The position numbers and the translations under genes were made by a program. 63,799 nt of DNA from a virus (lineage: Duplodnaviria; Caudoviricetes): IMG/VR virus record IMGVR_UViG_3300042460_000659, positions 1-63,799 of that record; one strand, written 5' to 3'. Shown here one piece after another: positions 1 through 63,799 of the stretch (the stretch's first letter is position 1; each line of letters begins with the position of its first letter). Below the pieces are notes generated by a model. The model was not told the DNA's origin. It did no database searches and was given only the letters and a program-made list of their open reading frames with translations.

Positions 1-1315
1 TGCTCGATCATCGCCAGCGTGGTGCCGACCGGGGCGTCAGACCGGCCCTCTCCCACCTGAAGCTCAGACGTCCCGCCGACACGCATGCCGGTCGTGGCGA
101 TGTTCTCGCACAGCGCCATCAGTGCGCCAGACGGTTCCTTGTACGGCAGCGGCATGATGGCGTCGCCGATCCGCTGGCCACCAGTTTTCACCAGCGCTGC
201 GCCACCCGGCGGGACGCGGAACACGTTTGTGTTCTGGCGCGCTCCGCTGTCCGACATCAGGAAGCCGGGGAAGTTGGCGAACATACCAGCGTCGAGCAGT
301 TCGCGCCACGCAGCGGTCACGGCGTTGGTCGTGTTGCCAAGGATGTGCAGAAGTCCGATGTCGTAGAACCCCAGACCCGGAACGAACGTGTACTTGACGA
401 ACGTCGTGCGCGCTTCCGGCAGGGCTTCGGTGTCCTCATCGTAGTTCCGTACGATGCTCAGGATTTCACGCGACGAGATGTCGATGGTCACCCGGTACGG
501 GATTTCCAGACCGGACGGCTTGCCCTTGTGCTTGTGTTCGTAGCCCTTGATGTCCAGTTCGCAGTAGACCTCATAGATTTCGCGGTCACGGTCATCCGGG
601 TTCGAAACGGTGACCGAGATGCCCTGCTGCGAAGCCTTGGCTTCCTGCGCGGCGTCGACCGTGACCTCCTTGGGCGTGGAAAGCTCCACGTCGCGATAGA
701 CGCCCAGTATCTGCAGGCGCTTCACGGTCGACGGCTTCAGGGTAACCCGGTGCGTGACGCGCAGAGCGCTGGACAGGTCCGTGGCCTTGTTGTTCACGAT
801 CAGGTCATCGGCATCCACGCTGTCGGACGCGGGGCGGTTGCGCAGCGGACAGAAGTAAATCTTCTTGAACGCGGTGCCGCCGAAGCCCAGCAGCAGAAGC
901 ATGCGGTCTGTGTCCGGGTAGTACTCGCGCGCCGTCGACGTCAGGTAGTGGTTCATGTCCTTCTCAAGGGCATCCGCCAGCTGATCACGCTCCAGCGTCG
1001 TGCCGTTGGCGTCGTCCCTGATCTTGACCGGACCGTCTGTCGGCAGAAGCTCAGACCGGGCGTTGGCTTGGAAGCGCAGCACGGCTTCCTGCAGCAGCGG
1101 GTGCCGGACCTTGGACATGCCTTCGACCGGTGCGCCGTCGGACGCGCCCTGCACGCCGGGAAGCTCGATCTTGAGGCCCAGCAGCTTGATGCCCTGCGCC
1201 CTGTCGTCGATCCACTCGTTGCGGCTCTCCAGATCGTCCTGAACGCCTCGCAGCAGGTCTTCGGTGATGCTGCTCAGTTCGTCGTCATCGATGTCGTCGG
1301 CGAGGTTGTCGAACC
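1..1315. repeat. Terminal direct repeat, left copy (matches 62485-63799, offset 62,484)
   Basis: The first 1315 nt are colinear with the last 1315 nt, with scattered substitutions; shadow ORFs 64..309 and 62548..62793 correspond. Confidence 0.97.
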
Positions 1316-1538
1316 AGCCCGACGGACCCTTCTTGCCTTCGGCATCTTCGATGGGCTTGCCGTCCAGCGACACGGTGATGGACCCATCGCCATGGTCGAT
1401 CCGCAGGACGGCACCATCGGTATCGAACTCAGGTACGTCGATGTCTTCGTCGGCGTTCTCGATGGTGACGTCCATGGGGGCGATGGCAGCCTCTTCCGGC
1501 TCCTCTTGCAGTCGGATGTTTGGTGACAGGCCGGACAT
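1..1538 (-). CDS. Portal protein, 5' part (runs off the window start; continues in the 61707-63799 copy)
   Basis: ATG at 1538 gives MSGLSPNIRLQEE...WFDNLADDIDDDEL...HPLLQEAVLRFQANARSELLPTDGPVK, the same protein as the 61707 ORF. Confidence 0.88.
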   Translation of the reverse strand, partial: MSGLSPNIRLQEEPEEAAIAPMDVTIENADEDIDVPEFDTDGAVLRIDHGDGSITVSLDGKPIEDAEGKKGPSGWFDNLADDIDDDELSSITEDLLRGVQDDLESRNEWIDDRAQGIKLLGLKIELPGVQGASDGAPVEGMSKVRHPLLQEAVLRFQANARSELLPTDGPVKIRDDANGTTLERDQLADALEKDMNHYLTSTAREYYPDTDRMLLLLGFGGTAFKKIYFCPLRNRPASDSVDADDLIVNNKATDLSSALRVTHRVTLKPSTVKRLQILGVYRDVELSTPKEVTVDAAQEAKASQQGISVTVSNPDDRDREIYEVYCELDIKGYEHKHKGKPSGLEIPYRVTIDISSREILSIVRNYDEDTEALPEARTTFVKYTFVPGLGFYDIGLLHILGNTTNAVTAAWRELLDAGMFANFPGFLMSDSGARQNTNVFRVPPGGAALVKTGGQRIGDAIMPLPYKEPSGALMALCENIATTGMRVGGTSELQVGEGRSDAPVGTTLAMIE

Positions 1539-1555
1539 GCTGATCCCTCAAGGTA

Positions 1556-1588
1556 ATGGCTGCCCCCGACCATATCAGAGGCAGCCAC
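1556..1588 (-). terminator. Stem-loop between array 1 and the portal start (possible terminator or processing site)
   Basis: TGGCTGCC...GGCAGCCA inverted repeat; no strong U tract. Confidence 0.4.
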
Positions 1589-1612
1589 CCTTGTCATGTA
1601 GGTCTATTACTG

Positions 1613-1851
1613 GACCGCCTAGCCGTACCGGGCCAGACCATGCCTTACCTAACCGAAACCGACCTAAACCGCCGTACCACGGCATACCAGTCCCCGCCGT
1701 ACCTCAACCGACCTTGACCGCCTTGCCGCGCCGCGCCCCGCCATACCAGACCTAGCCGTACCGCACCCAGACCGCCTTGCCTTGCCGAACCATGCCATAC
1801 CGAACCAGACCATACACAACCCGACCCTGACCGCCGTACCTTGACCGTGCC
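1613..1851 (-). ncRNA. GGY-NN pentamer array 1 (candidate guide-RNA array, 4 full units)
   Basis: Minus strand reads GGCGGTC-NN-(GGY-NN)n. Delimiters on the + strand start at 1613, 1667, 1716, 1770 and 1829 (spacings 54, 49, 54, 59, all 5n+4). Intergenic. Confidence 0.8.
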
Positions 1852-1855
1852 AGCC

Positions 1856-2341
1856 CTAAGCGGACTTGGCTTTTTCAGCGTGCGCTGCGATGGCCTCGAT
1901 GACCTGCAGGTCGTAATCCGAAAAGACGCTGGCGTAGCGATCCAGCCAGCTGCGCTGCGAACGTGCGCCCTGCCGCTGAAGCTCCGCGACGTGTTCCGCG
2001 TCCTCCGGATCGAACCTCTCGTAGCCGCCACCGGCGCGGCGACCCGCCATTGGCGAGACGTAGGCCGGGTACTCATGCGTGATGATCTGCACCACGTTGG
2101 CTTCGGTGACTGTGCTGACATTGGAAACAATCCGCAGCCCGCTGGCCATCTGACGCGCAAGACCAATCCGGTACTCCCGCGCCGCAGCCTCGTCGTCCTT
2201 GGCGAAGAACCACGAATATGCCTGATGGTCAGGCCTCTCTGACAGCCAGTCAACGAACCCAGAGGCGCTGAACATGTTCTCGCCGCTGTCTTGCAGGTAG
2301 CCGTCGATGATCTTCTGACGGTCCCGTTTTGTAAAAGCCAT
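1856..2341 (-). CDS. Conserved phage protein, partner of the RAMP-like gene (about 161 aa; alternative start 2347)
   Basis: ORF with a GGGAGA SD; motif WFFAKDDEAAAREYRIGLARQ; lies between the two arrays. Confidence 0.8.
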   Translation of the reverse strand: MAFTKRDRQKIIDGYLQDSGENMFSASGFVDWLSERPDHQAYSWFFAKDDEAAAREYRIGLARQMASGLRIVSNVSTVTEANVVQIITHEYPAYVSPMAGRRAGGGYERFDPEDAEHVAELQRQGARSQRSWLDRYASVFSDYDLQVIEAIAAHAEKAKSA

Positions 2342-2360
2342 TCTCATTCTCCCTAATTTT

Positions 2361-2675
2361 GACCGCCCCGCCGCGCCCTACCCTGCCTTGACCAACCTGC
2401 CATGACCGCCTTGCCGGACCCGACCTAGCCCCAACAAGCCATGCCTCGCCTTGACCGTCCCAACAAGCCATGCCATGCCGCGCCCCGCCTTGACCGCCCA
2501 GCCGCGCCCCGCCTCACCCGTCCGTACCTTACCTTGACCGCCATGCCGGACCTTTCCGGACCTGAACTAGCCCCGCCAAGCCGTTCCACACCTTGACCGC
2601 CTATCCCTGCCTCACCACGCCAGACCCCGACATACCACGCCGTCCGCGCCCCGCCTCGACCGCCTTGACCGTGGG
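2361..2675 (-). ncRNA. GGY-NN pentamer array 2 (candidate guide-RNA array, about 6 units)
   Basis: GACCGCC/GACCGTC delimiters on the + strand at 2361, 2404, 2453, 2492, 2536, 2595 and 2658, with NN-RCC pentamers between them; intergenic. Confidence 0.8.
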
Positions 2676-2703
2676 CAGCAGGTTTCCCCACTGCCCGGTT
2701 GCT

Positions 2704-3462
2704 TTAAGCTGCGCGACGCTGACGCTCGTCCATCAGCATGTCCATCAGTTCGAAGGTTTCATCATCCGCGTACTCTGGATGGGACAGGGCAGCCTCCTGA
2801 ACGGCGCGACCCTCCTGCTTGACCTCCGCGATATAGTCCGCCCACTCGCCGCCATCAGGACCAGCCACGGCGAAGCATCCATAGCTGCCACGGCCCTTCT
2901 CTTGGCGGAAGTCGCCGATGCCGACGATCACTCCAGCGTTGGACAGGAGCGACACGATGGAGTGCGTCGACAGCGTGGGCGTGACGAAAGCGATATCGAC
3001 TTCGGCCACCCAACGGGGCAGGAATGCACGGGTCCGGATGTCGGGCGTCTTGTTCATGTCGGCGCTGCGGACAACGTCCATCTTCAGGTACGGCTTGCCC
3101 CACATGCGGATGCGCTGCTCAGGCAGGAAGATCAGGCGCTGAACGCTGCTTTTGGTGACGCCTGCGGTCTCAAGCGCAGCAGTAGCCATCGCGCCCTTCA
3201 CGCCGGGTGCCGGGAATGCCAGAGCCGTCTCGCCGGTCGCCATGCGGTACACGCTGTCGCGGTATTCTTCTTCGGGGTCGTGCTTGAGTTCTTTCCGTTC
3301 GGCAGCGGTCTTCTTGCCACCACCAACCAGCAGGGACCGCTTGGCTTTGGCGCTCATGGCGTTGAAGTAAAACCCCGTCGTGCCGATCAGGGTGAGGGTG
3401 ACGCGCCCCTGCTTGAGGGCGTCGATGTGCAGCGTTCCCGCTTCTGCTTTCTTGGTAACCAT
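2704..3462 (-). CDS. Cas7/RAMP-like RNA-binding protein (252 aa)
   Basis: N-terminal strand VTLTLIGTTG, FPAPGVKGAM motif and C-terminal Gly-rich loop GIGDFRQEKGRGSYGCF are typical of RAMP/Cas7-group proteins; GGAGA SD upstream of ATG 3462. Confidence 0.7.
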   Translation of the reverse strand: MVTKKAEAGTLHIDALKQGRVTLTLIGTTGFYFNAMSAKAKRSLLVGGGKKTAAERKELKHDPEEEYRDSVYRMATGETALAFPAPGVKGAMATAALETAGVTKSSVQRLIFLPEQRIRMWGKPYLKMDVVRSADMNKTPDIRTRAFLPRWVAEVDIAFVTPTLSTHSIVSLLSNAGVIVGIGDFRQEKGRGSYGCFAVAGPDGGEWADYIAEVKQEGRAVQEAALSHPEYADDETFELMDMLMDERQRRAA

Positions 3463-3556
3463 AGTTCCAGTCTCCATGTCATGTGAGGCTGGCAAACTGG
3501 CGCTGCTGTGATAAACACAGCGCAAGACCATATGCCGCTAGCCCGGTTTTGGTTCA

Positions 3557-3626
3557 GACACGGCGGGCGGTCCTACCCGCTTCGCCGTGTCGGTCCTTTA
3601 TTACATATACCACTTTTCCATGCAAC
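3557..3626 (-). promoter_or_regulatory. Candidate promoter and leader hairpin for the RAMP-like operon
   Basis: AT-rich TTGCAT...TAATAA on the minus strand (about 3598-3625), followed by hairpin GACACGGCG...CGCCGTGTC (3557-3591). Confidence 0.4.
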
Positions 3627-4001
3627 CTATTTTTCCAGAAGAAGGTATGCACCGGCGAGATAATTGATAGCGCCAAGGATTTCCCGCTTGGCGGCCTCAG
3701 GCTCCATCCGCGACGCCTCCTGCGCCTTCTTCATGGCCTGTCCAAGGCAGAAACCCGGACCCACCATGCGCCCGATCTCCAGCATGGGCTGTTGATCGAA
3801 CGGTTTACCATTGCCGTGCCGCTCAGCGCCCTTGCCCTGCAGCGCCTGATCCAATGCCAGATCGAGGACGCCTTGCAGGGTGAGTTGCTGGTTGTCGGCC
3901 ACAGGCGTGAAGCACCGGAAGCCAAGGCATTTGTCCGAGTGTTCGTCGCCCATCTTGGCACTGCACACCGGGCATGCCGCCGAGATCATCCACTTAGCCA
4001 T
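3627..4001 (-). CDS. Conserved hypothetical phage protein
   Basis: 124 aa ORF overlapping dcd; motif GKGAERHGNGKPF...GQAMKKAQE...ILGAINYLA. Confidence 0.75.
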   Translation of the reverse strand: MAKWMISAACPVCSAKMGDEHSDKCLGFRCFTPVADNQQLTLQGVLDLALDQALQGKGAERHGNGKPFDQQPMLEIGRMVGPGFCLGQAMKKAQEASRMEPEAAKREILGAINYLAGAYLLLEK

Positions 4002-4488
4002 CTATCGCCTCCACCGGTCTGTCAGGCTGGCCCTGATACTTGCCATCGTACGATGCATGATCTGACGTCTTGTGGAAGACGACCTGAGCGATGCCAGCGC
4101 CCGCCGGAATTGTGAGTTCATGCCGCCCATGGTAGACCAGTTCCAGCGTCAGGAACCCGCTCCACCCGCTTTCGATCACGGTGTTGAACACGGACAGGCC
4201 GCGCCGTGCCCACGTGGACTTGTCGTGGACGACGCCCACCATGTCGACCGGCATCTGGAACTCCTCGATGGACGAAGCAAGAGCAAAACGGCCCAGCGCG
4301 AAGGAACCATCCACCCAGAGGCCAGCCTTCTGGACAGCGTTCTCAGGCCGGAAAATGATCTCCTGCTTGATGCGGATGTCATAGCCCGCCTCGGACATGC
4401 CCCAGCTGACGCCATGCTCACGTCGTTTGTCGGGCACCATGCCGATGATCGGGGCAGCCTCAAGCAGGGATCGACGGTTGATGATCAT
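3994..4488 (-). CDS. dcd: dCTP deaminase
   Basis: AGYDIRI, DKSTWARRGL, VIESGWSGFLTLEL, GIAQVVF and YDGKYQGQ motifs; ATGA overlap with the upstream ORF. Confidence 0.92.
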   Translation of the reverse strand: MIINRRSLLEAAPIIGMVPDKRREHGVSWGMSEAGYDIRIKQEIIFRPENAVQKAGLWVDGSFALGRFALASSIEEFQMPVDMVGVVHDKSTWARRGLSVFNTVIESGWSGFLTLELVYHGRHELTIPAGAGIAQVVFHKTSDHASYDGKYQGQPDRPVEAIDG

Positions 4489-4691
4489 TTCCATTTCTCC
4501 AGTGCAGCCTTGGCGATCCGGACGCAGCGCTTTACCGTCGCGTTGGATCGAGGCGTGTCGCAGATCGAGATGTCGTACAGCGCCAAGGCCAAGCCCTGAT
4601 TGGACAGGCGCTCCGACGCAAGCAGCTGCCGGGACACTGCGAGGTGGGCGTTGAGACGCCTGACCTCTCTCCATGGGTTTAGAAACAGCAT
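4485..4691 (-). CDS. Hypothetical protein (68 aa)
   Basis: Translationally coupled on both sides. Confidence 0.65.
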   Translation of the reverse strand: MLFLNPWREVRRLNAHLAVSRQLLASERLSNQGLALALYDISICDTPRSNATVKRCVRIAKAALEKWK

Positions 4692-5014
4692 CAGTTCAAA
4701 CTCCTGTTGGTTTCCCGGCGGTGTACCCAGTCACCATCTGCGGCGGACATGAGGGCCATGGTGAGCATGCTCAGGAACCGCTGCGCGCCCTCCGGGTTGT
4801 CAAAGTAGATCACGGTGCCCTTGTTGTCGGTGATCATCTTGACGACATCAGCCGTCTCGTCGTCGAGGGCGCTCTTGAGGTTCACGCCAGCCTCCGTCGA
4901 GATCGCGGAGGAGTTGATGATCGCGACGAACGGCATCAGCTGATGCGTCCCCGGAGGCTTGCCGATCCCAACAGCAATCAGGGCGTCGTCGCCCCCATAG
5001 GTGTAATAGCTCAC
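4691..5014 (-). CDS. Hypothetical protein (about 107 aa, GTG start)
   Basis: GTGA overlap with the upstream stop; reads SYYTYGGDDALIAVG... Confidence 0.65.
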   Translation of the reverse strand: MSYYTYGGDDALIAVGIGKPPGTHQLMPFVAIINSSAISTEAGVNLKSALDDETADVVKMITDNKGTVIYFDNPEGAQRFLSMLTMALMSAADGDWVHRRETNRSLN

Positions 5015-5199
5015 TGGTTGGCCTCCGAGAACCGGCGCATGCCCTCCATTGCGGCCTCCCGCTCGGTCTTGGCCGTGACCGTGTACGTATCGGTGATGCC
5101 GCTGTGGTCCCACTCTCCGTGGACCGTCACAATGTACTCGATCTCCGTGTCGCTGTCCGTATCTGGCGAAACGTAGGCATTGCAAAGCACGCGCTTCAT
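5011..5199 (-). CDS. Hypothetical protein (62 aa)
   Basis: GGGAGA SD before ATG 5199. Confidence 0.65.
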   Translation of the reverse strand: MKRVLCNAYVSPDTDSDTEIEYIVTVHGEWDHSGITDTYTVTAKTEREAAMEGMRRFSEANQ

Positions 5200-5251
5200 C
5201 TGGTTCTCCCTTTTGTACCTACAAGCAGGGTATTGGAAAACTGACAAGGTT

Positions 5252-6895
5252 TCAAGTGTTGTACAGCGGGGTCTCGTTGTTGTTGCCGTGGAACACCTGA
5301 CCGTCCTCGATCTCCCGCATGCGCTCAGCTGCCCGCACCAGATGACCGGTGACCCGCAGATGGCTCAGGGCCATGCTCACGGTGTCGACCAGATCGTCGT
5401 GCGCCCCACGCGGGAAGCTTGCCGTCTGCCGGATCACCATCTCGGCCCAGTCCTTGGTTGGGGCGTACACCATGCCTTCGCTGAAGATGTGCTGCACGGC
5501 GTACAGGCGGGCTGTCTTGTCCAGCGTCTTGGGGTCGTACAGGATCACCACGATCCCATCGTTGGCGAACACCTTGCGAAGCTCCTGCGCCACGCTGTGA
5601 CCGGCGGCCTTGTTCTCGATCAGCAGGACATCCACCTTCATTCGGCGGCACGTGCTGGCGGTCTTCTCCACAAGCTCAGCGAACTCCAGCCGCTCCTGCC
5701 ACGCGTACATCATCATGGCCTTGGGCACCGGGCCTACGGCCTCTGAGCTATAGCTCCGGGTGATGTCGATCTGACGCCCGTACCTGTCCACCGACCGGGT
5801 GGTCTGGGCCTCGCCGTCGCCGCTGAACGTGCCCCAGACCGTCATGGCGCTCGGGTCGTTCTCGGCCTTCTTGGTGTAGGCGGTGTCCAGCGATGCTACC
5901 ACGTACTCGATGTCCGGGTACTCTGACCGGTCCCAGACCTGCCACCAGCTGTCCTTGATGATCCCGCCGCCCCTTGGCTCCGGGGACTGCGCATACTGCC
6001 CAGCAGTCGCGTACGGCCCCATGGCGGCCTCGTCCCGGTCGACCACGTGCTGCGGGAAGCGATCAGGGAACAGAAGCTCGTCCCGATCTGTGCGAGGGTC
6101 TTCATAGCCCAGCAGGGTCGGAGAGGCCCGCAGCGGATCGTACCGCATTGGCAGCATGATGTGATCATACCCCATGTCGCTCTCGAGGATCACGCCGGAC
6201 ACGTCCCGCTCATGCAGGCGCTGCATCACCACCACGATGGCCGACCGGTCTGGGTTGTTCAGGCGGCTGGTCACGGCCTCCTTGAACAGGTTCGTGGCGG
6301 TCTCCCGCTTGGCGTCAGAGTTCGCGTCATCCACGCTGTGGGGGTCATCGATGATCACCCGGTCGCCCCGGTAGCCGGTGATGCCTTCGAACGCGCAGGC
6401 CTGCCTGAAGCCCGTGGCGGTGGTCTCAAACTTGGCCTTGGCGTCCTGATCGCTGGTCAGCACCACCCGGTCACCCCAGAGGCCCTGATACCACTCGGAC
6501 TTGACCAGACGGCGCATGCGCAGGCTGTCGCGGATGGCGAGGTCTTGGCTGTGGCTGGCGCACACGTAGCGCATGTGAGGCATGTTGCGCGGCCCCCACT
6601 CCCATGCAGGCCAGAACACCCCGATCAGCAGCGACTTCATGGTCCCCGGCGGCACGTTGACCAGAAGGCGGTTGTAGAACGTGCCGTCCTCGTCGAACGT
6701 CACGCCGTCGGTGATCGCCTCCAGATGCGCGCAAATGAAGTCGATGTGCCAGCCATGGATGTACGGCTGGCCCGGCTCGATGATGTGCCACGCCTGCTGG
6801 ACGAACGACGCCAGAGACATCTCGCAGCGCTTCTTGTTGATCACCGACAGTAGGGAAGACGGGTCTATCGAGACCGGAAGATCAATCTTCCCCAT
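5252..6895 (-). CDS. terL: Terminase large subunit
   Basis: Walker A-like NVPPGTMKS, Walker B IIDDPH, VVMQRLH; nuclease SLDTAY, IENKAAG, FPRGAHDDLVD. Confidence 0.95.
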   Translation of the reverse strand: MGKIDLPVSIDPSSLLSVINKKRCEMSLASFVQQAWHIIEPGQPYIHGWHIDFICAHLEAITDGVTFDEDGTFYNRLLVNVPPGTMKSLLIGVFWPAWEWGPRNMPHMRYVCASHSQDLAIRDSLRMRRLVKSEWYQGLWGDRVVLTSDQDAKAKFETTATGFRQACAFEGITGYRGDRVIIDDPHSVDDANSDAKRETATNLFKEAVTSRLNNPDRSAIVVVMQRLHERDVSGVILESDMGYDHIMLPMRYDPLRASPTLLGYEDPRTDRDELLFPDRFPQHVVDRDEAAMGPYATAGQYAQSPEPRGGGIIKDSWWQVWDRSEYPDIEYVVASLDTAYTKKAENDPSAMTVWGTFSGDGEAQTTRSVDRYGRQIDITRSYSSEAVGPVPKAMMMYAWQERLEFAELVEKTASTCRRMKVDVLLIENKAAGHSVAQELRKVFANDGIVVILYDPKTLDKTARLYAVQHIFSEGMVYAPTKDWAEMVIRQTASFPRGAHDDLVDTVSMALSHLRVTGHLVRAAERMREIEDGQVFHGNNNETPLYNT

Positions 6896-7400
6896 CTGCC
6901 TTCATGCTCTTCTCCAGCGCAGACGCCAGAACGTCCAGTTCTTCAAGGCTCAGGCTGGACACGTCCAGCTGTTTCGTCATCTGGATCGGCGGCAGGTCAA
7001 CTGCACCACCAATAGCCAGCTTGGGGCCGTACACTTTAGGCCGCAGCTTCTCAGCATACCACCGGCGCTGCTCCAGCCGCATCTTGGTCCGCTGGAAGTT
7101 CTCGGGCTTCAGATCAAAGCCGATGACCTCGCCATCCTCGTTCTTCTTGGTCATGTAATCGTTGGTACTATCGTCGGCGATGTCGATCAGTTCGTCTGCC
7201 CAAACCTCAGCCTGCAGCTGCCGCGCGCGTGCATACTTGCTGTCGAATTCTGGCATGTTCATCAACCACCGCATCACTGACGACATCGACGGCATGCCTT
7301 CGGTCTTCAGGATCGTGCGCAGGCTCTCTCCCATGCACAGGCGTTCGCAGATCGTATCCGCTATCTCTTCTGTGTAGCTCGATGGACGTCCTGCGGGCAT
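6882..7400 (-). CDS. terS: Terminase small subunit
   Basis: GRPSSYTEEIADTICERL...GESLRTI HTH, YARAR, RRWYAEKLRPKVYG; directly upstream of terL. Confidence 0.9.
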   Translation of the reverse strand: MPAGRPSSYTEEIADTICERLCMGESLRTILKTEGMPSMSSVMRWLMNMPEFDSKYARARQLQAEVWADELIDIADDSTNDYMTKKNEDGEVIGFDLKPENFQRTKMRLEQRRWYAEKLRPKVYGPKLAIGGAVDLPPIQMTKQLDVSSLSLEELDVLASALEKSMKADGED

Positions 7401-7552
7401 GTCTAATCCTCAAATAAAGTTCATGCCCGCAACATAGCGCCATCAGTGCGGAATGTCACCATCGCGATGCCAGACACCCCAAACCAGCGGGGCAGGCGGT
7501 GGCGGTGGTGGCTTTGACATCCCCATTTCCCGCAGGAACTTTTCCAGATCGG

Positions 7553-7756
7553 TCATCGCATCATCCTTTCGATCTCAGCGTCTTCGCGCGCCAGCTTCCA
7601 CCGGTCCACAGCATCTCCCTTCATTTTCGGTGGGGAGCCTGTCTTGACATCTCTGGTCTTCCCAAACCGCGTGGCAATCATATGGATGTCCCTCTGCCCA
7701 GCGTAGCCACCCCAACTGAACAGCTTGTCGCTCCCGTTGTAATCGTCCCGCATCAC
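7553..7756 (-). CDS. Hypothetical protein (67 aa)
   Basis: Coupled to the SprT stop codon. Confidence 0.55.
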   Translation of the reverse strand: MMRDDYNGSDKLFSWGGYAGQRDIHMIATRFGKTRDVKTGSPPKMKGDAVDRWKLAREDAEIERMMR

Positions 7757-8394
7757 ACCTCCTCCCCGATCAGCTGCTCGTTGCAGTCACCGCAGATGAT
7801 GTTCGCACCCTGCTTGGCCCATGCCTTGAAGTCGCATGCGGGACAGGTGTGCTTCACCTTCGACGGGTCTTTCTTCTTCGCCACGGTCTCGCGTGCCTTG
7901 GTGAAGTACGGAAGGTCAAACCCGGTCGCCTTCAGATCAGCGCAGGCGATCTCAAAGGAACCGTCAGGCTCGACGTAATGGGTCATCTGGCGACCGGTCT
8001 GCTTGCCACCCGGTTCGCCCGTGTTGGACGGGATCAGGCCGACGGCCAGCATCAGCTGGACCCACGCGCGGTTGTGGTGGCCTTTCTTGCCGGGCTTGCC
8101 GAACTCTTGCTGCTCCAGATGGGTCATCTCATGCACCAGCGTCGACAGCACGGCTTCCAGCGTGCGATCCATGGTCGCGGGGTTCAGGGCAATTTCATGC
8201 GTCACGTCGCCATCCTCGCGGTGCGCAAACTGTTCGGCCCAGAAGTAACCGTAGGCCTTGCGCGACGCCCGCAGGGTGAACAGCACCGGCGGAAGGCGAT
8301 CTTCGAACAGGGCCTTGTTGAAGTGATTGAACGCGCGGTCCAGCGCATCGTAGGTCTCGGCGGTCGGTGTCTGCCAGTTGGTCATAATGATCAT
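7753..8394 (-). CDS. SprT-like zinc metalloprotease
   Basis: LVHEMTHL (HExxH), GHHNRAW, C-terminal CPAC...CGDC zinc ribbon. Confidence 0.85.
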   Translation of the reverse strand: MIIMTNWQTPTAETYDALDRAFNHFNKALFEDRLPPVLFTLRASRKAYGYFWAEQFAHREDGDVTHEIALNPATMDRTLEAVLSTLVHEMTHLEQQEFGKPGKKGHHNRAWVQLMLAVGLIPSNTGEPGGKQTGRQMTHYVEPDGSFEIACADLKATGFDLPYFTKARETVAKKKDPSKVKHTCPACDFKAWAKQGANIICGDCNEQLIGEEV

Positions 8395-8642
8395 GCTCCC
8401 TTGGTGAATTCACGGTGGCGGCGGATGGCCCATTTCTGGACATCATCCTCGTCGCACAGGACATAGGCGACGGTCTTGAGGACGTTGGCGAAGCGCGTCT
8501 GGTTGTCGCCGACGTAGATCAGGTGCGGCAGGTCGGGCCGGTAGTTGGTCTTGTCCTGACGGACGCGATACTCAAACGTGTGGCCGAACTCGGCCTCCAC
8601 GAAGGAACCTGCGAGGTTCTGATAGTCGAGCGCGTATGCCAT
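8391..8642 (-). CDS. Hypothetical protein (83 aa)
   Basis: GGGAGA SD, upstream promoter, ATGA overlap with SprT. Confidence 0.7.
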   Translation of the reverse strand: MAYALDYQNLAGSFVEAEFGHTFEYRVRQDKTNYRPDLPHLIYVGDNQTRFANVLKTVAYVLCDEDDVQKWAIRRHREFTKGA

Positions 8643-8669
8643 GGCGTGTCTCCCTGCTGCCTGCCCGAT

Positions 8670-8701
8670 CACGTATACATCGTACGATGCAAACCTACAA
8701 T
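8670..8701 (-). promoter_or_regulatory. Early-type promoter with CATCGTACGATG palindrome
   Basis: TTGTAG-17-TATACG on the minus strand. Confidence 0.5.
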
Positions 8702-8713
8702 AGGAATGTGGGT

Positions 8714-9022
8714 TCAGAAGTTGTAATCGTAGAAGCTGCGGGGTGCGTCCTCCACCACATGCCTGCCGTAGGCGCTGTGGTAATGCCCATCCTTCCGGAG
8801 GTGGGCCTTCATGACGTGGGCATCCGGATCGCTGGTGATGATCCACTTCTGGTCGCTCTGGTTGGAGCAGTGAGCGAGGAACCCACCCTCATGGAACACC
8901 GGCTTCCAGTCCGGGTCTCCCACGGCCTTCATCGCCCGCACGGTGATCGTGGTCTTCGTCCGCGAGATGATCTCGTAGGGGCGGATGTCGCTGTAGCCGA
9001 TCAGGTTTGCGTACTTGGTCAT
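8714..9022 (-). CDS. Hypothetical protein (102 aa)
   Basis: ORF with GGGAGA SD preceded by a GGGGC hairpin. Confidence 0.75.
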   Translation of the reverse strand: MTKYANLIGYSDIRPYEIISRTKTTITVRAMKAVGDPDWKPVFHEGGFLAHCSNQSDQKWIITSDPDAHVMKAHLRKDGHYHSAYGRHVVEDAPRSFYDYNF

Positions 9023-9069
9023 GGTCTTCTCCCAAAGGTTGGCGGGGCGTCTTGCCCCAGTTGATTTGC

Positions 9070-9336
9070 TTAGAACGGGAAGTCGGTGTCAGCGTCGATG
9101 GGCCAAGAGCGCCACTGCGAGAAGTCAACGCGCGGCTGGTAGGGCGACTTGCCCGCCTCGACCACGACGTAACTGTTGTCGCCGCAGTTCTCGTAGTGGG
9201 CCTGCGCGATGCGACCGGCCAGCTTGTGGGCCAGAGCCTCGCTGCGATAGGTCATCGGCAGAGGGTGGGCGCTCGATCCGATGATGCCGTCGGTGATCTG
9301 GCAGTGGGTCGGGCGGATTTCAACGATCTGATACAT
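9070..9336 (-). CDS. Hypothetical protein (88 aa)
   Basis: AGGAGAG SD, downstream of a promoter. Confidence 0.75.
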   Translation of the reverse strand: MYQIVEIRPTHCQITDGIIGSSAHPLPMTYRSEALAHKLAGRIAQAHYENCGDNSYVVVEAGKSPYQPRVDFSQWRSWPIDADTDFPF

Positions 9337-9354
9337 GGCGGCTCTCCTGCTGGG

Positions 9355-9409
9355 CGGGGCACCGTGCCCCTGTACGAAAATACTACATCGTACGGGGCAC
9401 AGCTGTCAA
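9355..9409 (-). promoter_or_regulatory. sigma70-type promoter plus GGGGCA..TGCCCC leader hairpin
   Basis: TTGACA-18-TAGTAT, spacer ending CGTACGATG. Confidence 0.75.
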
Positions 9410-9715
9410 TCAGGAAAATACACGTATCGCTTCGGTCCCGAAGTCGAACGTGAACCCGTTCTCCTCACGGGTTGCTCTGCTCTTCTTGATGAAGTGAAGG
9501 CTAATGCTGATCGCCCCGACGCTATGGGTGCCGTGATCCACGACAGCTTCACGCATCGCCGCGTCGCACTTCCGGCCATCCTCAGGGGTTTCGAAGAACA
9601 GGTGGATGACGGTCTCCACCCCGTTCTCGATTGCCATGGATGCCGACCAGCAATGCTCCGACAGCTGGCTGCTGGGCGTGTAGGTGACCTTCTTGGCGTG
9701 ATGGAAGAACATCAT
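9410..9715 (-). CDS. Hypothetical protein (about 101 aa)
   Basis: Fills the gap and starts just after the upstream stop. Confidence 0.55.
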   Translation of the reverse strand: MMFFHHAKKVTYTPSSQLSEHCWSASMAIENGVETVIHLFFETPEDGRKCDAAMREAVVDHGTHSVGAISISLHFIKKSRATREENGFTFDFGTEAIRVFS

Positions 9716-9717
9716 GA

Positions 9718-10188
9718 TCAGTTCACCTCGATGATTTTGATTTCGCCTGCAACGTGGTGGCAACCACCGGCAGCCAGTTTCTGTGCCAGATCGGGACGAC
9801 CGCACCAGCCTGCCACATGCCAGCCTGCGCCGATCTGCTTGCGGGCATAGTATTCGGCTTTGGCCTTACGACCGGCCAAGTAGGCTTCGACGGTCGGGAA
9901 CTCGGCGATGATGTCCTGAGCCTGCTTGCGGTATGTGGCCGCGTTGTCGATCTTCCACTGGTCCGATCCCGCAGGCGCATAGCGATGCTCATGCTCACCA
10001 GCTGCGCACTCGACGTAGTACTTGAAGTTCTTGCGCTCCTGCTTTTCCTGATCGGGAACCCAGCACGCTGCCATCATCTTGGCCTCGTTGATCGTGTACA
10101 CCACGACATGCGTGTAGGTGCGCTCAGTCGTGCGGGTGATCATTTCGCCATTCGGCAGCGTGGCGGTCAGCTTGGTCTTCTTAGCCAT
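9718..10188 (-). CDS. Hypothetical protein (156 aa)
   Basis: AGGAGAG SD; MAKKTKLTATLPNG...GWCGRPDLAQK. Confidence 0.75.
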   Translation of the reverse strand: MAKKTKLTATLPNGEMITRTTERTYTHVVVYTINEAKMMAACWVPDQEKQERKNFKYYVECAAGEHEHRYAPAGSDQWKIDNAATYRKQAQDIIAEFPTVEAYLAGRKAKAEYYARKQIGAGWHVAGWCGRPDLAQKLAAGGCHHVAGEIKIIEVN

Positions 10189-10264
10189 GGTCGTCTCTCC
10201 TGTTGAGCGGGGCATCGCGCCCCACGATGGGTGGAACCCCGGCTCAGCGCCGGGGCTGGTTTGA

Positions 10265-10576
10265 TCAGGCTGCAGTGAGGAACTGGTCGCAAACGGCATC
10301 GACGGCCTTGCGCACGCCCTGCCGCGTCAGGAGGCAGCCAACCTCAAGCGTCTCCGCCTCGCCGTTCGGGTACTGCATGACGATGTAGCCCCGCTTGAAG
10401 CTCGACCCGCCACGGTGGATTGCATCTGCCGACACGCTGTAGGCCGAGAAGCCAGCAATGGCGTGGTTCAAGGGGAGGCACACCCCTTCGATGTTCTTGA
10501 TCTTCAACGCAGCGGTCTTGCTGTCGTTCCCGGCGAAGTAAGCTTTGACGTGGTCGATGATGTCGTCGAGGTACAT
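10265..10576 (-). CDS. Hypothetical protein (103 aa)
   Basis: GGAGA SD; downstream of a promoter. Confidence 0.75.
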   Translation of the reverse strand: MYLDDIIDHVKAYFAGNDSKTAALKIKNIEGVCLPLNHAIAGFSAYSVSADAIHRGGSSFKRGYIVMQYPNGEAETLEVGCLLTRQGVRKAVDAVCDQFLTAA

Positions 10577-10595
10577 GGTCGTCTCCGGTGTTGAG

Positions 10596-10650
10596 CGGGG
10601 CACCATGCCCCTGCTCGAAAATACTACATCGTACGATACACTGCCGTCAA
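10596..10650 (-). promoter_or_regulatory. sigma70-type promoter plus leader hairpin
   Basis: TTGACG-18-TAGTAT with ATCGTACGAT palindrome in the spacer; near copy of the 9355-9409 element. Confidence 0.75.
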
Positions 10651-10853
10651 GCACCCTTGTGCTTTTTTATGCAGCGACGGACCTGACACAGAATGTTCAG
10701 GGCACCACGCCTGTTCGTCTCCCTCCCGTTCTTCGGCCAGATGCCACAGAACTCCCCGGCAACCAGCAACTTGATGTGCTTGCCGCCGTTGATCATCTGG
10801 AACTCCAGCCCAGACGCCTTGGCCTCTTTCACGATGCAATCCAAGTCCACCAT
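10647..10853 (-). CDS. Small protein, possibly HicA-like fold
   Basis: 68 aa; GLEFQMINGGKHIKL resembles the HicA G-x-H beta-hairpin. Confidence 0.45.
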   Translation of the reverse strand: MVDLDCIVKEAKASGLEFQMINGGKHIKLLVAGEFCGIWPKNGRETNRRGALNILCQVRRCIKKHKGA

Positions 10854-10987
10854 CAGAGCATCCCCCGGCGGTACATCTCGCTGCGCAGCTGGATCATCAT
10901 CCGGGGGTCGGCGAAGAAGGCCCGGAGCCGTGTCTTCGCCACCCGGTACACGGCCCTGAGGTGCCGGTCGCTGAGCTTCTCAAACAT
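10853..10987 (-). CDS. Hypothetical protein (44 aa)
   Basis: Hand-translated MFEKLSDRHLRAVYR...; TGATG coupling to the next gene. Confidence 0.5.
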   Translation of the reverse strand: MFEKLSDRHLRAVYRVAKTRLRAFFADPRMMIQLRSEMYRRGML

Positions 10988-11141
10988 GTGCCATGATCTC
11001 CCGCTTGACGGCCTCAGCCTCAGCCTGCGTGGCGTAGCTGCCCTTCACCGCAGCCATGGCCGCAGCAAGCCGCTTGTCACCCCGACGGCTTGTCAGCAGG
11101 TCCAGCTGCCAGCGCCCGTTGTTCATCTGCCAAACGTACAT
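10980..11141 (-). CDS. Hypothetical protein (53 aa)
   Basis: Hand-translated MYVWQMNNGRWQLDL...; abuts the upstream stop. Confidence 0.5.
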   Translation of the reverse strand: MYVWQMNNGRWQLDLLTSRRGDKRLAAAMAAVKGSYATQAEAEAVKREIMAHV

Positions 11142-11387
11142 TCAGTAAGCCTCCAGCGCGCTGCGGATCAAAGCGTTGTCGTCCATCTGGGAGCCACCCA
11201 GCACTTCGAAGACCTGATTGCTGGCGCAGTTCACGACGTAGGTCCGGTGGTAGGCCCGGCGCACACCTTCCACCTTGATCCACTGGCCGGTGATCTCCAT
11301 CGAGCGCGCACCGGTCAGGATGACGCCAGTCTCTTCCCGCAGAGCGAAAGCCTCAGCAGCTTGGATGGCCTTGATCAGATTGTTCAT
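11142..11387 (-). CDS. Hypothetical protein (81 aa)
   Basis: GGGAGA SD, first gene after a promoter. Confidence 0.7.
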   Translation of the reverse strand: MNNLIKAIQAAEAFALREETGVILTGARSMEITGQWIKVEGVRRAYHRTYVVNCASNQVFEVLGGSQMDDNALIRSALEAY

Positions 11388-11399
11388 GTCAGTCTCCCA

Positions 11400-11520
11400 C
11401 GGGGCACCATGCCCCTGCTCGAAACCTAGCACATCTAAAATGTGGGTTCAAGCACATTTTCATTGTTGACGTCGTACGCGACATCGTTTAGACAGATCGA
11501 ACAGGGGCGCTGGACCCCGC
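11400..11520. promoter_or_regulatory. Divergent promoter pair
   Basis: Minus: TTGAAC-17-TAGGTT. Plus: TTGACG-17-TAGACA with GTCGTACG in the spacer. Both are followed by GGGG..CCCC hairpins before the SD. Confidence 0.65.
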
Positions 11521-11537
11521 CAACCAAGGAGACTGCC

Positions 11538-11822
11538 ATGTCGATGAACTTCACCATCACCCTCGCCGACCGTTACGCCGCCGCCAAGACCGCTGCCGAC
11601 GCAGCCAACGAGGCCCTTGAGGCTCTGAAGAAAGAGATCAAGGAACTGGGTCAGGAGCGCCACATCGGTGTGACCTGCGACGTCACCCTGTCGATCTGCG
11701 AACAGATGCGCTTCAGCCAGAAGCTGGCAGCCCAGTTCCTGACCGAAGAGCAGATCGAAGCCTGCAAGGCTCCCGTCCTGATGGAGACCATCCGCGTCAA
11801 GGCCAAGGGCATCGCTTCCTGA
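11538..11822 (+). CDS. Hypothetical coiled-coil protein (94 aa)
   Basis: AAGGAGA SD, own promoter and terminator. Confidence 0.8.
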   Translation: MSMNFTITLADRYAAAKTAADAANEALEALKKEIKELGQERHIGVTCDVTLSICEQMRFSQKLAAQFLTEEQIEACKAPVLMETIRVKAKGIAS

Positions 11823-11846
11823 TCCATCCTGACCCCAGAACGAGCA

Positions 11847-11875
11847 AAGCACCCCGGTTGGGGTGCTTATTTTTT
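11847..11875 (+). terminator. Rho-independent terminator
   Basis: AAGCACCCC-GGTT-GGGGTGCTT followed by ATTTTTT. Confidence 0.85.
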
Positions 11876-11879
11876 GTCG

Positions 11880-12215
11880 ATATACGTTTGTAATCTACTA
11901 AACATTTGAAATCTAACAGAAATCCGAGTTGTTAGTGTACTTAGGTAGATATTCGACAGATAGACACAGATAGAGACCCAGAGAGGGACAGACAAAGGGA
12001 AAAAACAATATATATATATATAAATATATATATATATACATATATATATCCCTTATTTCATTGATGTTTGTGTCCAGATGTCTCTCCCTATTTTGAACTA
12101 TTCTGTCTATCTATTTCTGTCTCTATTCGACTATCTACCTATCTACTTTTCTACTCGAAATTATCGTTCCGCTTCAATGACTTAGGTGAATATCCACTAA
12201 CTATCGACCCGTGCT
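11880..12215. other. Candidate replication origin (AT-rich, TA tract, inverted AGATAG repeats)
   Basis: Non-coding; about 40-nt (TA)n tract at 12008-12049, AGATAG/TAGAT repeats on the left and CTATCT/ATCTA repeats on the right. Confidence 0.55.
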
Positions 12216-12230
12216 AAGCACCCCAAAATG

Positions 12231-12250
12231 AAGAAAGGGGCCGAAGCCCC
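12231..12250 (-). terminator. Rho-independent terminator (C-UUCG-G loop)
   Basis: GGGGCTTCGGCCCC then TTTCTT on the minus strand. Confidence 0.75.
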
Positions 12251-12255
12251 CCTGA

Positions 12256-12444
12256 TCACTCATACCGGTCCAGCACTTCCTGAAGCTCCAGCTGCAGCCT
12301 TGGGCTTGGCCTTCGCGACGTCGAGTACTGCGGGTTCAGTTCCAGCCGCCTGACGCTCTGCGGGTCCGTCTTCAGGAACACCGCCATCTGCCGCACAGAC
12401 AGCCCCAGATACGCCCGCGCCCGCCTCACGTCCTCATGCGTCAT
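12256..12444 (-). CDS. XRE/Cro-like HTH protein (62 aa)
   Basis: VRRARAYLGLSVRQMAVFLKTDPQSVRRLE pattern. Confidence 0.75.
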   Translation of the reverse strand: MTHEDVRRARAYLGLSVRQMAVFLKTDPQSVRRLELNPQYSTSRRPSPRLQLELQEVLDRYE

Positions 12445-12586
12445 CGCTTTCGATCTTGACCTCCTCGTAGACCACGGGAATGTCCACCCACCGCTCCCCA
12501 TCGAACTGCTGCAGGTTATACCTCACGTCAACCGTCTCACCGGTCTTGGGGTGCACCCCGTAGTACTGGATGACACGGAGCTTCAT
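12434..12586 (-). CDS. Hypothetical protein (50 aa)
   Basis: Hand-translated MKLRVIQYYGVHPKTGE...; coupled to neighbours. Confidence 0.5.
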   Translation of the reverse strand: MKLRVIQYYGVHPKTGETVDVRYNLQQFDGERWVDIPVVYEEVKIESDDA

Positions 12587-12735
12587 TCCTCGTCGTCCAT
12601 CCAGCCAAGGGCGGTCATCTCTTCGACGGCCCGCTCAGCGATCTCCATGGCCCGTCCCACGATCTCTGCGGGGGACATCTTCAGCTTGGACATCTCTTCG
12701 ATCAGGCTCAGCGCCAGCGCTGCTTCAAGTTTCAT
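12583..12735 (-). CDS. Hypothetical protein (50 aa)
   Basis: Hand-translated MKLEAALALSLIEEM...; ATGA overlaps at both ends. Confidence 0.55.
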   Translation of the reverse strand: MKLEAALALSLIEEMSKLKMSPAEIVGRAMEIAERAVEEMTALGWMDDEE

Positions 12736-13169
12736 TTTCTCTTCGTCCTCTGTGCGATCATGGAGAAAGTTCCCTGATCATTTCGTTTCAGCAGTTGCAC
12801 GATCAGTCCGCTGTTTGCCATGGACGTGATCATCTCCCGCAGGTTTTGCGGCACCTTCGACCACCCAACGGGATGCTCGTAATATACCACGTTTGTGCCC
12901 GGCGCTGCCGACAGTATACGTTCCTGTATCTCGCGAAGTTCCTTATCTTTCAAAGGCTTATCCTCATATGCGTAGATAGCTTTCTGCATTGTCTCCTCCT
13001 CCCTCTTGGTTGTATTTACTAGGCTACGATAGCGCGCTCTGGAAAGATATCCATTGACTGTACCGACCGTCACGTTCATGCGCTCAGCTATCATATGGCG
13101 GTCCAAGCCATCCCTGTGATACTTCGCGGCCCGACCGATTACCGTCAGTTCGTCTCTCTTGCGCGCCAA
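12732..13169 (-). CDS. HTH (sigma region 4-like) DNA-binding protein
   Basis: GLDRHMIAERMNVTVGTVNGYLSRAR; TTG start after GAGGAGG. Confidence 0.6.
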   Translation of the reverse strand: MARKRDELTVIGRAAKYHRDGLDRHMIAERMNVTVGTVNGYLSRARYRSLVNTTKREEETMQKAIYAYEDKPLKDKELREIQERILSAAPGTNVVYYEHPVGWSKVPQNLREMITSMANSGLIVQLLKRNDQGTFSMIAQRTKRK

Positions 13170-13309
13170 TTTTCCCTCCTCTCGTAGTACCTGATTTTTG
13201 CTTCCAGAGACCTGATCCGTTGGGCGGCATCGGCCCACAGGGCGTCCAGAGGCGTGTCTCCAGTAACTGTGCGTGCGTTGTCCAGCCGCTCCAGCAGATC
13301 GTCACTCAT
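13145..13309 (-). CDS. Hypothetical protein (54 aa)
   Basis: MSDDLLERL...; ATGA overlap; similar N-terminus to 13762..13980. Confidence 0.55.
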   Translation of the reverse strand: MSDDLLERLDNARTVTGDTPLDALWADAAQRIRSLEAKIRYYERRENWRARETN

Positions 13310-13587
13310 GGCTGGTCCCCCTTGCGGATCAGGGCGTCAATGCTGCGAATAGACCGGGCGGTTGATTGATTGGCAAAGTTGATCTGGGACATTGCTTCCC
13401 ACCGCTCCCGTTCCGCAGTCACAGCCGCGTCGATCTGCGCTTGCACTGTGTCTGCTCGGACGTATTCGACATCATATCCGGGGTAGTTTTGCGCATCCCA
13501 TGTGCCATATGTCCACTGGTCCTCATCACCCTCACCGAACTCGTCTTCAATCCAAATGCGTTCTGGGGCTTTATTCATTTCCACCAT
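13306..13587 (-). CDS. Hypothetical protein (93 aa)
   Basis: APERIWI...VEYVRAD motif, seen in small phage early proteins. Confidence 0.7.
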   Translation of the reverse strand: MVEMNKAPERIWIEDEFGEGDEDQWTYGTWDAQNYPGYDVEYVRADTVQAQIDAAVTAERERWEAMSQINFANQSTARSIRSIDALIRKGDQP

Positions 13588-13754
13588 TCCTCTTTAGCTT
13601 CTGCCAACCCATGACCACCCAAAGCCGCAGCGAAACAAATACAGCGTCCCGTGAACAGCAAGGGCCAGAACACCAGACGACGAAGGGCCACATACCAAGG
13701 GACAAACCCGGACTTATAACCCTGCGGCCAGCGATACCATTTGCGGTCACTCAT
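13575..13754 (-). CDS. Small hydrophobic hypothetical protein (59 aa)
   Basis: Hand-translated MSDRKWYRWPQG...LVFWPLLF. Confidence 0.5.
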   Translation of the reverse strand: MSDRKWYRWPQGYKSGFVPWYVALRRLVFWPLLFTGRCICFAAALGGHGLAEAKEEWWK

Positions 13755-13761
13755 GGATCAC

Positions 13762-13980
13762 CTACTTTCCGGTGTTGAGGGCGGCGTCGGCGGTGTGGAA
13801 GTAGTAGCTGTGCAAGTCTTTTTTGTCGTCTTGCATCCTGTGCGCCGCTGCCCGCTTGATGCCTGTCAGCGCCTGCCGCAGCCGCGCGTTGTCTGCCGTC
13901 AGCCGGTGAATGGTCCCAGCAGCTTCGTCGGCCAAAGGGCTTGCAATATCCAACAGCCGCTTCACTAGATCATCACTCAT
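13762..13980 (-). CDS. Hypothetical protein (72 aa)
   Basis: MSDDLVKRL...ADEAAGTIHRL coiled coil. Confidence 0.7.
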   Translation of the reverse strand: MSDDLVKRLLDIASPLADEAAGTIHRLTADNARLRQALTGIKRAAAHRMQDDKKDLHSYYFHTADAALNTGK

Positions 13981-14060
13981 GTGTCAGCCCTTCCGGTGTT
14001 GTGATCCGCGTTACGGTCGACAGTTGCCACCGGATTTTCATAACGCTCCTAAATTCGGCC

Positions 14061-14450
14061 TCAGTCATCGTCGTGCCTGCCATGTTTGCCGTGATTGCCC
14101 TTGTCATCGTCTCGGTCTTCTTCATGGTCTCGTCCATCGTCGTCATGGTCCCTGTCATCGTCATAGTCCTCGTCAAGGTCTGGGCCGGTGTAATGGTCGT
14201 CGTGATCCTCGTCCTCGTGGTGGTCTGGCTTCGGATCGGGCTTCGGCGGCTCTGGCTGCGGGTCAGGCGCAGGCGGCTCAGGAGCGGGCGCTGGGCCGGG
14301 GTCTGGCTGCGGTGGCGTAATTCCCCCGGCCAGATCAAGAAGGCCCCCACCGCCGCTGCTCTCGCAGCCATACGGCAGGGGAACGGTGATGCACCGCTCG
14401 ACGTGCGGGCCACAGGCTGCCAAAGGCAGAAGAAGGAGAAAGTATTTCAT
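14061..14450 (-). CDS. Lipoprotein with Pro linker and His/Asp-rich tail (129 aa)
   Basis: MKYFLLLLPLAAC lipobox; ATGA overlap with the upstream gene. Confidence 0.75.
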   Translation of the reverse strand: MKYFLLLLPLAACGPHVERCITVPLPYGCESSGGGGLLDLAGGITPPQPDPGPAPAPEPPAPDPQPEPPKPDPKPDHHEDEDHDDHYTGPDLDEDYDDDRDHDDDGRDHEEDRDDDKGNHGKHGRHDDD

Positions 14451-14728
14451 TTGATCAACTCCGAGAGAATTGCGGCCAAAGAGACCACCGTTACGGTCAT
14501 GAAAGAAAAAACCACCAAAAATACAGAAACGCTGGGCTTGGGAACCTCCCACATGTAATCCACTGCAGCCTCGCACAGCAGCCGGTCTTCCGGGTGGCTG
14601 CTGTAAATCAGGACTTCGAACGCTGCGTCGATGGCGTCCAGATCATAGTCGTCCGGGTTGCGCAGGACCTCCCGCGCCGTGGCGAACCCGATGTGCTTCT
14701 GCGACATGCTCAGTACATTTTTCGTCAT
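14447..14728 (-). CDS. Membrane protein (93 aa)
   Basis: C-terminal hydrophobic helix. Confidence 0.65.
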   Translation of the reverse strand: MTKNVLSMSQKHIGFATAREVLRNPDDYDLDAIDAAFEVLIYSSHPEDRLLCEAAVDYMWEVPKPSVSVFLVVFSFMTVTVVSLAAILSELIK

Positions 14729-14731
14729 CTC

Positions 14732-15571
14732 TCAAAACCCCCACTTGGTGCGGCAGATCGGGCCGATGCCCAGTTCAATCGAGACGCCGTTGGTCAGTTC
14801 CTTGCCACAGCAGGCGCAGATGCCGGTGGCGCGGCCAAAGTCCACGGCTGCCTTCATCGGGTCTGCGGCGATGCGCAGGAGCGCGTCGTAGGTGCCAGCT
14901 GCGGCCTCGCGCACTGCCTTGTAGGACGTGCCCTCGATCTTGCCCTGATATGCATCATGCTCGATCTCGACGACGTACAGGGCACCAGCGTTGCGACCGT
15001 TGGCCGGTGCAAGGCTGATCTTCAGGCCTTCGGCGCGGTAGACCGGTTTCTTGGCACCGTTGGACACGGCGACGTCAAACATCTCGCGGATGCGGCTCAG
15101 GTCGACGGTCTTGGTGTTGGCGGCAGCTGCAGCAGCCTTGGCGGCGCGTGTGGCCTCGATCTTGACGATCATGCTGGCGACGGCTGTCAGAGCCTTGTCG
15201 CTGACGTATAAGCCACGGTGGATGTTGCCAAGGATGTCACGGGCAAAATCGTTCCAGCCTGCGATGTCGCGCATGTAGGCGATCATGCCGGGGTACTTGG
15301 CTTCAATGCCGTCGATGGTGGACTGGATCGCAGCTGCCTTACGGTTGGCGACACCTTCGCGGGCCTTCTGGCGGTCGGCGGGGGATTTGACGAAGTGGCC
15401 GACGCCCTTGCATGCGAGGCACTTGTCGTTGCCGTGGCGGTTCGTGCCGCCGCTCCAGAGACCGGTCCCACCGCACTGGCCGCAGGGATAGGTGGGCTTC
15501 GGGGCGGCGTTGGTGCGCGTCTCTATCTTGTCGTTTGCGAGGCTGTTTACGAAGTCGTCGAAGCTGTTCAT
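14732..15571 (-). CDS. Zinc-finger protein with DUF6011-like C-terminus
   Basis: CGQCGGTG...CLACKGVG (DnaJ-type) and CACCGKELTNGVSIELGIGPIC. Confidence 0.8.
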   Translation of the reverse strand: MNSFDDFVNSLANDKIETRTNAAPKPTYPCGQCGGTGLWSGGTNRHGNDKCLACKGVGHFVKSPADRQKAREGVANRKAAAIQSTIDGIEAKYPGMIAYMRDIAGWNDFARDILGNIHRGLYVSDKALTAVASMIVKIEATRAAKAAAAAANTKTVDLSRIREMFDVAVSNGAKKPVYRAEGLKISLAPANGRNAGALYVVEIEHDAYQGKIEGTSYKAVREAAAGTYDALLRIAADPMKAAVDFGRATGICACCGKELTNGVSIELGIGPICRTKWGF

Positions 15572-15610
15572 CTTGATCTCCAAGCGTGGCGCTGTGCCAC
15601 TGTGTAAAAA

Positions 15611-15639
15611 CCAATATCAGCGATGTGGTGGTCGGTCAA
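15611..15639 (-). promoter_or_regulatory. Candidate sigma70 promoter
   Basis: TTGACC-17-TATTGG. Confidence 0.45.
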
Positions 15640-15642
15640 CAA

Positions 15643-17937
15643 TCAACTGTTGAGTTTGTACCGCTTGATCTGTTTTTTGTTGAACTTGTGTTCCTCCTCC
15701 TCGACCGTGATCATATTGGCGTCTGCCATCTTGGACAGGCACTTTTCGATGTCTTCCCGCTTGTACTTCCGCAGGCGGTTCACGATCACCCCCAGCGTCT
15801 CTCCGTCCGGGCCGATCAGCAACTGCGTAACCTTGGCGCGCAGGGCCAGTGCCGGGTTGTCGATGGCCCGGTCGTTGCCGGTCACAAGGCGCATCTTGCT
15901 CTCGATGTCGCGCTTGATCAGGGCATAAGCCCACCGGACGTGTTCTTCGGTGCGGACGCCCTCAGGGATGGCGAGGATCAGGCTGACCTTGCTGACCTGC
16001 TCGTACCCACGGTTCGGCAGGGCTTCCAGACCGGACAGGGTCTTGTGTTCGTAGGCCATCTTGTCGAAAAGCTTGCGCGCCTTCCGCAGCATCTCCTTGG
16101 CCTTCGGTGCCGTCGGGATCACGATGCGTTCGCCGTAGAACTCGACCCGCGCATCATAGTTCTGCGTGATGTCGAACGACCCGCCAATGGCCAGCTGCTG
16201 GAGCGTCATCTGCAGGGCTTCGGACAGGGGCTGCTTGACCCAGTCGTCTTTGCTCTCTGGCGCGGTGTCCGTCTCGATGCAGAGGATCGAGCGCCCGATG
16301 AAGCCGTTGGCCGCCGCTTGATAGTCCACCAACTCTTCGAAGTTCTCGGGGGTGGTGTAGCCTGACAGGGTCAGGAACGGGCGGGAAAGGCCCTTGCCGA
16401 TGGTCGACAGCTGGTACTCGATGCTGGCCTTGCGGTTGATCAGGTAGGACTTCTCGCCCAGTTCCTCGACCTGCTTCTCGATCTTGATCAGTTCCTTGCG
16501 AAGCTCTGCCTTGACCTCGTCCTTGGCGTCGCCGCTCAGGATCATCGAGCCGTCAGCCTTGGAGTAGGCCGACATCAGGATGCCGATGATGCCTTCAAGG
16601 TAGGTTGCCCCGCCGCGCTTCTGGGCAGACTTGATCTTCTGGAGCAGGAAGCCGACCTCGTCGATCAGAAAGAACGCAGCTTGGTGGCGCAGCAGGTTCC
16701 GCATGACCTCCTGCTCGGACTTGATGGTGCCGTGGACAGCCTCAGCCATGCCGCAGATCACCATGATCTCCCTGATGGCGTCCTGCACAGCTTCCTTGCC
16801 AGTCCCCGATCCGGCGACGTTGAACACGAACAGGTTGGTGGTCGCCCGGTCCAGATCGTCGATGTAGCGCAGGCCAAAGATGTTCCCCATCGCAGTGATG
16901 GCCGCCATGGCCGCCAGCTGCTCCCGCTTCCGCCGGGCGCGCGTCTCGATCCAAGCGGCAAGCTGACCAGCCAGACCCGGCGGGCGCAGCAGATCGACGC
17001 CGCCGATGTCGATGTCCAGCGTGTCTTTTTCTTCGTACGGAGCAAAGTCGAATTCGATGTTCGGGGTGAACGTCACCGGCTGGGTCCAGCCACCCTGCTC
17101 CGCATAGTGGGCCAGCGTTCCAAGCGTCACCGGGTTGGCCGACCGACCGAAGCTGTGCCATTTGTACGGCATCGAGGCGTCGTCGTACTTCTTCGATGTC
17201 TGGGACCATTTGTCCCAAACGTCGAACGCGGACCCACCAGACGCATGGTGCAGCGCCATGCCGATCTTGATCCACTGGTCATAGTCCACGTCGTCGTTCG
17301 GGATGAACGCCAGCATATCCGCCAGATCGCGGTGGGACACATCGACAGTCTGGCCGCCGATGTCCGCCCGGTGCTTTTCCGGAACGGTCAGCGCCGCGAT
17401 CAGGGCTTCCGGTGCCATGTCGATGTCGTAGGGTGACCCGTGGGCGATCTCGTAGCGGTTGCCAGAGGCATGCATCGATCCGGGGCCGACCACGAAGGAC
17501 GCGCCGCTTTTGAAGTCGATGCCGGGGTACTTCTCCAGCCGCGTGACCAAAGAGATGCCCGCTGGGATCAGGAAGAAATAGTGCCGCGACCCACCACCGG
17601 AGCCGGTGTTCACGATCAGGCCGGAGCCAGCGATCTCCGGGTAATCCTCCAGCAGAAGCCTCAGGCCCTCGATGCCGCCGTTCCGGGCGTCGACGTCGAC
17701 CACCAGCTTCTCCCGAAGCACGCACCCGTAGCCGGTGGCGAACTGATCCATGGCCTCCATGGTTTCCATCTGCTCGTCGGACCAGTGCGGCGTGTGCTGC
17801 CAGTTCGAAACACGGGGGTGCTTGAACAGCGATTTCTCTGGGCAATGCGGGTTCCCGCACTGACATTTTCCGTCACGGCCACGACCGTACAGGCCGAAAA
17901 CTTGAAATCCGGCCTCCCAAAACTCCCTGTAATGCAT
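15643..17937 (-). CDS. Primase-polymerase (Prim-Pol + PriCT-2 + P-loop domain)
   Basis: KHP, VVDVDARNGG, TGSGGGSRHYFF, VVGPGSMHASG; PriCT-2 YDQWIKIGMALH...WDKWS; AGSGTGKE and LIDE. Confidence 0.88.
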   Translation of the reverse strand: MHYREFWEAGFQVFGLYGRGRDGKCQCGNPHCPEKSLFKHPRVSNWQHTPHWSDEQMETMEAMDQFATGYGCVLREKLVVDVDARNGGIEGLRLLLEDYPEIAGSGLIVNTGSGGGSRHYFFLIPAGISLVTRLEKYPGIDFKSGASFVVGPGSMHASGNRYEIAHGSPYDIDMAPEALIAALTVPEKHRADIGGQTVDVSHRDLADMLAFIPNDDVDYDQWIKIGMALHHASGGSAFDVWDKWSQTSKKYDDASMPYKWHSFGRSANPVTLGTLAHYAEQGGWTQPVTFTPNIEFDFAPYEEKDTLDIDIGGVDLLRPPGLAGQLAAWIETRARRKREQLAAMAAITAMGNIFGLRYIDDLDRATTNLFVFNVAGSGTGKEAVQDAIREIMVICGMAEAVHGTIKSEQEVMRNLLRHQAAFFLIDEVGFLLQKIKSAQKRGGATYLEGIIGILMSAYSKADGSMILSGDAKDEVKAELRKELIKIEKQVEELGEKSYLINRKASIEYQLSTIGKGLSRPFLTLSGYTTPENFEELVDYQAAANGFIGRSILCIETDTAPESKDDWVKQPLSEALQMTLQQLAIGGSFDITQNYDARVEFYGERIVIPTAPKAKEMLRKARKLFDKMAYEHKTLSGLEALPNRGYEQVSKVSLILAIPEGVRTEEHVRWAYALIKRDIESKMRLVTGNDRAIDNPALALRAKVTQLLIGPDGETLGVIVNRLRKYKREDIEKCLSKMADANMITVEEEEHKFNKKQIKRYKLNS

Positions 17938-17942
17938 TTTTT

Positions 17943-18158
17943 TCAGGCGTTCTGAGCGAACAAATACTGGGACAGCTTGTCGATTGTCGCCAGCAGGGGG
18001 ATGCCCCCGCGACCCCTCGCAATGTTCCTCACTGTATTCTCATGGAGGCCCGTAGACTGTGCGACCTTGGTCAGATTGCGGTCTTCCAAGGCCTTCCGGA
18101 TCAGCACAAGTCTGGCCTCGATAGCCTCATGAACCGGACCTGATGTTTGATGCGACAT
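17943..18158 (-). CDS. Cro-like HTH regulator (71 aa)
   Basis: LTKVAQSTGLHENTVRNIARG; divergent from the recombination operon. Confidence 0.75.
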   Translation of the reverse strand: MSHQTSGPVHEAIEARLVLIRKALEDRNLTKVAQSTGLHENTVRNIARGRGGIPLLATIDKLSQYLFAQNA

Positions 18159-18189
18159 TTGTATTGTACCCTTGATGACGTTTCCTGTG

Positions 18190-18218
18190 TTGACAATCAC
18201 ACATTGGCTGAGTAACGT
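18190..18218 (+). promoter_or_regulatory. sigma70 promoter of the recombination/replication operon
   Basis: TTGACA-17-TAACGT. Confidence 0.75.
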
Positions 18219-18250
18219 CAATGGTGTTGAGAAGAAGCAAAGGAGCGAAG

Positions 18251-19021
18251 ATGAGTATCCTCGATACCATTACCAAACCCGAAGACCGGCCCATCGCCAT
18301 CACGATCATTGGCGACGCGGGCCTTGGCAAGACTAGCCTTGCCGCAACCTTCCCCAAACCGATTTTCATTCGCTCGGAGGATGGCCTTCAGGCTGTTCCT
18401 GCGGCGTCACGCCCGGATGCTTTCCCGGTGCTGAGAAGCGCGGAAGATTTGTGGCCCCAGCTGGCTGCTTTGGTCAAAGAAGACCATGCGTACCAGACCT
18501 GCGTCATCGATACGGTGACGACACTGGACGCGCTGTTCACGGACTGGGTCATGGACACCGATCCGAAGGGGGCAAAGAGCCTCAACCAAGCCCATGGCGG
18601 GTTTGGCGCAGGACGTGACATGGTTGCCAGTCAACACCGCCGCGTGCGCAAAGCCTGCGGCATGATGATGGAAAAGGGCATGAACGTCGTGTTCGTTGCC
18701 CATGCCGAGACAGTGCGGATCGAGCCGCCGGATGCAAACCCGTACACCAAGTACGCAATGCGGATGGGGGACAAGTCGACCCAGCCCTATATCGACAACG
18801 TCGACGCTGTCGGCTTCCTTCGTCTGGAGACCTTCGTCACTGGCGACGGCGATCTGAAAAAGGCGATCTCGGACGGCACGCGTCAGCTTGTTGTCCACGC
18901 CATGGCCGCAAACGTTTCGAAGAACCGTTTCGGCATCAATGAGCCACTTGAGGTCAAGATGGGTGTGAACCCCTTCGGCCCCTACATCAACAAGCCTGCG
19001 AAGAAGGAAGCTGCGAAATGA
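18251..19021 (+). CDS. Sak4-like / AAA_24 P-loop ATPase
   Basis: GDAGLGKTS, CVIDTV, VFVAHAE, SKNRFG; next to the SSB. Confidence 0.85.
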   Translation: MSILDTITKPEDRPIAITIIGDAGLGKTSLAATFPKPIFIRSEDGLQAVPAASRPDAFPVLRSAEDLWPQLAALVKEDHAYQTCVIDTVTTLDALFTDWVMDTDPKGAKSLNQAHGGFGAGRDMVASQHRRVRKACGMMMEKGMNVVFVAHAETVRIEPPDANPYTKYAMRMGDKSTQPYIDNVDAVGFLRLETFVTGDGDLKKAISDGTRQLVVHAMAANVSKNRFGINEPLEVKMGVNPFGPYINKPAKKEAAK

Positions 19022-19626
19022 GCGATTTTTGGAACCTGTCCGACGGTGAAGACGTCAAGGAAACCGCAGGCACTGGCGAGTTCGATGCGGGTGGCGGAAA
19101 CCTCCTGCCAATCCCCGGCGAGACGTCTGTTCTGGCCGCCATCGACGAAGCCAAGTGGGACAAGACCCAAGACGGCGACCGTTTCATCTCGCTGCGCTGG
19201 AACGTTCTGGCCCCGGACGACTACAAGGGCCGCAAGGTGTTCCAGAAGCTCTGGGTGCTCGACGCCGATCCCCGTGCCAAGGCTGACAAGGTTGCAGCCA
19301 AGCGCGACAAGGCCAAGAAGATGCTCGGTGCCATCGACACCAACTGCGGCGGGAAACTTCTCGCCAAGGGCGTGATGCCGACCGACGAAAGCCTGACCGC
19401 CTGCCTGACCCAAAAGCCGATGGTGACGAAGGTCATGGTCTGGGAGATGCGGGACCGCATGACCGGCGACATGGCGCGCGGCAACTGGATCGGCGCTGTG
19501 GCCCCCAAGAGCGCACCCCAGTCTTCGGCTGAGGAGATCGCGAAGGGTCAGGCTGAGCTTGAGCGTCGCGTGTCGGGAAGCTCCCGCGCAGCCGCCGGTG
19601 CTCTGGACGACGAAATTCCCTTTTAA
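19018..19626 (+). CDS. Single-stranded DNA-binding protein (DUF669-like)
   Basis: Acidic C-terminal tail DDEIPF; follows the Sak4-like gene. Confidence 0.8.
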   Translation: MSDFWNLSDGEDVKETAGTGEFDAGGGNLLPIPGETSVLAAIDEAKWDKTQDGDRFISLRWNVLAPDDYKGRKVFQKLWVLDADPRAKADKVAAKRDKAKKMLGAIDTNCGGKLLAKGVMPTDESLTACLTQKPMVTKVMVWEMRDRMTGDMARGNWIGAVAPKSAPQSSAEEIAKGQAELERRVSGSSRAAAGALDDEIPF

Positions 19627-19702
19627 GTCAATGGGATAGATAACGGCGGTGGCGTACGCGCCACTGCCAACTGAAACATGAACCCGAACAATGGAGAAGA
19701 TT

Positions 19703-20140
19703 ATGTTTGGTATGCTGAAGGAAAAGCTTGGCGGCGGGGCGAAGCGCCTTTCCGGTCGGACCGATCTGCTGGAAGCCACCTGTGCCGCATGCGCCCTTGT
19801 CGCGGCTGCCGATGGTGAGATCGAAGACAGCGAACTGGTGGCAACGCAAGAAGCGCTGGTGAACCACCCCACCCTCTCGACCGCGTTCAAGCAGTCCGAG
19901 ATCGAAGCCACGGCCAGCAAGATTTTCTCGCGCGCCAAGGGCACCATGGGGCGGATCGGCCTGATGAAGGAGATCGAGCAGGCTAAGGCCAAGTCGACGT
20001 CCGACGACCTTGAACTGATCCTCGCCGTTGCCGTCGACATCTCCCGCGCTGATGGCGAGATGGAACCCCAAGAACTGGCAGTCCTGCAGAAGGTCGCCAA
20101 CACACTTGGCCTGAACCTGCGGGCCTTCCTTGATGCCTGA
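19703..20140 (+). CDS. TerB-family (tellurite-resistance fold) protein
   Basis: Duplicated motifs VAAADGEIEDSE and ISRADGEMEPQE...LGL. Confidence 0.85.
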   Translation: MFGMLKEKLGGGAKRLSGRTDLLEATCAACALVAAADGEIEDSELVATQEALVNHPTLSTAFKQSEIEATASKIFSRAKGTMGRIGLMKEIEQAKAKSTSDDLELILAVAVDISRADGEMEPQELAVLQKVANTLGLNLRAFLDA

Positions 20141-20276
20141 GCTTCAGAAGATCGCTATCTGGTCGGGGGTCGCAATCCTTCTGATCCTGATGGTCTTTCT
20201 GGTGGCGAAGGCGGTCCTGCCGTTCACCATCGGACTGGTCTGCGGCTCTGCGGCCATGTGGCTCTGGAACCGTTGA
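20133..20276 (+). CDS. Small two-TM membrane protein (47 aa)
   Basis: Hand-translated MPELQKIAIWSGVAILLILMVFLVAKAVLPFTIGLVCGSAAMWLWNR; overlaps the TerB stop. Confidence 0.6.
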   Translation: MPELQKIAIWSGVAILLILMVFLVAKAVLPFTIGLVCGSAAMWLWNR

Positions 20277-20327
20277 AAACCGGAGAGGGGTACGCCCCTC
20301 TCCCACAACATTATCTGTGGGATTACC

Positions 20328-20426
20328 ATGAACGAGAAAATGAAGATGACAGCGATCATCTGCCTGACGGTGGTGATCTGCGTGGCGCTCATGAGCAGCT
20401 GCGTACAGAACACGGGGTTCTTCTGA
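20328..20426 (+). CDS. Small membrane or lipopeptide (32 aa)
   Basis: MNEKMKMTAIICLTVVICVALMSSC...; TGATG coupling to the exonuclease. Confidence 0.4.
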   Translation: MNEKMKMTAIICLTVVICVALMSSCVQNTGFF

Positions 20427-21298
20427 TGGAACAGCGCAGCGAACAGTGGTTCAGTGCCCGGAAGGGACGCGTCACAGCTTCCGCCGTTGGGGCGATACTG
20501 GGTGTCGATCCGAACGCCGACCGAAAGACGATCATGCGCCGGATGGTCCGCCAGTACCATAAGGCTCCCAGCGAGTGGAACGGCAACATCGCCACCCAGT
20601 GGGGCATCACCCACGAAGACGAAGCCCGCGAAGACCTTGAGGTCAAGATCGGCCTGCCTGTCACCAGTGCGACTTTCGTCGTACACCCCGTGATGGACTG
20701 GCTTGGCGCAAGCCCTGACGGATACGTCGGCGACGACTATCTGGTCGAGATTAAGTGCCCCTTTGGCCTTCGGGACAAGGAAGCGCCGGTGCCGTTCAAG
20801 AACATCGAGGATCAGGAGCATTACTACGCTCAGATGCAGGTCCAGATGTTCTGCACAAACCGGTCGGAATGCTACTTCTGGCAGTGGACCCCGCGCGACA
20901 ACAAGCTTGACGTTGTTTCGTACGATCCGGAATACATCGCCACGATCATGCCGAAGCTTCGGGAATTCTACATGGAGTTCCTTGCGGCATGTGATGAACC
21001 GGACGAATACCTGAACGACCCTCTGGTCGTCGTCGACACCCCCAGAGCGCTGCAGATGGTGGCCGAATACACCGACGTCCTCGATGCCATTGCGAAGGCT
21101 GAGGAGCGCAAGAAAGAGCTTCTTGAGGCCATGGTGGAGATGGCGAAGGGGCGCAACGCATCCTTCGGCGGAAAGCGCCTGACCAAGACGGAGCGCGCCG
21201 GATCGGTGTCATACGCCAAAGCCATCCAAGTTCTGGCACCCGGTGCGAACCTTGAACCGTGGCGCGGCAAGCCCACCAGCTTCTGGACGCTGAAATGA
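20426..21298 (+). CDS. YqaJ / lambda-exonuclease family protein
   Basis: EQRSEQWFSAR, TAS, LGASPDG, VEIKCP, YYAQMQVQM. Confidence 0.92.
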   Translation: MEQRSEQWFSARKGRVTASAVGAILGVDPNADRKTIMRRMVRQYHKAPSEWNGNIATQWGITHEDEAREDLEVKIGLPVTSATFVVHPVMDWLGASPDGYVGDDYLVEIKCPFGLRDKEAPVPFKNIEDQEHYYAQMQVQMFCTNRSECYFWQWTPRDNKLDVVSYDPEYIATIMPKLREFYMEFLAACDEPDEYLNDPLVVVDTPRALQMVAEYTDVLDAIAKAEERKKELLEAMVEMAKGRNASFGGKRLTKTERAGSVSYAKAIQVLAPGANLEPWRGKPTSFWTLK

Positions 21299-21552
21299 GC
21301 GACGAACTGGAACGGCAGCGCGCCATTAACGTGAAGCTTCGCAAGCAGCTGGAAAGGTGCCGCCAAGACACCGTCGAGTACTGCGCGAAGTTTTGCGAGG
21401 ACAACGAGTTGGTCATGGACCTTAGGGGAAGCGTTTTTACGATGCCCGCAAACAGGAAATATATGCACGAAGGCGACGGGTACGCGAAGGCCCTGAGAGG
21501 GATCATCGGAACCAAGTTTACTAAAACCATGGAAGGAGAAGAAAATGTCTGA
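21295..21552 (+). CDS. Hypothetical protein (85 aa)
   Basis: ATGA overlap with the exonuclease. Confidence 0.65.
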   Translation: MSDELERQRAINVKLRKQLERCRQDTVEYCAKFCEDNELVMDLRGSVFTMPANRKYMHEGDGYAKALRGIIGTKFTKTMEGEENV

Positions 21553-21784
21553 AGATAATGCACTGCCTAAACTTGAGGTCGAAGATGTCGCCGCAGCAAT
21601 CAGGGAAGGTGTGGAGGACAGCATTCCGCCGATCAGCGTCGAACATTTGATGGAGGCAATAACTGAGGGCGTGAGGCAGGCAATGTGGAAAATGATAACG
21701 AACGCCACTGATGCCCCATGCGGTGACTTCTATGAAGCAGTCACGAATGGCGTCGAGAAGGGAATGATCCAAGTGAAATCCTAA
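21545..21784 (+). CDS. Hypothetical protein (79 aa)
   Basis: AAGGAG SD; internal AIxEGV repeats. Confidence 0.65.
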   Translation: MSEDNALPKLEVEDVAAAIREGVEDSIPPISVEHLMEAITEGVRQAMWKMITNATDAPCGDFYEAVTNGVEKGMIQVKS

Positions 21785-21804
21785 AGATGATGCTGAAAAT
21801 GTGA

Positions 21805-21833
21805 TTGAACCTTAGGGAAATATGCTGTAAATA
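21805..21833 (+). promoter_or_regulatory. Candidate promoter for the helicase operon
   Basis: TTGAAC-17-TAAATA. Confidence 0.5.
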
Positions 21834-21864
21834 CCACAATGAGATTGTAGCGTAGAGAAGCAGA

Positions 21865-23649
21865 ATGACCCTGAGACCATACCAGCAGCAGTCGCATGAC
21901 AGCATCATAGCTTGGATTTCACGCAACCGGTCCCCATGCTGCATCGAGGCGGCCACGGGGGCCGGTAAGAGCCATATCATCGAGAGCGTGGCATCGACGA
22001 TCCACCGCGTGTCCGGCGGCAAGCACGTCCTATGCCTCGCCCCGTCCGCAGAACTGGTCACCCAGAACAGCGAGAAGTACCGGGCCACCGGTGCCAAGTG
22101 CTCGATCTTCAGCGCCAGCGCTGGCCAGAAGAGCCTGCGCCACCCAGTGGTGTTCGGTACGCCCGGCACCGTCAAAAACTCGATCAGCCGCTTCGGCAAG
22201 GAGTTCGCCGCTGTCGTGATCGACGAGTGCCACGGGATCACGCCCACCGTGCAGTCCATCATCGAGGTCATGCGGGAAGCGAACCCCAACCTGCGGGTGA
22301 TCGGCCTATCCGCCACGCCATACCGCATGAAGACCGGGTACATCTTCGGCCTGTGGCCGGACGGGAAGCCTGTCTCTGAGAGCCAGACCCGCGAACCCTA
22401 CTTCGCCGCCTGCGTCGACCGCATCCGCGCGTACGAACTGATCGAGGCCGGATACTTGACCCAGCCCATCGTCGGGAAGATCAACGCTCAATCGTACGAA
22501 ACACTGAACATGCAGGTCAACAGCCGGGGCCAGTTCGACGCGCAGGCGGTGGATCGGGCGTACCACGGGCACGGCAGGAAGACCTCAGCCATCATCGCTG
22601 ACGTCGTCGCCCAGTCCGCTGACCGTCAGGGCGTCATGATCTTCGCTGCCACCGTGCGCCACGCCCACGAGTGCATGGCAAGCCTGCCGCCGGGCCTGTC
22701 TGCCATCGTGACAGGCAAGACGCCCAAGGCTGAGCGCGACACCATCCTGAAGAAGTTCAAGGCCCGGAAGATCAAGTATCTGGTGAACGTCTCCGTCTTG
22801 ACCACTGGGTTCGACGCCCCTCACGTTGACGTGATCGCCCTCCTACGGGCCACTGAAAGCGTCGGCCTGTTGCAGCAGATCATCGGTCGGGGTCTTCGGG
22901 TCGACAGCGGCAAGACCGACTGCCTCATTCTGGACTATGCCGAGAACATCGAGCGTCACTGCCCCGACCAAGACATCTTCGGCCCTGAGATCAAGGTCTC
23001 CACCGGCGGTGACGGGTCTGGCGAGGTCACGTGCGTGTGCCCCCAGTGCTCCACCGAGAACACCTTCTCCGCGCGCCCCAACAAGGAAGAGTACGAGATC
23101 GACGCCAGCGGGTACTTCGTCGATCTGGACGGCATTCCCATCGAGACCGAGTGGGGTGCGATGCCCGCACACTTTGGCCGCCGGTGTCGGGCCATGGATA
23201 CGGTCGCCGGTGACCTGCACCAGTGCACCTATCGGTGGACGTCGAAGGAGTGCCCGCACTGCAGCGAACCAAACGACATCGCGGCCCGGTACTGCTCCTC
23301 CTGCAAGGGCGAGATCGTCGACCCCAACGAGAAGCTCCGGATCGACTTCAAGGCCCTGAAGCGCGATCCCACCCAGCGGCAGACTGACGAGGTTCTGCAG
23401 TGGAAAAAGATGCCTCAGGTCTCTCGCAGCGGAAAGCCCATGGATAGGGTTGACGTGGTCACCCCATATCGGTCATTTTCATTCTGGGTTATGAAGTTTC
23501 CCGAGTGGTCGAAGGCAAAGGCAGATCGCGCCGCGCTGGACGCCTTGGGTGGCAAAGCACCGATGACGATTACGTATCAAAAGGACGGCGAGAGCGGTTT
23601 CTACCGCGTCCTGAATTACAATAAGGCTGCAGATGAAGCTCCCAGATGA
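21865..23649 (+). CDS. SF2 DNA helicase (RadD/YejH-like) with zinc ribbons
   Basis: ATGAGKS, DECH, SATP, LTTGFD, QIIGRGLR; CPQC and CPHC...CSSC. Confidence 0.92.
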   Translation: MTLRPYQQQSHDSIIAWISRNRSPCCIEAATGAGKSHIIESVASTIHRVSGGKHVLCLAPSAELVTQNSEKYRATGAKCSIFSASAGQKSLRHPVVFGTPGTVKNSISRFGKEFAAVVIDECHGITPTVQSIIEVMREANPNLRVIGLSATPYRMKTGYIFGLWPDGKPVSESQTREPYFAACVDRIRAYELIEAGYLTQPIVGKINAQSYETLNMQVNSRGQFDAQAVDRAYHGHGRKTSAIIADVVAQSADRQGVMIFAATVRHAHECMASLPPGLSAIVTGKTPKAERDTILKKFKARKIKYLVNVSVLTTGFDAPHVDVIALLRATESVGLLQQIIGRGLRVDSGKTDCLILDYAENIERHCPDQDIFGPEIKVSTGGDGSGEVTCVCPQCSTENTFSARPNKEEYEIDASGYFVDLDGIPIETEWGAMPAHFGRRCRAMDTVAGDLHQCTYRWTSKECPHCSEPNDIAARYCSSCKGEIVDPNEKLRIDFKALKRDPTQRQTDEVLQWKKMPQVSRSGKPMDRVDVVTPYRSFSFWVMKFPEWSKAKADRAALDALGGKAPMTITYQKDGESGFYRVLNYNKAADEAPR

Positions 23650-24040
23650 CATTGTGATCTATGGCGACCTCACCTACCGGGGGTCGTGTCCGAAGGAAGC
23701 TGCGGAACAGGTGACGTTCTTCGCCCGCCTGCGTCGCACCTATCCGGACACGTTCGGGGTTCTGGCCCTGCACCCCCGCAACGAGGGCATCAGGACGATG
23801 CTGCAGGCCGCCAAGGAGAAGTCTGAGGGCATGACCACCGGTGCCCCCGACATCGTCATCCCCGGCAGCCCTGCGTTCGTCTGCGAGTTGAAGCGCCGGG
23901 ACCACACCGCGTCCAGCATATCCGAAGACCAGCTGAAGTACCTCAGGGCGGCCAAGGCTGAGGGATGCTTCACATGCATCGCGCTGGGCGTAGACGAGGC
24001 GTGGAAGGCCTTTCATGACTATCTTAGCCATGTGGACTGA
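23633..24040 (+). CDS. VRR-NUC nuclease
   Basis: EQ, HPRNEG, GAPDI, ELK, SEDQ. Confidence 0.85.
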   Translation: MKLPDDIVIYGDLTYRGSCPKEAAEQVTFFARLRRTYPDTFGVLALHPRNEGIRTMLQAAKEKSEGMTTGAPDIVIPGSPAFVCELKRRDHTASSISEDQLKYLRAAKAEGCFTCIALGVDEAWKAFHDYLSHVD

Positions 24041-24278
24041 CGAAACCCGCCCCAGCAAGCGCATAGAGCGCATCCTGCGCGGCAAGGTCCGCATGGAGGA
24101 CGAGGAGGATGGCATCCAGTCCGCCTGTCGAAAATACATCTATGATGGCGCTGTCTCGATCCTTGCCATAGAAGGCAGAGAGGCGCGGAAGAGGGCACTC
24201 AATCGGGTGCCGGTCCTGATCAGGCCGCACATCGAGATGGAAGCCCGGCGCATCAACGAATTCAGGAAGAGCAGATGA
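24030..24278 (+). CDS. Hypothetical protein (82 aa)
   Basis: Coupled ORF in the operon. Confidence 0.65.
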   Translation: MWTDETRPSKRIERILRGKVRMEDEEDGIQSACRKYIYDGAVSILAIEGREARKRALNRVPVLIRPHIEMEARRINEFRKSR

Positions 24279-24511
24279 ACCGGTTTCTGATTACCATGAA
24301 CATGCCGACGCGGAGCGGTTCCCCCATCCACCAAGTGATCTGCGAAAGCCCCGCCAAGACGGTGGCAGAGTTCATCCTCTCCGTGGGCGACGAAGAGTTC
24401 TTCACGGTCGAAGAGTTCTACCGTGACAACGTCGGGAACTATTTCAGCGCTGGCATGGTCGCCCTGAACGTCGCGCACATCGGCAAGATCAAGATGGACA
24501 AAGAGAAATGA
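24275..24511 (+). CDS. Hypothetical protein (78 aa)
   Basis: ATGA overlaps. Confidence 0.7.
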   Translation: MNRFLITMNMPTRSGSPIHQVICESPAKTVAEFILSVGDEEFFTVEEFYRDNVGNYFSAGMVALNVAHIGKIKMDKEK

Positions 24512-24828
24512 AATCGCCACGGCACCAGAAGCGGGTCACCCCGTACATGTCCCGAAACGCGAAGAACCCCATGATCGCGTACATCATCTTCCCTGCAGAT
24601 GTCGCACCGACCGACATGACGGCGACCTTCTACACCGGGAAGGAAGGCCAGATCGGCATCAAGCTGACGCCGGACGGCGGCCACTTCAAAGTCAAGAAGA
24701 CCAGCGCGAGGTCATCGACCAGACGGCTGAACTTCCCGAAGGAGATGGTGGAGATGATACCGATGGGAACCCACGAAATCAGCCTCAGGCCGGTGGGTTC
24801 CCTTCTGGTGGTGGAATTCACGTCGTAG
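24508..24828 (+). CDS. Hypothetical protein (106 aa)
   Basis: ATGA overlap; last + strand gene, convergent with the late operon. Confidence 0.65.
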   Translation: MKSPRHQKRVTPYMSRNAKNPMIAYIIFPADVAPTDMTATFYTGKEGQIGIKLTPDGGHFKVKKTSARSSTRRLNFPKEMVEMIPMGTHEISLRPVGSLLVVEFTS

Positions 24829-25552
24829 GGGTCGGCGCGCCCATTTCTTCTTCATATTCGTCGTCAAGCGTCTTGGCCTTTGACCAGAACTCCTTGCGGT
24901 ATCCGTCTTTTATGTGGGTTCCGAGAAGTGACCTAATATTGGTGCGACGATCAAAGTTTGTCACATCGACTTCAAGGGTGAAAGTTTCTCTCCTGTATGG
25001 GATGATCTGAACGAGAGGGGTGCCCTTCGGAATGAAAAACTCGCCATCTCCGCCAGTCCACAGGAAGGGAATGTGAACGTTTGAGTAGTAGTTATCGGTA
25101 TCGACCGCACCGTCTAAAATTTTGAATTTCGTTTCAAGATGGTTCAGAGGGGCTGTGAACAGGCAGGAATATCCCGGCGCGGTTTCCACCACCCATGGGT
25201 TGATAAACTTCAAGAGGTTCTTGCCATAGGGGCGGTTGGAGAGAGGGTGATCCGGAAATTGGGTATAGCCGTGCTGATCCATGCTCAACGCCATGGGGAA
25301 ATTTCTAGGAAAACTGAAGGATATATCTCCGTTGTTTGCTGCCACATAAAGATCAGCCCAAAGCGGGATCACAAACCCTGCTGAAAGAGCGTCCATATAC
25401 GGAACGCAGCGCTTGACCGTGCTTGTATCGGGGTGGCTACCATGCTGAGGACGGATGGCCTTGTAGAAATCTGGAGCCTTCTTAATCGCCGGAACTGGCG
25501 ACGGAAAAACACCCTCAAGGTTCTTGTCGTGCGTGAAGCGAACGAAGGTCAA
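24818..25552 (-). CDS. DUF6065-like (dUTPase-fold-like) protein
   Basis: TVKRCVP.MDA, NPWVVETAPGYSCLF, GAVDTD, IPKGTPLVQIIP. Confidence 0.6.
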   Translation of the reverse strand: MTFVRFTHDKNLEGVFPSPVPAIKKAPDFYKAIRPQHGSHPDTSTVKRCVPYMDALSAGFVIPLWADLYVAANNGDISFSFPRNFPMALSMDQHGYTQFPDHPLSNRPYGKNLLKFINPWVVETAPGYSCLFTAPLNHLETKFKILDGAVDTDNYYSNVHIPFLWTGGDGEFFIPKGTPLVQIIPYRRETFTLEVDVTNFDRRTNIRSLLGTHIKDGYRKEFWSKAKTLDDEYEEEMGAPTPTT

Positions 25553-25590
25553 TGGCGGTACTCCAAAGGAAGGCCTGTTATTAGTATATA

Positions 25591-26199
25591 CTACACTCCA
25601 GAATAAGTAAGGAAGAAATCGTCGATCTCCGCAGACGTTTTCCCCTCAGCAGTGGCTAGAGCGGCAACGAGCGGGTCATTCCTGATGATCTCGGATGGTC
25701 GGATGGCCCGTGCCTTGGCGGCGAACTGTTGTTCAGGCGGCAGCATCGAGATCACCAGAAGGACCGGGTCTGGCAGGGTTCCGACCAGCCACGCTCCACC
25801 CTCTGCCTCCGTGATCCAGCCCTCTGCCACAAGGCCGATCATCAGCTGGGCGAAAGTCAGGTTCGGAATTCTGGGCGGCGGCGCTGGCAGAGGCACCTGA
25901 TTGATCGCGACAGCGAGGCGCTGCAGGTTGTTCATGATCACATCGAACTGGCCGCCGACACCATCGGAACCCACGACGATGCCGCCAGAGTACGTGGCGG
26001 TGGTGAACTCCCTGCCGTTCCCGCGCTCAAGGTGGACCGCCACAAGGCCAGCCTGAGGATCGACGTTCAGGAGCGTGTCGAGGAGGTACTTGATGTCCAC
26101 CGGGATGTCCGGGTCCGAAAGTTCGAAGACGTACTGATTGTTTCTGCCGGACACGACCTGAACTTCACCAGAGGTGGAGATATCGATGTATTGTATCAT
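25591..26199 (-). CDS. Putative tail-fibre assembly/chaperone-like protein
   Basis: Follows the fibre genes; C-terminal RNDPLV...IDDFF motif. Confidence 0.55.
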   Translation of the reverse strand: MIQYIDISTSGEVQVVSGRNNQYVFELSDPDIPVDIKYLLDTLLNVDPQAGLVAVHLERGNGREFTTATYSGGIVVGSDGVGGQFDVIMNNLQRLAVAINQVPLPAPPPRIPNLTFAQLMIGLVAEGWITEAEGGAWLVGTLPDPVLLVISMLPPEQQFAAKARAIRPSEIIRNDPLVAALATAEGKTSAEIDDFFLTYSGV

Positions 26200-26202
26200 T
26201 TT

Positions 26203-27081
26203 TTAAGCCTTTCTGATGTAGCAAAGAGCGAAGTATGGGGGACGGTTTTCGTGGCTTCCGCTGCTTCCGATGGAGGTCGTGTTGGTTGGGCCGTAAGCAT
26301 GAGCGTGAGCGCCCCCAGAAACAATTCCTATGCTGGTCACAGCTGAGATTGTGGTCAGGGTCGTGTTTCCGCCGCGCCCGGTGGAGGAGGTGGCGTTTCC
26401 GTTGAATGCCCGCGTAAAAAGGTGAGAGTGACCCGTATCGTTGATTGCGTGGTTGTGGCTTCCGCCGCTCACGACAAGTACTGGCCCATAATCGTGGGTA
26501 TGAGCGGGGGTCTCGGCTTGGGACAGAGTGACGGCATTTGCCCCACCTGTGGTATTCACCGGGTAGGTGACGGAACCAGCGCCAACGATGAACCTATCCC
26601 TGAGGTCTGGCGTGCCGTTCGTACCGTCGCAAAGGAACCATCCAGATGGGATTGCCCCGATAGCTCCAGACCACATGGTGATGATGCCAGCCGCGATGGC
26701 ATCAAAGTTCCCGGCGGTGTTCACGCCATCCGAACCAGCATTTGCGAAGTCGGGGGTTGCCACAAAGCTGGTCCCGCCACCCAGAGAGGCAAAAGTGATC
26801 GTGAAAGCCCCGGTGGTGCTGTTCCTCAAAACCCACTTCCCGCCAACGCCAGCTGGCAGTTGGTAGGTCACGTTGGCTGTCAGGGTTCCAGTGAACTTGA
26901 TGATCAGCTTCTGGTACTGGGTCAGCGTCAGGACAACCGGTGTCGCGGTCACGCCAGTCACGTTGATCGTTGTCACGCCCCCGAAGGCATCGTCGATGTA
27001 CCCAAAGTTGTCGTTGAGGGGTGTGCCCCACCCCGTGCTTCCGATGACCGGCTGGTTCAGGCCTTTGTTTGCTGTTGGCAT
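26203..27081 (-). CDS. Tail-collar-domain fibre protein, paralogue 3
   Basis: GWFLCDGTNGTPDLRDRFIVGAG collar motif; xHxH repeats; HENRPPYFALCYI. Confidence 0.85.
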   Translation of the reverse strand: MPTANKGLNQPVIGSTGWGTPLNDNFGYIDDAFGGVTTINVTGVTATPVVLTLTQYQKLIIKFTGTLTANVTYQLPAGVGGKWVLRNSTTGAFTITFASLGGGTSFVATPDFANAGSDGVNTAGNFDAIAAGIITMWSGAIGAIPSGWFLCDGTNGTPDLRDRFIVGAGSVTYPVNTTGGANAVTLSQAETPAHTHDYGPVLVVSGGSHNHAINDTGHSHLFTRAFNGNATSSTGRGGNTTLTTISAVTSIGIVSGGAHAHAYGPTNTTSIGSSGSHENRPPYFALCYIRKA

Positions 27082-27091
27082 GGCGTGCCCC

Positions 27092-27967
27092 TCAAATCTT
27101 ATAGATGTAGCAGAGCGCGTAGTACGGCGGCAGGTTGGCATGGCTTCCATCGCCACCGATGGGGGTGGACGTGGTTGTAAAGGTATGGGTGTGGGAGACG
27201 CTGTTTTGTATGCCTACCCCTGTAAAAGCTCCGCCTGTCCCCGATGTGAGAGCGCTATCCCAATCTGACCCAAACGGAATACCCCCTGCGGTGCCAAGTT
27301 TTGTCGCGTACGTGTGTGTGTGCCCCGGATCGGTTATATTGTGGACGTGAGCGCCGTCCGTATTGGTGTTGCCGCTGAAGCTGTGTACGTGAGCGGGTGT
27401 CTGAGCCTGCGTCAGGGTTACGGTTGTGACGCCACCCGTACCGCCCACGGCATAGGTCGAGCCAGCGCCAGTCACAAAGCGGTCCCGAAGGTCTGGTGTT
27501 CCAAGCGTACCGTTGCACAGCAACCACCCCACAGGGATCGTCGCCTGAGAGCCTGACCAGATCATGATCGATCCGGACGGCAGGCTCCCGAAGTTTCCCG
27601 CGCAGTCAACGCCGTCGCAGACGATGTCGGAAAAATCCGCATCGAGGATTTTGGAGGTTCCGCCGCCAAGGGAGGCGATAGTGATTGTGAAGGCACCCGT
27701 GGTGGCGCGCTGCACAACCCATTGGCCGCCGACCCCTGCGGGAAGCTGATAGGTCACGTTGGCGGTCAAAACGCCTGTGAATTTGATCGTCATGTTGACG
27801 TACTGCGCCAAGGTCAGGACAATCGGTGTTGCCGTCTGCCCGGTCACGCTGAGCGTGGTGACGCTTCCGAAGGCCGCATCTATGCCACCGAAATCGTCGT
27901 TCAGGGGCAGGCCCCAGCCGATGGAACCGAGAGCGGGCTGGACAAATCCCTTGTTTGCGGTTGCCAT
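27092..27967 (-). CDS. Tail-collar-domain fibre protein, paralogue 2
   Basis: GWLLCNGTLGTPDLRDRF; HANLPPYYALCYI. Confidence 0.85.
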   Translation of the reverse strand: MATANKGFVQPALGSIGWGLPLNDDFGGIDAAFGSVTTLSVTGQTATPIVLTLAQYVNMTIKFTGVLTANVTYQLPAGVGGQWVVQRATTGAFTITIASLGGGTSKILDADFSDIVCDGVDCAGNFGSLPSGSIMIWSGSQATIPVGWLLCNGTLGTPDLRDRFVTGAGSTYAVGGTGGVTTVTLTQAQTPAHVHSFSGNTNTDGAHVHNITDPGHTHTYATKLGTAGGIPFGSDWDSALTSGTGGAFTGVGIQNSVSHTHTFTTTSTPIGGDGSHANLPPYYALCYIYKI

Positions 27968-27977
27968 TTCTCGCCCC

Positions 27978-28859
27978 TCAAATCTTGGATATGTAGCAGA
28001 GCGCGTAGAACAGCGGCCTGTTTTCGTGGGCGGTGCCGCCGCCGATGGAAGTCGTAGTACCGCTGTAAGTGTGCTGGTGCGCGCCACCGGTCACAATGGA
28101 TATCCCGGTGCCTGATACTGAGGTGCTTTGGGTATCTTGGGCGTCGTAACCTGCGTTCCCCGGCTGCGTGACGCCACCAAATTGAAACGACGGGTAATCG
28201 TAGGTATGCGCGTGACCGGGGTCGTTTATGTTGTGGGCGTGAATGCCACCAGCTGCAGTTGCACCAGCTACAGTGTGCGTGTGCGAAGGCATCTGAGCGT
28301 TTGTCAGAGTAAAGGTATTTGAGCCACCCGTGTCTCCCACAGCGTAGGTTCCGCCCGCACCGACGATGAACTTGTCCCGAAGGTCGAGCGTGCCGTTCGT
28401 TCCGTCACAGAGCAGCCACCCCATGGGTATCGTGGCCACGGAGCCTGACCAGATCGCGATGATGCCAGTTGGTGTCCCGCCGAAGCTTCCCACGCAGTTG
28501 GTGCCGTCGGCGATGAAGTTGGTGTATCCAGCCACAGCCGGGAACGTGGTGCCCCCACCCAGAGACGCCATGGTGATCGAGAAGGCCCCGGTCGTGTTGT
28601 TCTGGACGATCCATCGGCCACCGACCCCGGATGGCAGCTGGTAGGTCACGTTGGCCGTCAGCGTGCCGGTGAATATGATCGTCAGGCTCTGGTACTGATC
28701 CAAGGTCAGGACGACGGGTGTCGCCGTAACGCCGGTGACGTTGATCGAAGTGACACCGCCAAAAGCTTGGTCGATGTCACTGAAATCCTCGTTCAGCGGA
28801 AGGCCCCACCCGGAGGAGCCGATTGGCGGCTGGGTCAGACCCTTGTTCGTCGTCGCCAT
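27978..28859 (-). CDS. Tail-collar-domain fibre protein, paralogue 1
   Basis: GWLLCDGTNGTLDLRDKF; HENRPLFYALCYI. Confidence 0.85.
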   Translation of the reverse strand: MATTNKGLTQPPIGSSGWGLPLNEDFSDIDQAFGGVTSINVTGVTATPVVLTLDQYQSLTIIFTGTLTANVTYQLPSGVGGRWIVQNNTTGAFSITMASLGGGTTFPAVAGYTNFIADGTNCVGSFGGTPTGIIAIWSGSVATIPMGWLLCDGTNGTLDLRDKFIVGAGGTYAVGDTGGSNTFTLTNAQMPSHTHTVAGATAAGGIHAHNINDPGHAHTYDYPSFQFGGVTQPGNAGYDAQDTQSTSVSGTGISIVTGGAHQHTYSGTTTSIGGGTAHENRPLFYALCYISKI

Positions 28860-30694
28860 CAGATACTCCTGTTCGCCACCTCAAGCGCGTGCGCCACAGC
28901 ATCGTCAGATTGGCTGAGGAGTGGCTCCGTGGATCGCCCAAGGTCTTTCTTAGCACGTTCCGCAGCCCGCACCAACTGGTCAGCCGCAGCTTCGTGCCCG
29001 CCCACGCGCCCACCGGCCTTGCGGCCCATGCGATCTCCGCTGGTCTGGTACATCGCGTTCGTTACCGCCGCAGGCACCTTCGGAACTGCATTCACAGCCC
29101 CCTCCAGACGACCCATCCCATACTGGGTCATACCAGCAAGCCGTGGCGATGCTCCAGCTGCAATAGCGATGCCGTGAGGGCCACCAGCCAGAACTGGGCC
29201 AAGAACCCCAAGGCCGAAACCTTGCATCGCTGGGGGCATGATGTCCCTGAAAGCTGCGCCAGCAATCATCTCTGTCAGATATTTTCCGGACGGGGTGTCC
29301 TTCAGTTCTTTCAGGAGGTTCAGCTTCTCGCCGCTTTTCATGGTGGACATCAGCTTTGCAAGTCTGGCAGTCTCTGAGACCCTGTCACCAGTCCCCAGCG
29401 TGGACTGCATGTCCCGCATCTTTCCGATCCAGTCGCGCCAGTAGTCCATCATCTGGGCGTACGTGGGATCGACCTTCGAAATGGTCTCCTTGACGGAACG
29501 AGGAATGGCGGCGAGAGCGCCACGGTCAGACGGCGGAAGCTGCTCAACGACGTCGTGCAGGTCTCGTTTAAGAAGGTCGAGTTCGACCGCAGTGCGGGAT
29601 GATGGATCGGGGTGTGCCTCATACTTGGCAACCATATCATCCATCTTCTGGAGCGCTGCAACCTGCTCGGAGCTTGTACGTGTTCCGTACTTATTGAGTT
29701 GGGTCATGGCGCTGCCAATTGCGCCTCTGATGTCCCCCATGGGGAGTTCCTGAGTGGTAAGCTCAGATTTTTTGGATGTGTAGAAATCGCTGGCAGCCCT
29801 GCGCTTTTCCTCCATGGCGGCAACAGCGGTCTTCGCTATCTCTCTGGGTTCAGCTTTGCCCTGCATGGTAGACTTGAACGCTTGGCGCGCAGCGGGGTCT
29901 GACGATCTTCCAGTCTGACCTGCGATCTTGAGAGCCTGCAAGGGGGTTCCAGCGGCAACGGCCTGCGGATACCGCGCAATAGCACCGGCTGGCCTTGTTA
30001 CGGCCTTCACGCCAAGCTTAGCGCCCTGCATGGCAACGTTCAGTGGGTCTCCCAATGCGGCAACCTTCCCGGCTGCTGTTCCCAACTTTCCGAGGCCTGC
30101 GACGCGACTGGCTGGGCCAATGACAGGCGCAATCGTAGCCACGTCAAGTCCTACAGACACAGGGTCTTCAGCAAGCTTGTTCCAGAACGCCTCTGGTCCG
30201 GAAAAATAACTTTTCTTATAATAGTCGAATGCAGCGTCAGCTACATCCTCGCGCGCGCCCTTAGTTTCCTGATTAAGGATGGGGCCGTAGCCTGTCGCGT
30301 TTCCGACCGCGTCTATAGCTTTTGATCCCATTCCGACAGCGAGGTCAGCGCCAAGTCCGCCAATGGCCTTCGCGGTCTCAATTGGGCTTTGCCCCGCTTG
30401 AACGAGGCCGGAACCAAGTCTCTCAAGGCCCTCAGGTACATTGGAGGCTACCAGCTTCCAGTACTCTCCGCTAGGCAGGCTAGCTGGGGCCGCAACGGCA
30501 GAAGCGGGGGCGGAGGCAGAGGGAGCGGGAACGGGCGTCTCGACCACAGCGGTATCGCCGCCCGGCGGCGGAGGGGGTGGGGGTGGCGGACCAGCCGTAG
30601 GGGCTGCAGCGCCGCCTCCGAAGATTTCAGGGTACTTGGAGCGGATGCTATCCGATTTCGCGCCGGTGGGCGCATTCCAGTCCAGATCGGCCAA
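28859..30694 (-). CDS. Putative internal virion / DNA ejection protein (about 611 aa)
   Basis: Ala/Gly-rich helical protein after the large ejection gene; probable TTG start at 30694. Confidence 0.65.
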   Translation of the reverse strand: MADLDWNAPTGAKSDSIRSKYPEIFGGGAAAPTAGPPPPPPPPPGGDTAVVETPVPAPSASAPASAVAAPASLPSGEYWKLVASNVPEGLERLGSGLVQAGQSPIETAKAIGGLGADLAVGMGSKAIDAVGNATGYGPILNQETKGAREDVADAAFDYYKKSYFSGPEAFWNKLAEDPVSVGLDVATIAPVIGPASRVAGLGKLGTAAGKVAALGDPLNVAMQGAKLGVKAVTRPAGAIARYPQAVAAGTPLQALKIAGQTGRSSDPAARQAFKSTMQGKAEPREIAKTAVAAMEEKRRAASDFYTSKKSELTTQELPMGDIRGAIGSAMTQLNKYGTRTSSEQVAALQKMDDMVAKYEAHPDPSSRTAVELDLLKRDLHDVVEQLPPSDRGALAAIPRSVKETISKVDPTYAQMMDYWRDWIGKMRDMQSTLGTGDRVSETARLAKLMSTMKSGEKLNLLKELKDTPSGKYLTEMIAGAAFRDIMPPAMQGFGLGVLGPVLAGGPHGIAIAAGASPRLAGMTQYGMGRLEGAVNAVPKVPAAVTNAMYQTSGDRMGRKAGGRVGGHEAAADQLVRAAERAKKDLGRSTEPLLSQSDDAVAHALEVANRSI

Positions 30695-30695
30695 C

Positions 30696-33600
30696 TCAAG
30701 TCCCCCTGATAAACCAACGCGCCAGTATCGGAGACGCATCGATGTTCTGTTGCTTCAGAAGACCGGTGAGGATTTCCTGAGCCGTCGCCTGATCCAAAGC
30801 CCCTGAGTTCACATCCTTCATGAACTCCATGACGATCTCACCGCGCGTGCGCCCATTGTTCATGGGTGTCGTGTCGGCGGCCATTTTGTAGAGTTCAGAA
30901 AGCTGGCTTTTTTCTTGCTGCAGGGTCTCTGTGTACTCCCTGTTGAAGCCTTCGGCCAAGGCGTACGGGTTGTAACCTGCAGGCAACCGGCTCTGCAGGA
31001 AGTTGAAATACTGCGCTCTGTCGATATCCATTTGGTGGGACATCTGCAGGGCGGACGTTATCTCAGCAGCGGCATCTTCAGTCATCTGAAGTGTCGGGTT
31101 CGTTTCAACAAACCTCTCAAAAACGGATGCTGCACGCTGCTGCTCTGGCGTCATCGCGCCAGCACGCATTATGCCCAGCTTGTCAAGGATTTGCTGGCTG
31201 GTGATGGTGCCATTGATCGGCGTGATTTCTTCTATCCCAGCAGTTGTAAGGACAGCATTCAGCGGCCTCAGGATGTTTTCAAGGATCGTCGTTTGACCCT
31301 GAAGGCTTCCAAAATCTCCAGCCGCAATCGCCCCCGCCACGGTCTTGGCAAGCTCGTTGCTGGAAGCCTTTCCGTTCATCGCGGACATTCCGAGATTGGA
31401 TGCTTCCTGTACCAGCCTCGCAGCCTCCGCCGTATTTGTTCCGTACGCACCAAAGCCAACATCGCTCGAAACATACTCGTTCTGCTGGTCGATGATGTTC
31501 CGAGAGCTATCGCTGAAGCGTACACCGGTCGGTGCTTCGGTGGAGCCACCAACCGTAATGCCGCTCGACGCAGCCTGATCCCGCGCAGCCTCCATGATCC
31601 TTTGATCAAGCTGTGGGTCGCCCGTGGAGTAGGCCTGAGGGCTGCGAAGGTAGTCTTGCAGCGTGACAGCTGGCCTTCCATCCCCAAAGTTGACAAGGAC
31701 GCGGCCATTTGAAAACTCGATGAAGCGATCTTTGTCAGCCAAGACCTGCGTTTGGCGCTCTTGGGCTTTTGTCAGACCGATATCAGCAGCCTGCTTCTCA
31801 AGGCCAGCATAGGTTCCAGCAAAGCCCTGCAGGCCGAGGCCCAGAGACGGCAGGAAGAACTGGCTGGGCGAAGACAGCATCCCGCCGATGCCAGAAGCAA
31901 GGGAGAGAAGCGCGTTCTTGTTCAGGGTTCCGTCTTCGTTGTAGAACATTTTTCCAACAGTGGTGCGGTCCTCGTATGGCTTGTCCGGCGTTAGCATGCC
32001 GCGACCAAGGCCACCCTCTTGGGGTTCGCGCTGCCCTCTTGTGCTGAGGGATGCGCCAGCGCCCACACCGCCGCTCGGGAAGTACCGCCCTTCAGGCGTG
32101 GAGATCGGAGCACCAGTAATTGCGTCCATAGGCACACCGGCAAAGCTGGCAAGCTCTTCCATGCGGTCGCCGCGCCACTGAGCGATGCCGTAGGTTCCGT
32201 TTCCACCGCCAAGTGTGTTTCTGGCGTTGGGGTCCATGTGTGCATAGCTCTCGACCATCAGGCGGCCAGTCGCACCAGACGCTTGGATGGGGTCCATGCC
32301 GTTGTCGATGAAGTGCTGGTACGCCTGCTGAACGTTCGGCGGGAACCCAGACAGGTCTCCATTTTGCGCTGCGCTGTAGATATCCTCAGCGTTCGCAACG
32401 GCGATGTCGTTTCCTTGACCACCTGACTTTTCGTAGATTTCATCAAAAGCAATGGCAGCCTGACCGGGGGTTGCGTATTTTTGTGCAGGATATGCGTTGT
32501 ATTCGGGCTTCTGAAGCTCGTACGTGATGAAGTCCAGCTGCTTGCCATAAGGAACAACCGGTCCCATCTTGGGTTGCGGCGCGACAACACCAGTGGGTGC
32601 GCGCTCAACGGGCTGTTCGACAGCCGCAACACCCAAGCCTTCCGGACGCGCCACGGGGCGCGGGGACGACGCAAGGGGGGACATCGGGAGCGGCGTACCA
32701 GCGGCCTGCCGAAGCGGGAATGGCGTGCCCGCCGCTTCCCTGAGTGGGAACGGGGTTCCAGCGGCCTGCAGGGGCTGCGGACCGATCAGGCCTCTTTCTG
32801 GGAAGGGCGTGCCAGCAGCCTGTCGGGGTTCCAGATAGAACGGTGTCCCGGCTGCCTGCCTGATCGGCTCAAATGGCGTCCCAGCTGCAGGTATGAGGCC
32901 CGTTCCAGAGAGCATTCTCCCTTCAGCATTCCCTACGACGCCAGCACCGCTGAACATCGGAGGTTCGTAACCACGGCGACCAGAAATAGGTTCAAAGAGG
33001 CGCAGGCGTTGAGCCTCAGCCTCTGCGTCCTGCACGGCCTTGTACTCATCGGTCAGAATTTCTTGAGGGTTCGCATACTGGTTCCTCTCAAGAATTCTTT
33101 TGGCAGCTTCGTCGTAAGCTGACCTTGCAGCCGGTACGTCAACGTTTTCTGCCTGCTGTCTCAGGCGCTCTTGGGAAGCATCGATGTCTCTGCGCGCAGC
33201 GCTCAGTTCGTCCCCTTGCGAAATTTCTATGCCGCCAGCAGGGTTTCTGTATGCCCTGCGGTCATCATAGAGATATTTTTTCGTGTCTGGGTCGCGAACC
33301 ATTCCAGTTTCTTGGCTGTACTGAAGTGGATTTACCGTGGGCGCATCCTGCCAATCGCTCTTCATTGCGACGCCTGATGGGTAAGAAATCGGAGCGCCAA
33401 TTCTGTCAGCTTCTGGAACGCGCCCAGAAGGAAGAAGCCCTGTGGCGGCGCGGGGTTCCATTTCTTTGAGGCGACGCATGCGCTCCTCGTCGCTCATCGG
33501 AGACCCGCCATCAGCATATCCTGCAGCGCCGCCATACCGGAAGGGCATGGGGATACCTGCGATGGCAAGGCCGACCTTGGCGAGAGCTGCGATGTCACCA

Positions 33601-35141
33601 GCCGGGCTGGAGCCGCCGCCACCGCCGCCCGGAGGAGCGTCCAGCCTTGGCTTGTCGCTCTTGTCTTGGCTGGCCAGCGTGTCGGTCAGGTAGCTCTTCT
33701 CGCTGTTGGGGGCCACGCCGCCTTGCTGTGGCTTGAGGTATTGCGCACCGACGGCACCGCCATAGGCCTGCGCGGACACGCCGCGTCCAGTTTCTCCCCC
33801 TCCAACAGCTTCCTTCTTGCCTTCAGCGCCCCACTTGTCTTTTGCCCAGTTCCACGTGCCCTCAATCTCCTGAGCGCTCTCTCCAAGGCTTGCCAGAGAC
33901 GCCAGCTGCTGGGCCATGGATTTCTGTGCATTGGTTGCATAGGCCGGGTCGGCCACGATCAGTTCACCAACCGGAAGATTGGCCTGCGGCACGTACCCAC
34001 CAAAGTTCGGCTGGGAGTTTGCTGGAGACCCGTACGGACCAGCAACGCCGCCATCAGCGAATGCCTCACCTGAGCGCTGCGGAGAGACGCCGCCACCCAT
34101 GCTGTTTTTCTCGGTGGCCTTTTCGTAGTCGACGGTCTTGTAACCGGTGGGGTGGACGCCGACAGCTTCCGGTTTGACCTGCTCCACCTCGTCGGCCATG
34201 AAGCCAACGTGGGTCTGCTCTTTCTCGTCGCCCTTGTACTTGAAGCTGTAGATCGGCAGGCCGTCGTCGGTCTTGCCAATGCGTTTGACGTCGTGCTTCA
34301 GGCGGCGATCCGAGAAGAACGGTGCGGGCTGCGTGGTGGCCGTGGTCGAGCCGGAGAGAGCGCCTGTGCCGGTGGCGATGTTCGCGAGGAACTGGGCCAC
34401 TTGGAACGGGTAGCCCTGCTCCTGCATGAACTGGTTGACCAGCGCCGTCTTGCCAGCCTGTTCGGTCTGTTGCTCCAGCGTACCAGCGTTGATCTGGGCC
34501 TCAGCACCAGCAAGGCCAGCTTGCTGTGCCGTGGTGCCCAGACCGGCCAGCTGCGCGCCACCGGCGGTCAGGCGGGCGAGGTTGGCCTGATCTGCGCTGA
34601 GGTTCACGCCCTGCTGCTGCTGAGCGGTGCCAACGGCCTGCGTGTAGCCTTGATTGTAGATGTCTGCCATGGTCTTGCCGTAAGCAAGGTTCTGCTGTTG
34701 CGACAGGTTTGCTGCAGCGATGCCAGCCCTGTCCCCACCGAAGGCACCAGAACTGATGGCAGTGCCGAGATTTCCGGACTGCGCGCGCTCGTTCTCCTGC
34801 GCTATCATAGCGCTGGTCGTGTCGGCCACGTTCTGGATGTACGGCGACATGTACTTGCTGATGTCGAGTTCGCCAGCGTTGGCTTCATCCATACCGGCGA
34901 CGGTGGCACCGGTGGCTGCATTGATATACGGCTGGTAAGCGCCAGCAGCGGCGTTGACGTTGTTGATGCCCGCCCGCTGCTGTTCGTTGATCTGTGCGAC
35001 AAAATCGCTGGCTTCAGTGCCATACTTCTGGAACGGCTTGGCCGCCACTTCCTCAGCCCGAGTGTTGACCGCGTTGTAGCGCGCCATCACCTCAGGTGGG
35101 ATTTGAACCTGAGAAGTGGTCGTTGAAGTTTTCTTACCCAC
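30696..35141 (-). CDS. Large ejection protein with S74-like chaperone domain and phage tail-lysozyme domain (1481 aa)
   Basis: Q/A-rich N-terminus with SSGAFGGDRAG; FFSDRRLKHDVKRIG...GFMADEVE...VDY; MVES...YGIAQWRGDR. Confidence 0.8.
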   Translation of the reverse strand: MGKKTSTTTSQVQIPPEVMARYNAVNTRAEEVAAKPFQKYGTEASDFVAQINEQQRAGINNVNAAAGAYQPYINAATGATVAGMDEANAGELDISKYMSPYIQNVADTTSAMIAQENERAQSGNLGTAISSGAFGGDRAGIAAANLSQQQNLAYGKTMADIYNQGYTQAVGTAQQQQGVNLSADQANLARLTAGGAQLAGLGTTAQQAGLAGAEAQINAGTLEQQTEQAGKTALVNQFMQEQGYPFQVAQFLANIATGTGALSGSTTATTQPAPFFSDRRLKHDVKRIGKTDDGLPIYSFKYKGDEKEQTHVGFMADEVEQVKPEAVGVHPTGYKTVDYEKATEKNSMGGGVSPQRSGEAFADGGVAGPYGSPANSQPNFGGYVPQANLPVGELIVADPAYATNAQKSMAQQLASLASLGESAQEIEGTWNWAKDKWGAEGKKEAVGGGETGRGVSAQAYGGAVGAQYLKPQQGGVAPNSEKSYLTDTLASQDKSDKPRLDAPPGGGGGGSSPAGDIAALAKVGLAIAGIPMPFRYGGAAGYADGGSPMSDEERMRRLKEMEPRAATGLLPSGRVPEADRIGAPISYPSGVAMKSDWQDAPTVNPLQYSQETGMVRDPDTKKYLYDDRRAYRNPAGGIEISQGDELSAARRDIDASQERLRQQAENVDVPAARSAYDEAAKRILERNQYANPQEILTDEYKAVQDAEAEAQRLRLFEPISGRRGYEPPMFSGAGVVGNAEGRMLSGTGLIPAAGTPFEPIRQAAGTPFYLEPRQAAGTPFPERGLIGPQPLQAAGTPFPLREAAGTPFPLRQAAGTPLPMSPLASSPRPVARPEGLGVAAVEQPVERAPTGVVAPQPKMGPVVPYGKQLDFITYELQKPEYNAYPAQKYATPGQAAIAFDEIYEKSGGQGNDIAVANAEDIYSAAQNGDLSGFPPNVQQAYQHFIDNGMDPIQASGATGRLMVESYAHMDPNARNTLGGGNGTYGIAQWRGDRMEELASFAGVPMDAITGAPISTPEGRYFPSGGVGAGASLSTRGQREPQEGGLGRGMLTPDKPYEDRTTVGKMFYNEDGTLNKNALLSLASGIGGMLSSPSQFFLPSLGLGLQGFAGTYAGLEKQAADIGLTKAQERQTQVLADKDRFIEFSNGRVLVNFGDGRPAVTLQDYLRSPQAYSTGDPQLDQRIMEAARDQAASSGITVGGSTEAPTGVRFSDSSRNIIDQQNEYVSSDVGFGAYGTNTAEAARLVQEASNLGMSAMNGKASSNELAKTVAGAIAAGDFGSLQGQTTILENILRPLNAVLTTAGIEEITPINGTITSQQILDKLGIMRAGAMTPEQQRAASVFERFVETNPTLQMTEDAAAEITSALQMSHQMDIDRAQYFNFLQSRLPAGYNPYALAEGFNREYTETLQQEKSQLSELYKMAADTTPMNNGRTRGEIVMEFMKDVNSGALDQATAQEILTGLLKQQNIDASPILARWFIRGT

Positions 35142-35154
35142 AGCCGTTCCCCAT

Positions 35155-35637
35155 TCAGGTTTTGCCAGTCATACCAGTTTTTGCTCCGTACAGGAAGTAC
35201 ACACCCGACGGTTCACCAAATACACGCTCGTAAAGGCGCATCTTAGCAGCTGTGCGGCTGCTGGACAGAACCCCGATGGAGAGGGGAAGCTGGAGTGCAT
35301 CCGATACTTGCTTCGCGAATTCCGCAAGCTTTCTGGCCCTGCCACCTTTGGCGGATCGGAACTGCGGGTCAACAAAAATAGCCTTTTCCTCGATGATCTG
35401 TTCCTTGCTGTACCACATCTCTCCGATGTTCAGCAGGATTGCCCCCTCAAGACCGCCCCCGACCGGGCCGATGACCCCGATGATGCCGGGAATTTGCTTG
35501 CTCAGGACGCCGTAGATCGGCGATGCAAGCTTACCCATGTCCGGAGAGGTGAGCGCGTTCTCCTCTGTCGCCTCGATGGCGAGACGCATGACCTCGTCAA
35601 AATCATCGACGACGCCAGTCCGAACTTCGATTTCCAT
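35155..35637 (-). CDS. GNAT-fold acetyltransferase-like protein
   Basis: IFVDPQFRSAKGGRARKL...LYER. Confidence 0.75.
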   Translation of the reverse strand: MEIEVRTGVVDDFDEVMRLAIEATEENALTSPDMGKLASPIYGVLSKQIPGIIGVIGPVGGGLEGAILLNIGEMWYSKEQIIEEKAIFVDPQFRSAKGGRARKLAEFAKQVSDALQLPLSIGVLSSSRTAAKMRLYERVFGEPSGVYFLYGAKTGMTGKT

Positions 35638-35641
35638 AATG

Positions 35642-36346
35642 CTAATCCTTTTTCGGACCCGGCAGCCCTTGCAGGGTCTTGATGGTCTTTTCTCTCATTT
35701 TCTTCACGAAGACATCAAGGATTTTGTGCCCGTGGTCGATGTCCCCGCTGCCGAGATGCATCACGTCTTCTGGTGGGATCACGTACTCACCACCGGCGGC
35801 CACGATAGGCACGGCATCCGTAGCGCCACCGGCGGCGTAGCTCTGGCTGTACGGGGTGTACATGTCGTTCAGTTCAGTCTTTGCAGCTGGTGCCTGCGCC
35901 TGCGGGCGTGAGCCACCCATGATGCCGCCAAGGGACGGCTTTGCCGCAGCCGGTGCCGGTGCAGCGAGGGACGTCCCGTTGCCACTGCCGCTGAAGGCAA
36001 CCTTCTTCAGAAGTTCGTACCCGACGTCACCACCAGCCGCCTTCTTCGGAGACGGGACGCCATAGGGCATGCCGCTTGCACCGTACGGAAGACTGCCTGT
36101 GGATTGCCCATAGGGGCCGGGGGCTGAGAAAATGTTCTTCGCCACTTTGAACCCAGCCATGGAGTTGCCTTCGCCCATGGCGGAAATGATGTCTGCTGGG
36201 ATCACGTACGAACCGGATGCCACATGCATAGGCAGGTGGTCTGTCCGACCAGCCACACTGCTGTGGATCGGCCCCTTGTGGGTCTTGGTCTTCGTTTTCC
36301 CGCCGCGCGCCAGATCGACCGCATTGCTGATGACAGTGTCGTTCAT
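35642..36346 (-). CDS. Virion/ejection-associated protein (234 aa)
   Basis: GRTDHL...SGSYVIPAD and AGGEYVIPPE motifs. Confidence 0.65.
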   Translation of the reverse strand: MNDTVISNAVDLARGGKTKTKTHKGPIHSSVAGRTDHLPMHVASGSYVIPADIISAMGEGNSMAGFKVAKNIFSAPGPYGQSTGSLPYGASGMPYGVPSPKKAAGGDVGYELLKKVAFSGSGNGTSLAAPAPAAAKPSLGGIMGGSRPQAQAPAAKTELNDMYTPYSQSYAAGGATDAVPIVAAGGEYVIPPEDVMHLGSGDIDHGHKILDVFVKKMREKTIKTLQGLPGPKKD

Positions 36347-36353
36347 GGTGACC

Positions 36354-36692
36354 TCACGAATAGCTGACGGTGACGACCTGCCCGGCTCCGGGCGTGACCA
36401 CAATTCCGTTCTCGACTGGGATTTTGACCTCAGTGACCCCAACAATGTTTGGGATGACAAAGATTTTCGGGGCGGTGGCGGACGATACGGATGCGTCATA
36501 GATGGAACCGACCGCACCGGCTGTCGTGACGACAACTCTGGCCAGCCTGCCTTGACCGGTTAGGACGAGCGTCGCCGTGCTGATCTCTCTTGAGACGCGA
36601 GACCCGGATACCTGAAGGTATGTCTGGCCCAGACCATTGATGGCCGTCACGATGTTTTTCGCAGCTGTGAGGATATCAGAGATCGAAGACAT
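36354..36692 (-). CDS. Hypothetical virion protein (112 aa)
   Basis: Coupled to the tail-tube gene. Confidence 0.7.
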   Translation of the reverse strand: MSSISDILTAAKNIVTAINGLGQTYLQVSGSRVSREISTATLVLTGQGRLARVVVTTAGAVGSIYDASVSSATAPKIFVIPNIVGVTEVKIPVENGIVVTPGAGQVVTVSYS

Positions 36693-38977
36693 CAGAACTT
36701 CCCATCTTGCTGAATGCGGTATCGAATATTTCCAAGTCTCCAGAACGAGGCGACGTCATTGCTGGATATCTCGATGGCGATCAGTCTCGCTCTGATCCTT
36801 GGTGTGATGTAGTCGGTGGACTGGGTAACCAGATACGGCCCATGCACCGTGGGCGGCAGGCCCGGATAGTCGGTCGTGTAGAACGTGATGGAGACGTCGG
36901 CGCTGGCAATGCCGTTGTAATACCCCCATTTCATGTCTGGCCACAGCTGATCGAGGAACGTCTTTTCGTCCCCTTCAGCAAGGGCAAAGTAGCCAGTCTT
37001 GAAGCTGGAGTTCATCGGCAGGCCGTCAGCGTCAGGGGACGTTTCGTGCTGGTAGATGAAGAAGTCGCTGCCAGCGCCAATGGGCGGCCCGAAGACGCTC
37101 TGGTCGATCCAAGCCGTGCGGGCAAGCGTTCCAAAGTCCCACTGGCCTGTCAGCGTGTTGTACTTGACGTATTTTGTGGGGACGCCGCCGGAACCGGTCG
37201 TCGGGTAGAACCACGACACTTCCCCGAACCTGCTGTTGGGAGCGCATCGTACGTTCTGCCAGTATGCCGTGTCGATGTCTTGGAAGATCACGTCCCAGAT
37301 CGGGCACTGGATTGGCTCCGGGCCGCCGCTGGACAGGCGGAAAAACTGGCTCTGGGACATCCAATAGACGACGCCCGACATGGTTGAGGCAGCCTTGCGA
37401 CCCACCAGACCGCAGCCGGTGCCGATCTCGTTGAAGGAGTAGATGAACGGCTGGCTGATGTACTGCATCGACCAGAGCGCGATGTCGGTCCACAGCAAGC
37501 TTTGCTGAGGCCCCTGCAGGCCACCGACGATCATAGACCCCTTGGGAATGCGGTACGAACCGGCTTGGTTAGTGACAGTGCCGACCCAGCTGGAGAAGTT
37601 CCCCACGTCGCACCAGCGGACCAGAAGCGGGTCTTGGATGCCGTTGAAGGTCGATCCGTAGGCAATGACCTGACGCTCTGGCATCGAGATGAACATGCCC
37701 TCATTCACCAACGGGGCGTTCGGCATGATGTCGCAGTGGTCTGAGCCGCTGGCGGTGTTCCAATAGAAGATCGACCCCATGTGCGGACACGCCACAAGGT
37801 ATTCGCCCCAATTGTCGAGGGACCAGTCTGTCGTGCCTTCAAACGCCCACCGGTTGACCTTCAGCGTCCCGGCGACCGTCTGCACGCCCAGCGTTGTTGG
37901 GATGGTGAAGGTGAAGGTGCTGGAGGATGTGCCAGCCGTGGCGGACGTCACCGCCCACGTGCCGTTGTACCCGGCTGGGGTGGTGCCAGCGATGGTGATT
38001 ACCGATCCGGGCGTGAGGTAGACGCTGGTCGGCACCGTGGCCGTGGCGACCGTTCCCACCATGGTTATGGAAGTCGGGATGTAAGTGCGCCCGCCGACGA
38101 ACGACCCGCCGCTGAAGCCGCCAAATCCATAGAAACCGGCACCATATCCCACCGGTGGAGGAACCGCCTGCTGGCCGGTGTAGTAGATGATCCGGGCGTT
38201 GCCTCCATTCATGAAGACAGAGGCCGTGGAGGTTGCTGCATATGGAGCGGCGATGACGAAGGTGTTGGCGGTTACAGCTGGCGTTTCCTGAATGACGTAG
38301 TTGCCGTACAGGGTCACGCCGCCGACCGTGGTCGAGATCAGGATGGCAAATGTCGAACCAGCCGTGAGGCCGTGGTTTGGCAGTGTAACGAGGACGTTGA
38401 TGTCTCCGGTGCTGGTGTCGAACTCCGGAACGACGCCACCAGATGCAGGGGCCGTCGCAGGAACGGATGCGCCAAGGATGTTTACGGAATTGATCAGGTA
38501 CGCATCATCGTTGAACGCCGTGGTCTTGTAGAAGCCGGACAGGATCAGGCCGCCGACGCTGATCGGTGTCACGATGTATATAGCATCGTACGATGTCACA
38601 AACGATCCGATATCGTTGACCGTGACCGACGATGACCCACTCACCGTGTCGACGTCTACGATGGGGTTTGCGGTGTAGTACATTGGAGATCGGTTCAGGA
38701 TCGCCCCTGCGCTTTCGCTGGTGAAAACCCCATCCTCAGCACCCATCGCCAAGAACGAATTGCTGTTCGTATCGGCCCAAGCATGCAGCGCCCTGACCGT
38801 GTCCGTGAGCGGCAGAGACAGAAACTTCGTCCATCCACCAAGCTTCTGGGGCAGGGCAGTGCCATTCCGATCTGGAACGAACCGGATCAGGTTGCTTTCG
38901 GAGATCGCAGCTTCGTTCAGCGCGGGGGTACGGTTCTGATCGACGCCGGGGATCAGCTTCAGTGACGCGTGCGGCAT
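36692..38977 (-). CDS. Tail tubular/nozzle (P22 gp10-like stabilisation) protein
   Basis: 761 aa beta-rich; WSLDNWGEYL, LLVRWCD, VYWMS, FGEVSWFYP; position after the adaptor. Confidence 0.7.
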   Translation of the reverse strand: MPHASLKLIPGVDQNRTPALNEAAISESNLIRFVPDRNGTALPQKLGGWTKFLSLPLTDTVRALHAWADTNSNSFLAMGAEDGVFTSESAGAILNRSPMYYTANPIVDVDTVSGSSSVTVNDIGSFVTSYDAIYIVTPISVGGLILSGFYKTTAFNDDAYLINSVNILGASVPATAPASGGVVPEFDTSTGDINVLVTLPNHGLTAGSTFAILISTTVGGVTLYGNYVIQETPAVTANTFVIAAPYAATSTASVFMNGGNARIIYYTGQQAVPPPVGYGAGFYGFGGFSGGSFVGGRTYIPTSITMVGTVATATVPTSVYLTPGSVITIAGTTPAGYNGTWAVTSATAGTSSSTFTFTIPTTLGVQTVAGTLKVNRWAFEGTTDWSLDNWGEYLVACPHMGSIFYWNTASGSDHCDIMPNAPLVNEGMFISMPERQVIAYGSTFNGIQDPLLVRWCDVGNFSSWVGTVTNQAGSYRIPKGSMIVGGLQGPQQSLLWTDIALWSMQYISQPFIYSFNEIGTGCGLVGRKAASTMSGVVYWMSQSQFFRLSSGGPEPIQCPIWDVIFQDIDTAYWQNVRCAPNSRFGEVSWFYPTTGSGGVPTKYVKYNTLTGQWDFGTLARTAWIDQSVFGPPIGAGSDFFIYQHETSPDADGLPMNSSFKTGYFALAEGDEKTFLDQLWPDMKWGYYNGIASADVSITFYTTDYPGLPPTVHGPYLVTQSTDYITPRIRARLIAIEISSNDVASFWRLGNIRYRIQQDGKF

Positions 38978-38980
38978 GTC

Positions 38981-39730
38981 TTATCCCCTTGTCGGCGAGG
39001 CGACCGGTGCTGGGGACTGCGACGTCCAGCCCGGTCCTTCGAACTTCTTGCGGGCTTCCTCGACCGCAGCGCCGCTGAGGAGGGCCTTGTACTGCCCCTC
39101 GTAGCTCTGTGCCATCTGCGGATCGTCGGACTGGCGGCCAAAGTTCCGCTGGTACGCAGAGATGTAGATCATCGATGCCATGATGAAGAGATCGGGCAGG
39201 TACTGGCTGATGAACGTCGGGCTGTTTGCCAGAGACAGAGTGTTGGGTCGGTACGTCGCCACCACTTCCACGCTGTACGCGGCGTCAGGGACAGGCCCGA
39301 CGAAGAACAGGTTCTCGTTGAACGGCGCAAAGTACTTCGGCTGCCCACGGTTGGCAGATGCGTTCGATCCATACACCGCGTCCAGAAATTCCTTCGTGAC
39401 CGGCAGGAGCGGCACGCGGGACGCCAGCGGATCATCCGGGTTGTCCGTCCCGACCGGCAGGATCAAGTTCAGCTGCTCTGTCACCACGATGGAGCCGCTG
39501 TTGTCCGGAAGCGTCATCGGGAAGGTAAGGTTTCTGTTCCCGGCGGCCAGCCCGATGGTGGGGCCATAGATCGACGTGGAGGTGAACATCAGATCGAGAT
39601 CGCGATAGATGCGAAGCTCGGCGTAATCGATCATGGACGGCGCGATCTCCAAGAAGTTCACGTCGTTGACGGCCACCACCGCCATCTGGGCGATCTGGTT
39701 CAGGTAGGTTGTGTAGGTCAGTCCGGCCAC
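38981..39730 (-). CDS. Head-tail adaptor / tail tubular A-like protein
   Basis: IDYAELRIYRDL, GQPKYFA, GPVPDAAYSVE. Confidence 0.7.
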   Translation of the reverse strand: MAGLTYTTYLNQIAQMAVVAVNDVNFLEIAPSMIDYAELRIYRDLDLMFTSTSIYGPTIGLAAGNRNLTFPMTLPDNSGSIVVTEQLNLILPVGTDNPDDPLASRVPLLPVTKEFLDAVYGSNASANRGQPKYFAPFNENLFFVGPVPDAAYSVEVVATYRPNTLSLANSPTFISQYLPDLFIMASMIYISAYQRNFGRQSDDPQMAQSYEGQYKALLSGAAVEEARKKFEGPGWTSQSPAPVASPTRG

Positions 39731-39754
39731 GGCATCACCTCGTTTTGCGGCATA

Positions 39755-40009
39755 CTATCCCAGTTGGGGCCAGCTGGCGAGTGCCTGATGCCGCTCAGCG
39801 CACGACCGCAGGGCCGACCTGTCGCGCCCCCACGCCTTCTCCACCTCGACCTGCGTCATGGCCCCGTCCGGCAAGCTGACGGGCGCTGCGCAGGGCGCTG
39901 TGAGGCTGGGTGGCTGCGGTATCGAGATGGGTTCAACGCTTCTTGAGGCGCAGGACGCTGTCAACGCCAAGGCAGACAAGATTGGCACCGACATCCGCAT
40001 TTGCCTCAT
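39755..40009 (-). CDS. o-spanin (Rz1-like lipoprotein)
   Basis: LALTASC lipobox, Pro-rich, Cys; overlaps the i-spanin; start may be 39994. Confidence 0.7.
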   Translation of the reverse strand: MRQMRMSVPILSALALTASCASRSVEPISIPQPPSLTAPCAAPVSLPDGAMTQVEVEKAWGRDRSALRSCAERHQALASWPQLG

Positions 40010-40229
40010 CCTCCAGCTGGATCATTGCTTGGGCACGCTGGAATTCCGCGTTGAGCCGTTTCTCTTCTGCCTCACTGGCGATCTCTGCAGCACGAAAAGC
40101 ATCTTTCTGAGCTTTCGCCAGCGACACTGCAGCCCGACCTGTTTCAATCCTGACCCCCAGACCGTACCCAATGGTGCCTGACAGTATCACCCCGATCAGG
40201 GCTGCGATCAGAAACCAGTGCCGCATCAT
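39933..40229 (-). CDS. i-spanin (Rz-like)
   Basis: N-terminal TM plus coiled coil, directly after the endolysin. Confidence 0.7.
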   Translation of the reverse strand: MMRHWFLIAALIGVILSGTIGYGLGVRIETGRAAVSLAKAQKDAFRAAEIASEAEEKRLNAEFQRAQAMIQLEDEANADVGANLVCLGVDSVLRLKKR

Positions 40230-40717
40230 GCTTCGTTTTTGGACGACGCCGTGGCGCTCTTCATTTGCGGAAGGTCGCCGGGACGTCCCTTGTAGGTTGT
40301 GGGCCAGCGGTATCCGCGTGCGCGACCCCTGTCGATTGGCGTGACGCTGACGGTGTCGCCCTGATTGCCCCCAAGGACGTAGAACCGCTTCTCGTCCTGT
40401 CCCACCAAAAAGCCGACATGGCCGCCACCGGGGCGCTCAAAAGCCACCACAGCACCGTACGCGGGGTTGCAAGCCTTGCCAAACAGCAGCCAGTTCAGCG
40501 CCCAGTATGGGTTCTCACCCAGCTTGCCGGGGCGAGGCTCGTCAGGAAGCGCAAGCTCGATGGCGGTGTCCACGAAGTCGCCGCACCATGGCAGTTTGGA
40601 CGGGTCTCCCAGCGTCTTGCCGTCACTCTTCAGCCACTTGGCCAAAACAGCGCGATCCCTGTCTTCGTGAAGACCCATGACCTTCTTGGCTTCGATCATC
40701 CACGGCAGGTCACTCAT
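40226..40717 (-). CDS. Endolysin, CHAP/NlpC-P60 (TIGR02594-like)
   Basis: PWCGDFV, GGGHVGF, VLGGNQGDTV. Confidence 0.88.
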   Translation of the reverse strand: MSDLPWMIEAKKVMGLHEDRDRAVLAKWLKSDGKTLGDPSKLPWCGDFVDTAIELALPDEPRPGKLGENPYWALNWLLFGKACNPAYGAVVAFERPGGGHVGFLVGQDEKRFYVLGGNQGDTVSVTPIDRGRARGYRWPTTYKGRPGDLPQMKSATASSKNEA

Positions 40718-41117
40718 CGTCGTCTTTCCCCGGAATGAAGGTGTCGATCACTTTGTCTGCGATCTTGTCGCTCTTCTTCTCAAGCATTCCAGCGAAGCGA
40801 AGGGCGAAGCGAGTGAGCCGTCTGGAGAAGAACCCAGCCGCGAACATCGCAACCTGCACCGGGAAGCCCGGAAACATTCGGTGCGAGACTATACCGGCAA
40901 GGTGCGAGGCGAGGAACGCGCCCAGTATCACCAGCCAAAGCTCCCGCTGGTCCTGTTCAGGCTCCGACCGCATGGCAAACGTAGCACCGGCGATGGCAAG
41001 GAAAATGCCACCTACCCATTCATATGGAGAAAACGATATCCCTAGCCCGGCTAGGGCCAAGGTTGTCCAGTCCTTGGCGTGGTCGGCCAGTACGTCCTTC
41101 AACCTCTTCTTCTCCAC
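40710..41117 (-). CDS. Putative holin
   Basis: Several TM segments and a charged C-terminus, upstream of the endolysin. Confidence 0.7.
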   Translation of the reverse strand: MEKKRLKDVLADHAKDWTTLALAGLGISFSPYEWVGGIFLAIAGATFAMRSEPEQDQRELWLVILGAFLASHLAGIVSHRMFPGFPVQVAMFAAGFFSRRLTRFALRFAGMLEKKSDKIADKVIDTFIPGKDDDE

Positions 41118-41153
41118 ATCAAGGCTCCGATTTGTTCCGGAACGGTTAGATAA

Positions 41154-43310
41154 CTAGGCTGAAACGCCCCGGATTATGTTGAAATTTATAATCGGCGCAT
41201 CGACGGCCACGCCAACAAGGGAGACGAAAGAGACCGAAAACGAAACCCCAGCAACTATGCCAGACGGCACCGCAATATATGTATTTGTGCCGCCACGGAT
41301 CGTAAGGCTTACGGTATCGGTGACCGCAATGGCCGTGTTTGGGACGGTGAAGGTTGTATATGAGGCAGTCACCCCAGCCGCCGAAAACAGGGTGATGGCA
41401 CCAGACGTCTTGTTGCCGGTCGTCGGGGCGGGCGTGGTGCGGCTGGTCAGCTGAGTGACAGCCACACCGGCACCAGTGGAGTACCCGATGCCGCCAGCGC
41501 CGTTGGACAGGACGCTGGTCGAGGCGGTGACGGTGGTGAAGGCACCAGTGGACGGGGTGGTGGCACCAACCGTACCGTTCAGAGCGCCGCCGGTAATCGT
41601 GGGACCAGTTCCCAAAACAACAGAACCCGTGCCGGTGATCGATCCAAAGTCGGTGAAGCCCCACTCCCAAGAAGCAGCGGTAGTTCCGCTTGTCAGGATA
41701 CAGGTCACCATCAGGGTCATGCTGGCGGGGACCGTGGCGACGAGGTTTGCGCCGGACGAGTTCACCGTCAGGTTGCCGGTGGAGTTGTTGACGATGTGGA
41801 AGGTCCAGCCGGTCGTCAGGGTGGAGGTCACCGGCAGCGTGATAGTCTGCGTCGTCACGCCAGTGAACAACTGGTACTGGCTGCTGGTGTTGGTCAGGAC
41901 GGTCGTGCCAGCCGCCGTGGCGGTGGTGGTGTACCCGTACAGGACAGCCGCCGCAGCCGGTGCCGTGGTGACCCCAGTGCCACCCCCGGCCAGCCCAAGG
42001 GTGCCCCACGCCGGTGCAGCGCCAGCGCCACCAGATACGATGGTCTGACCGGTCGTGCCGTAGTTTGCACCGCCAATTCCCCACTGGCCTAAATCGCCAA
42101 CACGAAATCGTTCTGAACCGCCAGCACCAATAATTAGCGGCGTGGACGCCCGCGCGATGAGGCTTGCTTCGCTTCCAGTTGATGCCAGAAACACATCGCC
42201 AATAGTGCCAGCACCAGTCCCGATAAGACTGATGCTTGAAGTTGTTGTACCGTCACCAATTTGAACGGTTCTTCCATAAACAGGAGTTACTGAATTCGTT
42301 CCGATGCCCACATCGCCAATGGAGCTTATCCGCATACGCTCGACGTTAGTGGGGGCAGTGCTGCTGGTTGCTGTAGTAAATACAAGGTTTGCACCAAGGC
42401 CACCGCCATCTGTGGTGTAGATACCAGAGGATACTGCGTTGCCATTGATGGAAAAACCGACACCGTGGCTCAGGTTGCCAGCTGAATATGCACCGTTCAG
42501 GATGATGGAAGAAGTCAGTGCGGCTGATACGCTTTGGCTGGTGTTCAGCCTCGCACTCGGAGAACTTGTTCCAATACCTACGTCGCCGGTGGTGTTGATC
42601 CGCACGCGCTCTGCGCCATTGGTCTGCATAACAATGGGAGCAGCTTCAGTCGTGGAGAGCAAAAGAGCACCACCGCGAGTGATGATTTGAGAGCTTCCAG
42701 TTGCGCCAGCATCGCGAAGAATTCGAAGACCATAATCCGTGTACGTGGCATCTCCGACGAAATCGATAAGGCTTGTGCCGTCTCCGGTGCGACCCGTGCC
42801 AATTTCGAGGCTTCGGCTTTCCGTTGAAGCCGCCAGAAGAAATGCGTTTCCAGCGCCGTTTACCAGAAAACGTTGAACCCCCGTGGTGGAGATCGAAACT
42901 TGGTTTACCGCCGGAGACCAGATGCCGGTGTCCAGATCACCCGAAAACGTGATCGACGGCGCTCCGGCTGTGCCAGCGCCAAACGTGCCGGTGGTGAACG
43001 TTCCCGCTGCAGGGGTGATGCCGCCGATGGTCGTACCGTTGATGCTGCCGCCAGTGATGACGACAGCGTCCGCATCCTGAATGGCGATGGTGCCAAGGCC
43101 AAGGTTCGTGCGGGCATCGGAGGCCGTGGTCGCACCAGTGCCGCCAATTGCGATGGGGAACGGGAAAGACAGGGGCGTTCCAATGGCAGACGCGGCTGCG
43201 ATCTGCGCCAAGCTGATCTTGACCGACGAACCAGATTGAACGCCCTCAAAAAGTTCCTCCCCTGACAGGGCGGTGACGGCGGGCAGGTTCGGGATTTGGA
43301 TATTTGCCAT
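41154..43310 (-). CDS. Tail fibre / spike protein (718 aa)
   Basis: Thr/Gly-rich; ERVRI/ERMRI..GDVGIGT repeats; GGTGATTASDARTNLGLG. Confidence 0.8.
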   Translation of the reverse strand: MANIQIPNLPAVTALSGEELFEGVQSGSSVKISLAQIAAASAIGTPLSFPFPIAIGGTGATTASDARTNLGLGTIAIQDADAVVITGGSINGTTIGGITPAAGTFTTGTFGAGTAGAPSITFSGDLDTGIWSPAVNQVSISTTGVQRFLVNGAGNAFLLAASTESRSLEIGTGRTGDGTSLIDFVGDATYTDYGLRILRDAGATGSSQIITRGGALLLSTTEAAPIVMQTNGAERVRINTTGDVGIGTSSPSARLNTSQSVSAALTSSIILNGAYSAGNLSHGVGFSINGNAVSSGIYTTDGGGLGANLVFTTATSSTAPTNVERMRISSIGDVGIGTNSVTPVYGRTVQIGDGTTTSSISLIGTGAGTIGDVFLASTGSEASLIARASTPLIIGAGGSERFRVGDLGQWGIGGANYGTTGQTIVSGGAGAAPAWGTLGLAGGGTGVTTAPAAAAVLYGYTTTATAAGTTVLTNTSSQYQLFTGVTTQTITLPVTSTLTTGWTFHIVNNSTGNLTVNSSGANLVATVPASMTLMVTCILTSGTTAASWEWGFTDFGSITGTGSVVLGTGPTITGGALNGTVGATTPSTGAFTTVTASTSVLSNGAGGIGYSTGAGVAVTQLTSRTTPAPTTGNKTSGAITLFSAAGVTASYTTFTVPNTAIAVTDTVSLTIRGGTNTYIAVPSGIVAGVSFSVSFVSLVGVAVDAPIINFNIIRGVSA

Positions 43311-43810
43311 CAGATCGGCCCTGTCTCTGGAACGGTTGTGTTACCATACGGCAAACCGGGGTTGCTGTCACCGGGCGCATTCGGATCGGTGCCGGGGCGC
43401 TGGTTCAAGCTGCCGTTGGCAAAGCCAGTCTGCTGGGTGACGCGGTTGCTGTCGTTCTCGGTGATCCGGAAGTCGCCGCCCGGCACGGGGATACCAGTCT
43501 TGAAGTTGACCGCGTTCAGCCCAGACGTGACCCGGAAGTCGGTCGAGGCGTTAACGAAGTTTTCGGGCCGTGGGTTCATGATTGGCGGCGGATCACCCGG
43601 CAGGACAATCGCACGAAGCTGAGACTGGGGGCGGTCCATGCAGGGCCTGCAGACCAGCAGGTTCTTCCGGATCAGGTTAGCGCCAGCCCAGTCGTACTGG
43701 AACGCCAGATCGACATGGTTGAACCGCCCGCCACAGCGGTCACAGATCGCATGGGCCTGCGGGTTGCTGGCTGATGTACGTGCGCGACCGGCCCTTGATG
43801 CGTAGCCCAT
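43310..43810 (-). CDS. Conserved virion-module protein with CxxC pairs
   Basis: AICDRCG...LVCRPCMD.PQ; typical neighbour of adaptor genes. Confidence 0.7.
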   Translation of the reverse strand: MGYASRAGRARTSASNPQAHAICDRCGGRFNHVDLAFQYDWAGANLIRKNLLVCRPCMDRPQSQLRAIVLPGDPPPIMNPRPENFVNASTDFRVTSGLNAVNFKTGIPVPGGDFRITENDSNRVTQQTGFANGSLNQRPGTDPNAPGDSNPGLPYGNTTVPETGPI

Positions 43811-43812
43811 GG

Positions 43813-44493
43813 TCAGTTCCTGAAGTACCCGCCGATCATCGGGGAGATGAAGGTGTTGACGTTCTCGACGTTCTGGAACGCCGCGATGTCATAGCTCTCG
43901 TCCGCTTGCCCTTTCAGCGCCACAGCAATCTGTGGGTTCCAGATGCGCGCCAGCCGGTAGGTCAGGCCATCAGCGAACGCCTCAAGCCACAGGTACGGGA
44001 TTTCAGCGTTCTGCCCGTTGGTCAGATTGGCGTCCTGAATGCGCCGAACGCGATAGTACCGAAGGGTCTGGGCACCAGTCTCAGCTGGCACCGGCCAGAG
44101 CGTGACGGTCGGAGCGGTCAGCCGGTCGAACCAGAACACAGTCGGGAAGCCCTGAATGCTTTTTGTAGAGTACGATGCATATTCCGTGCGGCTGACGGGC
44201 ATGATGGGCCGGTCGACGCCGTCGGTGCGGATGTAGGCATCGAGGATCATCACGGTGGTGGGATCGACGTTGTACACGGCCTGACCCTGCACCAGCGGTG
44301 TGGTGATCAGATCGACCGCCCAGAGGTTCACGCCTTGGTTTGCCCAGCGGGACAGCATCATGTTCGTGGCCATCCGGGCGCTTTCCATGTGTTCCTGCAC
44401 AAGGGAAGTCGGGCGAAGGCCGATGTTCATGTAGGCGTAGATCGTGATCTCGCCCAGACTTGGGTTGAAGTCGTAGGTGCCACTGGTTGTCAT
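43813..44493 (-). CDS. Head-to-tail connector (P22 gp4-like)
   Basis: WANQGVNLW, GFPTVFWFDR, LWPVP. Confidence 0.7.
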   Translation of the reverse strand: MTTSGTYDFNPSLGEITIYAYMNIGLRPTSLVQEHMESARMATNMMLSRWANQGVNLWAVDLITTPLVQGQAVYNVDPTTVMILDAYIRTDGVDRPIMPVSRTEYASYSTKSIQGFPTVFWFDRLTAPTVTLWPVPAETGAQTLRYYRVRRIQDANLTNGQNAEIPYLWLEAFADGLTYRLARIWNPQIAVALKGQADESYDIAAFQNVENVNTFISPMIGGYFRN

Positions 44494-44496
44494 GGA

Positions 44497-44748
44497 TCAG
44501 CAATCCCACTTTCGGAGAGACAGAGCCTTGCGGGTAGGCTTGCCCTTTTCGTCCTTCATCGGCCCCGGCATCCCAGACATTCTAGCACAGAACGACTTCT
44601 TGCGGCCAGCGTCCTTCTCCGTCTTGGGATTGGGTGCGGGCGGCTTCAGGTTCATGCCCTGAGCCTTGGCAGATGCCCTGCCCTTGGCGTTCAGGCCGCC
44701 TGTTGCATCCTGCCCCTCCTTGCGGGTCCACGCGGGTGTCTTGGCCAT
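44497..44748 (-). CDS. Small basic conserved phage protein (DUF6321-like)
   Basis: GGLNAKGRAS...RKKSFCARM...LRKWDC. Confidence 0.75.
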   Translation of the reverse strand: MAKTPAWTRKEGQDATGGLNAKGRASAKAQGMNLKPPAPNPKTEKDAGRKKSFCARMSGMPGPMKDEKGKPTRKALSLRKWDC

Positions 44749-44765
44749 TCTCTTCCCTCCGGTAG

Positions 44766-44787
44766 TGGAAACGCCCCCGAAGGGGCG
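44766..44787 (-). terminator. UUCG hairpin terminator
   Basis: CGCCCC-TTCG-GGGGCG then TTT. Confidence 0.6.
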
Positions 44788-44793
44788 CTTCTC

Positions 44794-47700
44794 TTAGGCT
44801 TGTGCTTCTTTCCAGTTCAGTCGGGCGAGGATCGTGGAGGATGTCGCCGAGAGCGGGATGGCCACCACGTAGAGGATGTCCGGGCCGTCCGGGTAGAAGC
44901 CGGACTGGGTGGTCGGAACGGTGTTGTTCGCGCCCCCACCAAGGATCGAGTTGCCCAGATCGCGCACTGGAGCAAGGTCGAACGTGGTGACGCCAGTCGG
45001 GTTGGTGTAACCGGCGTACACGCTCTCGCCGCCGGTGACGGTGACAGCGTTGACGTTCAGGGCGACCTGAGCGAGGGACGAGGTGATACCGCCAGCCTGC
45101 TGGACCGGTGCCACGAACCCACCAGAGAACGCGCCGCCTGAGAAGCCGTTCAGCACAAGGTTGATCAGGTATCCGGTGCCGGTAGTGTAGAAGCCGATAG
45201 AGTTCAGCGCCAGCTGCATCCGGTTGATGACCTCACGGGCACCAAGGATGCCGATGGTGTTGTTGTCCACGGACGGTGCCACCCGGATCGCCAAAATGAC
45301 GCGCGGCGTTACGGCAGTGGTCGTGATCGGCGTGGTCATCCCGTAGTTGAACACCAGAGACTTATCGTCGTCGTACCGGCCATCCATGATCGTGGAGGAA
45401 CCCCAGTGCGACAGGGATGCCAGCGTGTCGGGCGAGGAGAACTCGACCAAGGTCGGTGCCGTCGCGGAGTAGGTGAACGTCTGGGCAGCCACGTTTCCAC
45501 CAACCTGAGCACGCGCAGCGACGGTGAAGGTGGTCGCCGTCTTGCTGGAGTAGGAAATCTGCTCGATGGTCCCGGTAGCGCCGGGGTTCGAAATCCGCAG
45601 GACACCCACCGGCGCGAAGCCTTCCGTGCTGGCGACGCTGATCACGGTTCCAGCGCCACCCGTGCCAAGCGTGGCCGTAAGCTGGGTGTAGGCGCTGATG
45701 CCGTTGCTCTCGTAGTGCGCAGGAAGGTTCCCGCTGCGCATGTACGCTTCGTACTGGATGTTGTTGTTCGTGAACTGGTGGACGTAGGCGATGTTTCCGT
45801 TCGTCGTACGGAGACCAAACCGAGCAAAACCTGCGCCATACCAAGAGTACTCGACGTAAAGCATCTGCATGCGGGTCAGATCGAGGTTGTACCCAGACAC
45901 GCCAGTTCCATCCAGCGGGTCATCCCAGCGGGTGCGGGGCACGCGGACGTCGGTCGTTTTGGAGATGACCGCGTTGGCAATCGTCGTCCCCCGATACTCC
46001 GGAGAGATGATCAGGGAGGTGTCCGAAGCGATGGAAAGCACGCGATACGACTGGCCACGGATGACGATGAAGTCGCCGACCGCCAGCTGGCGGCTGAACT
46101 TTGTCCCAACACCGGTGATTGCGGCAGAGCCAAGCGTCGCGGTGATCGAGCCTTCAAGCTGCAGGACGCTGTTCCGCCACACGGCGTAGAGCATCTGCCC
46201 GTCATATTCGAAGAACAGGCCGTTCTGCTGGTCAAAGAAGCCCACCCGGTTCGAAGAGCCATACCAGTTGGTCGGGCTGACCCGGATTGGGAAGCCCTGC
46301 GCCGGGCTGATAGCTGGAACGCTGAACATGGTGTAGGTCAGCGTGTTGGGGGTAGGCGTCGTGGCGACAGCGAACGTGCCATTGTAGGACGCCTGATCCG
46401 CGCCAGAGACACGGATTATCGCACCCGGTGCCACGTTGTGGGCGAAGCGGGTGGTCACAGTCGCCGTGAAGCCGGATGCCGTGACGTCGCTCACAAACAG
46501 GGCCGGGCACACGGTCGTACCGGTCGAGAACTGGATTGCCTTACCAGACTGATAGCGGAAGTACCGGCGCGTTTGCCGGATCATTTGCGAGTTCGGCTGC
46601 GCAGAACCAGCTGTGAAGGCCACACCACCGTCGAAGGGACGGCTCTCTACCGATCCGGACGTCCGGGCGAAGAGGCTGGTTTGCCCCGCAGCGTTGCTAA
46701 GCGTCCCAAACGGGACGGTCAGAGTAGAAAAGGCAAACGTATTTGCCGTCGGCGTCGAAGATACAACCCAAGCGCCGTTCGGAGTATCGACGACGTTTGT
46801 AGACGTCGAAGACAATGCCACGGGCGCACCGATTGTACCTACGGTCTGCGAGGCGCTCACCGTGTAGTTGGTGCCCGTCATCGCAATGGAGCCCACGGTC
46901 TGCGAGGCACTGACAGTAAAGGTCGGGCTTGCGCCGGATACGATGTACGTACCCGCCGTTACGCCAACGCCCGCAAGCTGCATCCCGATGACGGGGATGG
47001 TGCCTGCGGTGTAGGTGAGCGTCGTGCCTGTGATGCTTCCGGTGAAGCTAGAGACGTTGGTAGCCGTGATAACGGTTCCCGCTGTAACCCCAGCCCCAGT
47101 CACGGAGTAAGTTGAACCCGCGCGAAGGTTAAGCCCAGCCAGAGGTACAGCGTTCAGGCTCATTGTGGTGCCGCTGATCCAGCCGAGAAGGTTCAACATC
47201 TGGGTGGACGTGACGCCAGTCACGTAGATAAGCGACCCAGCGGACAGGCCATGGGCGCTAGTAGTCGTGACGTTAACCGTGGTTCCTGAGTTAGTATAGG
47301 CATTCGTGCTGGTCAGCGCGATGCCGCACTGGGAGTACAGATACCCCAGATACACGTAGGTCCGGTCGGCGCTCAGCTGGTTGCCGACAGCCACAATACC
47401 CGCAGCGGTGTAGGTAACGCTGACGTTGGTGGAGACGGCCTGCACATAATACCAGCCGTTGGCGTTCGGATCGATGGCGTTCTGGACGAAGATCGGAGAG
47501 CCGATAGAGAAGCCGGTGGTCGGGTTCATGGAGACCACAACAGTCCGCGTACCGTTTCCAGTCACGGCGGTCACGGCGGACGGTGCCTGCGGGATGTAGT
47601 AAAGGCTCTGCCGGTTGTTTGCCATGCCGATGCTTTCCCACTTCGTCGGCTGCTGGCCGTATTCGAAGTCGGTGTCGATCAGGGACTGCGGCTCAGACAC

Positions 47701-47829
47701 GCGCATCTTACCGACGGGGTCTTGGGCGATGGGCGCTGGAGCAATCAGGGCAGCGCCACCGGCTCCCGAGCCACCCACCCCGCCAAGAGGCAGAGATTGG
47801 TTGGTATTGAGGTCAACAAGCCAAGTCAT
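44794..47829 (-). CDS. Large beta-rich virion protein (1011 aa)
   Basis: Thr/Gly/Ser-rich; DTDFEYG, RQTRRYFRYQSGK, YSWYGAG motifs. Confidence 0.75.
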   Translation of the reverse strand: MTWLVDLNTNQSLPLGGVGGSGAGGAALIAPAPIAQDPVGKMRVSEPQSLIDTDFEYGQQPTKWESIGMANNRQSLYYIPQAPSAVTAVTGNGTRTVVVSMNPTTGFSIGSPIFVQNAIDPNANGWYYVQAVSTNVSVTYTAAGIVAVGNQLSADRTYVYLGYLYSQCGIALTSTNAYTNSGTTVNVTTTSAHGLSAGSLIYVTGVTSTQMLNLLGWISGTTMSLNAVPLAGLNLRAGSTYSVTGAGVTAGTVITATNVSSFTGSITGTTLTYTAGTIPVIGMQLAGVGVTAGTYIVSGASPTFTVSASQTVGSIAMTGTNYTVSASQTVGTIGAPVALSSTSTNVVDTPNGAWVVSSTPTANTFAFSTLTVPFGTLSNAAGQTSLFARTSGSVESRPFDGGVAFTAGSAQPNSQMIRQTRRYFRYQSGKAIQFSTGTTVCPALFVSDVTASGFTATVTTRFAHNVAPGAIIRVSGADQASYNGTFAVATTPTPNTLTYTMFSVPAISPAQGFPIRVSPTNWYGSSNRVGFFDQQNGLFFEYDGQMLYAVWRNSVLQLEGSITATLGSAAITGVGTKFSRQLAVGDFIVIRGQSYRVLSIASDTSLIISPEYRGTTIANAVISKTTDVRVPRTRWDDPLDGTGVSGYNLDLTRMQMLYVEYSWYGAGFARFGLRTTNGNIAYVHQFTNNNIQYEAYMRSGNLPAHYESNGISAYTQLTATLGTGGAGTVISVASTEGFAPVGVLRISNPGATGTIEQISYSSKTATTFTVAARAQVGGNVAAQTFTYSATAPTLVEFSSPDTLASLSHWGSSTIMDGRYDDDKSLVFNYGMTTPITTTAVTPRVILAIRVAPSVDNNTIGILGAREVINRMQLALNSIGFYTTGTGYLINLVLNGFSGGAFSGGFVAPVQQAGGITSSLAQVALNVNAVTVTGGESVYAGYTNPTGVTTFDLAPVRDLGNSILGGGANNTVPTTQSGFYPDGPDILYVVAIPLSATSSTILARLNWKEAQA

Positions 47830-47894
47830 GTGGCGCTCCTATGTTTTGCAAGCGTGGTCTTTGGGGACCACGCTATACGATTTGACGCCAAAAG

Positions 47895-48083
47895 TCAGTG
47901 GCACTTAGCAGCAGCTGCCGACATCAAAGGCATGCCATGCACGCCCTGACCGCCGGATACCGTCCGGCTGCCGTTGGGCTTGTGCGGGCTGCAGTTCTCA
48001 GTCGGGGCGCATTCACCCACGGAGACCTTGGTGTTGACCGACATGCTGGGCTTTTTCGGACCCACCCGGATATCCTTTGCCAT
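47895..48083 (-). CDS. Hypothetical protein (62 aa)
   Basis: Small ORF in the late operon. Confidence 0.5.
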   Translation of the reverse strand: MAKDIRVGPKKPSMSVNTKVSVGECAPTENCSPHKPNGSRTVSGGQGVHGMPLMSAAAAKCH

Positions 48084-48088
48084 GGCGA

Positions 48089-48547
48089 TCACACGCTATC
48101 GTGCGCTTGGATGTACCGCACGGTGATCGTACCGACGCCCGTACCGGTGTTGGTAGACAAAACAAAAATACGCTTGTCAGTGGTGCCGGTGTCATCCCAG
48201 TTTGCGGTGCGGGTAGCGTCCGTGCCGGGGAACAAGCCGATCACACCGATGGTGCCGCCCGCGCCAAGAGCGACGAGTTCGGTGGCGGTAGCCGTCGTTC
48301 CGATGTTGAAAGTCGTTGCAGCGCCAGACCAGATGGCAGTGACGACCATCTGGATGTTCAGGATGTGGCTGTTGGCCGGAAGAACGACGGTCGTACCCAA
48401 AGCGGTGGCAGAGCCTGCCTGAGTGATCGGTACATGCTGCACCATGACGACGGAACCGACGTTCTTGACGTCCTTGCCGACGGTTGTTCCGGAGGTGTCG
48501 AGGATGTTTCCAGCCCGGATCGGGCCGGTGAAAGTAGTCTTGCCCAT
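48089..48547 (-). CDS. Putative capsid decoration/virion protein
   Basis: MGKTTFTGPIRAG; AAGGAG SD; follows the capsid gene. Confidence 0.65.
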   Translation of the reverse strand: MGKTTFTGPIRAGNILDTSGTTVGKDVKNVGSVVMVQHVPITQAGSATALGTTVVLPANSHILNIQMVVTAIWSGAATTFNIGTTATATELVALGAGGTIGVIGLFPGTDATRTANWDDTGTTDKRIFVLSTNTGTGVGTITVRYIQAHDSV

Positions 48548-48630
48548 GGTAGGCTCCTTTGCACAATAAAACGTTCTGTCTGTGCAACGTCCGCTGGGCG
48601 CGGTCAGAACGTCCGGTTCACCCAGACAAG

Positions 48631-48657
48631 GAGAGAGGAGGGGGGCCGAAGCCCCCC
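48631..48657 (-). terminator. Terminator after the major capsid gene
   Basis: GGGGGGCTTCGGCCCCCC followed by a pyrimidine tract. Confidence 0.7.
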
Positions 48658-48669
48658 GCCAAGATCAGA

Positions 48670-49581
48670 TCAGGTCGGGAACGATCCGAAGATCGAGCGC
48701 CAGTTGTAGTACCCGAAGGAGTACCGCTCGTAGCCCTTAACCAGCAGGTTATCCGTGACAAAGTCCACTTGCATGTCTGTTTCAAACTTGACGCGCTCCA
48801 TGTAGGAGAGGCCGTCGATGTTCGTCAGCAGGAACCAAGCACCGGCAGAGGTCAGGAAGTCGTTGACCATGTAGCCTTCCGGCAGGCCGCCAGCGGTCGA
48901 CATGATCGCGTTGACGTCGTTGTCGGCAGTGCCGGGGCGCAGTTCGGTCTTCGTCAGGCGGATCGCGACCGGCTCCAGTTGGGGCGGGACGACCAGCTTG
49001 CGACCACGTGCGAACACCTTCAGACCGGCCTGATCGCGGAAGTTGGTACGGATCGAGATCATGCCGTTCAGCAGGGTGCTCTCGTTCAGTTCAACGTCCG
49101 TGGTCGGGCGGTTCGCAACGGTGCCACCATCGATGGGGTGAGCGGTGGAGCAGAGCGCCACGCCGTCACCACCGATTGCGCCGTTGTAGGTCGTCGCGGT
49201 GTTCAGGATGTTCGCGCCGTAGATTTCCTTGGTCTGCTGAAAGCTTTCGATCAGGCCAAGGTTCGACGGAGCAAACTGGGTCTTGTAGAGGTTGTCGTCG
49301 ATGGCTTTGCGGGTGATCGCGTAGCCAAGGCCGATCTCGGTGTGCTCTTGGTTGTAGATGAAACGCTCACCGGCACCGTTGTCGAACGCGGTCTGTGCGC
49401 CTTCCGTCTTCAGCTGAGCATAGCCAAGGAAGCGCATTTCGGCAGTACGCTCGAGAGCCATCTTCGAATTGTGCTTCGTGAAGATTTTGTCGTACTGAGA
49501 CGGGATCATCTCGTACTTGCCTTCAACTCCACGGAGGCCCGGAAGGAGAAGGTCTTTGATGGCAGAAAGATTGACAGCCAT
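48670..49581 (-). CDS. Major capsid protein
   Basis: 303 aa; LLLPGL, ITRKAIDDNLY, GGDGVALCSTAHP, LVVPPQL, ERYSFG; strong SD and terminator. Confidence 0.88.
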   Translation of the reverse strand: MAVNLSAIKDLLLPGLRGVEGKYEMIPSQYDKIFTKHNSKMALERTAEMRFLGYAQLKTEGAQTAFDNGAGERFIYNQEHTEIGLGYAITRKAIDDNLYKTQFAPSNLGLIESFQQTKEIYGANILNTATTYNGAIGGDGVALCSTAHPIDGGTVANRPTTDVELNESTLLNGMISIRTNFRDQAGLKVFARGRKLVVPPQLEPVAIRLTKTELRPGTADNDVNAIMSTAGGLPEGYMVNDFLTSAGAWFLLTNIDGLSYMERVKFETDMQVDFVTDNLLVKGYERYSFGYYNWRSIFGSFPT

Positions 49582-49594
49582 TTTTCAGTTCTCC

Positions 49595-50548
49595 TTACAC
49601 GCCAGCAAAGTTGCGTGGCATAGCGTTGTTGAAGCCGACGACCAGTTCGTTGTACGCCGCCGCTGCATCAAAGCCGTTGGCCCCAGAGAAGGGCGAGGCT
49701 TGGCCGGGCAGGTAGTTCGCCAGAGCCACAATGCGGAAGGGCAGGAACGCGTTGGCTGCAGTACCAGCTTGCGAACTGGTGGACTGGTCAGCAAACATGG
49801 TCGAAAGGCCAGTTGAGGTCCGACCGTTGGTCTCGCCGGTGGCAAGGCTGTCCTGCCAGTTGAACGCGATGTTCTGGCCGACTTGGGCCTGTCCCATCAC
49901 GGAAGCAGTGGTGGCCGAGTTGGCGGACTGGACGACGAAACGAGCGTTCGGGTCAGTGATGACGTAGGCTTCCACGTCGCCGCTGGCATCCGAGCCGGGC
50001 CAGTAGTTCGACCAGTTGGTGCGCTTCTGCGAGACCGACAGGTACTTGCAGCCAGCGAACACACCGGCGACAGGCACGTACACGACGACGACCGGGGTCG
50101 AAGCCGAAGACGTGACGGCAGCGGTCGAGCCGCAGTTCGCGATCACGGCGGTCGTGGCGGTGGCCGAAGTGACGGTGAACGCGCCGTTCGGGACGCCAGT
50201 TGCGTTCGTCACGACAATGACCGAACCAACCGGGGGTGCCCAAGTGGTCGATGCGAAGGTCGGGATGTTGGCGGTGGCGGACGAGATCGCGGTGAACGTG
50301 ATGGTCATCACACCGACAGCGGTCGTTGCGATACCGGTCGCGGAGACCGTCAGCGTGACAGGGCCGGTCGCCTGAGCGATGTAGCCGGTGCCAAGGCCAG
50401 TGGCGTTGGTTGCCTGCATGACGGGGTCATTCAGGAAGATGGGGGTCGTGTTGGTGGATACGATGGCGGCAAGCGTCTGCTCATACGTGGGAGCGGAGCC
50501 AGCACCAGAGTATTGGGCGAAACCGAAGGGCGCAAACGTATTTGGCAT
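49595..50548 (-). CDS. Minor capsid / cement protein
   Basis: APFGF...IFLNDPV...GVFAGCKY...DPN pattern immediately upstream of the MCP. Confidence 0.65.
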   Translation of the reverse strand: MPNTFAPFGFAQYSGAGSAPTYEQTLAAIVSTNTTPIFLNDPVMQATNATGLGTGYIAQATGPVTLTVSATGIATTAVGVMTITFTAISSATANIPTFASTTWAPPVGSVIVVTNATGVPNGAFTVTSATATTAVIANCGSTAAVTSSASTPVVVVYVPVAGVFAGCKYLSVSQKRTNWSNYWPGSDASGDVEAYVITDPNARFVVQSANSATTASVMGQAQVGQNIAFNWQDSLATGETNGRTSTGLSTMFADQSTSSQAGTAANAFLPFRIVALANYLPGQASPFSGANGFDAAAAYNELVVGFNNAMPRNFAGV

Positions 50549-50678
50549 TCGGATGTCTCCTTTTCAGGAGGTCCATCATCGCGCGCCGGGGCGAATGTAG
50601 AACCGGGGAGGATGACCTCCCACACCGGGGGGAGAGTGCATGCATACTACACGGTTCTGGTTGTTAGTAAAGAGTACG

Positions 50679-50704
50679 AAAAAAAGGGTGCCGAAGCACC
50701 CTTT
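50679..50704 (-). terminator. Rho-independent terminator
   Basis: AAAGGGTGC-TTCG-GCACCC then a T run. Confidence 0.85.
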
Positions 50705-50734
50705 GAGTTAGAGCAGGCAGTGTACATGTATTTT

Positions 50735-50977
50735 CTACATCGAGAACATCGAGCATGCAATGGCTGTTTTTCCGTTGAACAGCGCGCCCTTCTTCTTCGT
50801 GTGAAGCTTCACCAGAGCGCACCGGTTCTTCAGCATCTTGTTTGCCCCCAGATCGCTGGGTGGGGCAGCCTGCAGATGGGTGCAGACCGTGCATTTCATG
50901 CCCTTGGACGGGTCAGCCCAAGTAACCTGACCCTTTGTCGTCAGGGCCATCCTTTCTTGAAGTTCCATCTGATCCAT
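50735..50977 (-). CDS. Small Cys-containing hypothetical protein
   Basis: CTVC...C...C. Confidence 0.65.
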   Translation of the reverse strand: MDQMELQERMALTTKGQVTWADPSKGMKCTVCTHLQAAPPSDLGANKMLKNRCALVKLHTKKKGALFNGKTAIACSMFSM

Positions 50978-51107
50978 CCCCAGTCAGAAAGATTGAAACG
51001 TGCGGCTCCAGCTTGTCCCATGCCTCTTGGATCGCTGGAGTGCCCTCACGCCGGATCGCCCGGCGCAAGCGCTCGATGTAATTGTAGATGCGGACTATCC
51101 GGATCAT
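50913..51107 (-). CDS. Hypothetical protein (64 aa)
   Basis: ATGA overlap with the upstream gene. Confidence 0.5.
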   Translation of the reverse strand: MIRIVRIYNYIERLRRAIRREGTPAIQEAWDKLEPHVSIFLTGDGSDGTSRKDGPDDKGSGYLG

Positions 51108-51652
51108 TCGTCAGGGATCGAGATGGCCTCGTAGCCCTTCTTCACCTTGACCAGATCATTGCCCTTGTTGGTGCGTTCGAACTGGCCCTGAGGCGATGCC
51201 GTCAGCTGCTCTTCCTTGGCCCGGACCTGCAGGCGTGCCCGGCGAAGCTCTGCCGCACGCACCTCTTCGGTGATCTCCAGCGGGCGCTCCATCAGCACCA
51301 TGCCCTTGCGGGTGATCTCGGTGCCCTTGTAGCCAATCGGCATCATCTCGGGGTGACGGGACACCGGGACGTACTCCCAGCCCTTACGGGCGAGAGCGAC
51401 TTGGTGGGCCGGGTCTTCAGCGCCCAGAACGGTCTTCATCTTCCATTCGTACGACCACCCGGTAGGGATGACGCCGGGTTCGACGAAGTACTCGTCGTTG
51501 CCTTCATCCACATCGGCATGGCCACGAAGCTCTGCGGCACGCCGCGCAGCGCGCTCCACCGGGTCTTCCTCTATCTTGATGGTGATGGGATCAGTTGGGC
51601 GCATTGAGGGGCGAACCGCCTTTGTTACGGGGGTGAATTCGATCTCAGACAT
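51104..51652 (-). CDS. Conserved head-module protein
   Basis: IPTGWSYEW...GWEYV...GMVLMERP; between scaffold and capsid. Confidence 0.75.
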   Translation of the reverse strand: MSEIEFTPVTKAVRPSMRPTDPITIKIEEDPVERAARRAAELRGHADVDEGNDEYFVEPGVIPTGWSYEWKMKTVLGAEDPAHQVALARKGWEYVPVSRHPEMMPIGYKGTEITRKGMVLMERPLEITEEVRAAELRRARLQVRAKEEQLTASPQGQFERTNKGNDLVKVKKGYEAISIPDE

Positions 51653-52488
51653 CAGTTCAGCTTCCCTTCTTTTTGCAGCGCCATTTTGTTCTTGGCGTAA
51701 TCCTCAGGCTTCATGCCCATCATGTCCGCCATCTCGCGCTCAGCTGCTGACAGCCTGACCACGTTCGTGCGCGTAGACCCGCCCCGAGAGACCGGTGCAG
51801 CCGCAGGCGCTGCGTCGCGACGCTGGGTGACCTTGGCGGCGTATTCGTCCGACGTTTCGGTCTGTGGCGCTGAGGGCTTGATCTTCAGCGTCTCTTCGAT
51901 GGCAGTGAAATAGTCCTCACTGTCGACCCGGATGCCGTCCGCCATGGCAAGCTCATGGGCCGCAATCATCTTGCGGTTCAGCTTGGCGTCCTTGACGTAC
52001 TCAGGGTGCCTGCGGACCCAGTCTGCGGATTTGGAAGAAAGCTGTGCGGCGAAGGCTTCCACCGGGTCAGAAGACGTTTGGACAGGCTCAGGCTGCTTAG
52101 GGCGGGACTTCATGGCCTCAAGGCCATTGCTCAGCTGGAGGAGCTTGGCAGCGTTGCCGGACATTTCCTGCTGGATGTCAGCCGCCGCAGAGAAGTTCCC
52201 CTGCGACATGGCATACTGGTAGTTCTGCTTCAGAATTTCATCATCCCGGCGCAGGGTGTCGATGGCGTTGCTGACCAGCTGGACGTTCGTCTCGTCTTCG
52301 CTGTTGCGGGCGTGGTGAGCATCACGCCTTGCATCGTACGCAGCTCGCTCAGCATTCTGGCGGGCGGCGCGCTCAGCCTCCAGCTGTCGACGAAGCTCGG
52401 CAATACCATCCTCAGGGGGGATCGCTACCTGCTCTGGCTCTTCCTCAGCTTCAACGTTGATGATGACGTCTTCTTCTTCGTTATCCAT
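51652..52488 (-). CDS. Capsid scaffolding protein
   Basis: Acidic coiled coil ending VRLSAAEREMADMMGMKPEDYAK. Confidence 0.75.
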   Translation of the reverse strand: MDNEEEDVIINVEAEEEPEQVAIPPEDGIAELRRQLEAERAARQNAERAAYDARRDAHHARNSEDETNVQLVSNAIDTLRRDDEILKQNYQYAMSQGNFSAAADIQQEMSGNAAKLLQLSNGLEAMKSRPKQPEPVQTSSDPVEAFAAQLSSKSADWVRRHPEYVKDAKLNRKMIAAHELAMADGIRVDSEDYFTAIEETLKIKPSAPQTETSDEYAAKVTQRRDAAPAAAPVSRGGSTRTNVVRLSAAEREMADMMGMKPEDYAKNKMALQKEGKLN

Positions 52489-52497
52489 GTCAGTTCC

Positions 52498-52887
52498 TTA
52501 CCAAACTGCGTCCGGGTGGGGCACCCGACCCTTGATGTTGACGTCGTCGAAGATGCGGCAGAGCACGCCGTTCACGGTGATCGACCAGCCATCAGACGGA
52601 CGGAAGACCAGCCAGTCATGGTCGCCGAAGGTCATGCCGCTGAACCAGTTGCCGTCCTGTTCGAACGCCAGCGGGCCTTTCTTGACCAGAAGGCCGACCT
52701 TGGACTGGTAGCGGTCCTCGTCGCGGTGGCTGTCGGTCAGGATCAGGCCGGATTTGGTCTTTTCCGGGCGGATGTAGATCGCGAGAAGGATTTGATTGTG
52801 GAACAACTCGACCTCAGACAGATCGCCAATCGCGGTGAGGATGGCGTCTTTTGGGTCGGTGTCGTGCGACATAAGCATGTGGGGCAT
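52498..52887 (-). CDS. GroES-like co-chaperonin
   Basis: EKTKSGLIL, GLLVKKGPLA, W...DWLVF, RIFDDVNI. Confidence 0.8.
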   Translation of the reverse strand: MPHMLMSHDTDPKDAILTAIGDLSEVELFHNQILLAIYIRPEKTKSGLILTDSHRDEDRYQSKVGLLVKKGPLAFEQDGNWFSGMTFGDHDWLVFRPSDGWSITVNGVLCRIFDDVNIKGRVPHPDAVW

Positions 52888-52895
52888 GAATAATC

Positions 52896-53102
52896 CTATC
52901 TCGTTTTGTTGATGACGGTTGCTGCCTCGTCGCACATGGACAGAACTTCCTTCAGTTCTGAAATCCTGCCAACAGCTTCACGATATGCTTCCAAAGAGGG
53001 AACATTGAGGCCAAGGCAGACATTTACGGAGAGGTCTTCGATCCTAGCTTGGATCATTTTTTTAAGCTCACGCTCAAAAGCGGTGCTGACGGGGTTGATC
53101 AT
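52896..53102 (-). CDS. Hypothetical protein (68 aa)
   Basis: YREAVGRISEL motif; usual neighbour of phage GroES. Confidence 0.7.
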   Translation of the reverse strand: MINPVSTAFERELKKMIQARIEDLSVNVCLGLNVPSLEAYREAVGRISELKEVLSMCDEAATVINKTR

Positions 53103-53193
53103 TTTCTAAGCCTAATCATCATGTTTTTCTTGGGACGCCCAGATTTCAGGTCTGGACGTCCCATTCATAAACGCAGAGGGAGGAGAACTGCGC

Positions 53194-54450
53194 CTATTTC
53201 CTCAGGTCTTTGTTCATCGTTTCGCCATAAGCGTCAACCTTTTCCTTGCGCGCCTTGCCGCCACCGGAGCCGCCGGTGATGGGGTACACGACCTTGCCAC
53301 CAGACTTGCGGGCCATCATTGGTCCGGGCATCGGGGGACGGGGAGGCATACCGCCGGGCATACCGCCGGGGCCGCCGGGAGGCATGCCACCAGCAGCGCC
53401 AGCCAGAGCCGCGCCCAGACCGGGCGGCAGCTGGGCGTGCATCGGCATCGGAGGTCCACCAGCGGGGGGCATGGCGGGGCCGGGCATCGGCATCGGGGGC
53501 TTGGGGATACCAGCCTCCATGCCCGTGGGGGCACCCGGCTTGACGCTGTGGGAGGGCGAGATGATGATGTTGATGTTGGTCTTGCCAACCTTGCCACCAG
53601 ACTTGCGCGCCATGCGACCGGCGACACCACCACCACAGGCCTTGTCGTGCTTTTTGTCGGCGTCGGACTTTTCCCAGTCCTTCATCGACATGCCGTGCTT
53701 CTTGGCCATAGCTTTGTCTTCGGCCATGTCCTTGGCGGAACCCTCGACCTTGCCGCCTTTTTTCTTGCCCATTATCATCGCCAAAGGTGACAACGCCTCC
53801 AAAGCGCCGCCCTTTTTCTTGGGCTGCCGGTCACCGGCGTCACCTTCGACCTTGCCGCCCTTCTTGTGGCCATCGCCGGACGTAACCATGCGGTCGAAGA
53901 TGTCCTGATTTTTCATCTCCTCAGGGTCCATGTAGCGGGCCTTGGGACGAATGCTTTTCTCAGGCGCATATCCCATCTTCGCGGGGGCTTCAGGGCGCGG
54001 CATGGGGCGCATCGTGCCACCATCCATCTTCGCAGTGCGACCGCCGTCCTTGCGCTTGGCGATGTACTTGGACACCGGCGCTTCGGTCGGGGGTTCGACG
54101 GAGACCTGATCAGCGGCAGAGCCACCGATGTACTTGGCCGTACGACCGCCCTTCTTGAAGCCACCGACGTGCTTCTTGCCGTCGCGCTCTTCGTTGGCGA
54201 TCCGCTGGTTGGTGTTCGCCAGTCCAATGTTGCCACGCGGCGTGCGGCTGGCATTGCTCTTGGCCTCTTCACCGTCGACCTTGCCACCAGACTTGAACGC
54301 GCGGCGCGAAATCGGACGCATGCCCGTCTTCACATCAGCGTTCAGCGGCTCAGCTGGCGTGAAAGTTGAACTGTCCAGTTTAGTTGAAGAGGCTCCAGCG
54401 AGGCGACGAGCCTTGCTTTTCATCGCCTCACGAAGGCTTTTGGCATCCAT
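53194..54450 (-). CDS. Low-complexity basic virion protein with KxGG repeats (418 aa)
   Basis: Repeated K/R-x-x-GG-K/R-V/T; Pro/Met-rich tail. Confidence 0.75.
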   Translation of the reverse strand: MDAKSLREAMKSKARRLAGASSTKLDSSTFTPAEPLNADVKTGMRPISRRAFKSGGKVDGEEAKSNASRTPRGNIGLANTNQRIANEERDGKKHVGGFKKGGRTAKYIGGSAADQVSVEPPTEAPVSKYIAKRKDGGRTAKMDGGTMRPMPRPEAPAKMGYAPEKSIRPKARYMDPEEMKNQDIFDRMVTSGDGHKKGGKVEGDAGDRQPKKKGGALEALSPLAMIMGKKKGGKVEGSAKDMAEDKAMAKKHGMSMKDWEKSDADKKHDKACGGGVAGRMARKSGGKVGKTNINIIISPSHSVKPGAPTGMEAGIPKPPMPMPGPAMPPAGGPPMPMHAQLPPGLGAALAGAAGGMPPGGPGGMPGGMPPRPPMPGPMMARKSGGKVVYPITGGSGGGKARKEKVDAYGETMNKDLRK

Positions 54451-54467
54451 GGTTGCATCCCCTGAGG

Positions 54468-56786
54468 TTATCCGGCGTCCCGGTCGTGGCGCTTAGCATA
54501 CATCGAAGTCAGCGAAAGCGCACGATCAATGTTCTTGCCCTTTTTGACCTTGCCGCCAGCCCTGAGGCCGTAGTCTTTCTGGCGCTCTGTACCGGTCATG
54601 ACGCTATCCAGCATGCGCTGGTTGATCGGCTGGGTCTGCTTCTGCTCTTCGAACATCTTGCGTACCGTGGATCGTCCAGATGGCTGGTCGGAGTATGGGT
54701 GAACGATCAGTCCCGGTTTCTTCCAGTCTGTACGGGCCGTCATCTGCTCTGTGACATCAGGCATTGCATACTGGCGCTGCACCAGAGGTACGTCGCCGAC
54801 ATACTTGCCGGGGGACGCTTCTTGATATGTCAGATGCTTGAAGGCTTTCTCTTCAGCTGGACCCTGATCAGGATCGAACTGAACCACACGGTGCCCCATC
54901 ATGTTTCCGGGGGTCTTCAGAAGGTCAGGATCAGTGATGGCGGCGCGGGTCATGCCGACATTCGGGAAGCCCTTTTTCTCCATGTTGGCCAAGTCCATCT
55001 TCTGGACGACAGCCTTTCGGTGAATGCCGGGGAGCGTCTTGGCAAACTCAGATGCTTCTTTTGGGTTCAGGATGCCCGGCCAGCCCTTCATTGCTTCCGC
55101 AAACTTTGGGCGTTCTTCTGCCTTTTTGGCGTGCATGCCAGCCTTCAACATGTCGTCGAAGTCCTTGGCGTCCGCCTTGCTGATCGCGCCAGTGTCAACC
55201 TGCGCCATCAAGGCATCAAACATGTGGTGGGCTTGGTCGGCACTCTCAGGCCCCATCGGGGTGTACATTCCGTAAACCGGACCTTTTTTAGAGGCTTCAC
55301 GGATGATGCGGTTGAACGACGATGTGTGGCCAGCGCTGTTCGCCCAGACCGCGCCGGGGTTCGGCTCAAGCATGTACTTTGGGCCAGCCTGAAGATCGAC
55401 AGCCCAGTTCAGTTTCTTGCCGTTGATGTGGGTCAGGCGGCCAAGGTTCGAACGGTCGCCGCCGACGTTGATCATGGTGCCGCCCTGAGCTTCCTTGTGG
55501 AAGTCCTCCCAAGACATTTGCTTTTGCTGCAGCGGCTTGACGCCGGGGATATCGCCGACCGTGGCCTTCACTTCATCGGGTGCCATGGGCTGGCCGTAGT
55601 TATAGTACGATGTGCTTTCGCCTTTTTTCTTACTCATGGACGGCACAAGGCCCTGCGAGATCGCAAGAGCCTTCTTGACCACCTCAGGATCGTCGCTGAA
55701 CGGCGTGGAAACCTGCTGAAGCGCCCGGATGAACTCCGGGTTTACGTCACCGAGACCGTGTCCGGGGATGCCAAGTGCCTTGATGGCGTGGGCGATGATG
55801 TGATCGCCGAATTTTCCGACCCCGAAGGTCTTCCCGCCGTTGTTGTAGCCTATCCGACCACCATCTTTGGCGTTGCGCATGGCGTCCATGAGGTCATCGT
55901 GGGGCGTGACGGTGCCTTCCGTCTTGTCCCAGACGGCGTGATGGGTCAAATGCTGCCGGAATGGCTCCATGCCGGGGTCAAGCTTGGGGTTCATTGCTGC
56001 CTGCCGGGCGGCAAGGCGGTCAACGGCGTCACCTCCTGCACGGGAAATAGCATTCGTGCGAATGCGCTTTGCCTCTTCATCTGCAGGGACGCCGGTGTTC
56101 AGTGTGATCTGGCGGGCATCCCACGTCGGCTGGTCTCCACGGCCAAGAAGCGATCCAATGAAGCCAGATTTTGCATATTTGATGCCGTGAAGCTTGGTTG
56201 CGAAGTCTCGCCACTCCTTGACGGGGCTATTCGATGACAGGCCGTTGCGGACAAGGCCGGAAACAAGCTCATGTTTTCCGGAAAGGTTCTGAACAGCCCA
56301 CGGTAGGGCCTGACCTTCGGTGTTATTGGAGTTTCCAAACGAAGACATGACGTGTTTGGCGTGGTCAACAGCCTCCTGATCGACCCGACCATCCTCTGCA
56401 GCGTCCAGATAGCGCTGACCCATCTGTGTTTTTAGCCACTCACCCATCGCGCCTTCAGGTCGAACCTTGCCGTCAGGGCTGTCGGGGACATGAAGCCCAA
56501 GATTTCTGACGATTTTGTTTGAAATTGCACCACGGTTGATGCTGGAGCGCGTAATGGCGTAGGCCTTCAGCAAATCGCGGTTGGTCAGGCCCTTCGTGGC
56601 CGCTTTTGCAGCCATTTCGTGCATGAAATCGCCATAATTGTGAATATAATCAGGTATTTCGGGCAAACCTCCAAGGTCTTCATGGACATCTTTCAGGGGA
56701 CGCCAGTCAAAACCCTTCATTTTTTCGCTTGGAGGGTCTTGGTACTGAGAAACCAAATCCATGGCGCGCTTCACGGTGTCCGACAT
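54468..56786 (-). CDS. Two-domain putative injected protein; N-terminal HhH-glycosylase-like domain (772 aa)
   Basis: LHGIKYAKSGFIGSLLGRGDQPTWDARQ...HHAVWD resembles HhH-GPD. Confidence 0.6.
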   Translation of the reverse strand: MSDTVKRAMDLVSQYQDPPSEKMKGFDWRPLKDVHEDLGGLPEIPDYIHNYGDFMHEMAAKAATKGLTNRDLLKAYAITRSSINRGAISNKIVRNLGLHVPDSPDGKVRPEGAMGEWLKTQMGQRYLDAAEDGRVDQEAVDHAKHVMSSFGNSNNTEGQALPWAVQNLSGKHELVSGLVRNGLSSNSPVKEWRDFATKLHGIKYAKSGFIGSLLGRGDQPTWDARQITLNTGVPADEEAKRIRTNAISRAGGDAVDRLAARQAAMNPKLDPGMEPFRQHLTHHAVWDKTEGTVTPHDDLMDAMRNAKDGGRIGYNNGGKTFGVGKFGDHIIAHAIKALGIPGHGLGDVNPEFIRALQQVSTPFSDDPEVVKKALAISQGLVPSMSKKKGESTSYYNYGQPMAPDEVKATVGDIPGVKPLQQKQMSWEDFHKEAQGGTMINVGGDRSNLGRLTHINGKKLNWAVDLQAGPKYMLEPNPGAVWANSAGHTSSFNRIIREASKKGPVYGMYTPMGPESADQAHHMFDALMAQVDTGAISKADAKDFDDMLKAGMHAKKAEERPKFAEAMKGWPGILNPKEASEFAKTLPGIHRKAVVQKMDLANMEKKGFPNVGMTRAAITDPDLLKTPGNMMGHRVVQFDPDQGPAEEKAFKHLTYQEASPGKYVGDVPLVQRQYAMPDVTEQMTARTDWKKPGLIVHPYSDQPSGRSTVRKMFEEQKQTQPINQRMLDSVMTGTERQKDYGLRAGGKVKKGKNIDRALSLTSMYAKRHDRDAG

Positions 56787-56790
56787 GCCA

Positions 56791-59700
56791 TCACTCCTTT
56801 AGCTTCAGCTTCATGGTAGCAGTCTTGCCATCTTTCGTGAAGCCACGCGTGATGCCGAGAGCTTTCTCGAAATCGAAGCTGTGTTTTGCGCGGACCCGCT
56901 TCATCTCGGCGACGTCTTCTGGACGGATGAAGTCCTCAGCGCCTTCGTGATGGACCCAGTCCGGCATGATGCCAACCTTCTGGGGCGCGAACACGGTGTC
57001 CTCAGTGCGGGCACCCCGGTTTGCCTCGCCATGCGGGCCATAATTCAGCCAGCTGTTCTGCCCACGGGTCTCGCTTGTCATTGCCATGCGGGCGAGAGGC
57101 GAGAACATCGAGGCATGGGCACGCCATGCGTTCTCTTCGCCGTCCGCGCGGAAGCCAACACCCTCTTTGGCGTGGCCGTAGTAGTCATGGATCGCCCGGA
57201 AGACGTCGTTCACCGTCACGGGAATGCCATTCCAGTGTTCGCCAGTGCCCTGCAGCATCGGGTTTTTCTGCACGTCTTCGTCCGTGATCTCGCCGCTGCC
57301 ATATCCGGCATAGGTCGGATAGACCCACATGTGGTGGTTGTTCCTGACGTCCTCCACAGCAAGGCGAGGCGAGGCCAGATAGGGGTCTTCCTGCTTGCTG
57401 GGATGCCAGAACTCAGCCTTGAACCCGGCGGCCTTGGCTGCCTGATATTGGGCCATGGTCTCCTTCGCCAGAGCGGCGTACGAAGCCTTCGTCAGGGGGT
57501 CGTCCGGATTATCCGTCATGGCATCATAGGCCGCAGCGATGCGCTTGGCGCGACCGGGGTCGACCTTGGCGTACTTGGCTGGTGGATTGTATGGCAGACC
57601 AGAGGTCGCCATGTACTGGCGGGCGATCTCACGGATGCGCGGGTCCGGCCCAGCCTGCAGCGATCCGCCGGTTAGCGGGATGCGGATGTTTTGGGGGAGA
57701 CCCTCGAGAGGTGTTTCACCCTGTGCCGGAAGAACGCCACCGCTTCCTCGTACTCCTCCTGAGACTGGAAGTTCTCCCGCTTGGGGGCGTGCTTGAGGTG
57801 TTCTTGTGGTATCTTGTTGACCATTTGTCGGCCCTCCATCTGCTTTTTCTACAGCCCCGCCACGCTTAAGAGCGGGTTGACCGGCAAGGATGCCCTGCCT
57901 CAGCTTGTCCGTCATCGGGATCGAGAACCCGGTGTGGCCCTCTGGCAGTTCCATACTGCCCGGCTTGATGTCCGGGTCGTGCTGCTGGGCCAGACGCATG
58001 ACGCTTTTTGGCAGGATATTGTCGTAATATCCCTTCATGCCCTCGCCGCCCATTTTGAGGTCGTCGCCTTGAACGGTGTGGGCGACGTGATTGCCATAAC
58101 TAACGTTGTAACCGGGGACGCCGGGCGCTTGCATCAATCTGCCAGACACGTCGGAACCGATGAGGGAACGAAGGTGATCCTCATCTTTGACCTGCACGGC
58201 ATCGCCCATTTGATTTCCGTTGAGGCCGTACATCAGAAGCCTAGAGCCTTCGATCTTGTCGGGACTAGGTCTGCGCAACTCGATGCGGGAAAGCTTTTTC
58301 TCCAGTCCATACCGATCCGCCTGCGCCTGTCCGGGGGTGAAGACGACGTGATCGTAGTTCCCCATGGCGGCTTCATGCATGATGTTCTTCAGCGCCAGAT
58401 CGGTCCAGTGCTGGGTGTTCTGGACGTAAGGGGCTGCGGGCTTCTTCTCGCTGGTATGGCGCGCGTGTCCGTAATCCAGACCAGCTGCCTGATCTTCCGG
58501 AATGCTACGATAGGCGTCCCACATCGCGTCTTGGCTGGGATGCTTTGAAACGGTCTCGCCGGTCTTTGTGTTGAAGATTTCGTACGGGTTCTTTGGGTCA
58601 TAGAAACCCTTATCCCTGCCCTGCTGCCCCCAGTCGGACTGCATCTCTTCTATGTGAAGGACGCGCTTGTCGAGGCCCGGCTTGTTGTAATACGGGCTTG
58701 CGCTCCACCGCATCAGGCGGGAGATGGAAGCAGCTTCCTCAGGCGAGATCACGCCCTTGTTGACGCCAAGTTCGGCAGAGCCAGCGGCCAAATCGCGGAC
58801 GCCAACACCCATGTGGTCAGCAAGCTTCTGCACAGCAGGACGCATGCTTTCCCGGTCGCCGCCCATCGTGCGGTCGCTCATACGGATGTGGGCTAGAACG
58901 TTGTCGTTGTCGCTCCAATGGCTGGATCGATAATCATTTCCCCCGCCGGTCTCCGGAAGCGTCAGCAGGCGCTCCCGATAGTTGGAACCACCCGGAAGGT
59001 TGTAGTCCTGATACTCGGTTGGCCGTGGCTCGTTGTCCTCGTTGTATTCGTTGCTCTCGTACTTGACCTGAGGCCCTTTGGTGCGGCGCATGAGAAGGTC
59101 GTACTCTGCCTGCTCTGCCTCGCTCTTGGGCTTGTTCCACATCTCATACAGGCGCTTCTCCTGCTCCTTGGAAAGGTAGCTGGGGTTCTCGCCGTACTGG
59201 TGAACCTCCATCTTCGGCAGGTTCCGGTCGAAGTGCTTGGCCATGTCCTCGCGGCTGATCTTGTCACCCTCAGGGCGACCGGCGTGCTCAAGCTCTGATG
59301 GCTTTGCCCCAAGCTTCTTCGCAGCGGCGATGTACTGGTCGACCGTGCCTTTCTCCTGCGGCAGCCCCCGGATGATCTCTGCGGCTCTGGAGTACAGCCC
59401 GTGGTCGGTGACAGTGCGGCCACCGAGTGCCCGGACAGCGCGCAGGCCGCCCATCTTCTGGTAGCCCGCAGCCTTGACGCCATCTAGGTAGGCATCGCCC
59501 TCTTGGAAGCCGTCTTGCCCCTCCATGCCCGTTTGGTAGCGCAGCATCGGAATGTACTGGGTGTCTTCATGCTCGATGATGGTGGGCTTCGCGCCCATCC
59601 GGTCGAAGCTCTGCAGCGTCATGGAACTGGGTTTCCACTTGCGCATGAACCTGCCGGTGATCCGCATCGGGTGCGCGCTGCCCTGCAGGACGTCACCCAC

Positions 59701-61710
59701 CTCGTATCCGTCGAACACGCCAGCATCGAGCGCCTTCTGGTGCGCTTCCATCATGCTGTTCACGCTGGTCTTCATGTCCCCCATCAGGCCGGTGTGGAAC
59801 GCCTGCACCTTCTTCTGTTCACGGGCCTGACCCAGATCGGCGATCTCTCCACCATCAGCCTTGGTGATGTCGGGGTCAGTCGGGTCGAACGTGCCTTGGT
59901 TGCCGATGGCGCTCTTGATCTGGTGGGGATGGAAGGCGACGTACTCTTTCGACCCATCAGGGCGGTGGGCGATGATGCCATCGAACCCGGAGTTGCGGAT
60001 GGTGTCCAGCACGTCGTTCTGACCAAACTGGTTGACCATCGTTCCGTACTTACCTTCGTGTACGAACATGTCTCGTACAGTCGCTTTTCCGCTATCCAAA
60101 GACGCGAGGAAAGCGTCACGGGCGGCCAACTCGTCGCTATCCGACAGACGGTGCTTCGTGAGGGCCTCCTTGATGTACGCCGCCCACTCGGGGTGCTTCA
60201 GGACATCGTCGTGGAACGGCTGCTTCATGCTGACGTTCAGCTTCAGCACCTGACCATGCGGCTTGGCTTCGGTCTGGTCGGCTCGGATGCCCTGAGCAAA
60301 GTCACTGGCGATCTTCGGGCTGTCAGACAGGTAGATGCCCGGCCCGTAGTTGCCGAACGCGGAAGGCTTGAAAGCGCGGAAGTCCTGCGAGGCGATGTTC
60401 TTGTCGGTGGCCTCTTGGTCGACCTCTGCCGTCCACTTCCCGTCGCCGTGGTAGGTGCTGTTCTCCACGACCTTTGGCGCGTTGCCATGGTACAGGACGT
60501 CGGGCACCAGAGGGTGGTTGCCCTGCTGGAAGGCATCCTTGCCACCGATCCCGCCCCCACCAGCATATCCATAGCGGTTCTGGGTCCAGCCCTGCGCCCA
60601 GTCGGGGATGCTGTCCCGGCTGAAGGACGGACCCCAGCCGCGCGGATCGCCGACGTCGAAGTGCATGTTGTTGTCGTAGAAGCCGACACCACGGAAGCCC
60701 GCATCCCACGCCGCATCTGCCAGCAGCAGTTTCTCTTCCTCTGGCCACCCAGTGGTGTTGAAGTCGAAGGCGTTGCCATGGAGGTGCTGGCTGTCCTTCA
60801 CGCCATTGGCCGCAGCGTTCTGCTTGGGGTCTCGGTATCCACTGACGATGCCGAAGTCCTGACCGGTCCAAGCGCCCTGCAGGGCGGCCATGGCCTTGGC
60901 CGCTGCGGCGCTGATGCCCTCACCATACCCATGCGGCTCAGCCCGCGCAGCGTGCGGCTCCGGGGCTGTGGCGGGGGGCGCGTCCTCACCAGAGATCGAC
61001 TTGGCCGTGTCGGACAGGCTGGACAGGGATGCGAGGACGTCAGCCTCCTGCTGCGGCGCTTGCCTTGGCGCTTTGGCGACAGCCAGCCGGGGTGCTCCCA
61101 TCATCATGGGTGCTGGGACGTAGCCACCGGCGGCATGCACCGCTCTGGGCACGTTCGGCATGTACTTCGACGGGGCGATCTGGCCGGGGGCGCGTTCTTG
61201 CGCCTGCTTGGCCCGGTTCTTTTCAAGAATGCCGCCCATTGAGTAACCCTTGACCTTTTCGGTTTCCGGGTCGTACCCAAACGGCATCATTCTCTCAGCA
61301 GAACTTTTTCCAACGCCAGCTGAGCGACCAACGTTTATGGCCTCACGAACAATATCGGCTTTTTGCGTCGGATCATCATAATCATTCAGACGCTTCTTCC
61401 ACATTTGCGTGGCATCAGAAGAAAGCCCAAGAGGGCTGGGCATCATCTTACGACCAATATCCCGTTCCGCAGCATCGTATAGCTTTGAGGCGATACCCAT
61501 TCGCCTAAATTGTGGATGAACCTCCACGCTTGTAGCGTATGGCGCACGGGAGGAAAGGTTCATTTCACCGACTTTTTGACCTTCATGCTCGGCAATGTAG
61601 GTATCGTTGTACTGTTTATAGATAGACAACGGACCATCCTGATGCAGAAGCTTTTTCTGCGACCCCTTAGCGGTCAGGAGGGCAGCCCGGATCGCCTTGT
61701 CATCAGTCAT
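56791..61710 (-). CDS. Large polyvalent protein (GNAT, peptidase M15, ART-like, LPD-like, zincin-like; 1639 aa)
   Basis: VHPQFRRMGIASKLY; SGYR...SQHLHGNAFD...HFD; LYHG...GPGIYLS...GFDGI...EYVAF...QIKSA; IEEMQSDW; FRAIHDYYGH. Confidence 0.8.
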   Translation of the reverse strand: MTDDKAIRAALLTAKGSQKKLLHQDGPLSIYKQYNDTYIAEHEGQKVGEMNLSSRAPYATSVEVHPQFRRMGIASKLYDAAERDIGRKMMPSPLGLSSDATQMWKKRLNDYDDPTQKADIVREAINVGRSAGVGKSSAERMMPFGYDPETEKVKGYSMGGILEKNRAKQAQERAPGQIAPSKYMPNVPRAVHAAGGYVPAPMMMGAPRLAVAKAPRQAPQQEADVLASLSSLSDTAKSISGEDAPPATAPEPHAARAEPHGYGEGISAAAAKAMAALQGAWTGQDFGIVSGYRDPKQNAAANGVKDSQHLHGNAFDFNTTGWPEEEKLLLADAAWDAGFRGVGFYDNNMHFDVGDPRGWGPSFSRDSIPDWAQGWTQNRYGYAGGGGIGGKDAFQQGNHPLVPDVLYHGNAPKVVENSTYHGDGKWTAEVDQEATDKNIASQDFRAFKPSAFGNYGPGIYLSDSPKIASDFAQGIRADQTEAKPHGQVLKLNVSMKQPFHDDVLKHPEWAAYIKEALTKHRLSDSDELAARDAFLASLDSGKATVRDMFVHEGKYGTMVNQFGQNDVLDTIRNSGFDGIIAHRPDGSKEYVAFHPHQIKSAIGNQGTFDPTDPDITKADGGEIADLGQAREQKKVQAFHTGLMGDMKTSVNSMMEAHQKALDAGVFDGYEVGDVLQGSAHPMRITGRFMRKWKPSSMTLQSFDRMGAKPTIIEHEDTQYIPMLRYQTGMEGQDGFQEGDAYLDGVKAAGYQKMGGLRAVRALGGRTVTDHGLYSRAAEIIRGLPQEKGTVDQYIAAAKKLGAKPSELEHAGRPEGDKISREDMAKHFDRNLPKMEVHQYGENPSYLSKEQEKRLYEMWNKPKSEAEQAEYDLLMRRTKGPQVKYESNEYNEDNEPRPTEYQDYNLPGGSNYRERLLTLPETGGGNDYRSSHWSDNDNVLAHIRMSDRTMGGDRESMRPAVQKLADHMGVGVRDLAAGSAELGVNKGVISPEEAASISRLMRWSASPYYNKPGLDKRVLHIEEMQSDWGQQGRDKGFYDPKNPYEIFNTKTGETVSKHPSQDAMWDAYRSIPEDQAAGLDYGHARHTSEKKPAAPYVQNTQHWTDLALKNIMHEAAMGNYDHVVFTPGQAQADRYGLEKKLSRIELRRPSPDKIEGSRLLMYGLNGNQMGDAVQVKDEDHLRSLIGSDVSGRLMQAPGVPGYNVSYGNHVAHTVQGDDLKMGGEGMKGYYDNILPKSVMRLAQQHDPDIKPGSMELPEGHTGFSIPMTDKLRQGILAGQPALKRGGAVEKADGGPTNGQQDTTRTPQARPQAGELPVSGGVRGSGGVLPAQGETPLEGLPQNIRIPLTGGSLQAGPDPRIREIARQYMATSGLPYNPPAKYAKVDPGRAKRIAAAYDAMTDNPDDPLTKASYAALAKETMAQYQAAKAAGFKAEFWHPSKQEDPYLASPRLAVEDVRNNHHMWVYPTYAGYGSGEITDEDVQKNPMLQGTGEHWNGIPVTVNDVFRAIHDYYGHAKEGVGFRADGEENAWRAHASMFSPLARMAMTSETRGQNSWLNYGPHGEANRGARTEDTVFAPQKVGIMPDWVHHEGAEDFIRPEDVAEMKRVRAKHSFDFEKALGITRGFTKDGKTATMKLKLKE

Positions 61711-63799
61711 TTGTCACGCTTCCCTTTGGCCTGAACCTGCATCGCCAGCTTCAGAATGTCGGTCTTGTGATCCTGCTGCTGCATGTCGCGCTCATGCTGC
61801 ATCCGAACGGCATCGTTCATCCGATCCCGATCCATGTCCATCTGCTTGGACTGCAGGTCTTTCTCACGGTCCAGATCGCGGTTCTCGTCGTTCATCTGGT
61901 CGCGCCGGGCAGAGATTTCCATCTGCTTGGCCTTGTTCTGCTCACCCATCAGCTTGGCCTGAAGCTCCATCGGGTGCGGGCCAGCCGGTCCAGCCAGACC
62001 CTGCGGTGCGGCGGGTTGCTGCGCCCTCGCCATGGCTGCCTGCGCCGTCATGGTCTTGGCGTCAGCTTCCTGCTTGGCAATCTTGATCTCCTCGATGCCC
62101 TTCATCATTTCCGGCGGCATCTGGTTGCGGGCGCTCTCGGGCTTCAGGAACTGCTCGGGGTTTGACCAGCCGATGGCCTTCAGGGCGGCCTTGTCCACGG
62201 CGACCTCGTCGTACAGGGCCGGGCTTGCGGCCTGCAGCTGCTTCAGGGCCATGATCTTCATGACGCGCTGGGCGTGGCTGGACGTGTTGGGGTCGGCCTG
62301 AGGCACCAGTTCCACGTCTGTCAGGGCCTGCATCAGCTTCTGCTCGTCCCACTGGACGCTGGGCTTGCGGTTGCGCTGCCAGAAGCTCTCGGGGTGTTCG
62401 CGGAAGCACTTCACCAGCAGCGTGAACTCTTCGGCCTGCGCGGAGTGCATGCGCTTGTGGACCGCGTTCAGCACCTTCATGGCCTGCTCGATCATCGCCA
62501 GCGTCGTGCCAACCGGGGCGTCGGACCGGCCCTCGCCGACCTGAAGCTCAGACGTCCCACCGACACGCATGCCCGTCGTAGCGATGTTCTCGCACAGCGC
62601 CATCAGTGCGCCAGACGGTTCCTTGTACGGCAGCGGCATGATGGCGTCGCCGATCCTCTGTCCGCCAGTCTTTACCAGTGCGGCACCACCCGGCGGTACG
62701 CGGAACACGTTGGTGTTCTGGCGCGCTCCGCTGTCCGACATCAGGAAGCCGGGGAAGTTGGCGAACATGCCAGCGTCGAGCAGTTCGCGCCATGCGGCGG
62801 TCACGGCGTTGGTCGTGTTGCCAAGGATGTGCAGCAGGCCGATGTCGTAGAAGCCCAGACCCGGAACGAATGTGTACTTGACGAACGTCGTGCGCGCTTC
62901 CGGCAGGGATGAGGTATCTTCATCGTAGTTCCGTACGATGCTCAGGATTTCGCGCGACGAGATGTCGATGGTCACTCGGTACGGGATTTCCAGACCGGAC
63001 GGCTTGCCCTTGTGCTTGTGCTCGTAGCCCTTGATGTCCAGTTCGCAATAGACCTCGTAGATTTCGCGGTCACGGTCATCCGGGTTCGAAACGGTGACCG
63101 AGATGCCCTGCTGCGACGCCTTGGCTTCCTGTGCGGCGTCGACGGTGACCTCCTTGGGCGTGGAAAGCTCCACGTCGCGATATACGCCCAGTATCTGCAG
63201 GCGCTTCACGGTCGACGGCTTCAGGGTAACCCGGTGCGTGACGCGCAGAGCGCTGGACAGGTCTGTGGCCTTGTTGTTCACGATCAGATCATCGGCATCG
63301 ACGCTGTCGGACGCGGGCCGGTTGCGCAGCGGGCAGAAGTAAATCTTCTTGAACGCGGTGCCACCGAACCCCAGCAACAGCAGCATGCGGTCTGTGTCCG
63401 GGTAGTACTCGCGCGCCGTCGAGGTGAGGTAATGGTTCATGTCCTTCTCAAGGGCATCGGCCAGCTGGTCACGCTCCAGCGTCGTGCCGTTGGCGTCATC
63501 CCTGATTTTGACCGGGCCATCGGTCGGCAGAAGCTCGGACCGGGCGTTAGCTTGGAAGCGCAGCACAGCTTCCTGCAGCAGCGGGTGCCGGACCTTGGAC
63601 ATGCCTTCGACCGGTGCGCCGTCGGACGCGCCCTGCACGCCGGGAAGCTCGATCTTGAGGCCCAGCAGCTTAATGCCCTGCGCCCTGTCGTCGATCCACT
63701 CGTTGCGGCTCTCCAGATCGTCCTGAACGCCTCGCAGCAGGTCTTCGGTGATGCTGCTCAGTTCGTCGTCATCGATGTCGTCGGCGAGGTTGTCGAACC
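61707..63799 (-). CDS. Portal protein (5' end lies in the 1316-1538 segment)
   Basis: GTAFKKIYF, PGLGFYDIGLLH, PLPYKEPS, PVGTTLAMIEQ; Q/M-rich coiled tail. Confidence 0.9.
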   Translation of the reverse strand, partial: FDNLADDIDDDELSSITEDLLRGVQDDLESRNEWIDDRAQGIKLLGLKIELPGVQGASDGAPVEGMSKVRHPLLQEAVLRFQANARSELLPTDGPVKIRDDANGTTLERDQLADALEKDMNHYLTSTAREYYPDTDRMLLLLGFGGTAFKKIYFCPLRNRPASDSVDADDLIVNNKATDLSSALRVTHRVTLKPSTVKRLQILGVYRDVELSTPKEVTVDAAQEAKASQQGISVTVSNPDDRDREIYEVYCELDIKGYEHKHKGKPSGLEIPYRVTIDISSREILSIVRNYDEDTSSLPEARTTFVKYTFVPGLGFYDIGLLHILGNTTNAVTAAWRELLDAGMFANFPGFLMSDSGARQNTNVFRVPPGGAALVKTGGQRIGDAIMPLPYKEPSGALMALCENIATTGMRVGGTSELQVGEGRSDAPVGTTLAMIEQAMKVLNAVHKRMHSAQAEEFTLLVKCFREHPESFWQRNRKPSVQWDEQKLMQALTDVELVPQADPNTSSHAQRVMKIMALKQLQAASPALYDEVAVDKAALKAIGWSNPEQFLKPESARNQMPPEMMKGIEEIKIAKQEADAKTMTAQAAMARAQQPAAPQGLAGPAGPHPMELQAKLMGEQNKAKQMEISARRDQMNDENRDLDREKDLQSKQMDMDRDRMNDAVRMQHERDMQQQDHKTDILKLAMQVQAKGKRDK
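62485..63799. repeat. Terminal direct repeat, right copy
   Basis: Colinear with 1-1315. Confidence 0.97.

What the first reader, a model, noticed from the sequence alone, without database searches (positions are those of the whole stretch)
1613..1851. Array 1: four perfectly phased units with distinct dinucleotide codes
Delimiter spacings are 59, 54, 49 and 54 (all 5n+4). Minus-strand NN strings, 5'->3': AG-CG-TG-AT-CT-TC-AT-AT-TC-AA-AA; TG-GC-AC-TA-CT-AT-GG-GC-GC-AA; AA-CG-GA-AC-GG-CT-AT-GT-AC; TA-CG-TC-TA-AA-AT-CT-CC-AC-TA. The triplet is mostly GGT/GGC, with rare GTT, GGA, TGT or GCC that keep the phase. Constant phase with high NN diversity is unlike a slippage microsatellite. The 18-22 informative nt per unit are comparable to a spacer seed plus body. 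If every third target base is skipped, in-frame targets would be blind to synonymous escape mutations (speculative).
Basis: partly seen in the sequence, partly recalled or inferred. Interest (0 to 1): 0.85.

Follow-up and report, generated by a model that had tools for sequence, protein, structure and literature searches.

The report
Phage VIPR guide-RNA array (staggered type)
The five-base rhythm is a bank of four guide RNAs of a VIPR system, a CRISPR-like RNA-guided DNA silencer of phages first described in 2026, so it is a genuine new example of a known kind rather than a new kind.

Summary
On the minus strand, 1613-1851 reads (GGY-NN)n in four units separated by GGCGGTC, with spacings 59, 54, 49 and 54. 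The NN strings are exactly as listed.

It is one of two vrRNA arrays of a VIPR system (bioRxiv 10.64898/2026.04.26.720920). The neighbouring 252-aa gene (2707-3462, minus) is a Vipr/RAMP protein. Its profile hits the solved SUSP1 Vipr (E 1.5e-5; hhalign 95.8%). Its model matches Csm3/Cas7.

The same vipr, array, accessory gene, array module occurs in 94 IMG/VR contigs. Of 456 unique junction spacings there, 405 are 5n+4. This fits the paper's tail-less "staggered" arrays.

The published one-base-skip rule holds in this clade. Two relatives' guides match terminase genes perfectly. One Array 2 guide of this phage matches a conserved motif of a P22 gp10-like gene in at least 120 viral contigs. 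All scored sites are in codon phase.

No target was found for the four Array 1 guides. No RNA data exist.

The 2,046-bp cassette is missing from co-occurring variant contigs.

This scan has already noted VIPR on other DNA (347 notes, at least 196 genomes).

Verdict: new member of a known kind.

The parts
1613..1851 (-). vrRNA Array 1. It has a short leader (CAC-GGTCAA-GGTAC-GGCG) and then four abutting guide units: U1 1772-1831 (11 NN), U2 1718-1772 (10 NN), U3 1669-1718 (9 NN), U4 1615-1669 (10 NN). Neighbouring units share one G at each GGCG|GTC junction.
   Evidence: Pentamer parse. Phased pattern versus control. No more RNA structure than shuffles, z = +0.87. No Rfam family.
1856..2347 (-). 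Accessory (vap-like) gene, 161-163 aa, lying between the two arrays. Predicted as helices, then a beta-hairpin, then helices. Function unknown.
   Evidence: A homolog lies next to the arrays in 67 of 94 related loci. No Pfam, PADLOC, PDB or BFVD match. No similarity to the SUSP1 gene next to vipr, which I took to be vap1. AF2 pLDDT 82.
2361..2675 (-). vrRNA Array 2, about 7 units and some short or degenerate ones. It includes guide A2f (about 2411-2452) with a predicted natural target, and its variant A2c (about 2543-2594).
Evidence: Parse. A2f target.
2676..2700 (-). GGGCAG...CTGCCC hairpin between the vipr stop codon and Array 2.
   Evidence: Read directly from the sequence. Function not tested.
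2704..3462 (-). vipr gene: a stand-alone RAMP/Cas7-like protein of 252 aa (start MVTKK). It carries the G-loop GIGDFRQEKGRGSYG.
   Evidence: Profile versus PDB 36pp_D 'SUSP1 Vipr protein', E 1.5e-5. hhalign versus SUSP1 YP_009199429.1: 95.8%, E 6.8e-9. AF2 pLDDT 85. Foldseek: 37 PDB matches at E <= 0.001, and every one listed is a CRISPR RAMP-containing effector complex (Csm, Cmr, type VII, Cas7-11/gRAMP, III-D). phrog_4652.
3463..3625 (-). Leader of the cassette. It holds a 9-bp hairpin (3557-3591) and the palindrome CTGTGATAAACACAG (3505-3519) upstream of vipr.
   Evidence: Read directly from the sequence. No sigma-70-like site was called here. Function not tested.
1580..3625 (-). The whole VIPR cassette (2,046 bp), an insertion/deletion between the portal gene and ORF124.
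   Evidence: Contigs in 2 of 4 laid lake-water runs join 1579 to 3626 with 6 other letters between. The closest GenBank relative, MW202675.1, has one small gene there instead.

Best explanation
Array 1 is a guide-RNA (vrRNA) array of a phage-borne VIPR system.

Inferred from the published SUSP1 mechanism: the array is transcribed on the minus strand together with vipr, Array 2 and the accessory gene. One Vipr protomer binds each pentamer. It sequesters the GGY bases and presents the two NN bases. The filament then reads double-stranded DNA two bases at a time, skipping every third base, and silences transcription of the bound gene.

Shown here by sequence: Array 1 holds four guides of 9-11 dinucleotides. 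The units abut directly and overlap by one G at a GGCG|GTC junction, so the spacing is 5k-1. They lack the roughly 40-60-nt structured 3' tail of the SUSP1 type. This fits the 'staggered' arrays named in the first VIPR paper.

Likely role, inferred: fighting co-infecting phages by shutting off essential late genes. Guides of this clade match terminase and head-completion genes of other phage groups at codon positions 1-2. What the four Array 1 guides themselves target is not known.
For: (1) Scaffold and guide pattern. Across 269 unique junction contexts from 94 related viral loci plus the window, G-G-Y is near-invariant at period 5 and NN is near-uniform in base use.

(2) The Vipr protein next door. 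The A1 profile hits solved SUSP1 Vipr 36pp_D at E 1.5e-5 across the thumb and G-loop. hhalign gives 95.8%, E 6.8e-9. The residues that the cryo-EM paper reports contacting GGY (R138, D177, W178, R179; 10.64898/2026.04.26.720927, section 5 read) align with R145, D184, F185 and R186. Three of these are invariant and F185 is nearly invariant in 32 homologs. The fold model matches Csm3/Cas7 RAMPs.

(3) Conserved module. A vipr homolog occurs in 73 and an accessory-gene homolog in 67 of 94 array-bearing loci. Wherever a gene was called, the arrays lie on its coding strand.

(4) The one-base-skip rule holds in this clade. Among 273 guides scanned under skips of 0-3, the only perfect matches outside arrays were at skip 1. 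One was 20/20 (L049 guide) and one 18/18 (L086 guide), about 40 nt apart in the same TerL gene. The 20-base pattern has at least 120 IMG/VR hits. In all loci then held, 127 of 127 sites were in frame and encode AI[ED]TAQGAH[DE], in 85 distinct 30-mers.

(5) This phage's own guide A2f matches at least 120 IMG/VR contigs. Of the scored sites, 119 of 119 are in frame on the opposite strand and encode FGRYP[KN][IM]S. This lies near the N-terminus of a phrog_578 / P22 gp10-like protein that this phage lacks.

(6) No self-target above shuffled controls.

(7) The array RNA is no more structured than shuffles, as expected for a protein-coated guide.
Against: No target was found for any of the four Array 1 guides. 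Exact gapped-pattern scans of IMG/VR gave 0 hits for all four. A bacterial-genome scan gave 0 hits for U1. It gave 4 hits for U4, none in a long reading frame. A metagenome scan for U2 gave 6 hits; 4 lie in one cellular-looking enzyme gene and look like chance. Local scans did not exceed shuffled guides.

Two of these scans (U2, U3) included the first NN after GTC, which may not pair, so they may have missed targets.

The A2f pattern has only 16 fixed bases. From the other scans I estimate about 3 chance hits for such a pattern. Most A2f target loci have about 39% G+C, against 60% for this phage. Many of them probably infect other hosts.

Transcription, processing and Vipr binding of these RNAs are not shown; no RNA run holds this DNA (tried). 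The accessory protein matches nothing, including the SUSP1 gene I took to be vap1. The VIPR type (I-VII) could not be assigned because the supplements are closed.
Confidence: 0.92

Rival explanations
1. It is a VIPR array, but its guides are aimed at host or other cellular genes (for example defence genes) or at a satellite, not at competing phages. Alternatively some units are decayed or decoy guides without a live target.
For: None of the four Array 1 guides has a match in IMG/VR. Earlier notes of this scan report VIPR guides matching host defence genes in other genomes (unchecked by me). The third VIPR paper describes decoy-directed vrRNAs (abstract). Unit 3 has three off-consensus triplets.
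Against: Exact scans of 185,579 species' genomes found nothing for U1 and only 4 non-coding-frame hits for U4. The guides of this clade with identified targets hit phage structural or packaging genes. Only exact matches could be searched, so this rival is weakly tested.
Confidence: 0.25
2. It is a phased binding site on RNA for some other oligomeric protein, not a programmable guide. Examples are a TRAP-like ring that reads triplets spaced by two bases, or a protein sponge.
For: A triplet-plus-two-base spacing with 9-11 repeats per unit resembles the TRAP binding site of Bacillus (recalled, not tested).
Against: Unit length varies from about 6 to 13 pentamers across 456 units, which does not fit a ring of fixed size. 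The conserved neighbour is a RAMP with the Vipr GGY-binding residues. NN positions carry matches to foreign genes in codon phase, which a pure scaffold would not. No TRAP-like family was found in the flanking genes.
Confidence: 0.03
3. It is a non-functional or purely structural repeat: a slippage satellite, a G-quadruplex-forming tract (GG every 5 nt), or a recombination or packaging signal on DNA.
For: GG-N3 repeats could in principle form two-tier G-quadruplexes (general knowledge, not tested). The cassette is an indel between strains.
Against: Slippage would homogenise NN, yet NN is near-uniform in composition while GGY is fixed. The pyrimidine at position 3 is not needed for a quadruplex but is required by the Vipr pocket. 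The arrays lie on the coding strand of vipr wherever it was called in the 94 loci. Tandem Repeats Finder sees only short weak rows here.
Confidence: 0.02

Closest known systems
VIPR 'staggered' vrRNA arrays (bioRxiv 10.64898/2026.04.26.720920, Results text and legend of fig. S18; figure not seen)
   Same: GGY/NN pentamer guides next to a Vipr gene and an accessory gene. Units follow one another without a spacer. The legend says neighbouring vrRNAs derive from positions that overlap by 1 nt. That predicts the 5k-1 (= 5n+4) spacing seen here.
   Different: I could not see the figure or the supplementary tables. Whether the published examples use the same GGCGGUC junction, belong to the same Vipr clade or have the same accessory gene is therefore unknown. 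The paper says that ribozyme-interspersed and single-vrRNA systems were confirmed by small-RNA sequencing. It does not say this of staggered arrays.
Type II VIPR of Escherichia phage SUSP1 (Vipr YP_009199429.1, vap1, four vrRNAs; PDB 36pp)
   Same: RAMP protein with a conserved thumb arginine and a G-loop GD(W/F)R. GGY-NN repeats, 9-16 per guide there and 9-11 here. One-base-skip targeting at codon wobble positions. Phage-borne two-gene locus. Targets are competing mobile elements.
   Different: Each SUSP1 vrRNA has its own leader and a conserved pseudoknot tail of about 40-60 nt. Here the units abut with a 7-nt junction and no tail. Vipr here has 252 aa against 195. The detectable similarity covers only 53 columns. 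The accessory protein is unrelated in sequence to the SUSP1 gene next to vipr, which I took to be vap1. The gene order is vipr-array-vap-array rather than array-vipr-vap-array. Predicted targets are late genes of other phages rather than a satellite recombinase.
Class 1 CRISPR backbone proteins (Csm3/Cmr4/Cas7) on crRNA
   Same: Same RAMP fold. Every PDB match listed at E <= 0.001 is a CRISPR RAMP-containing effector complex, best E 1.3e-5. A helical protein coat on a guide RNA, with a thumb that breaks pairing periodically.
   Different: Period 5 with three guide bases hidden, not period 6 with one base flipped. No CRISPR repeat-spacer array. No cas1, cas2 or other cas genes in the cassette. 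The guides are hard-wired in the phage genome.
Gordonia phage Ecliptus gene 19 locus (OP820472.1), the closest homolog in a cultured phage
   Same: Gene 19 is about 33% identical to this Vipr. It is followed by an intergenic stretch of about 230 nt made of GGY-NN pentamers, and then by a small gene.
   Different: Different junction sequence (GGCAGG-like), actinobacterial host, siphovirus context. Annotated only as a hypothetical protein.

Membership tests
VIPR system | Vipr protein: a small stand-alone RAMP (RRM core, glycine-rich loop, thumb) outside any CRISPR-Cas locus | tested here: met
   Profile hit to solved SUSP1 Vipr 36pp_D, E 1.5e-5. hhalign 95.8%. The AF2 model (pLDDT 85) matches Csm3/Cas7 chains, best E 1.3e-5. 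No cas or defence family in the four nearest flanking ORFs (vipr, vap, ORF124, ORF164; PADLOC) or in ten flanking ORFs (Pfam).
VIPR system | Residues that hold the GGY bases (SUSP1 R138 thumb; D177, W178, R179 G-loop) | tested here: met
   They align with R145, D184, F185 and R186. R145, D184 and R186 are invariant and F185 is 90% or more conserved in 32 homologs. W to F keeps an aromatic side chain. H17 and K33 equivalents were not mapped.
VIPR system | vrRNA: tandem YNNGG / GGY-NN pentamers (4 or more units) with conserved GGY and hypervariable NN, in the intergenic DNA beside vipr | tested here: met
   Units here have 9-11 NN. The paper gives 9-16 for the clades it inspected.
VIPR system | A vipr-accessory (vap) gene in the same operon | tested here: inconclusive
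   A conserved 161-aa neighbour is present in 67 of 94 loci. It matches none of Pfam, PADLOC, PDB or BFVD, nor the SUSP1 gene I took to be vap1. vap2-6 sequences are in supplements I could not open.
VIPR system | Guides match natural dsDNA targets under the one-base-skip rule, with the skip at the codon wobble position | tested here: met
   Met for the clade and for Array 2 guide A2f. Not met for the four Array 1 guides, for which no target was found.
VIPR system | No self-targeting at 80% or more NN identity | tested here: met
   The best self match of the four Array 1 guides is 65-73%, not above 200 shuffles each. The short 14-base guide A2e reaches 12/14, which 40 of 200 shuffles also reach.
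VIPR system | vrRNAs are expressed as discrete small RNAs and co-purify with Vipr | not testable with these tools
   No RNA run holds this DNA. This needs an experiment.
VIPR staggered-array architecture | Neighbouring vrRNAs overlap by 1 nt, without tail, ribozyme or spacer between them | tested here: met
   Spacings are 5k-1 here (59, 54, 49, 54) and in 405 of 456 unique units of the clade. No Rfam hammerhead or other family. No structure above shuffles. The actual RNA ends are not known.
VIPR type II (SUSP1-like) | Conserved structured 3' tail (pseudoknot) after each repeat tract, and a vap1 accessory gene | tested here: not met
   No tail (compare the SUSP1 array). The accessory protein is unrelated to the SUSP1 gene I took to be vap1.
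CRISPR-Cas | Repeat-spacer array with an adaptation module (cas1/cas2) and further cas genes | tested here: not met
   The 2,046-bp cassette holds two genes only. PADLOC found nothing. The repeat logic has period 5, not repeat-spacer.

The most novel reading that the evidence does not exclude
In this clade the 7-nt junction GGCGGUC, a one-base slip of the pentamer register, may by itself end one Vipr filament and start the next. A single late transcript would then be partitioned into many tail-less guides without a pseudoknot, ribozyme or Cas6-like nuclease. The unclassifiable 161-aa accessory protein might act as the measuring or cutting factor. With this system, a virulent-looking 64-kb lake phage would silence head-completion and terminase genes of unrelated co-infecting phages. 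That would be a broader 'phage versus phage' use than the helper-satellite conflict shown for SUSP1.
Probability: 0.3. Interest if true: 0.55.

Novelty: new member of a known kind. Interest (0 to 1): 0.35.

Why it matters
VIPR was published only in 2026, and experiments so far concern the tailed type II system of coliphage SUSP1. This locus and its 94 IMG/VR relatives form a well-sampled family of the tail-less, staggered architecture. The family has a fixed junction (GGCGGUC), hundreds of natural guides and an accessory protein of unknown fold. It also supplies independent, purely computational support for the one-base-skip, wobble-blind targeting rule outside Enterobacteria. It points to essential late genes of rival phages (terminase large subunit, P22 gp10-like head-completion protein) as natural targets. 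In addition, the cassette is present in some co-occurring lake strains and absent from others, as expected for an accessory weapon. For the scan it is not a new kind of system.

Tried and rejected
Ideas considered and dropped.
- TRAP-like ring binding site. Unit lengths vary and the neighbour is a RAMP.
- G-quadruplex or rut-site ideas. They do not explain the conserved pyrimidine or the Vipr link.
- Coding repeat. The periodicity is 5, not 3.
- Iterons, partition sites or primase sites. Nothing supports them.

Searches for the nature of the genes.
- Pfam, PHROGs and PADLOC on the flanking genes gave only phrog_4652 (unknown function) for Vipr.
- The ESM Atlas gave only unnamed viral clusters.
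- The accessory protein had no match at E <= 0.001 in PDB or BFVD fold searches and none by PDB profile. Weak low-probability hits to winged-helix-containing chains are not evidence.

Target searches that led nowhere.
- IMG/VR exact gapped patterns gave 0 hits for the U1 core, U2, U4 and U3.
- The A2c core gave 1 hit, in a non-coding AT-rich stretch, with 1 of 4 further positions matching. This is a chance level.
- The metagenome scan for U2 gave 6 hits. Four lie in one 447-aa ORF that I read, by eye only, as a RuBisCO-like enzyme. I judged them chance.
- The genome scan for U1 gave 0 hits. The scan for U4 gave 4 hits in Bacteroidota MAGs, none in a long frame.
- Local scans of the window's guides against 0.84 Mb and 1.13 Mb of fetched loci showed nothing above shuffles, except A2f by construction.
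- The scans included the first NN after GTC. At the A2f target sites that NN matched only 15 of 119 times, so those two scans may have been too strict.

RNA evidence: no RNA holder listed. Laid DNA contigs break inside the arrays in all four runs (table 8), which says nothing either way.

The VIPR type could not be assigned. I first called the phage N4-like. Its largest ORFs are 1,639, 1,481 and 1,011 aa, so I dropped that label.
Full report
OBSERVATION. The stretch 1613-1851 lies between two minus-strand genes: the portal gene (3..1538, Pfam SU10_portal) and a 161-163-aa ORF (1856..2347). Read on the minus strand, it is a run of five-base steps, GGY followed by two variable bases. The run is interrupted four times by GGCGGTC (once GGCGGTT). 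The junctions start at 1835, 1776, 1722, 1673 and 1619, which gives spacings of 59, 54, 49 and 54, all 5n+4. A pattern of seven phased RCC-NN steps occurs 8 times on the + strand of this genome, 0 times on the other strand and 0 times for the backwards control. Only this stretch and a second one at about 2361-2675 carry the rhythm.

CONTEXT. The window is a complete 63,799-base IMG/VR virus record of 59.7% G+C. At least half of the sampled words of 1500-3600 are held by 24 lake-water metagenome runs, 19 of which may be the source. Its closest GenBank relative is an uncultured 61-kb phage, MW202675.1. In that relative the portal gene is followed by a single small gene and then the dCTP deaminase gene. 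In the window the same interval holds Array 1, the 161-aa gene, Array 2, a 252-aa gene (2707-3462) and a leader. Laying contigs of four lake runs on 1400-3700 showed a contig in two of them that joins 1579 directly to 3626, with six other letters between. The flanks of these contigs differ at 5-15 positions. The cassette 1580-3625 (2,046 bp) is therefore an accessory insertion that is present in some co-occurring strains and absent from others.

A WIDESPREAD MODULE. An exact scan of IMG/VR for the junction followed by six phased steps found 94 viral contigs, many with several matches. In these loci a homolog of the 252-aa protein (40-100% identity) is present in 73, and a homolog of the 161-aa protein in 67. 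Many of the loci are short contig ends. In most loci that hold both genes, the order on the RNA-sense strand is 252-aa gene, array, 161-aa gene, array. In a minority the two genes abut and the arrays lie outside them. Array lengths range from about 40 to about 730 nt. A logo of 269 unique junction contexts shows G-G-Y nearly fixed every five bases on both sides of GGCGGTC. The two bases in between use all four letters almost evenly. Of 456 unique junction-to-junction spacings of 75 nt or less, 405 are 4 mod 5, mostly 39-64 nt.

IDENTIFICATION. Pfam, PADLOC and the ESM Atlas gave no name. PHROGs gave phrog_4652, of unknown function. A profile of 32 homologs (A1) hit one solved structure, 36pp_D 'SUSP1 Vipr protein', at E 1.5e-5 over the G-loop region. 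A literature search for that name found three 2026 preprints on VIPR, the Viral Interference Programmable Repeat systems. I read the following parts:
- First preprint, 10.64898/2026.04.26.720920: Results, Discussion and four Methods sections.
- Cryo-EM preprint, 10.64898/2026.04.26.720927: sections 5 and 6.
- Third preprint, 10.64898/2026.10.15.759431: abstract, one Methods section and some passages.

They describe a small stand-alone RAMP protein (Vipr), an accessory gene (vap) and vrRNAs built of 9-16 YNNGG repeats. One Vipr protomer binds each repeat, hides the GGY bases and presents the NN bases. The filament recognises double-stranded DNA with one target base skipped after every two. The skipped base usually falls on the codon wobble position. 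Binding represses transcription. Natural targets are competing phages and satellites. Seven types exist. Besides the tailed type II arrays of SUSP1, the text names 'staggered arrays with overlapping vrRNAs'. The legend of fig. S18 says these derive from positions overlapping by 1 nt.

MEMBERSHIP TESTS. The AF2 model of the 252-aa protein (pLDDT 85) gave 37 PDB matches at E <= 0.001. Every one listed is a CRISPR RAMP-containing effector complex (Csm, Cmr, type VII, Cas7-11/gRAMP, III-D), best E 1.3e-5. Against the SUSP1 Vipr sequence fetched from GenBank, hhalign gives 95.8% probability, E 6.8e-9, over 53 columns. The SUSP1 residues reported to grip the GGY bases (R138, D177, W178, R179) align with R145, D184, F185 and R186. 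Three of these are invariant and F185 is nearly so in the 32 homologs.

The arrays meet the vrRNA definition. The 5k-1 spacing is what a one-base overlap of 5k-nt units gives: the last pentamer of a unit is GGCGG, and its final G is the first base of the next unit's GTC-NN. The array RNA folds no better than shuffles (z = +0.87) and matches no Rfam family. It therefore lacks the pseudoknot tail of type II. The SUSP1 array, read for comparison, has a leader and a roughly 40-nt tail between repeat tracts.

The 161-aa protein is a candidate vap, but it matches nothing. Sequence and fold searches were blank. It is unrelated to the SUSP1 gene next to vipr, which I took to be vap1. I could not assign a VIPR type because the supplements are closed.

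DOES THE TARGETING RULE HOLD HERE? I called 587 guide runs in the window and the related loci. Of these, 371 were unique with 7 or more NN. I scanned the 273 guides with 8-15 NN against 0.84 Mb of fetched sequence, with arrays masked, under skips of 0, 1, 2 and 3, and with shuffled guides. The overall distributions barely differ from shuffles. One guide, from locus L049, matched 20 of 20 positions at skip 1, in locus L023. The expectation for such a match is about 4e-4 over all guides (my arithmetic). The other high scores were array-to-array matches at skip 3.

The site lies in a terminase large subunit gene (PF03354 and PF20441). The paired bases fall on codon positions 1-2. In all loci then held, 127 of 127 sites were in frame in long ORFs (median 511 aa) and encode AI[ED]TAQGAH[DE]. 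There are 85 distinct 30-mers, with three or four different bases at most skipped positions and two at the Gln and His wobbles. A second guide, from L086, matched 18 of 18 positions about 40 nt upstream in the same gene. The published rule therefore operates in this tail-less clade, and terminase genes of another phage group are among its targets.

THIS PHAGE'S OWN GUIDES. No guide matches the phage's own genome above shuffles. Array 2 guide A2f (8 of its 9 NN used, 16 fixed bases) has at least 120 exact IMG/VR hits. Of the scored sites, 119 of 119 are in frame on the opposite strand and encode FGRYP[KN][IM]S. This motif lies about 20 residues from the N-terminus of a 470-575-aa protein. There are 87 distinct 23-mers among the 120 sites re-extracted. 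The protein belongs to phrog_578 'head closure Hc3'. Its distant cultured relatives are annotated 'packaged DNA stabilization protein'; I recall this as the P22 gp10 type. The window encodes no homolog.

The other five window patterns, with 18 fixed bases each, gave 0, 1, 0, 0 and 0 hits. From this I estimate about 3 chance hits for a 16-base pattern. The A2f result is meaningful because it strikes one highly conserved, in-phase site, but I could not run a shuffled control. Most target loci are about 39% G+C and only two exceed 50%. Many of them must infect other hosts.

Guide A2c is a variant of A2f. The two share 15 of 18 NN bases, while 5 of 8 scaffold triplets differ. A2c would read the same motif with three amino-acid changes.

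ARRAY 1 GUIDES. No target was found for any of the four:
- IMG/VR gave 0 hits for each.
- The metagenome scan for U2 gave 6 chance-like hits.
- The bacterial-genome scan gave 0 hits for U1 and 4 non-coding-frame hits for U4.
- Local scans showed nothing above shuffles.

Only exact matches could be searched. Two of the patterns included the first NN after GTC, which did not pair at the A2f sites (15 of 119). The targets of Array 1 remain open.

MECHANISM, SHOWN AND INFERRED. Shown by sequence and structure comparison:
- a Vipr-family RAMP with the GGY-binding residues;
- two arrays with the vrRNA grammar on its coding strand;
- a conserved accessory gene;
- a tail-less 5k-1 unit architecture;
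- clade guides that match foreign phage genes under the one-base-skip, wobble-phase rule;
- no self-targets;
- a presence/absence polymorphism of the cassette.

Inferred from the SUSP1 work:
- transcription of the arrays with the operon;
- cutting or partition at the junctions;
- one Vipr per pentamer;
- triplex-type binding and transcriptional silencing of the target.

Not known: the RNA ends, who processes them, the role of the accessory protein, the host, and the targets of Array 1.

NOVELTY. The class is in print (preprints of April to October 2026). This scan has already noted it on other DNA: 347 notes in at least 196 genomes, several of them followed up as staggered VIPR arrays. This locus is a new member of a known kind. 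Its added value is threefold. It defines a large uncultured family with a fixed GGCGGUC junction. It gives independent support for the targeting rule. It supplies candidate natural targets (terminase, gp10-like protein) and an unclassified accessory protein.

Noticed in passing
window 1579/3626 (cassette 1580-3625): In 2 of 4 laid lake-water runs, a contig of a related strain (5-15 differences in the flanks) joins 1579 to 3626 with six other letters between. That strain lacks the whole VIPR cassette. The joint sits right after the stop codon of ORF124 and 41 nt before the portal start codon.
   Followed up: partly
L049 (guide at about 8595-8644) and L086 (guide near 3533 on the reverse-complement strand of the locus, counted from that strand's start); targets in L023:298-326 and L116:2343-2368: Two guides of related VIPR loci match a terminase large subunit gene perfectly under the one-base-skip rule, about 40 nt apart. 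The first target motif (AI[ED]TAQGAH[DE]) occurs in at least 120 IMG/VR contigs, some of which carry VIPR cassettes themselves (L023, L028, L034).
   Followed up: yes
L350 (Gordonia phage Ecliptus, OP820472.1) 2480-3340: A cultured actinophage has a Vipr homolog (gene 19, about 33% identity, annotated hypothetical). It is followed by an intergenic run of about 230 nt of GGY-NN pentamers, then a small gene, all inserted between the tail chaperone and tape-measure genes. It is a possible laboratory model for staggered arrays. About 25 Mycobacterium phages also carry homologs.
   Followed up: partly
window 3505-3519 and 3557-3591: Upstream of vipr lie a 15-bp palindrome (CTGTGATAAACACAG, operator-like) and a 9-bp-stem hairpin without a U-tract. 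No sigma-70-like promoter was called in this leader.
   Followed up: no
window 1839-1849 and 2664-2674: Both arrays begin, just after the stop codon of the preceding gene, with the same CACGGTCAAGG leader and a very short first unit (spacing 14 and 9). Short spacings of 9-14 recur 12 times among 456 units of the clade. This may be a start signal for loading or processing.
   Followed up: partly
window 12007-12049: A run of about 21 AT dinucleotides in a 60% G+C genome (Tandem Repeats Finder score 70-79).
   Followed up: no
window 30696-35141, 44794-47829, 56791-61710: The largest ORFs have 1,481, 1,011 and 1,639 aa. There is no ORF of about 3,500 aa, the size of a virion RNA polymerase. So despite dCTP-deaminase DNA hits to N4-like phages, the phage is probably not a canonical N4-like virus.
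   Followed up: partly
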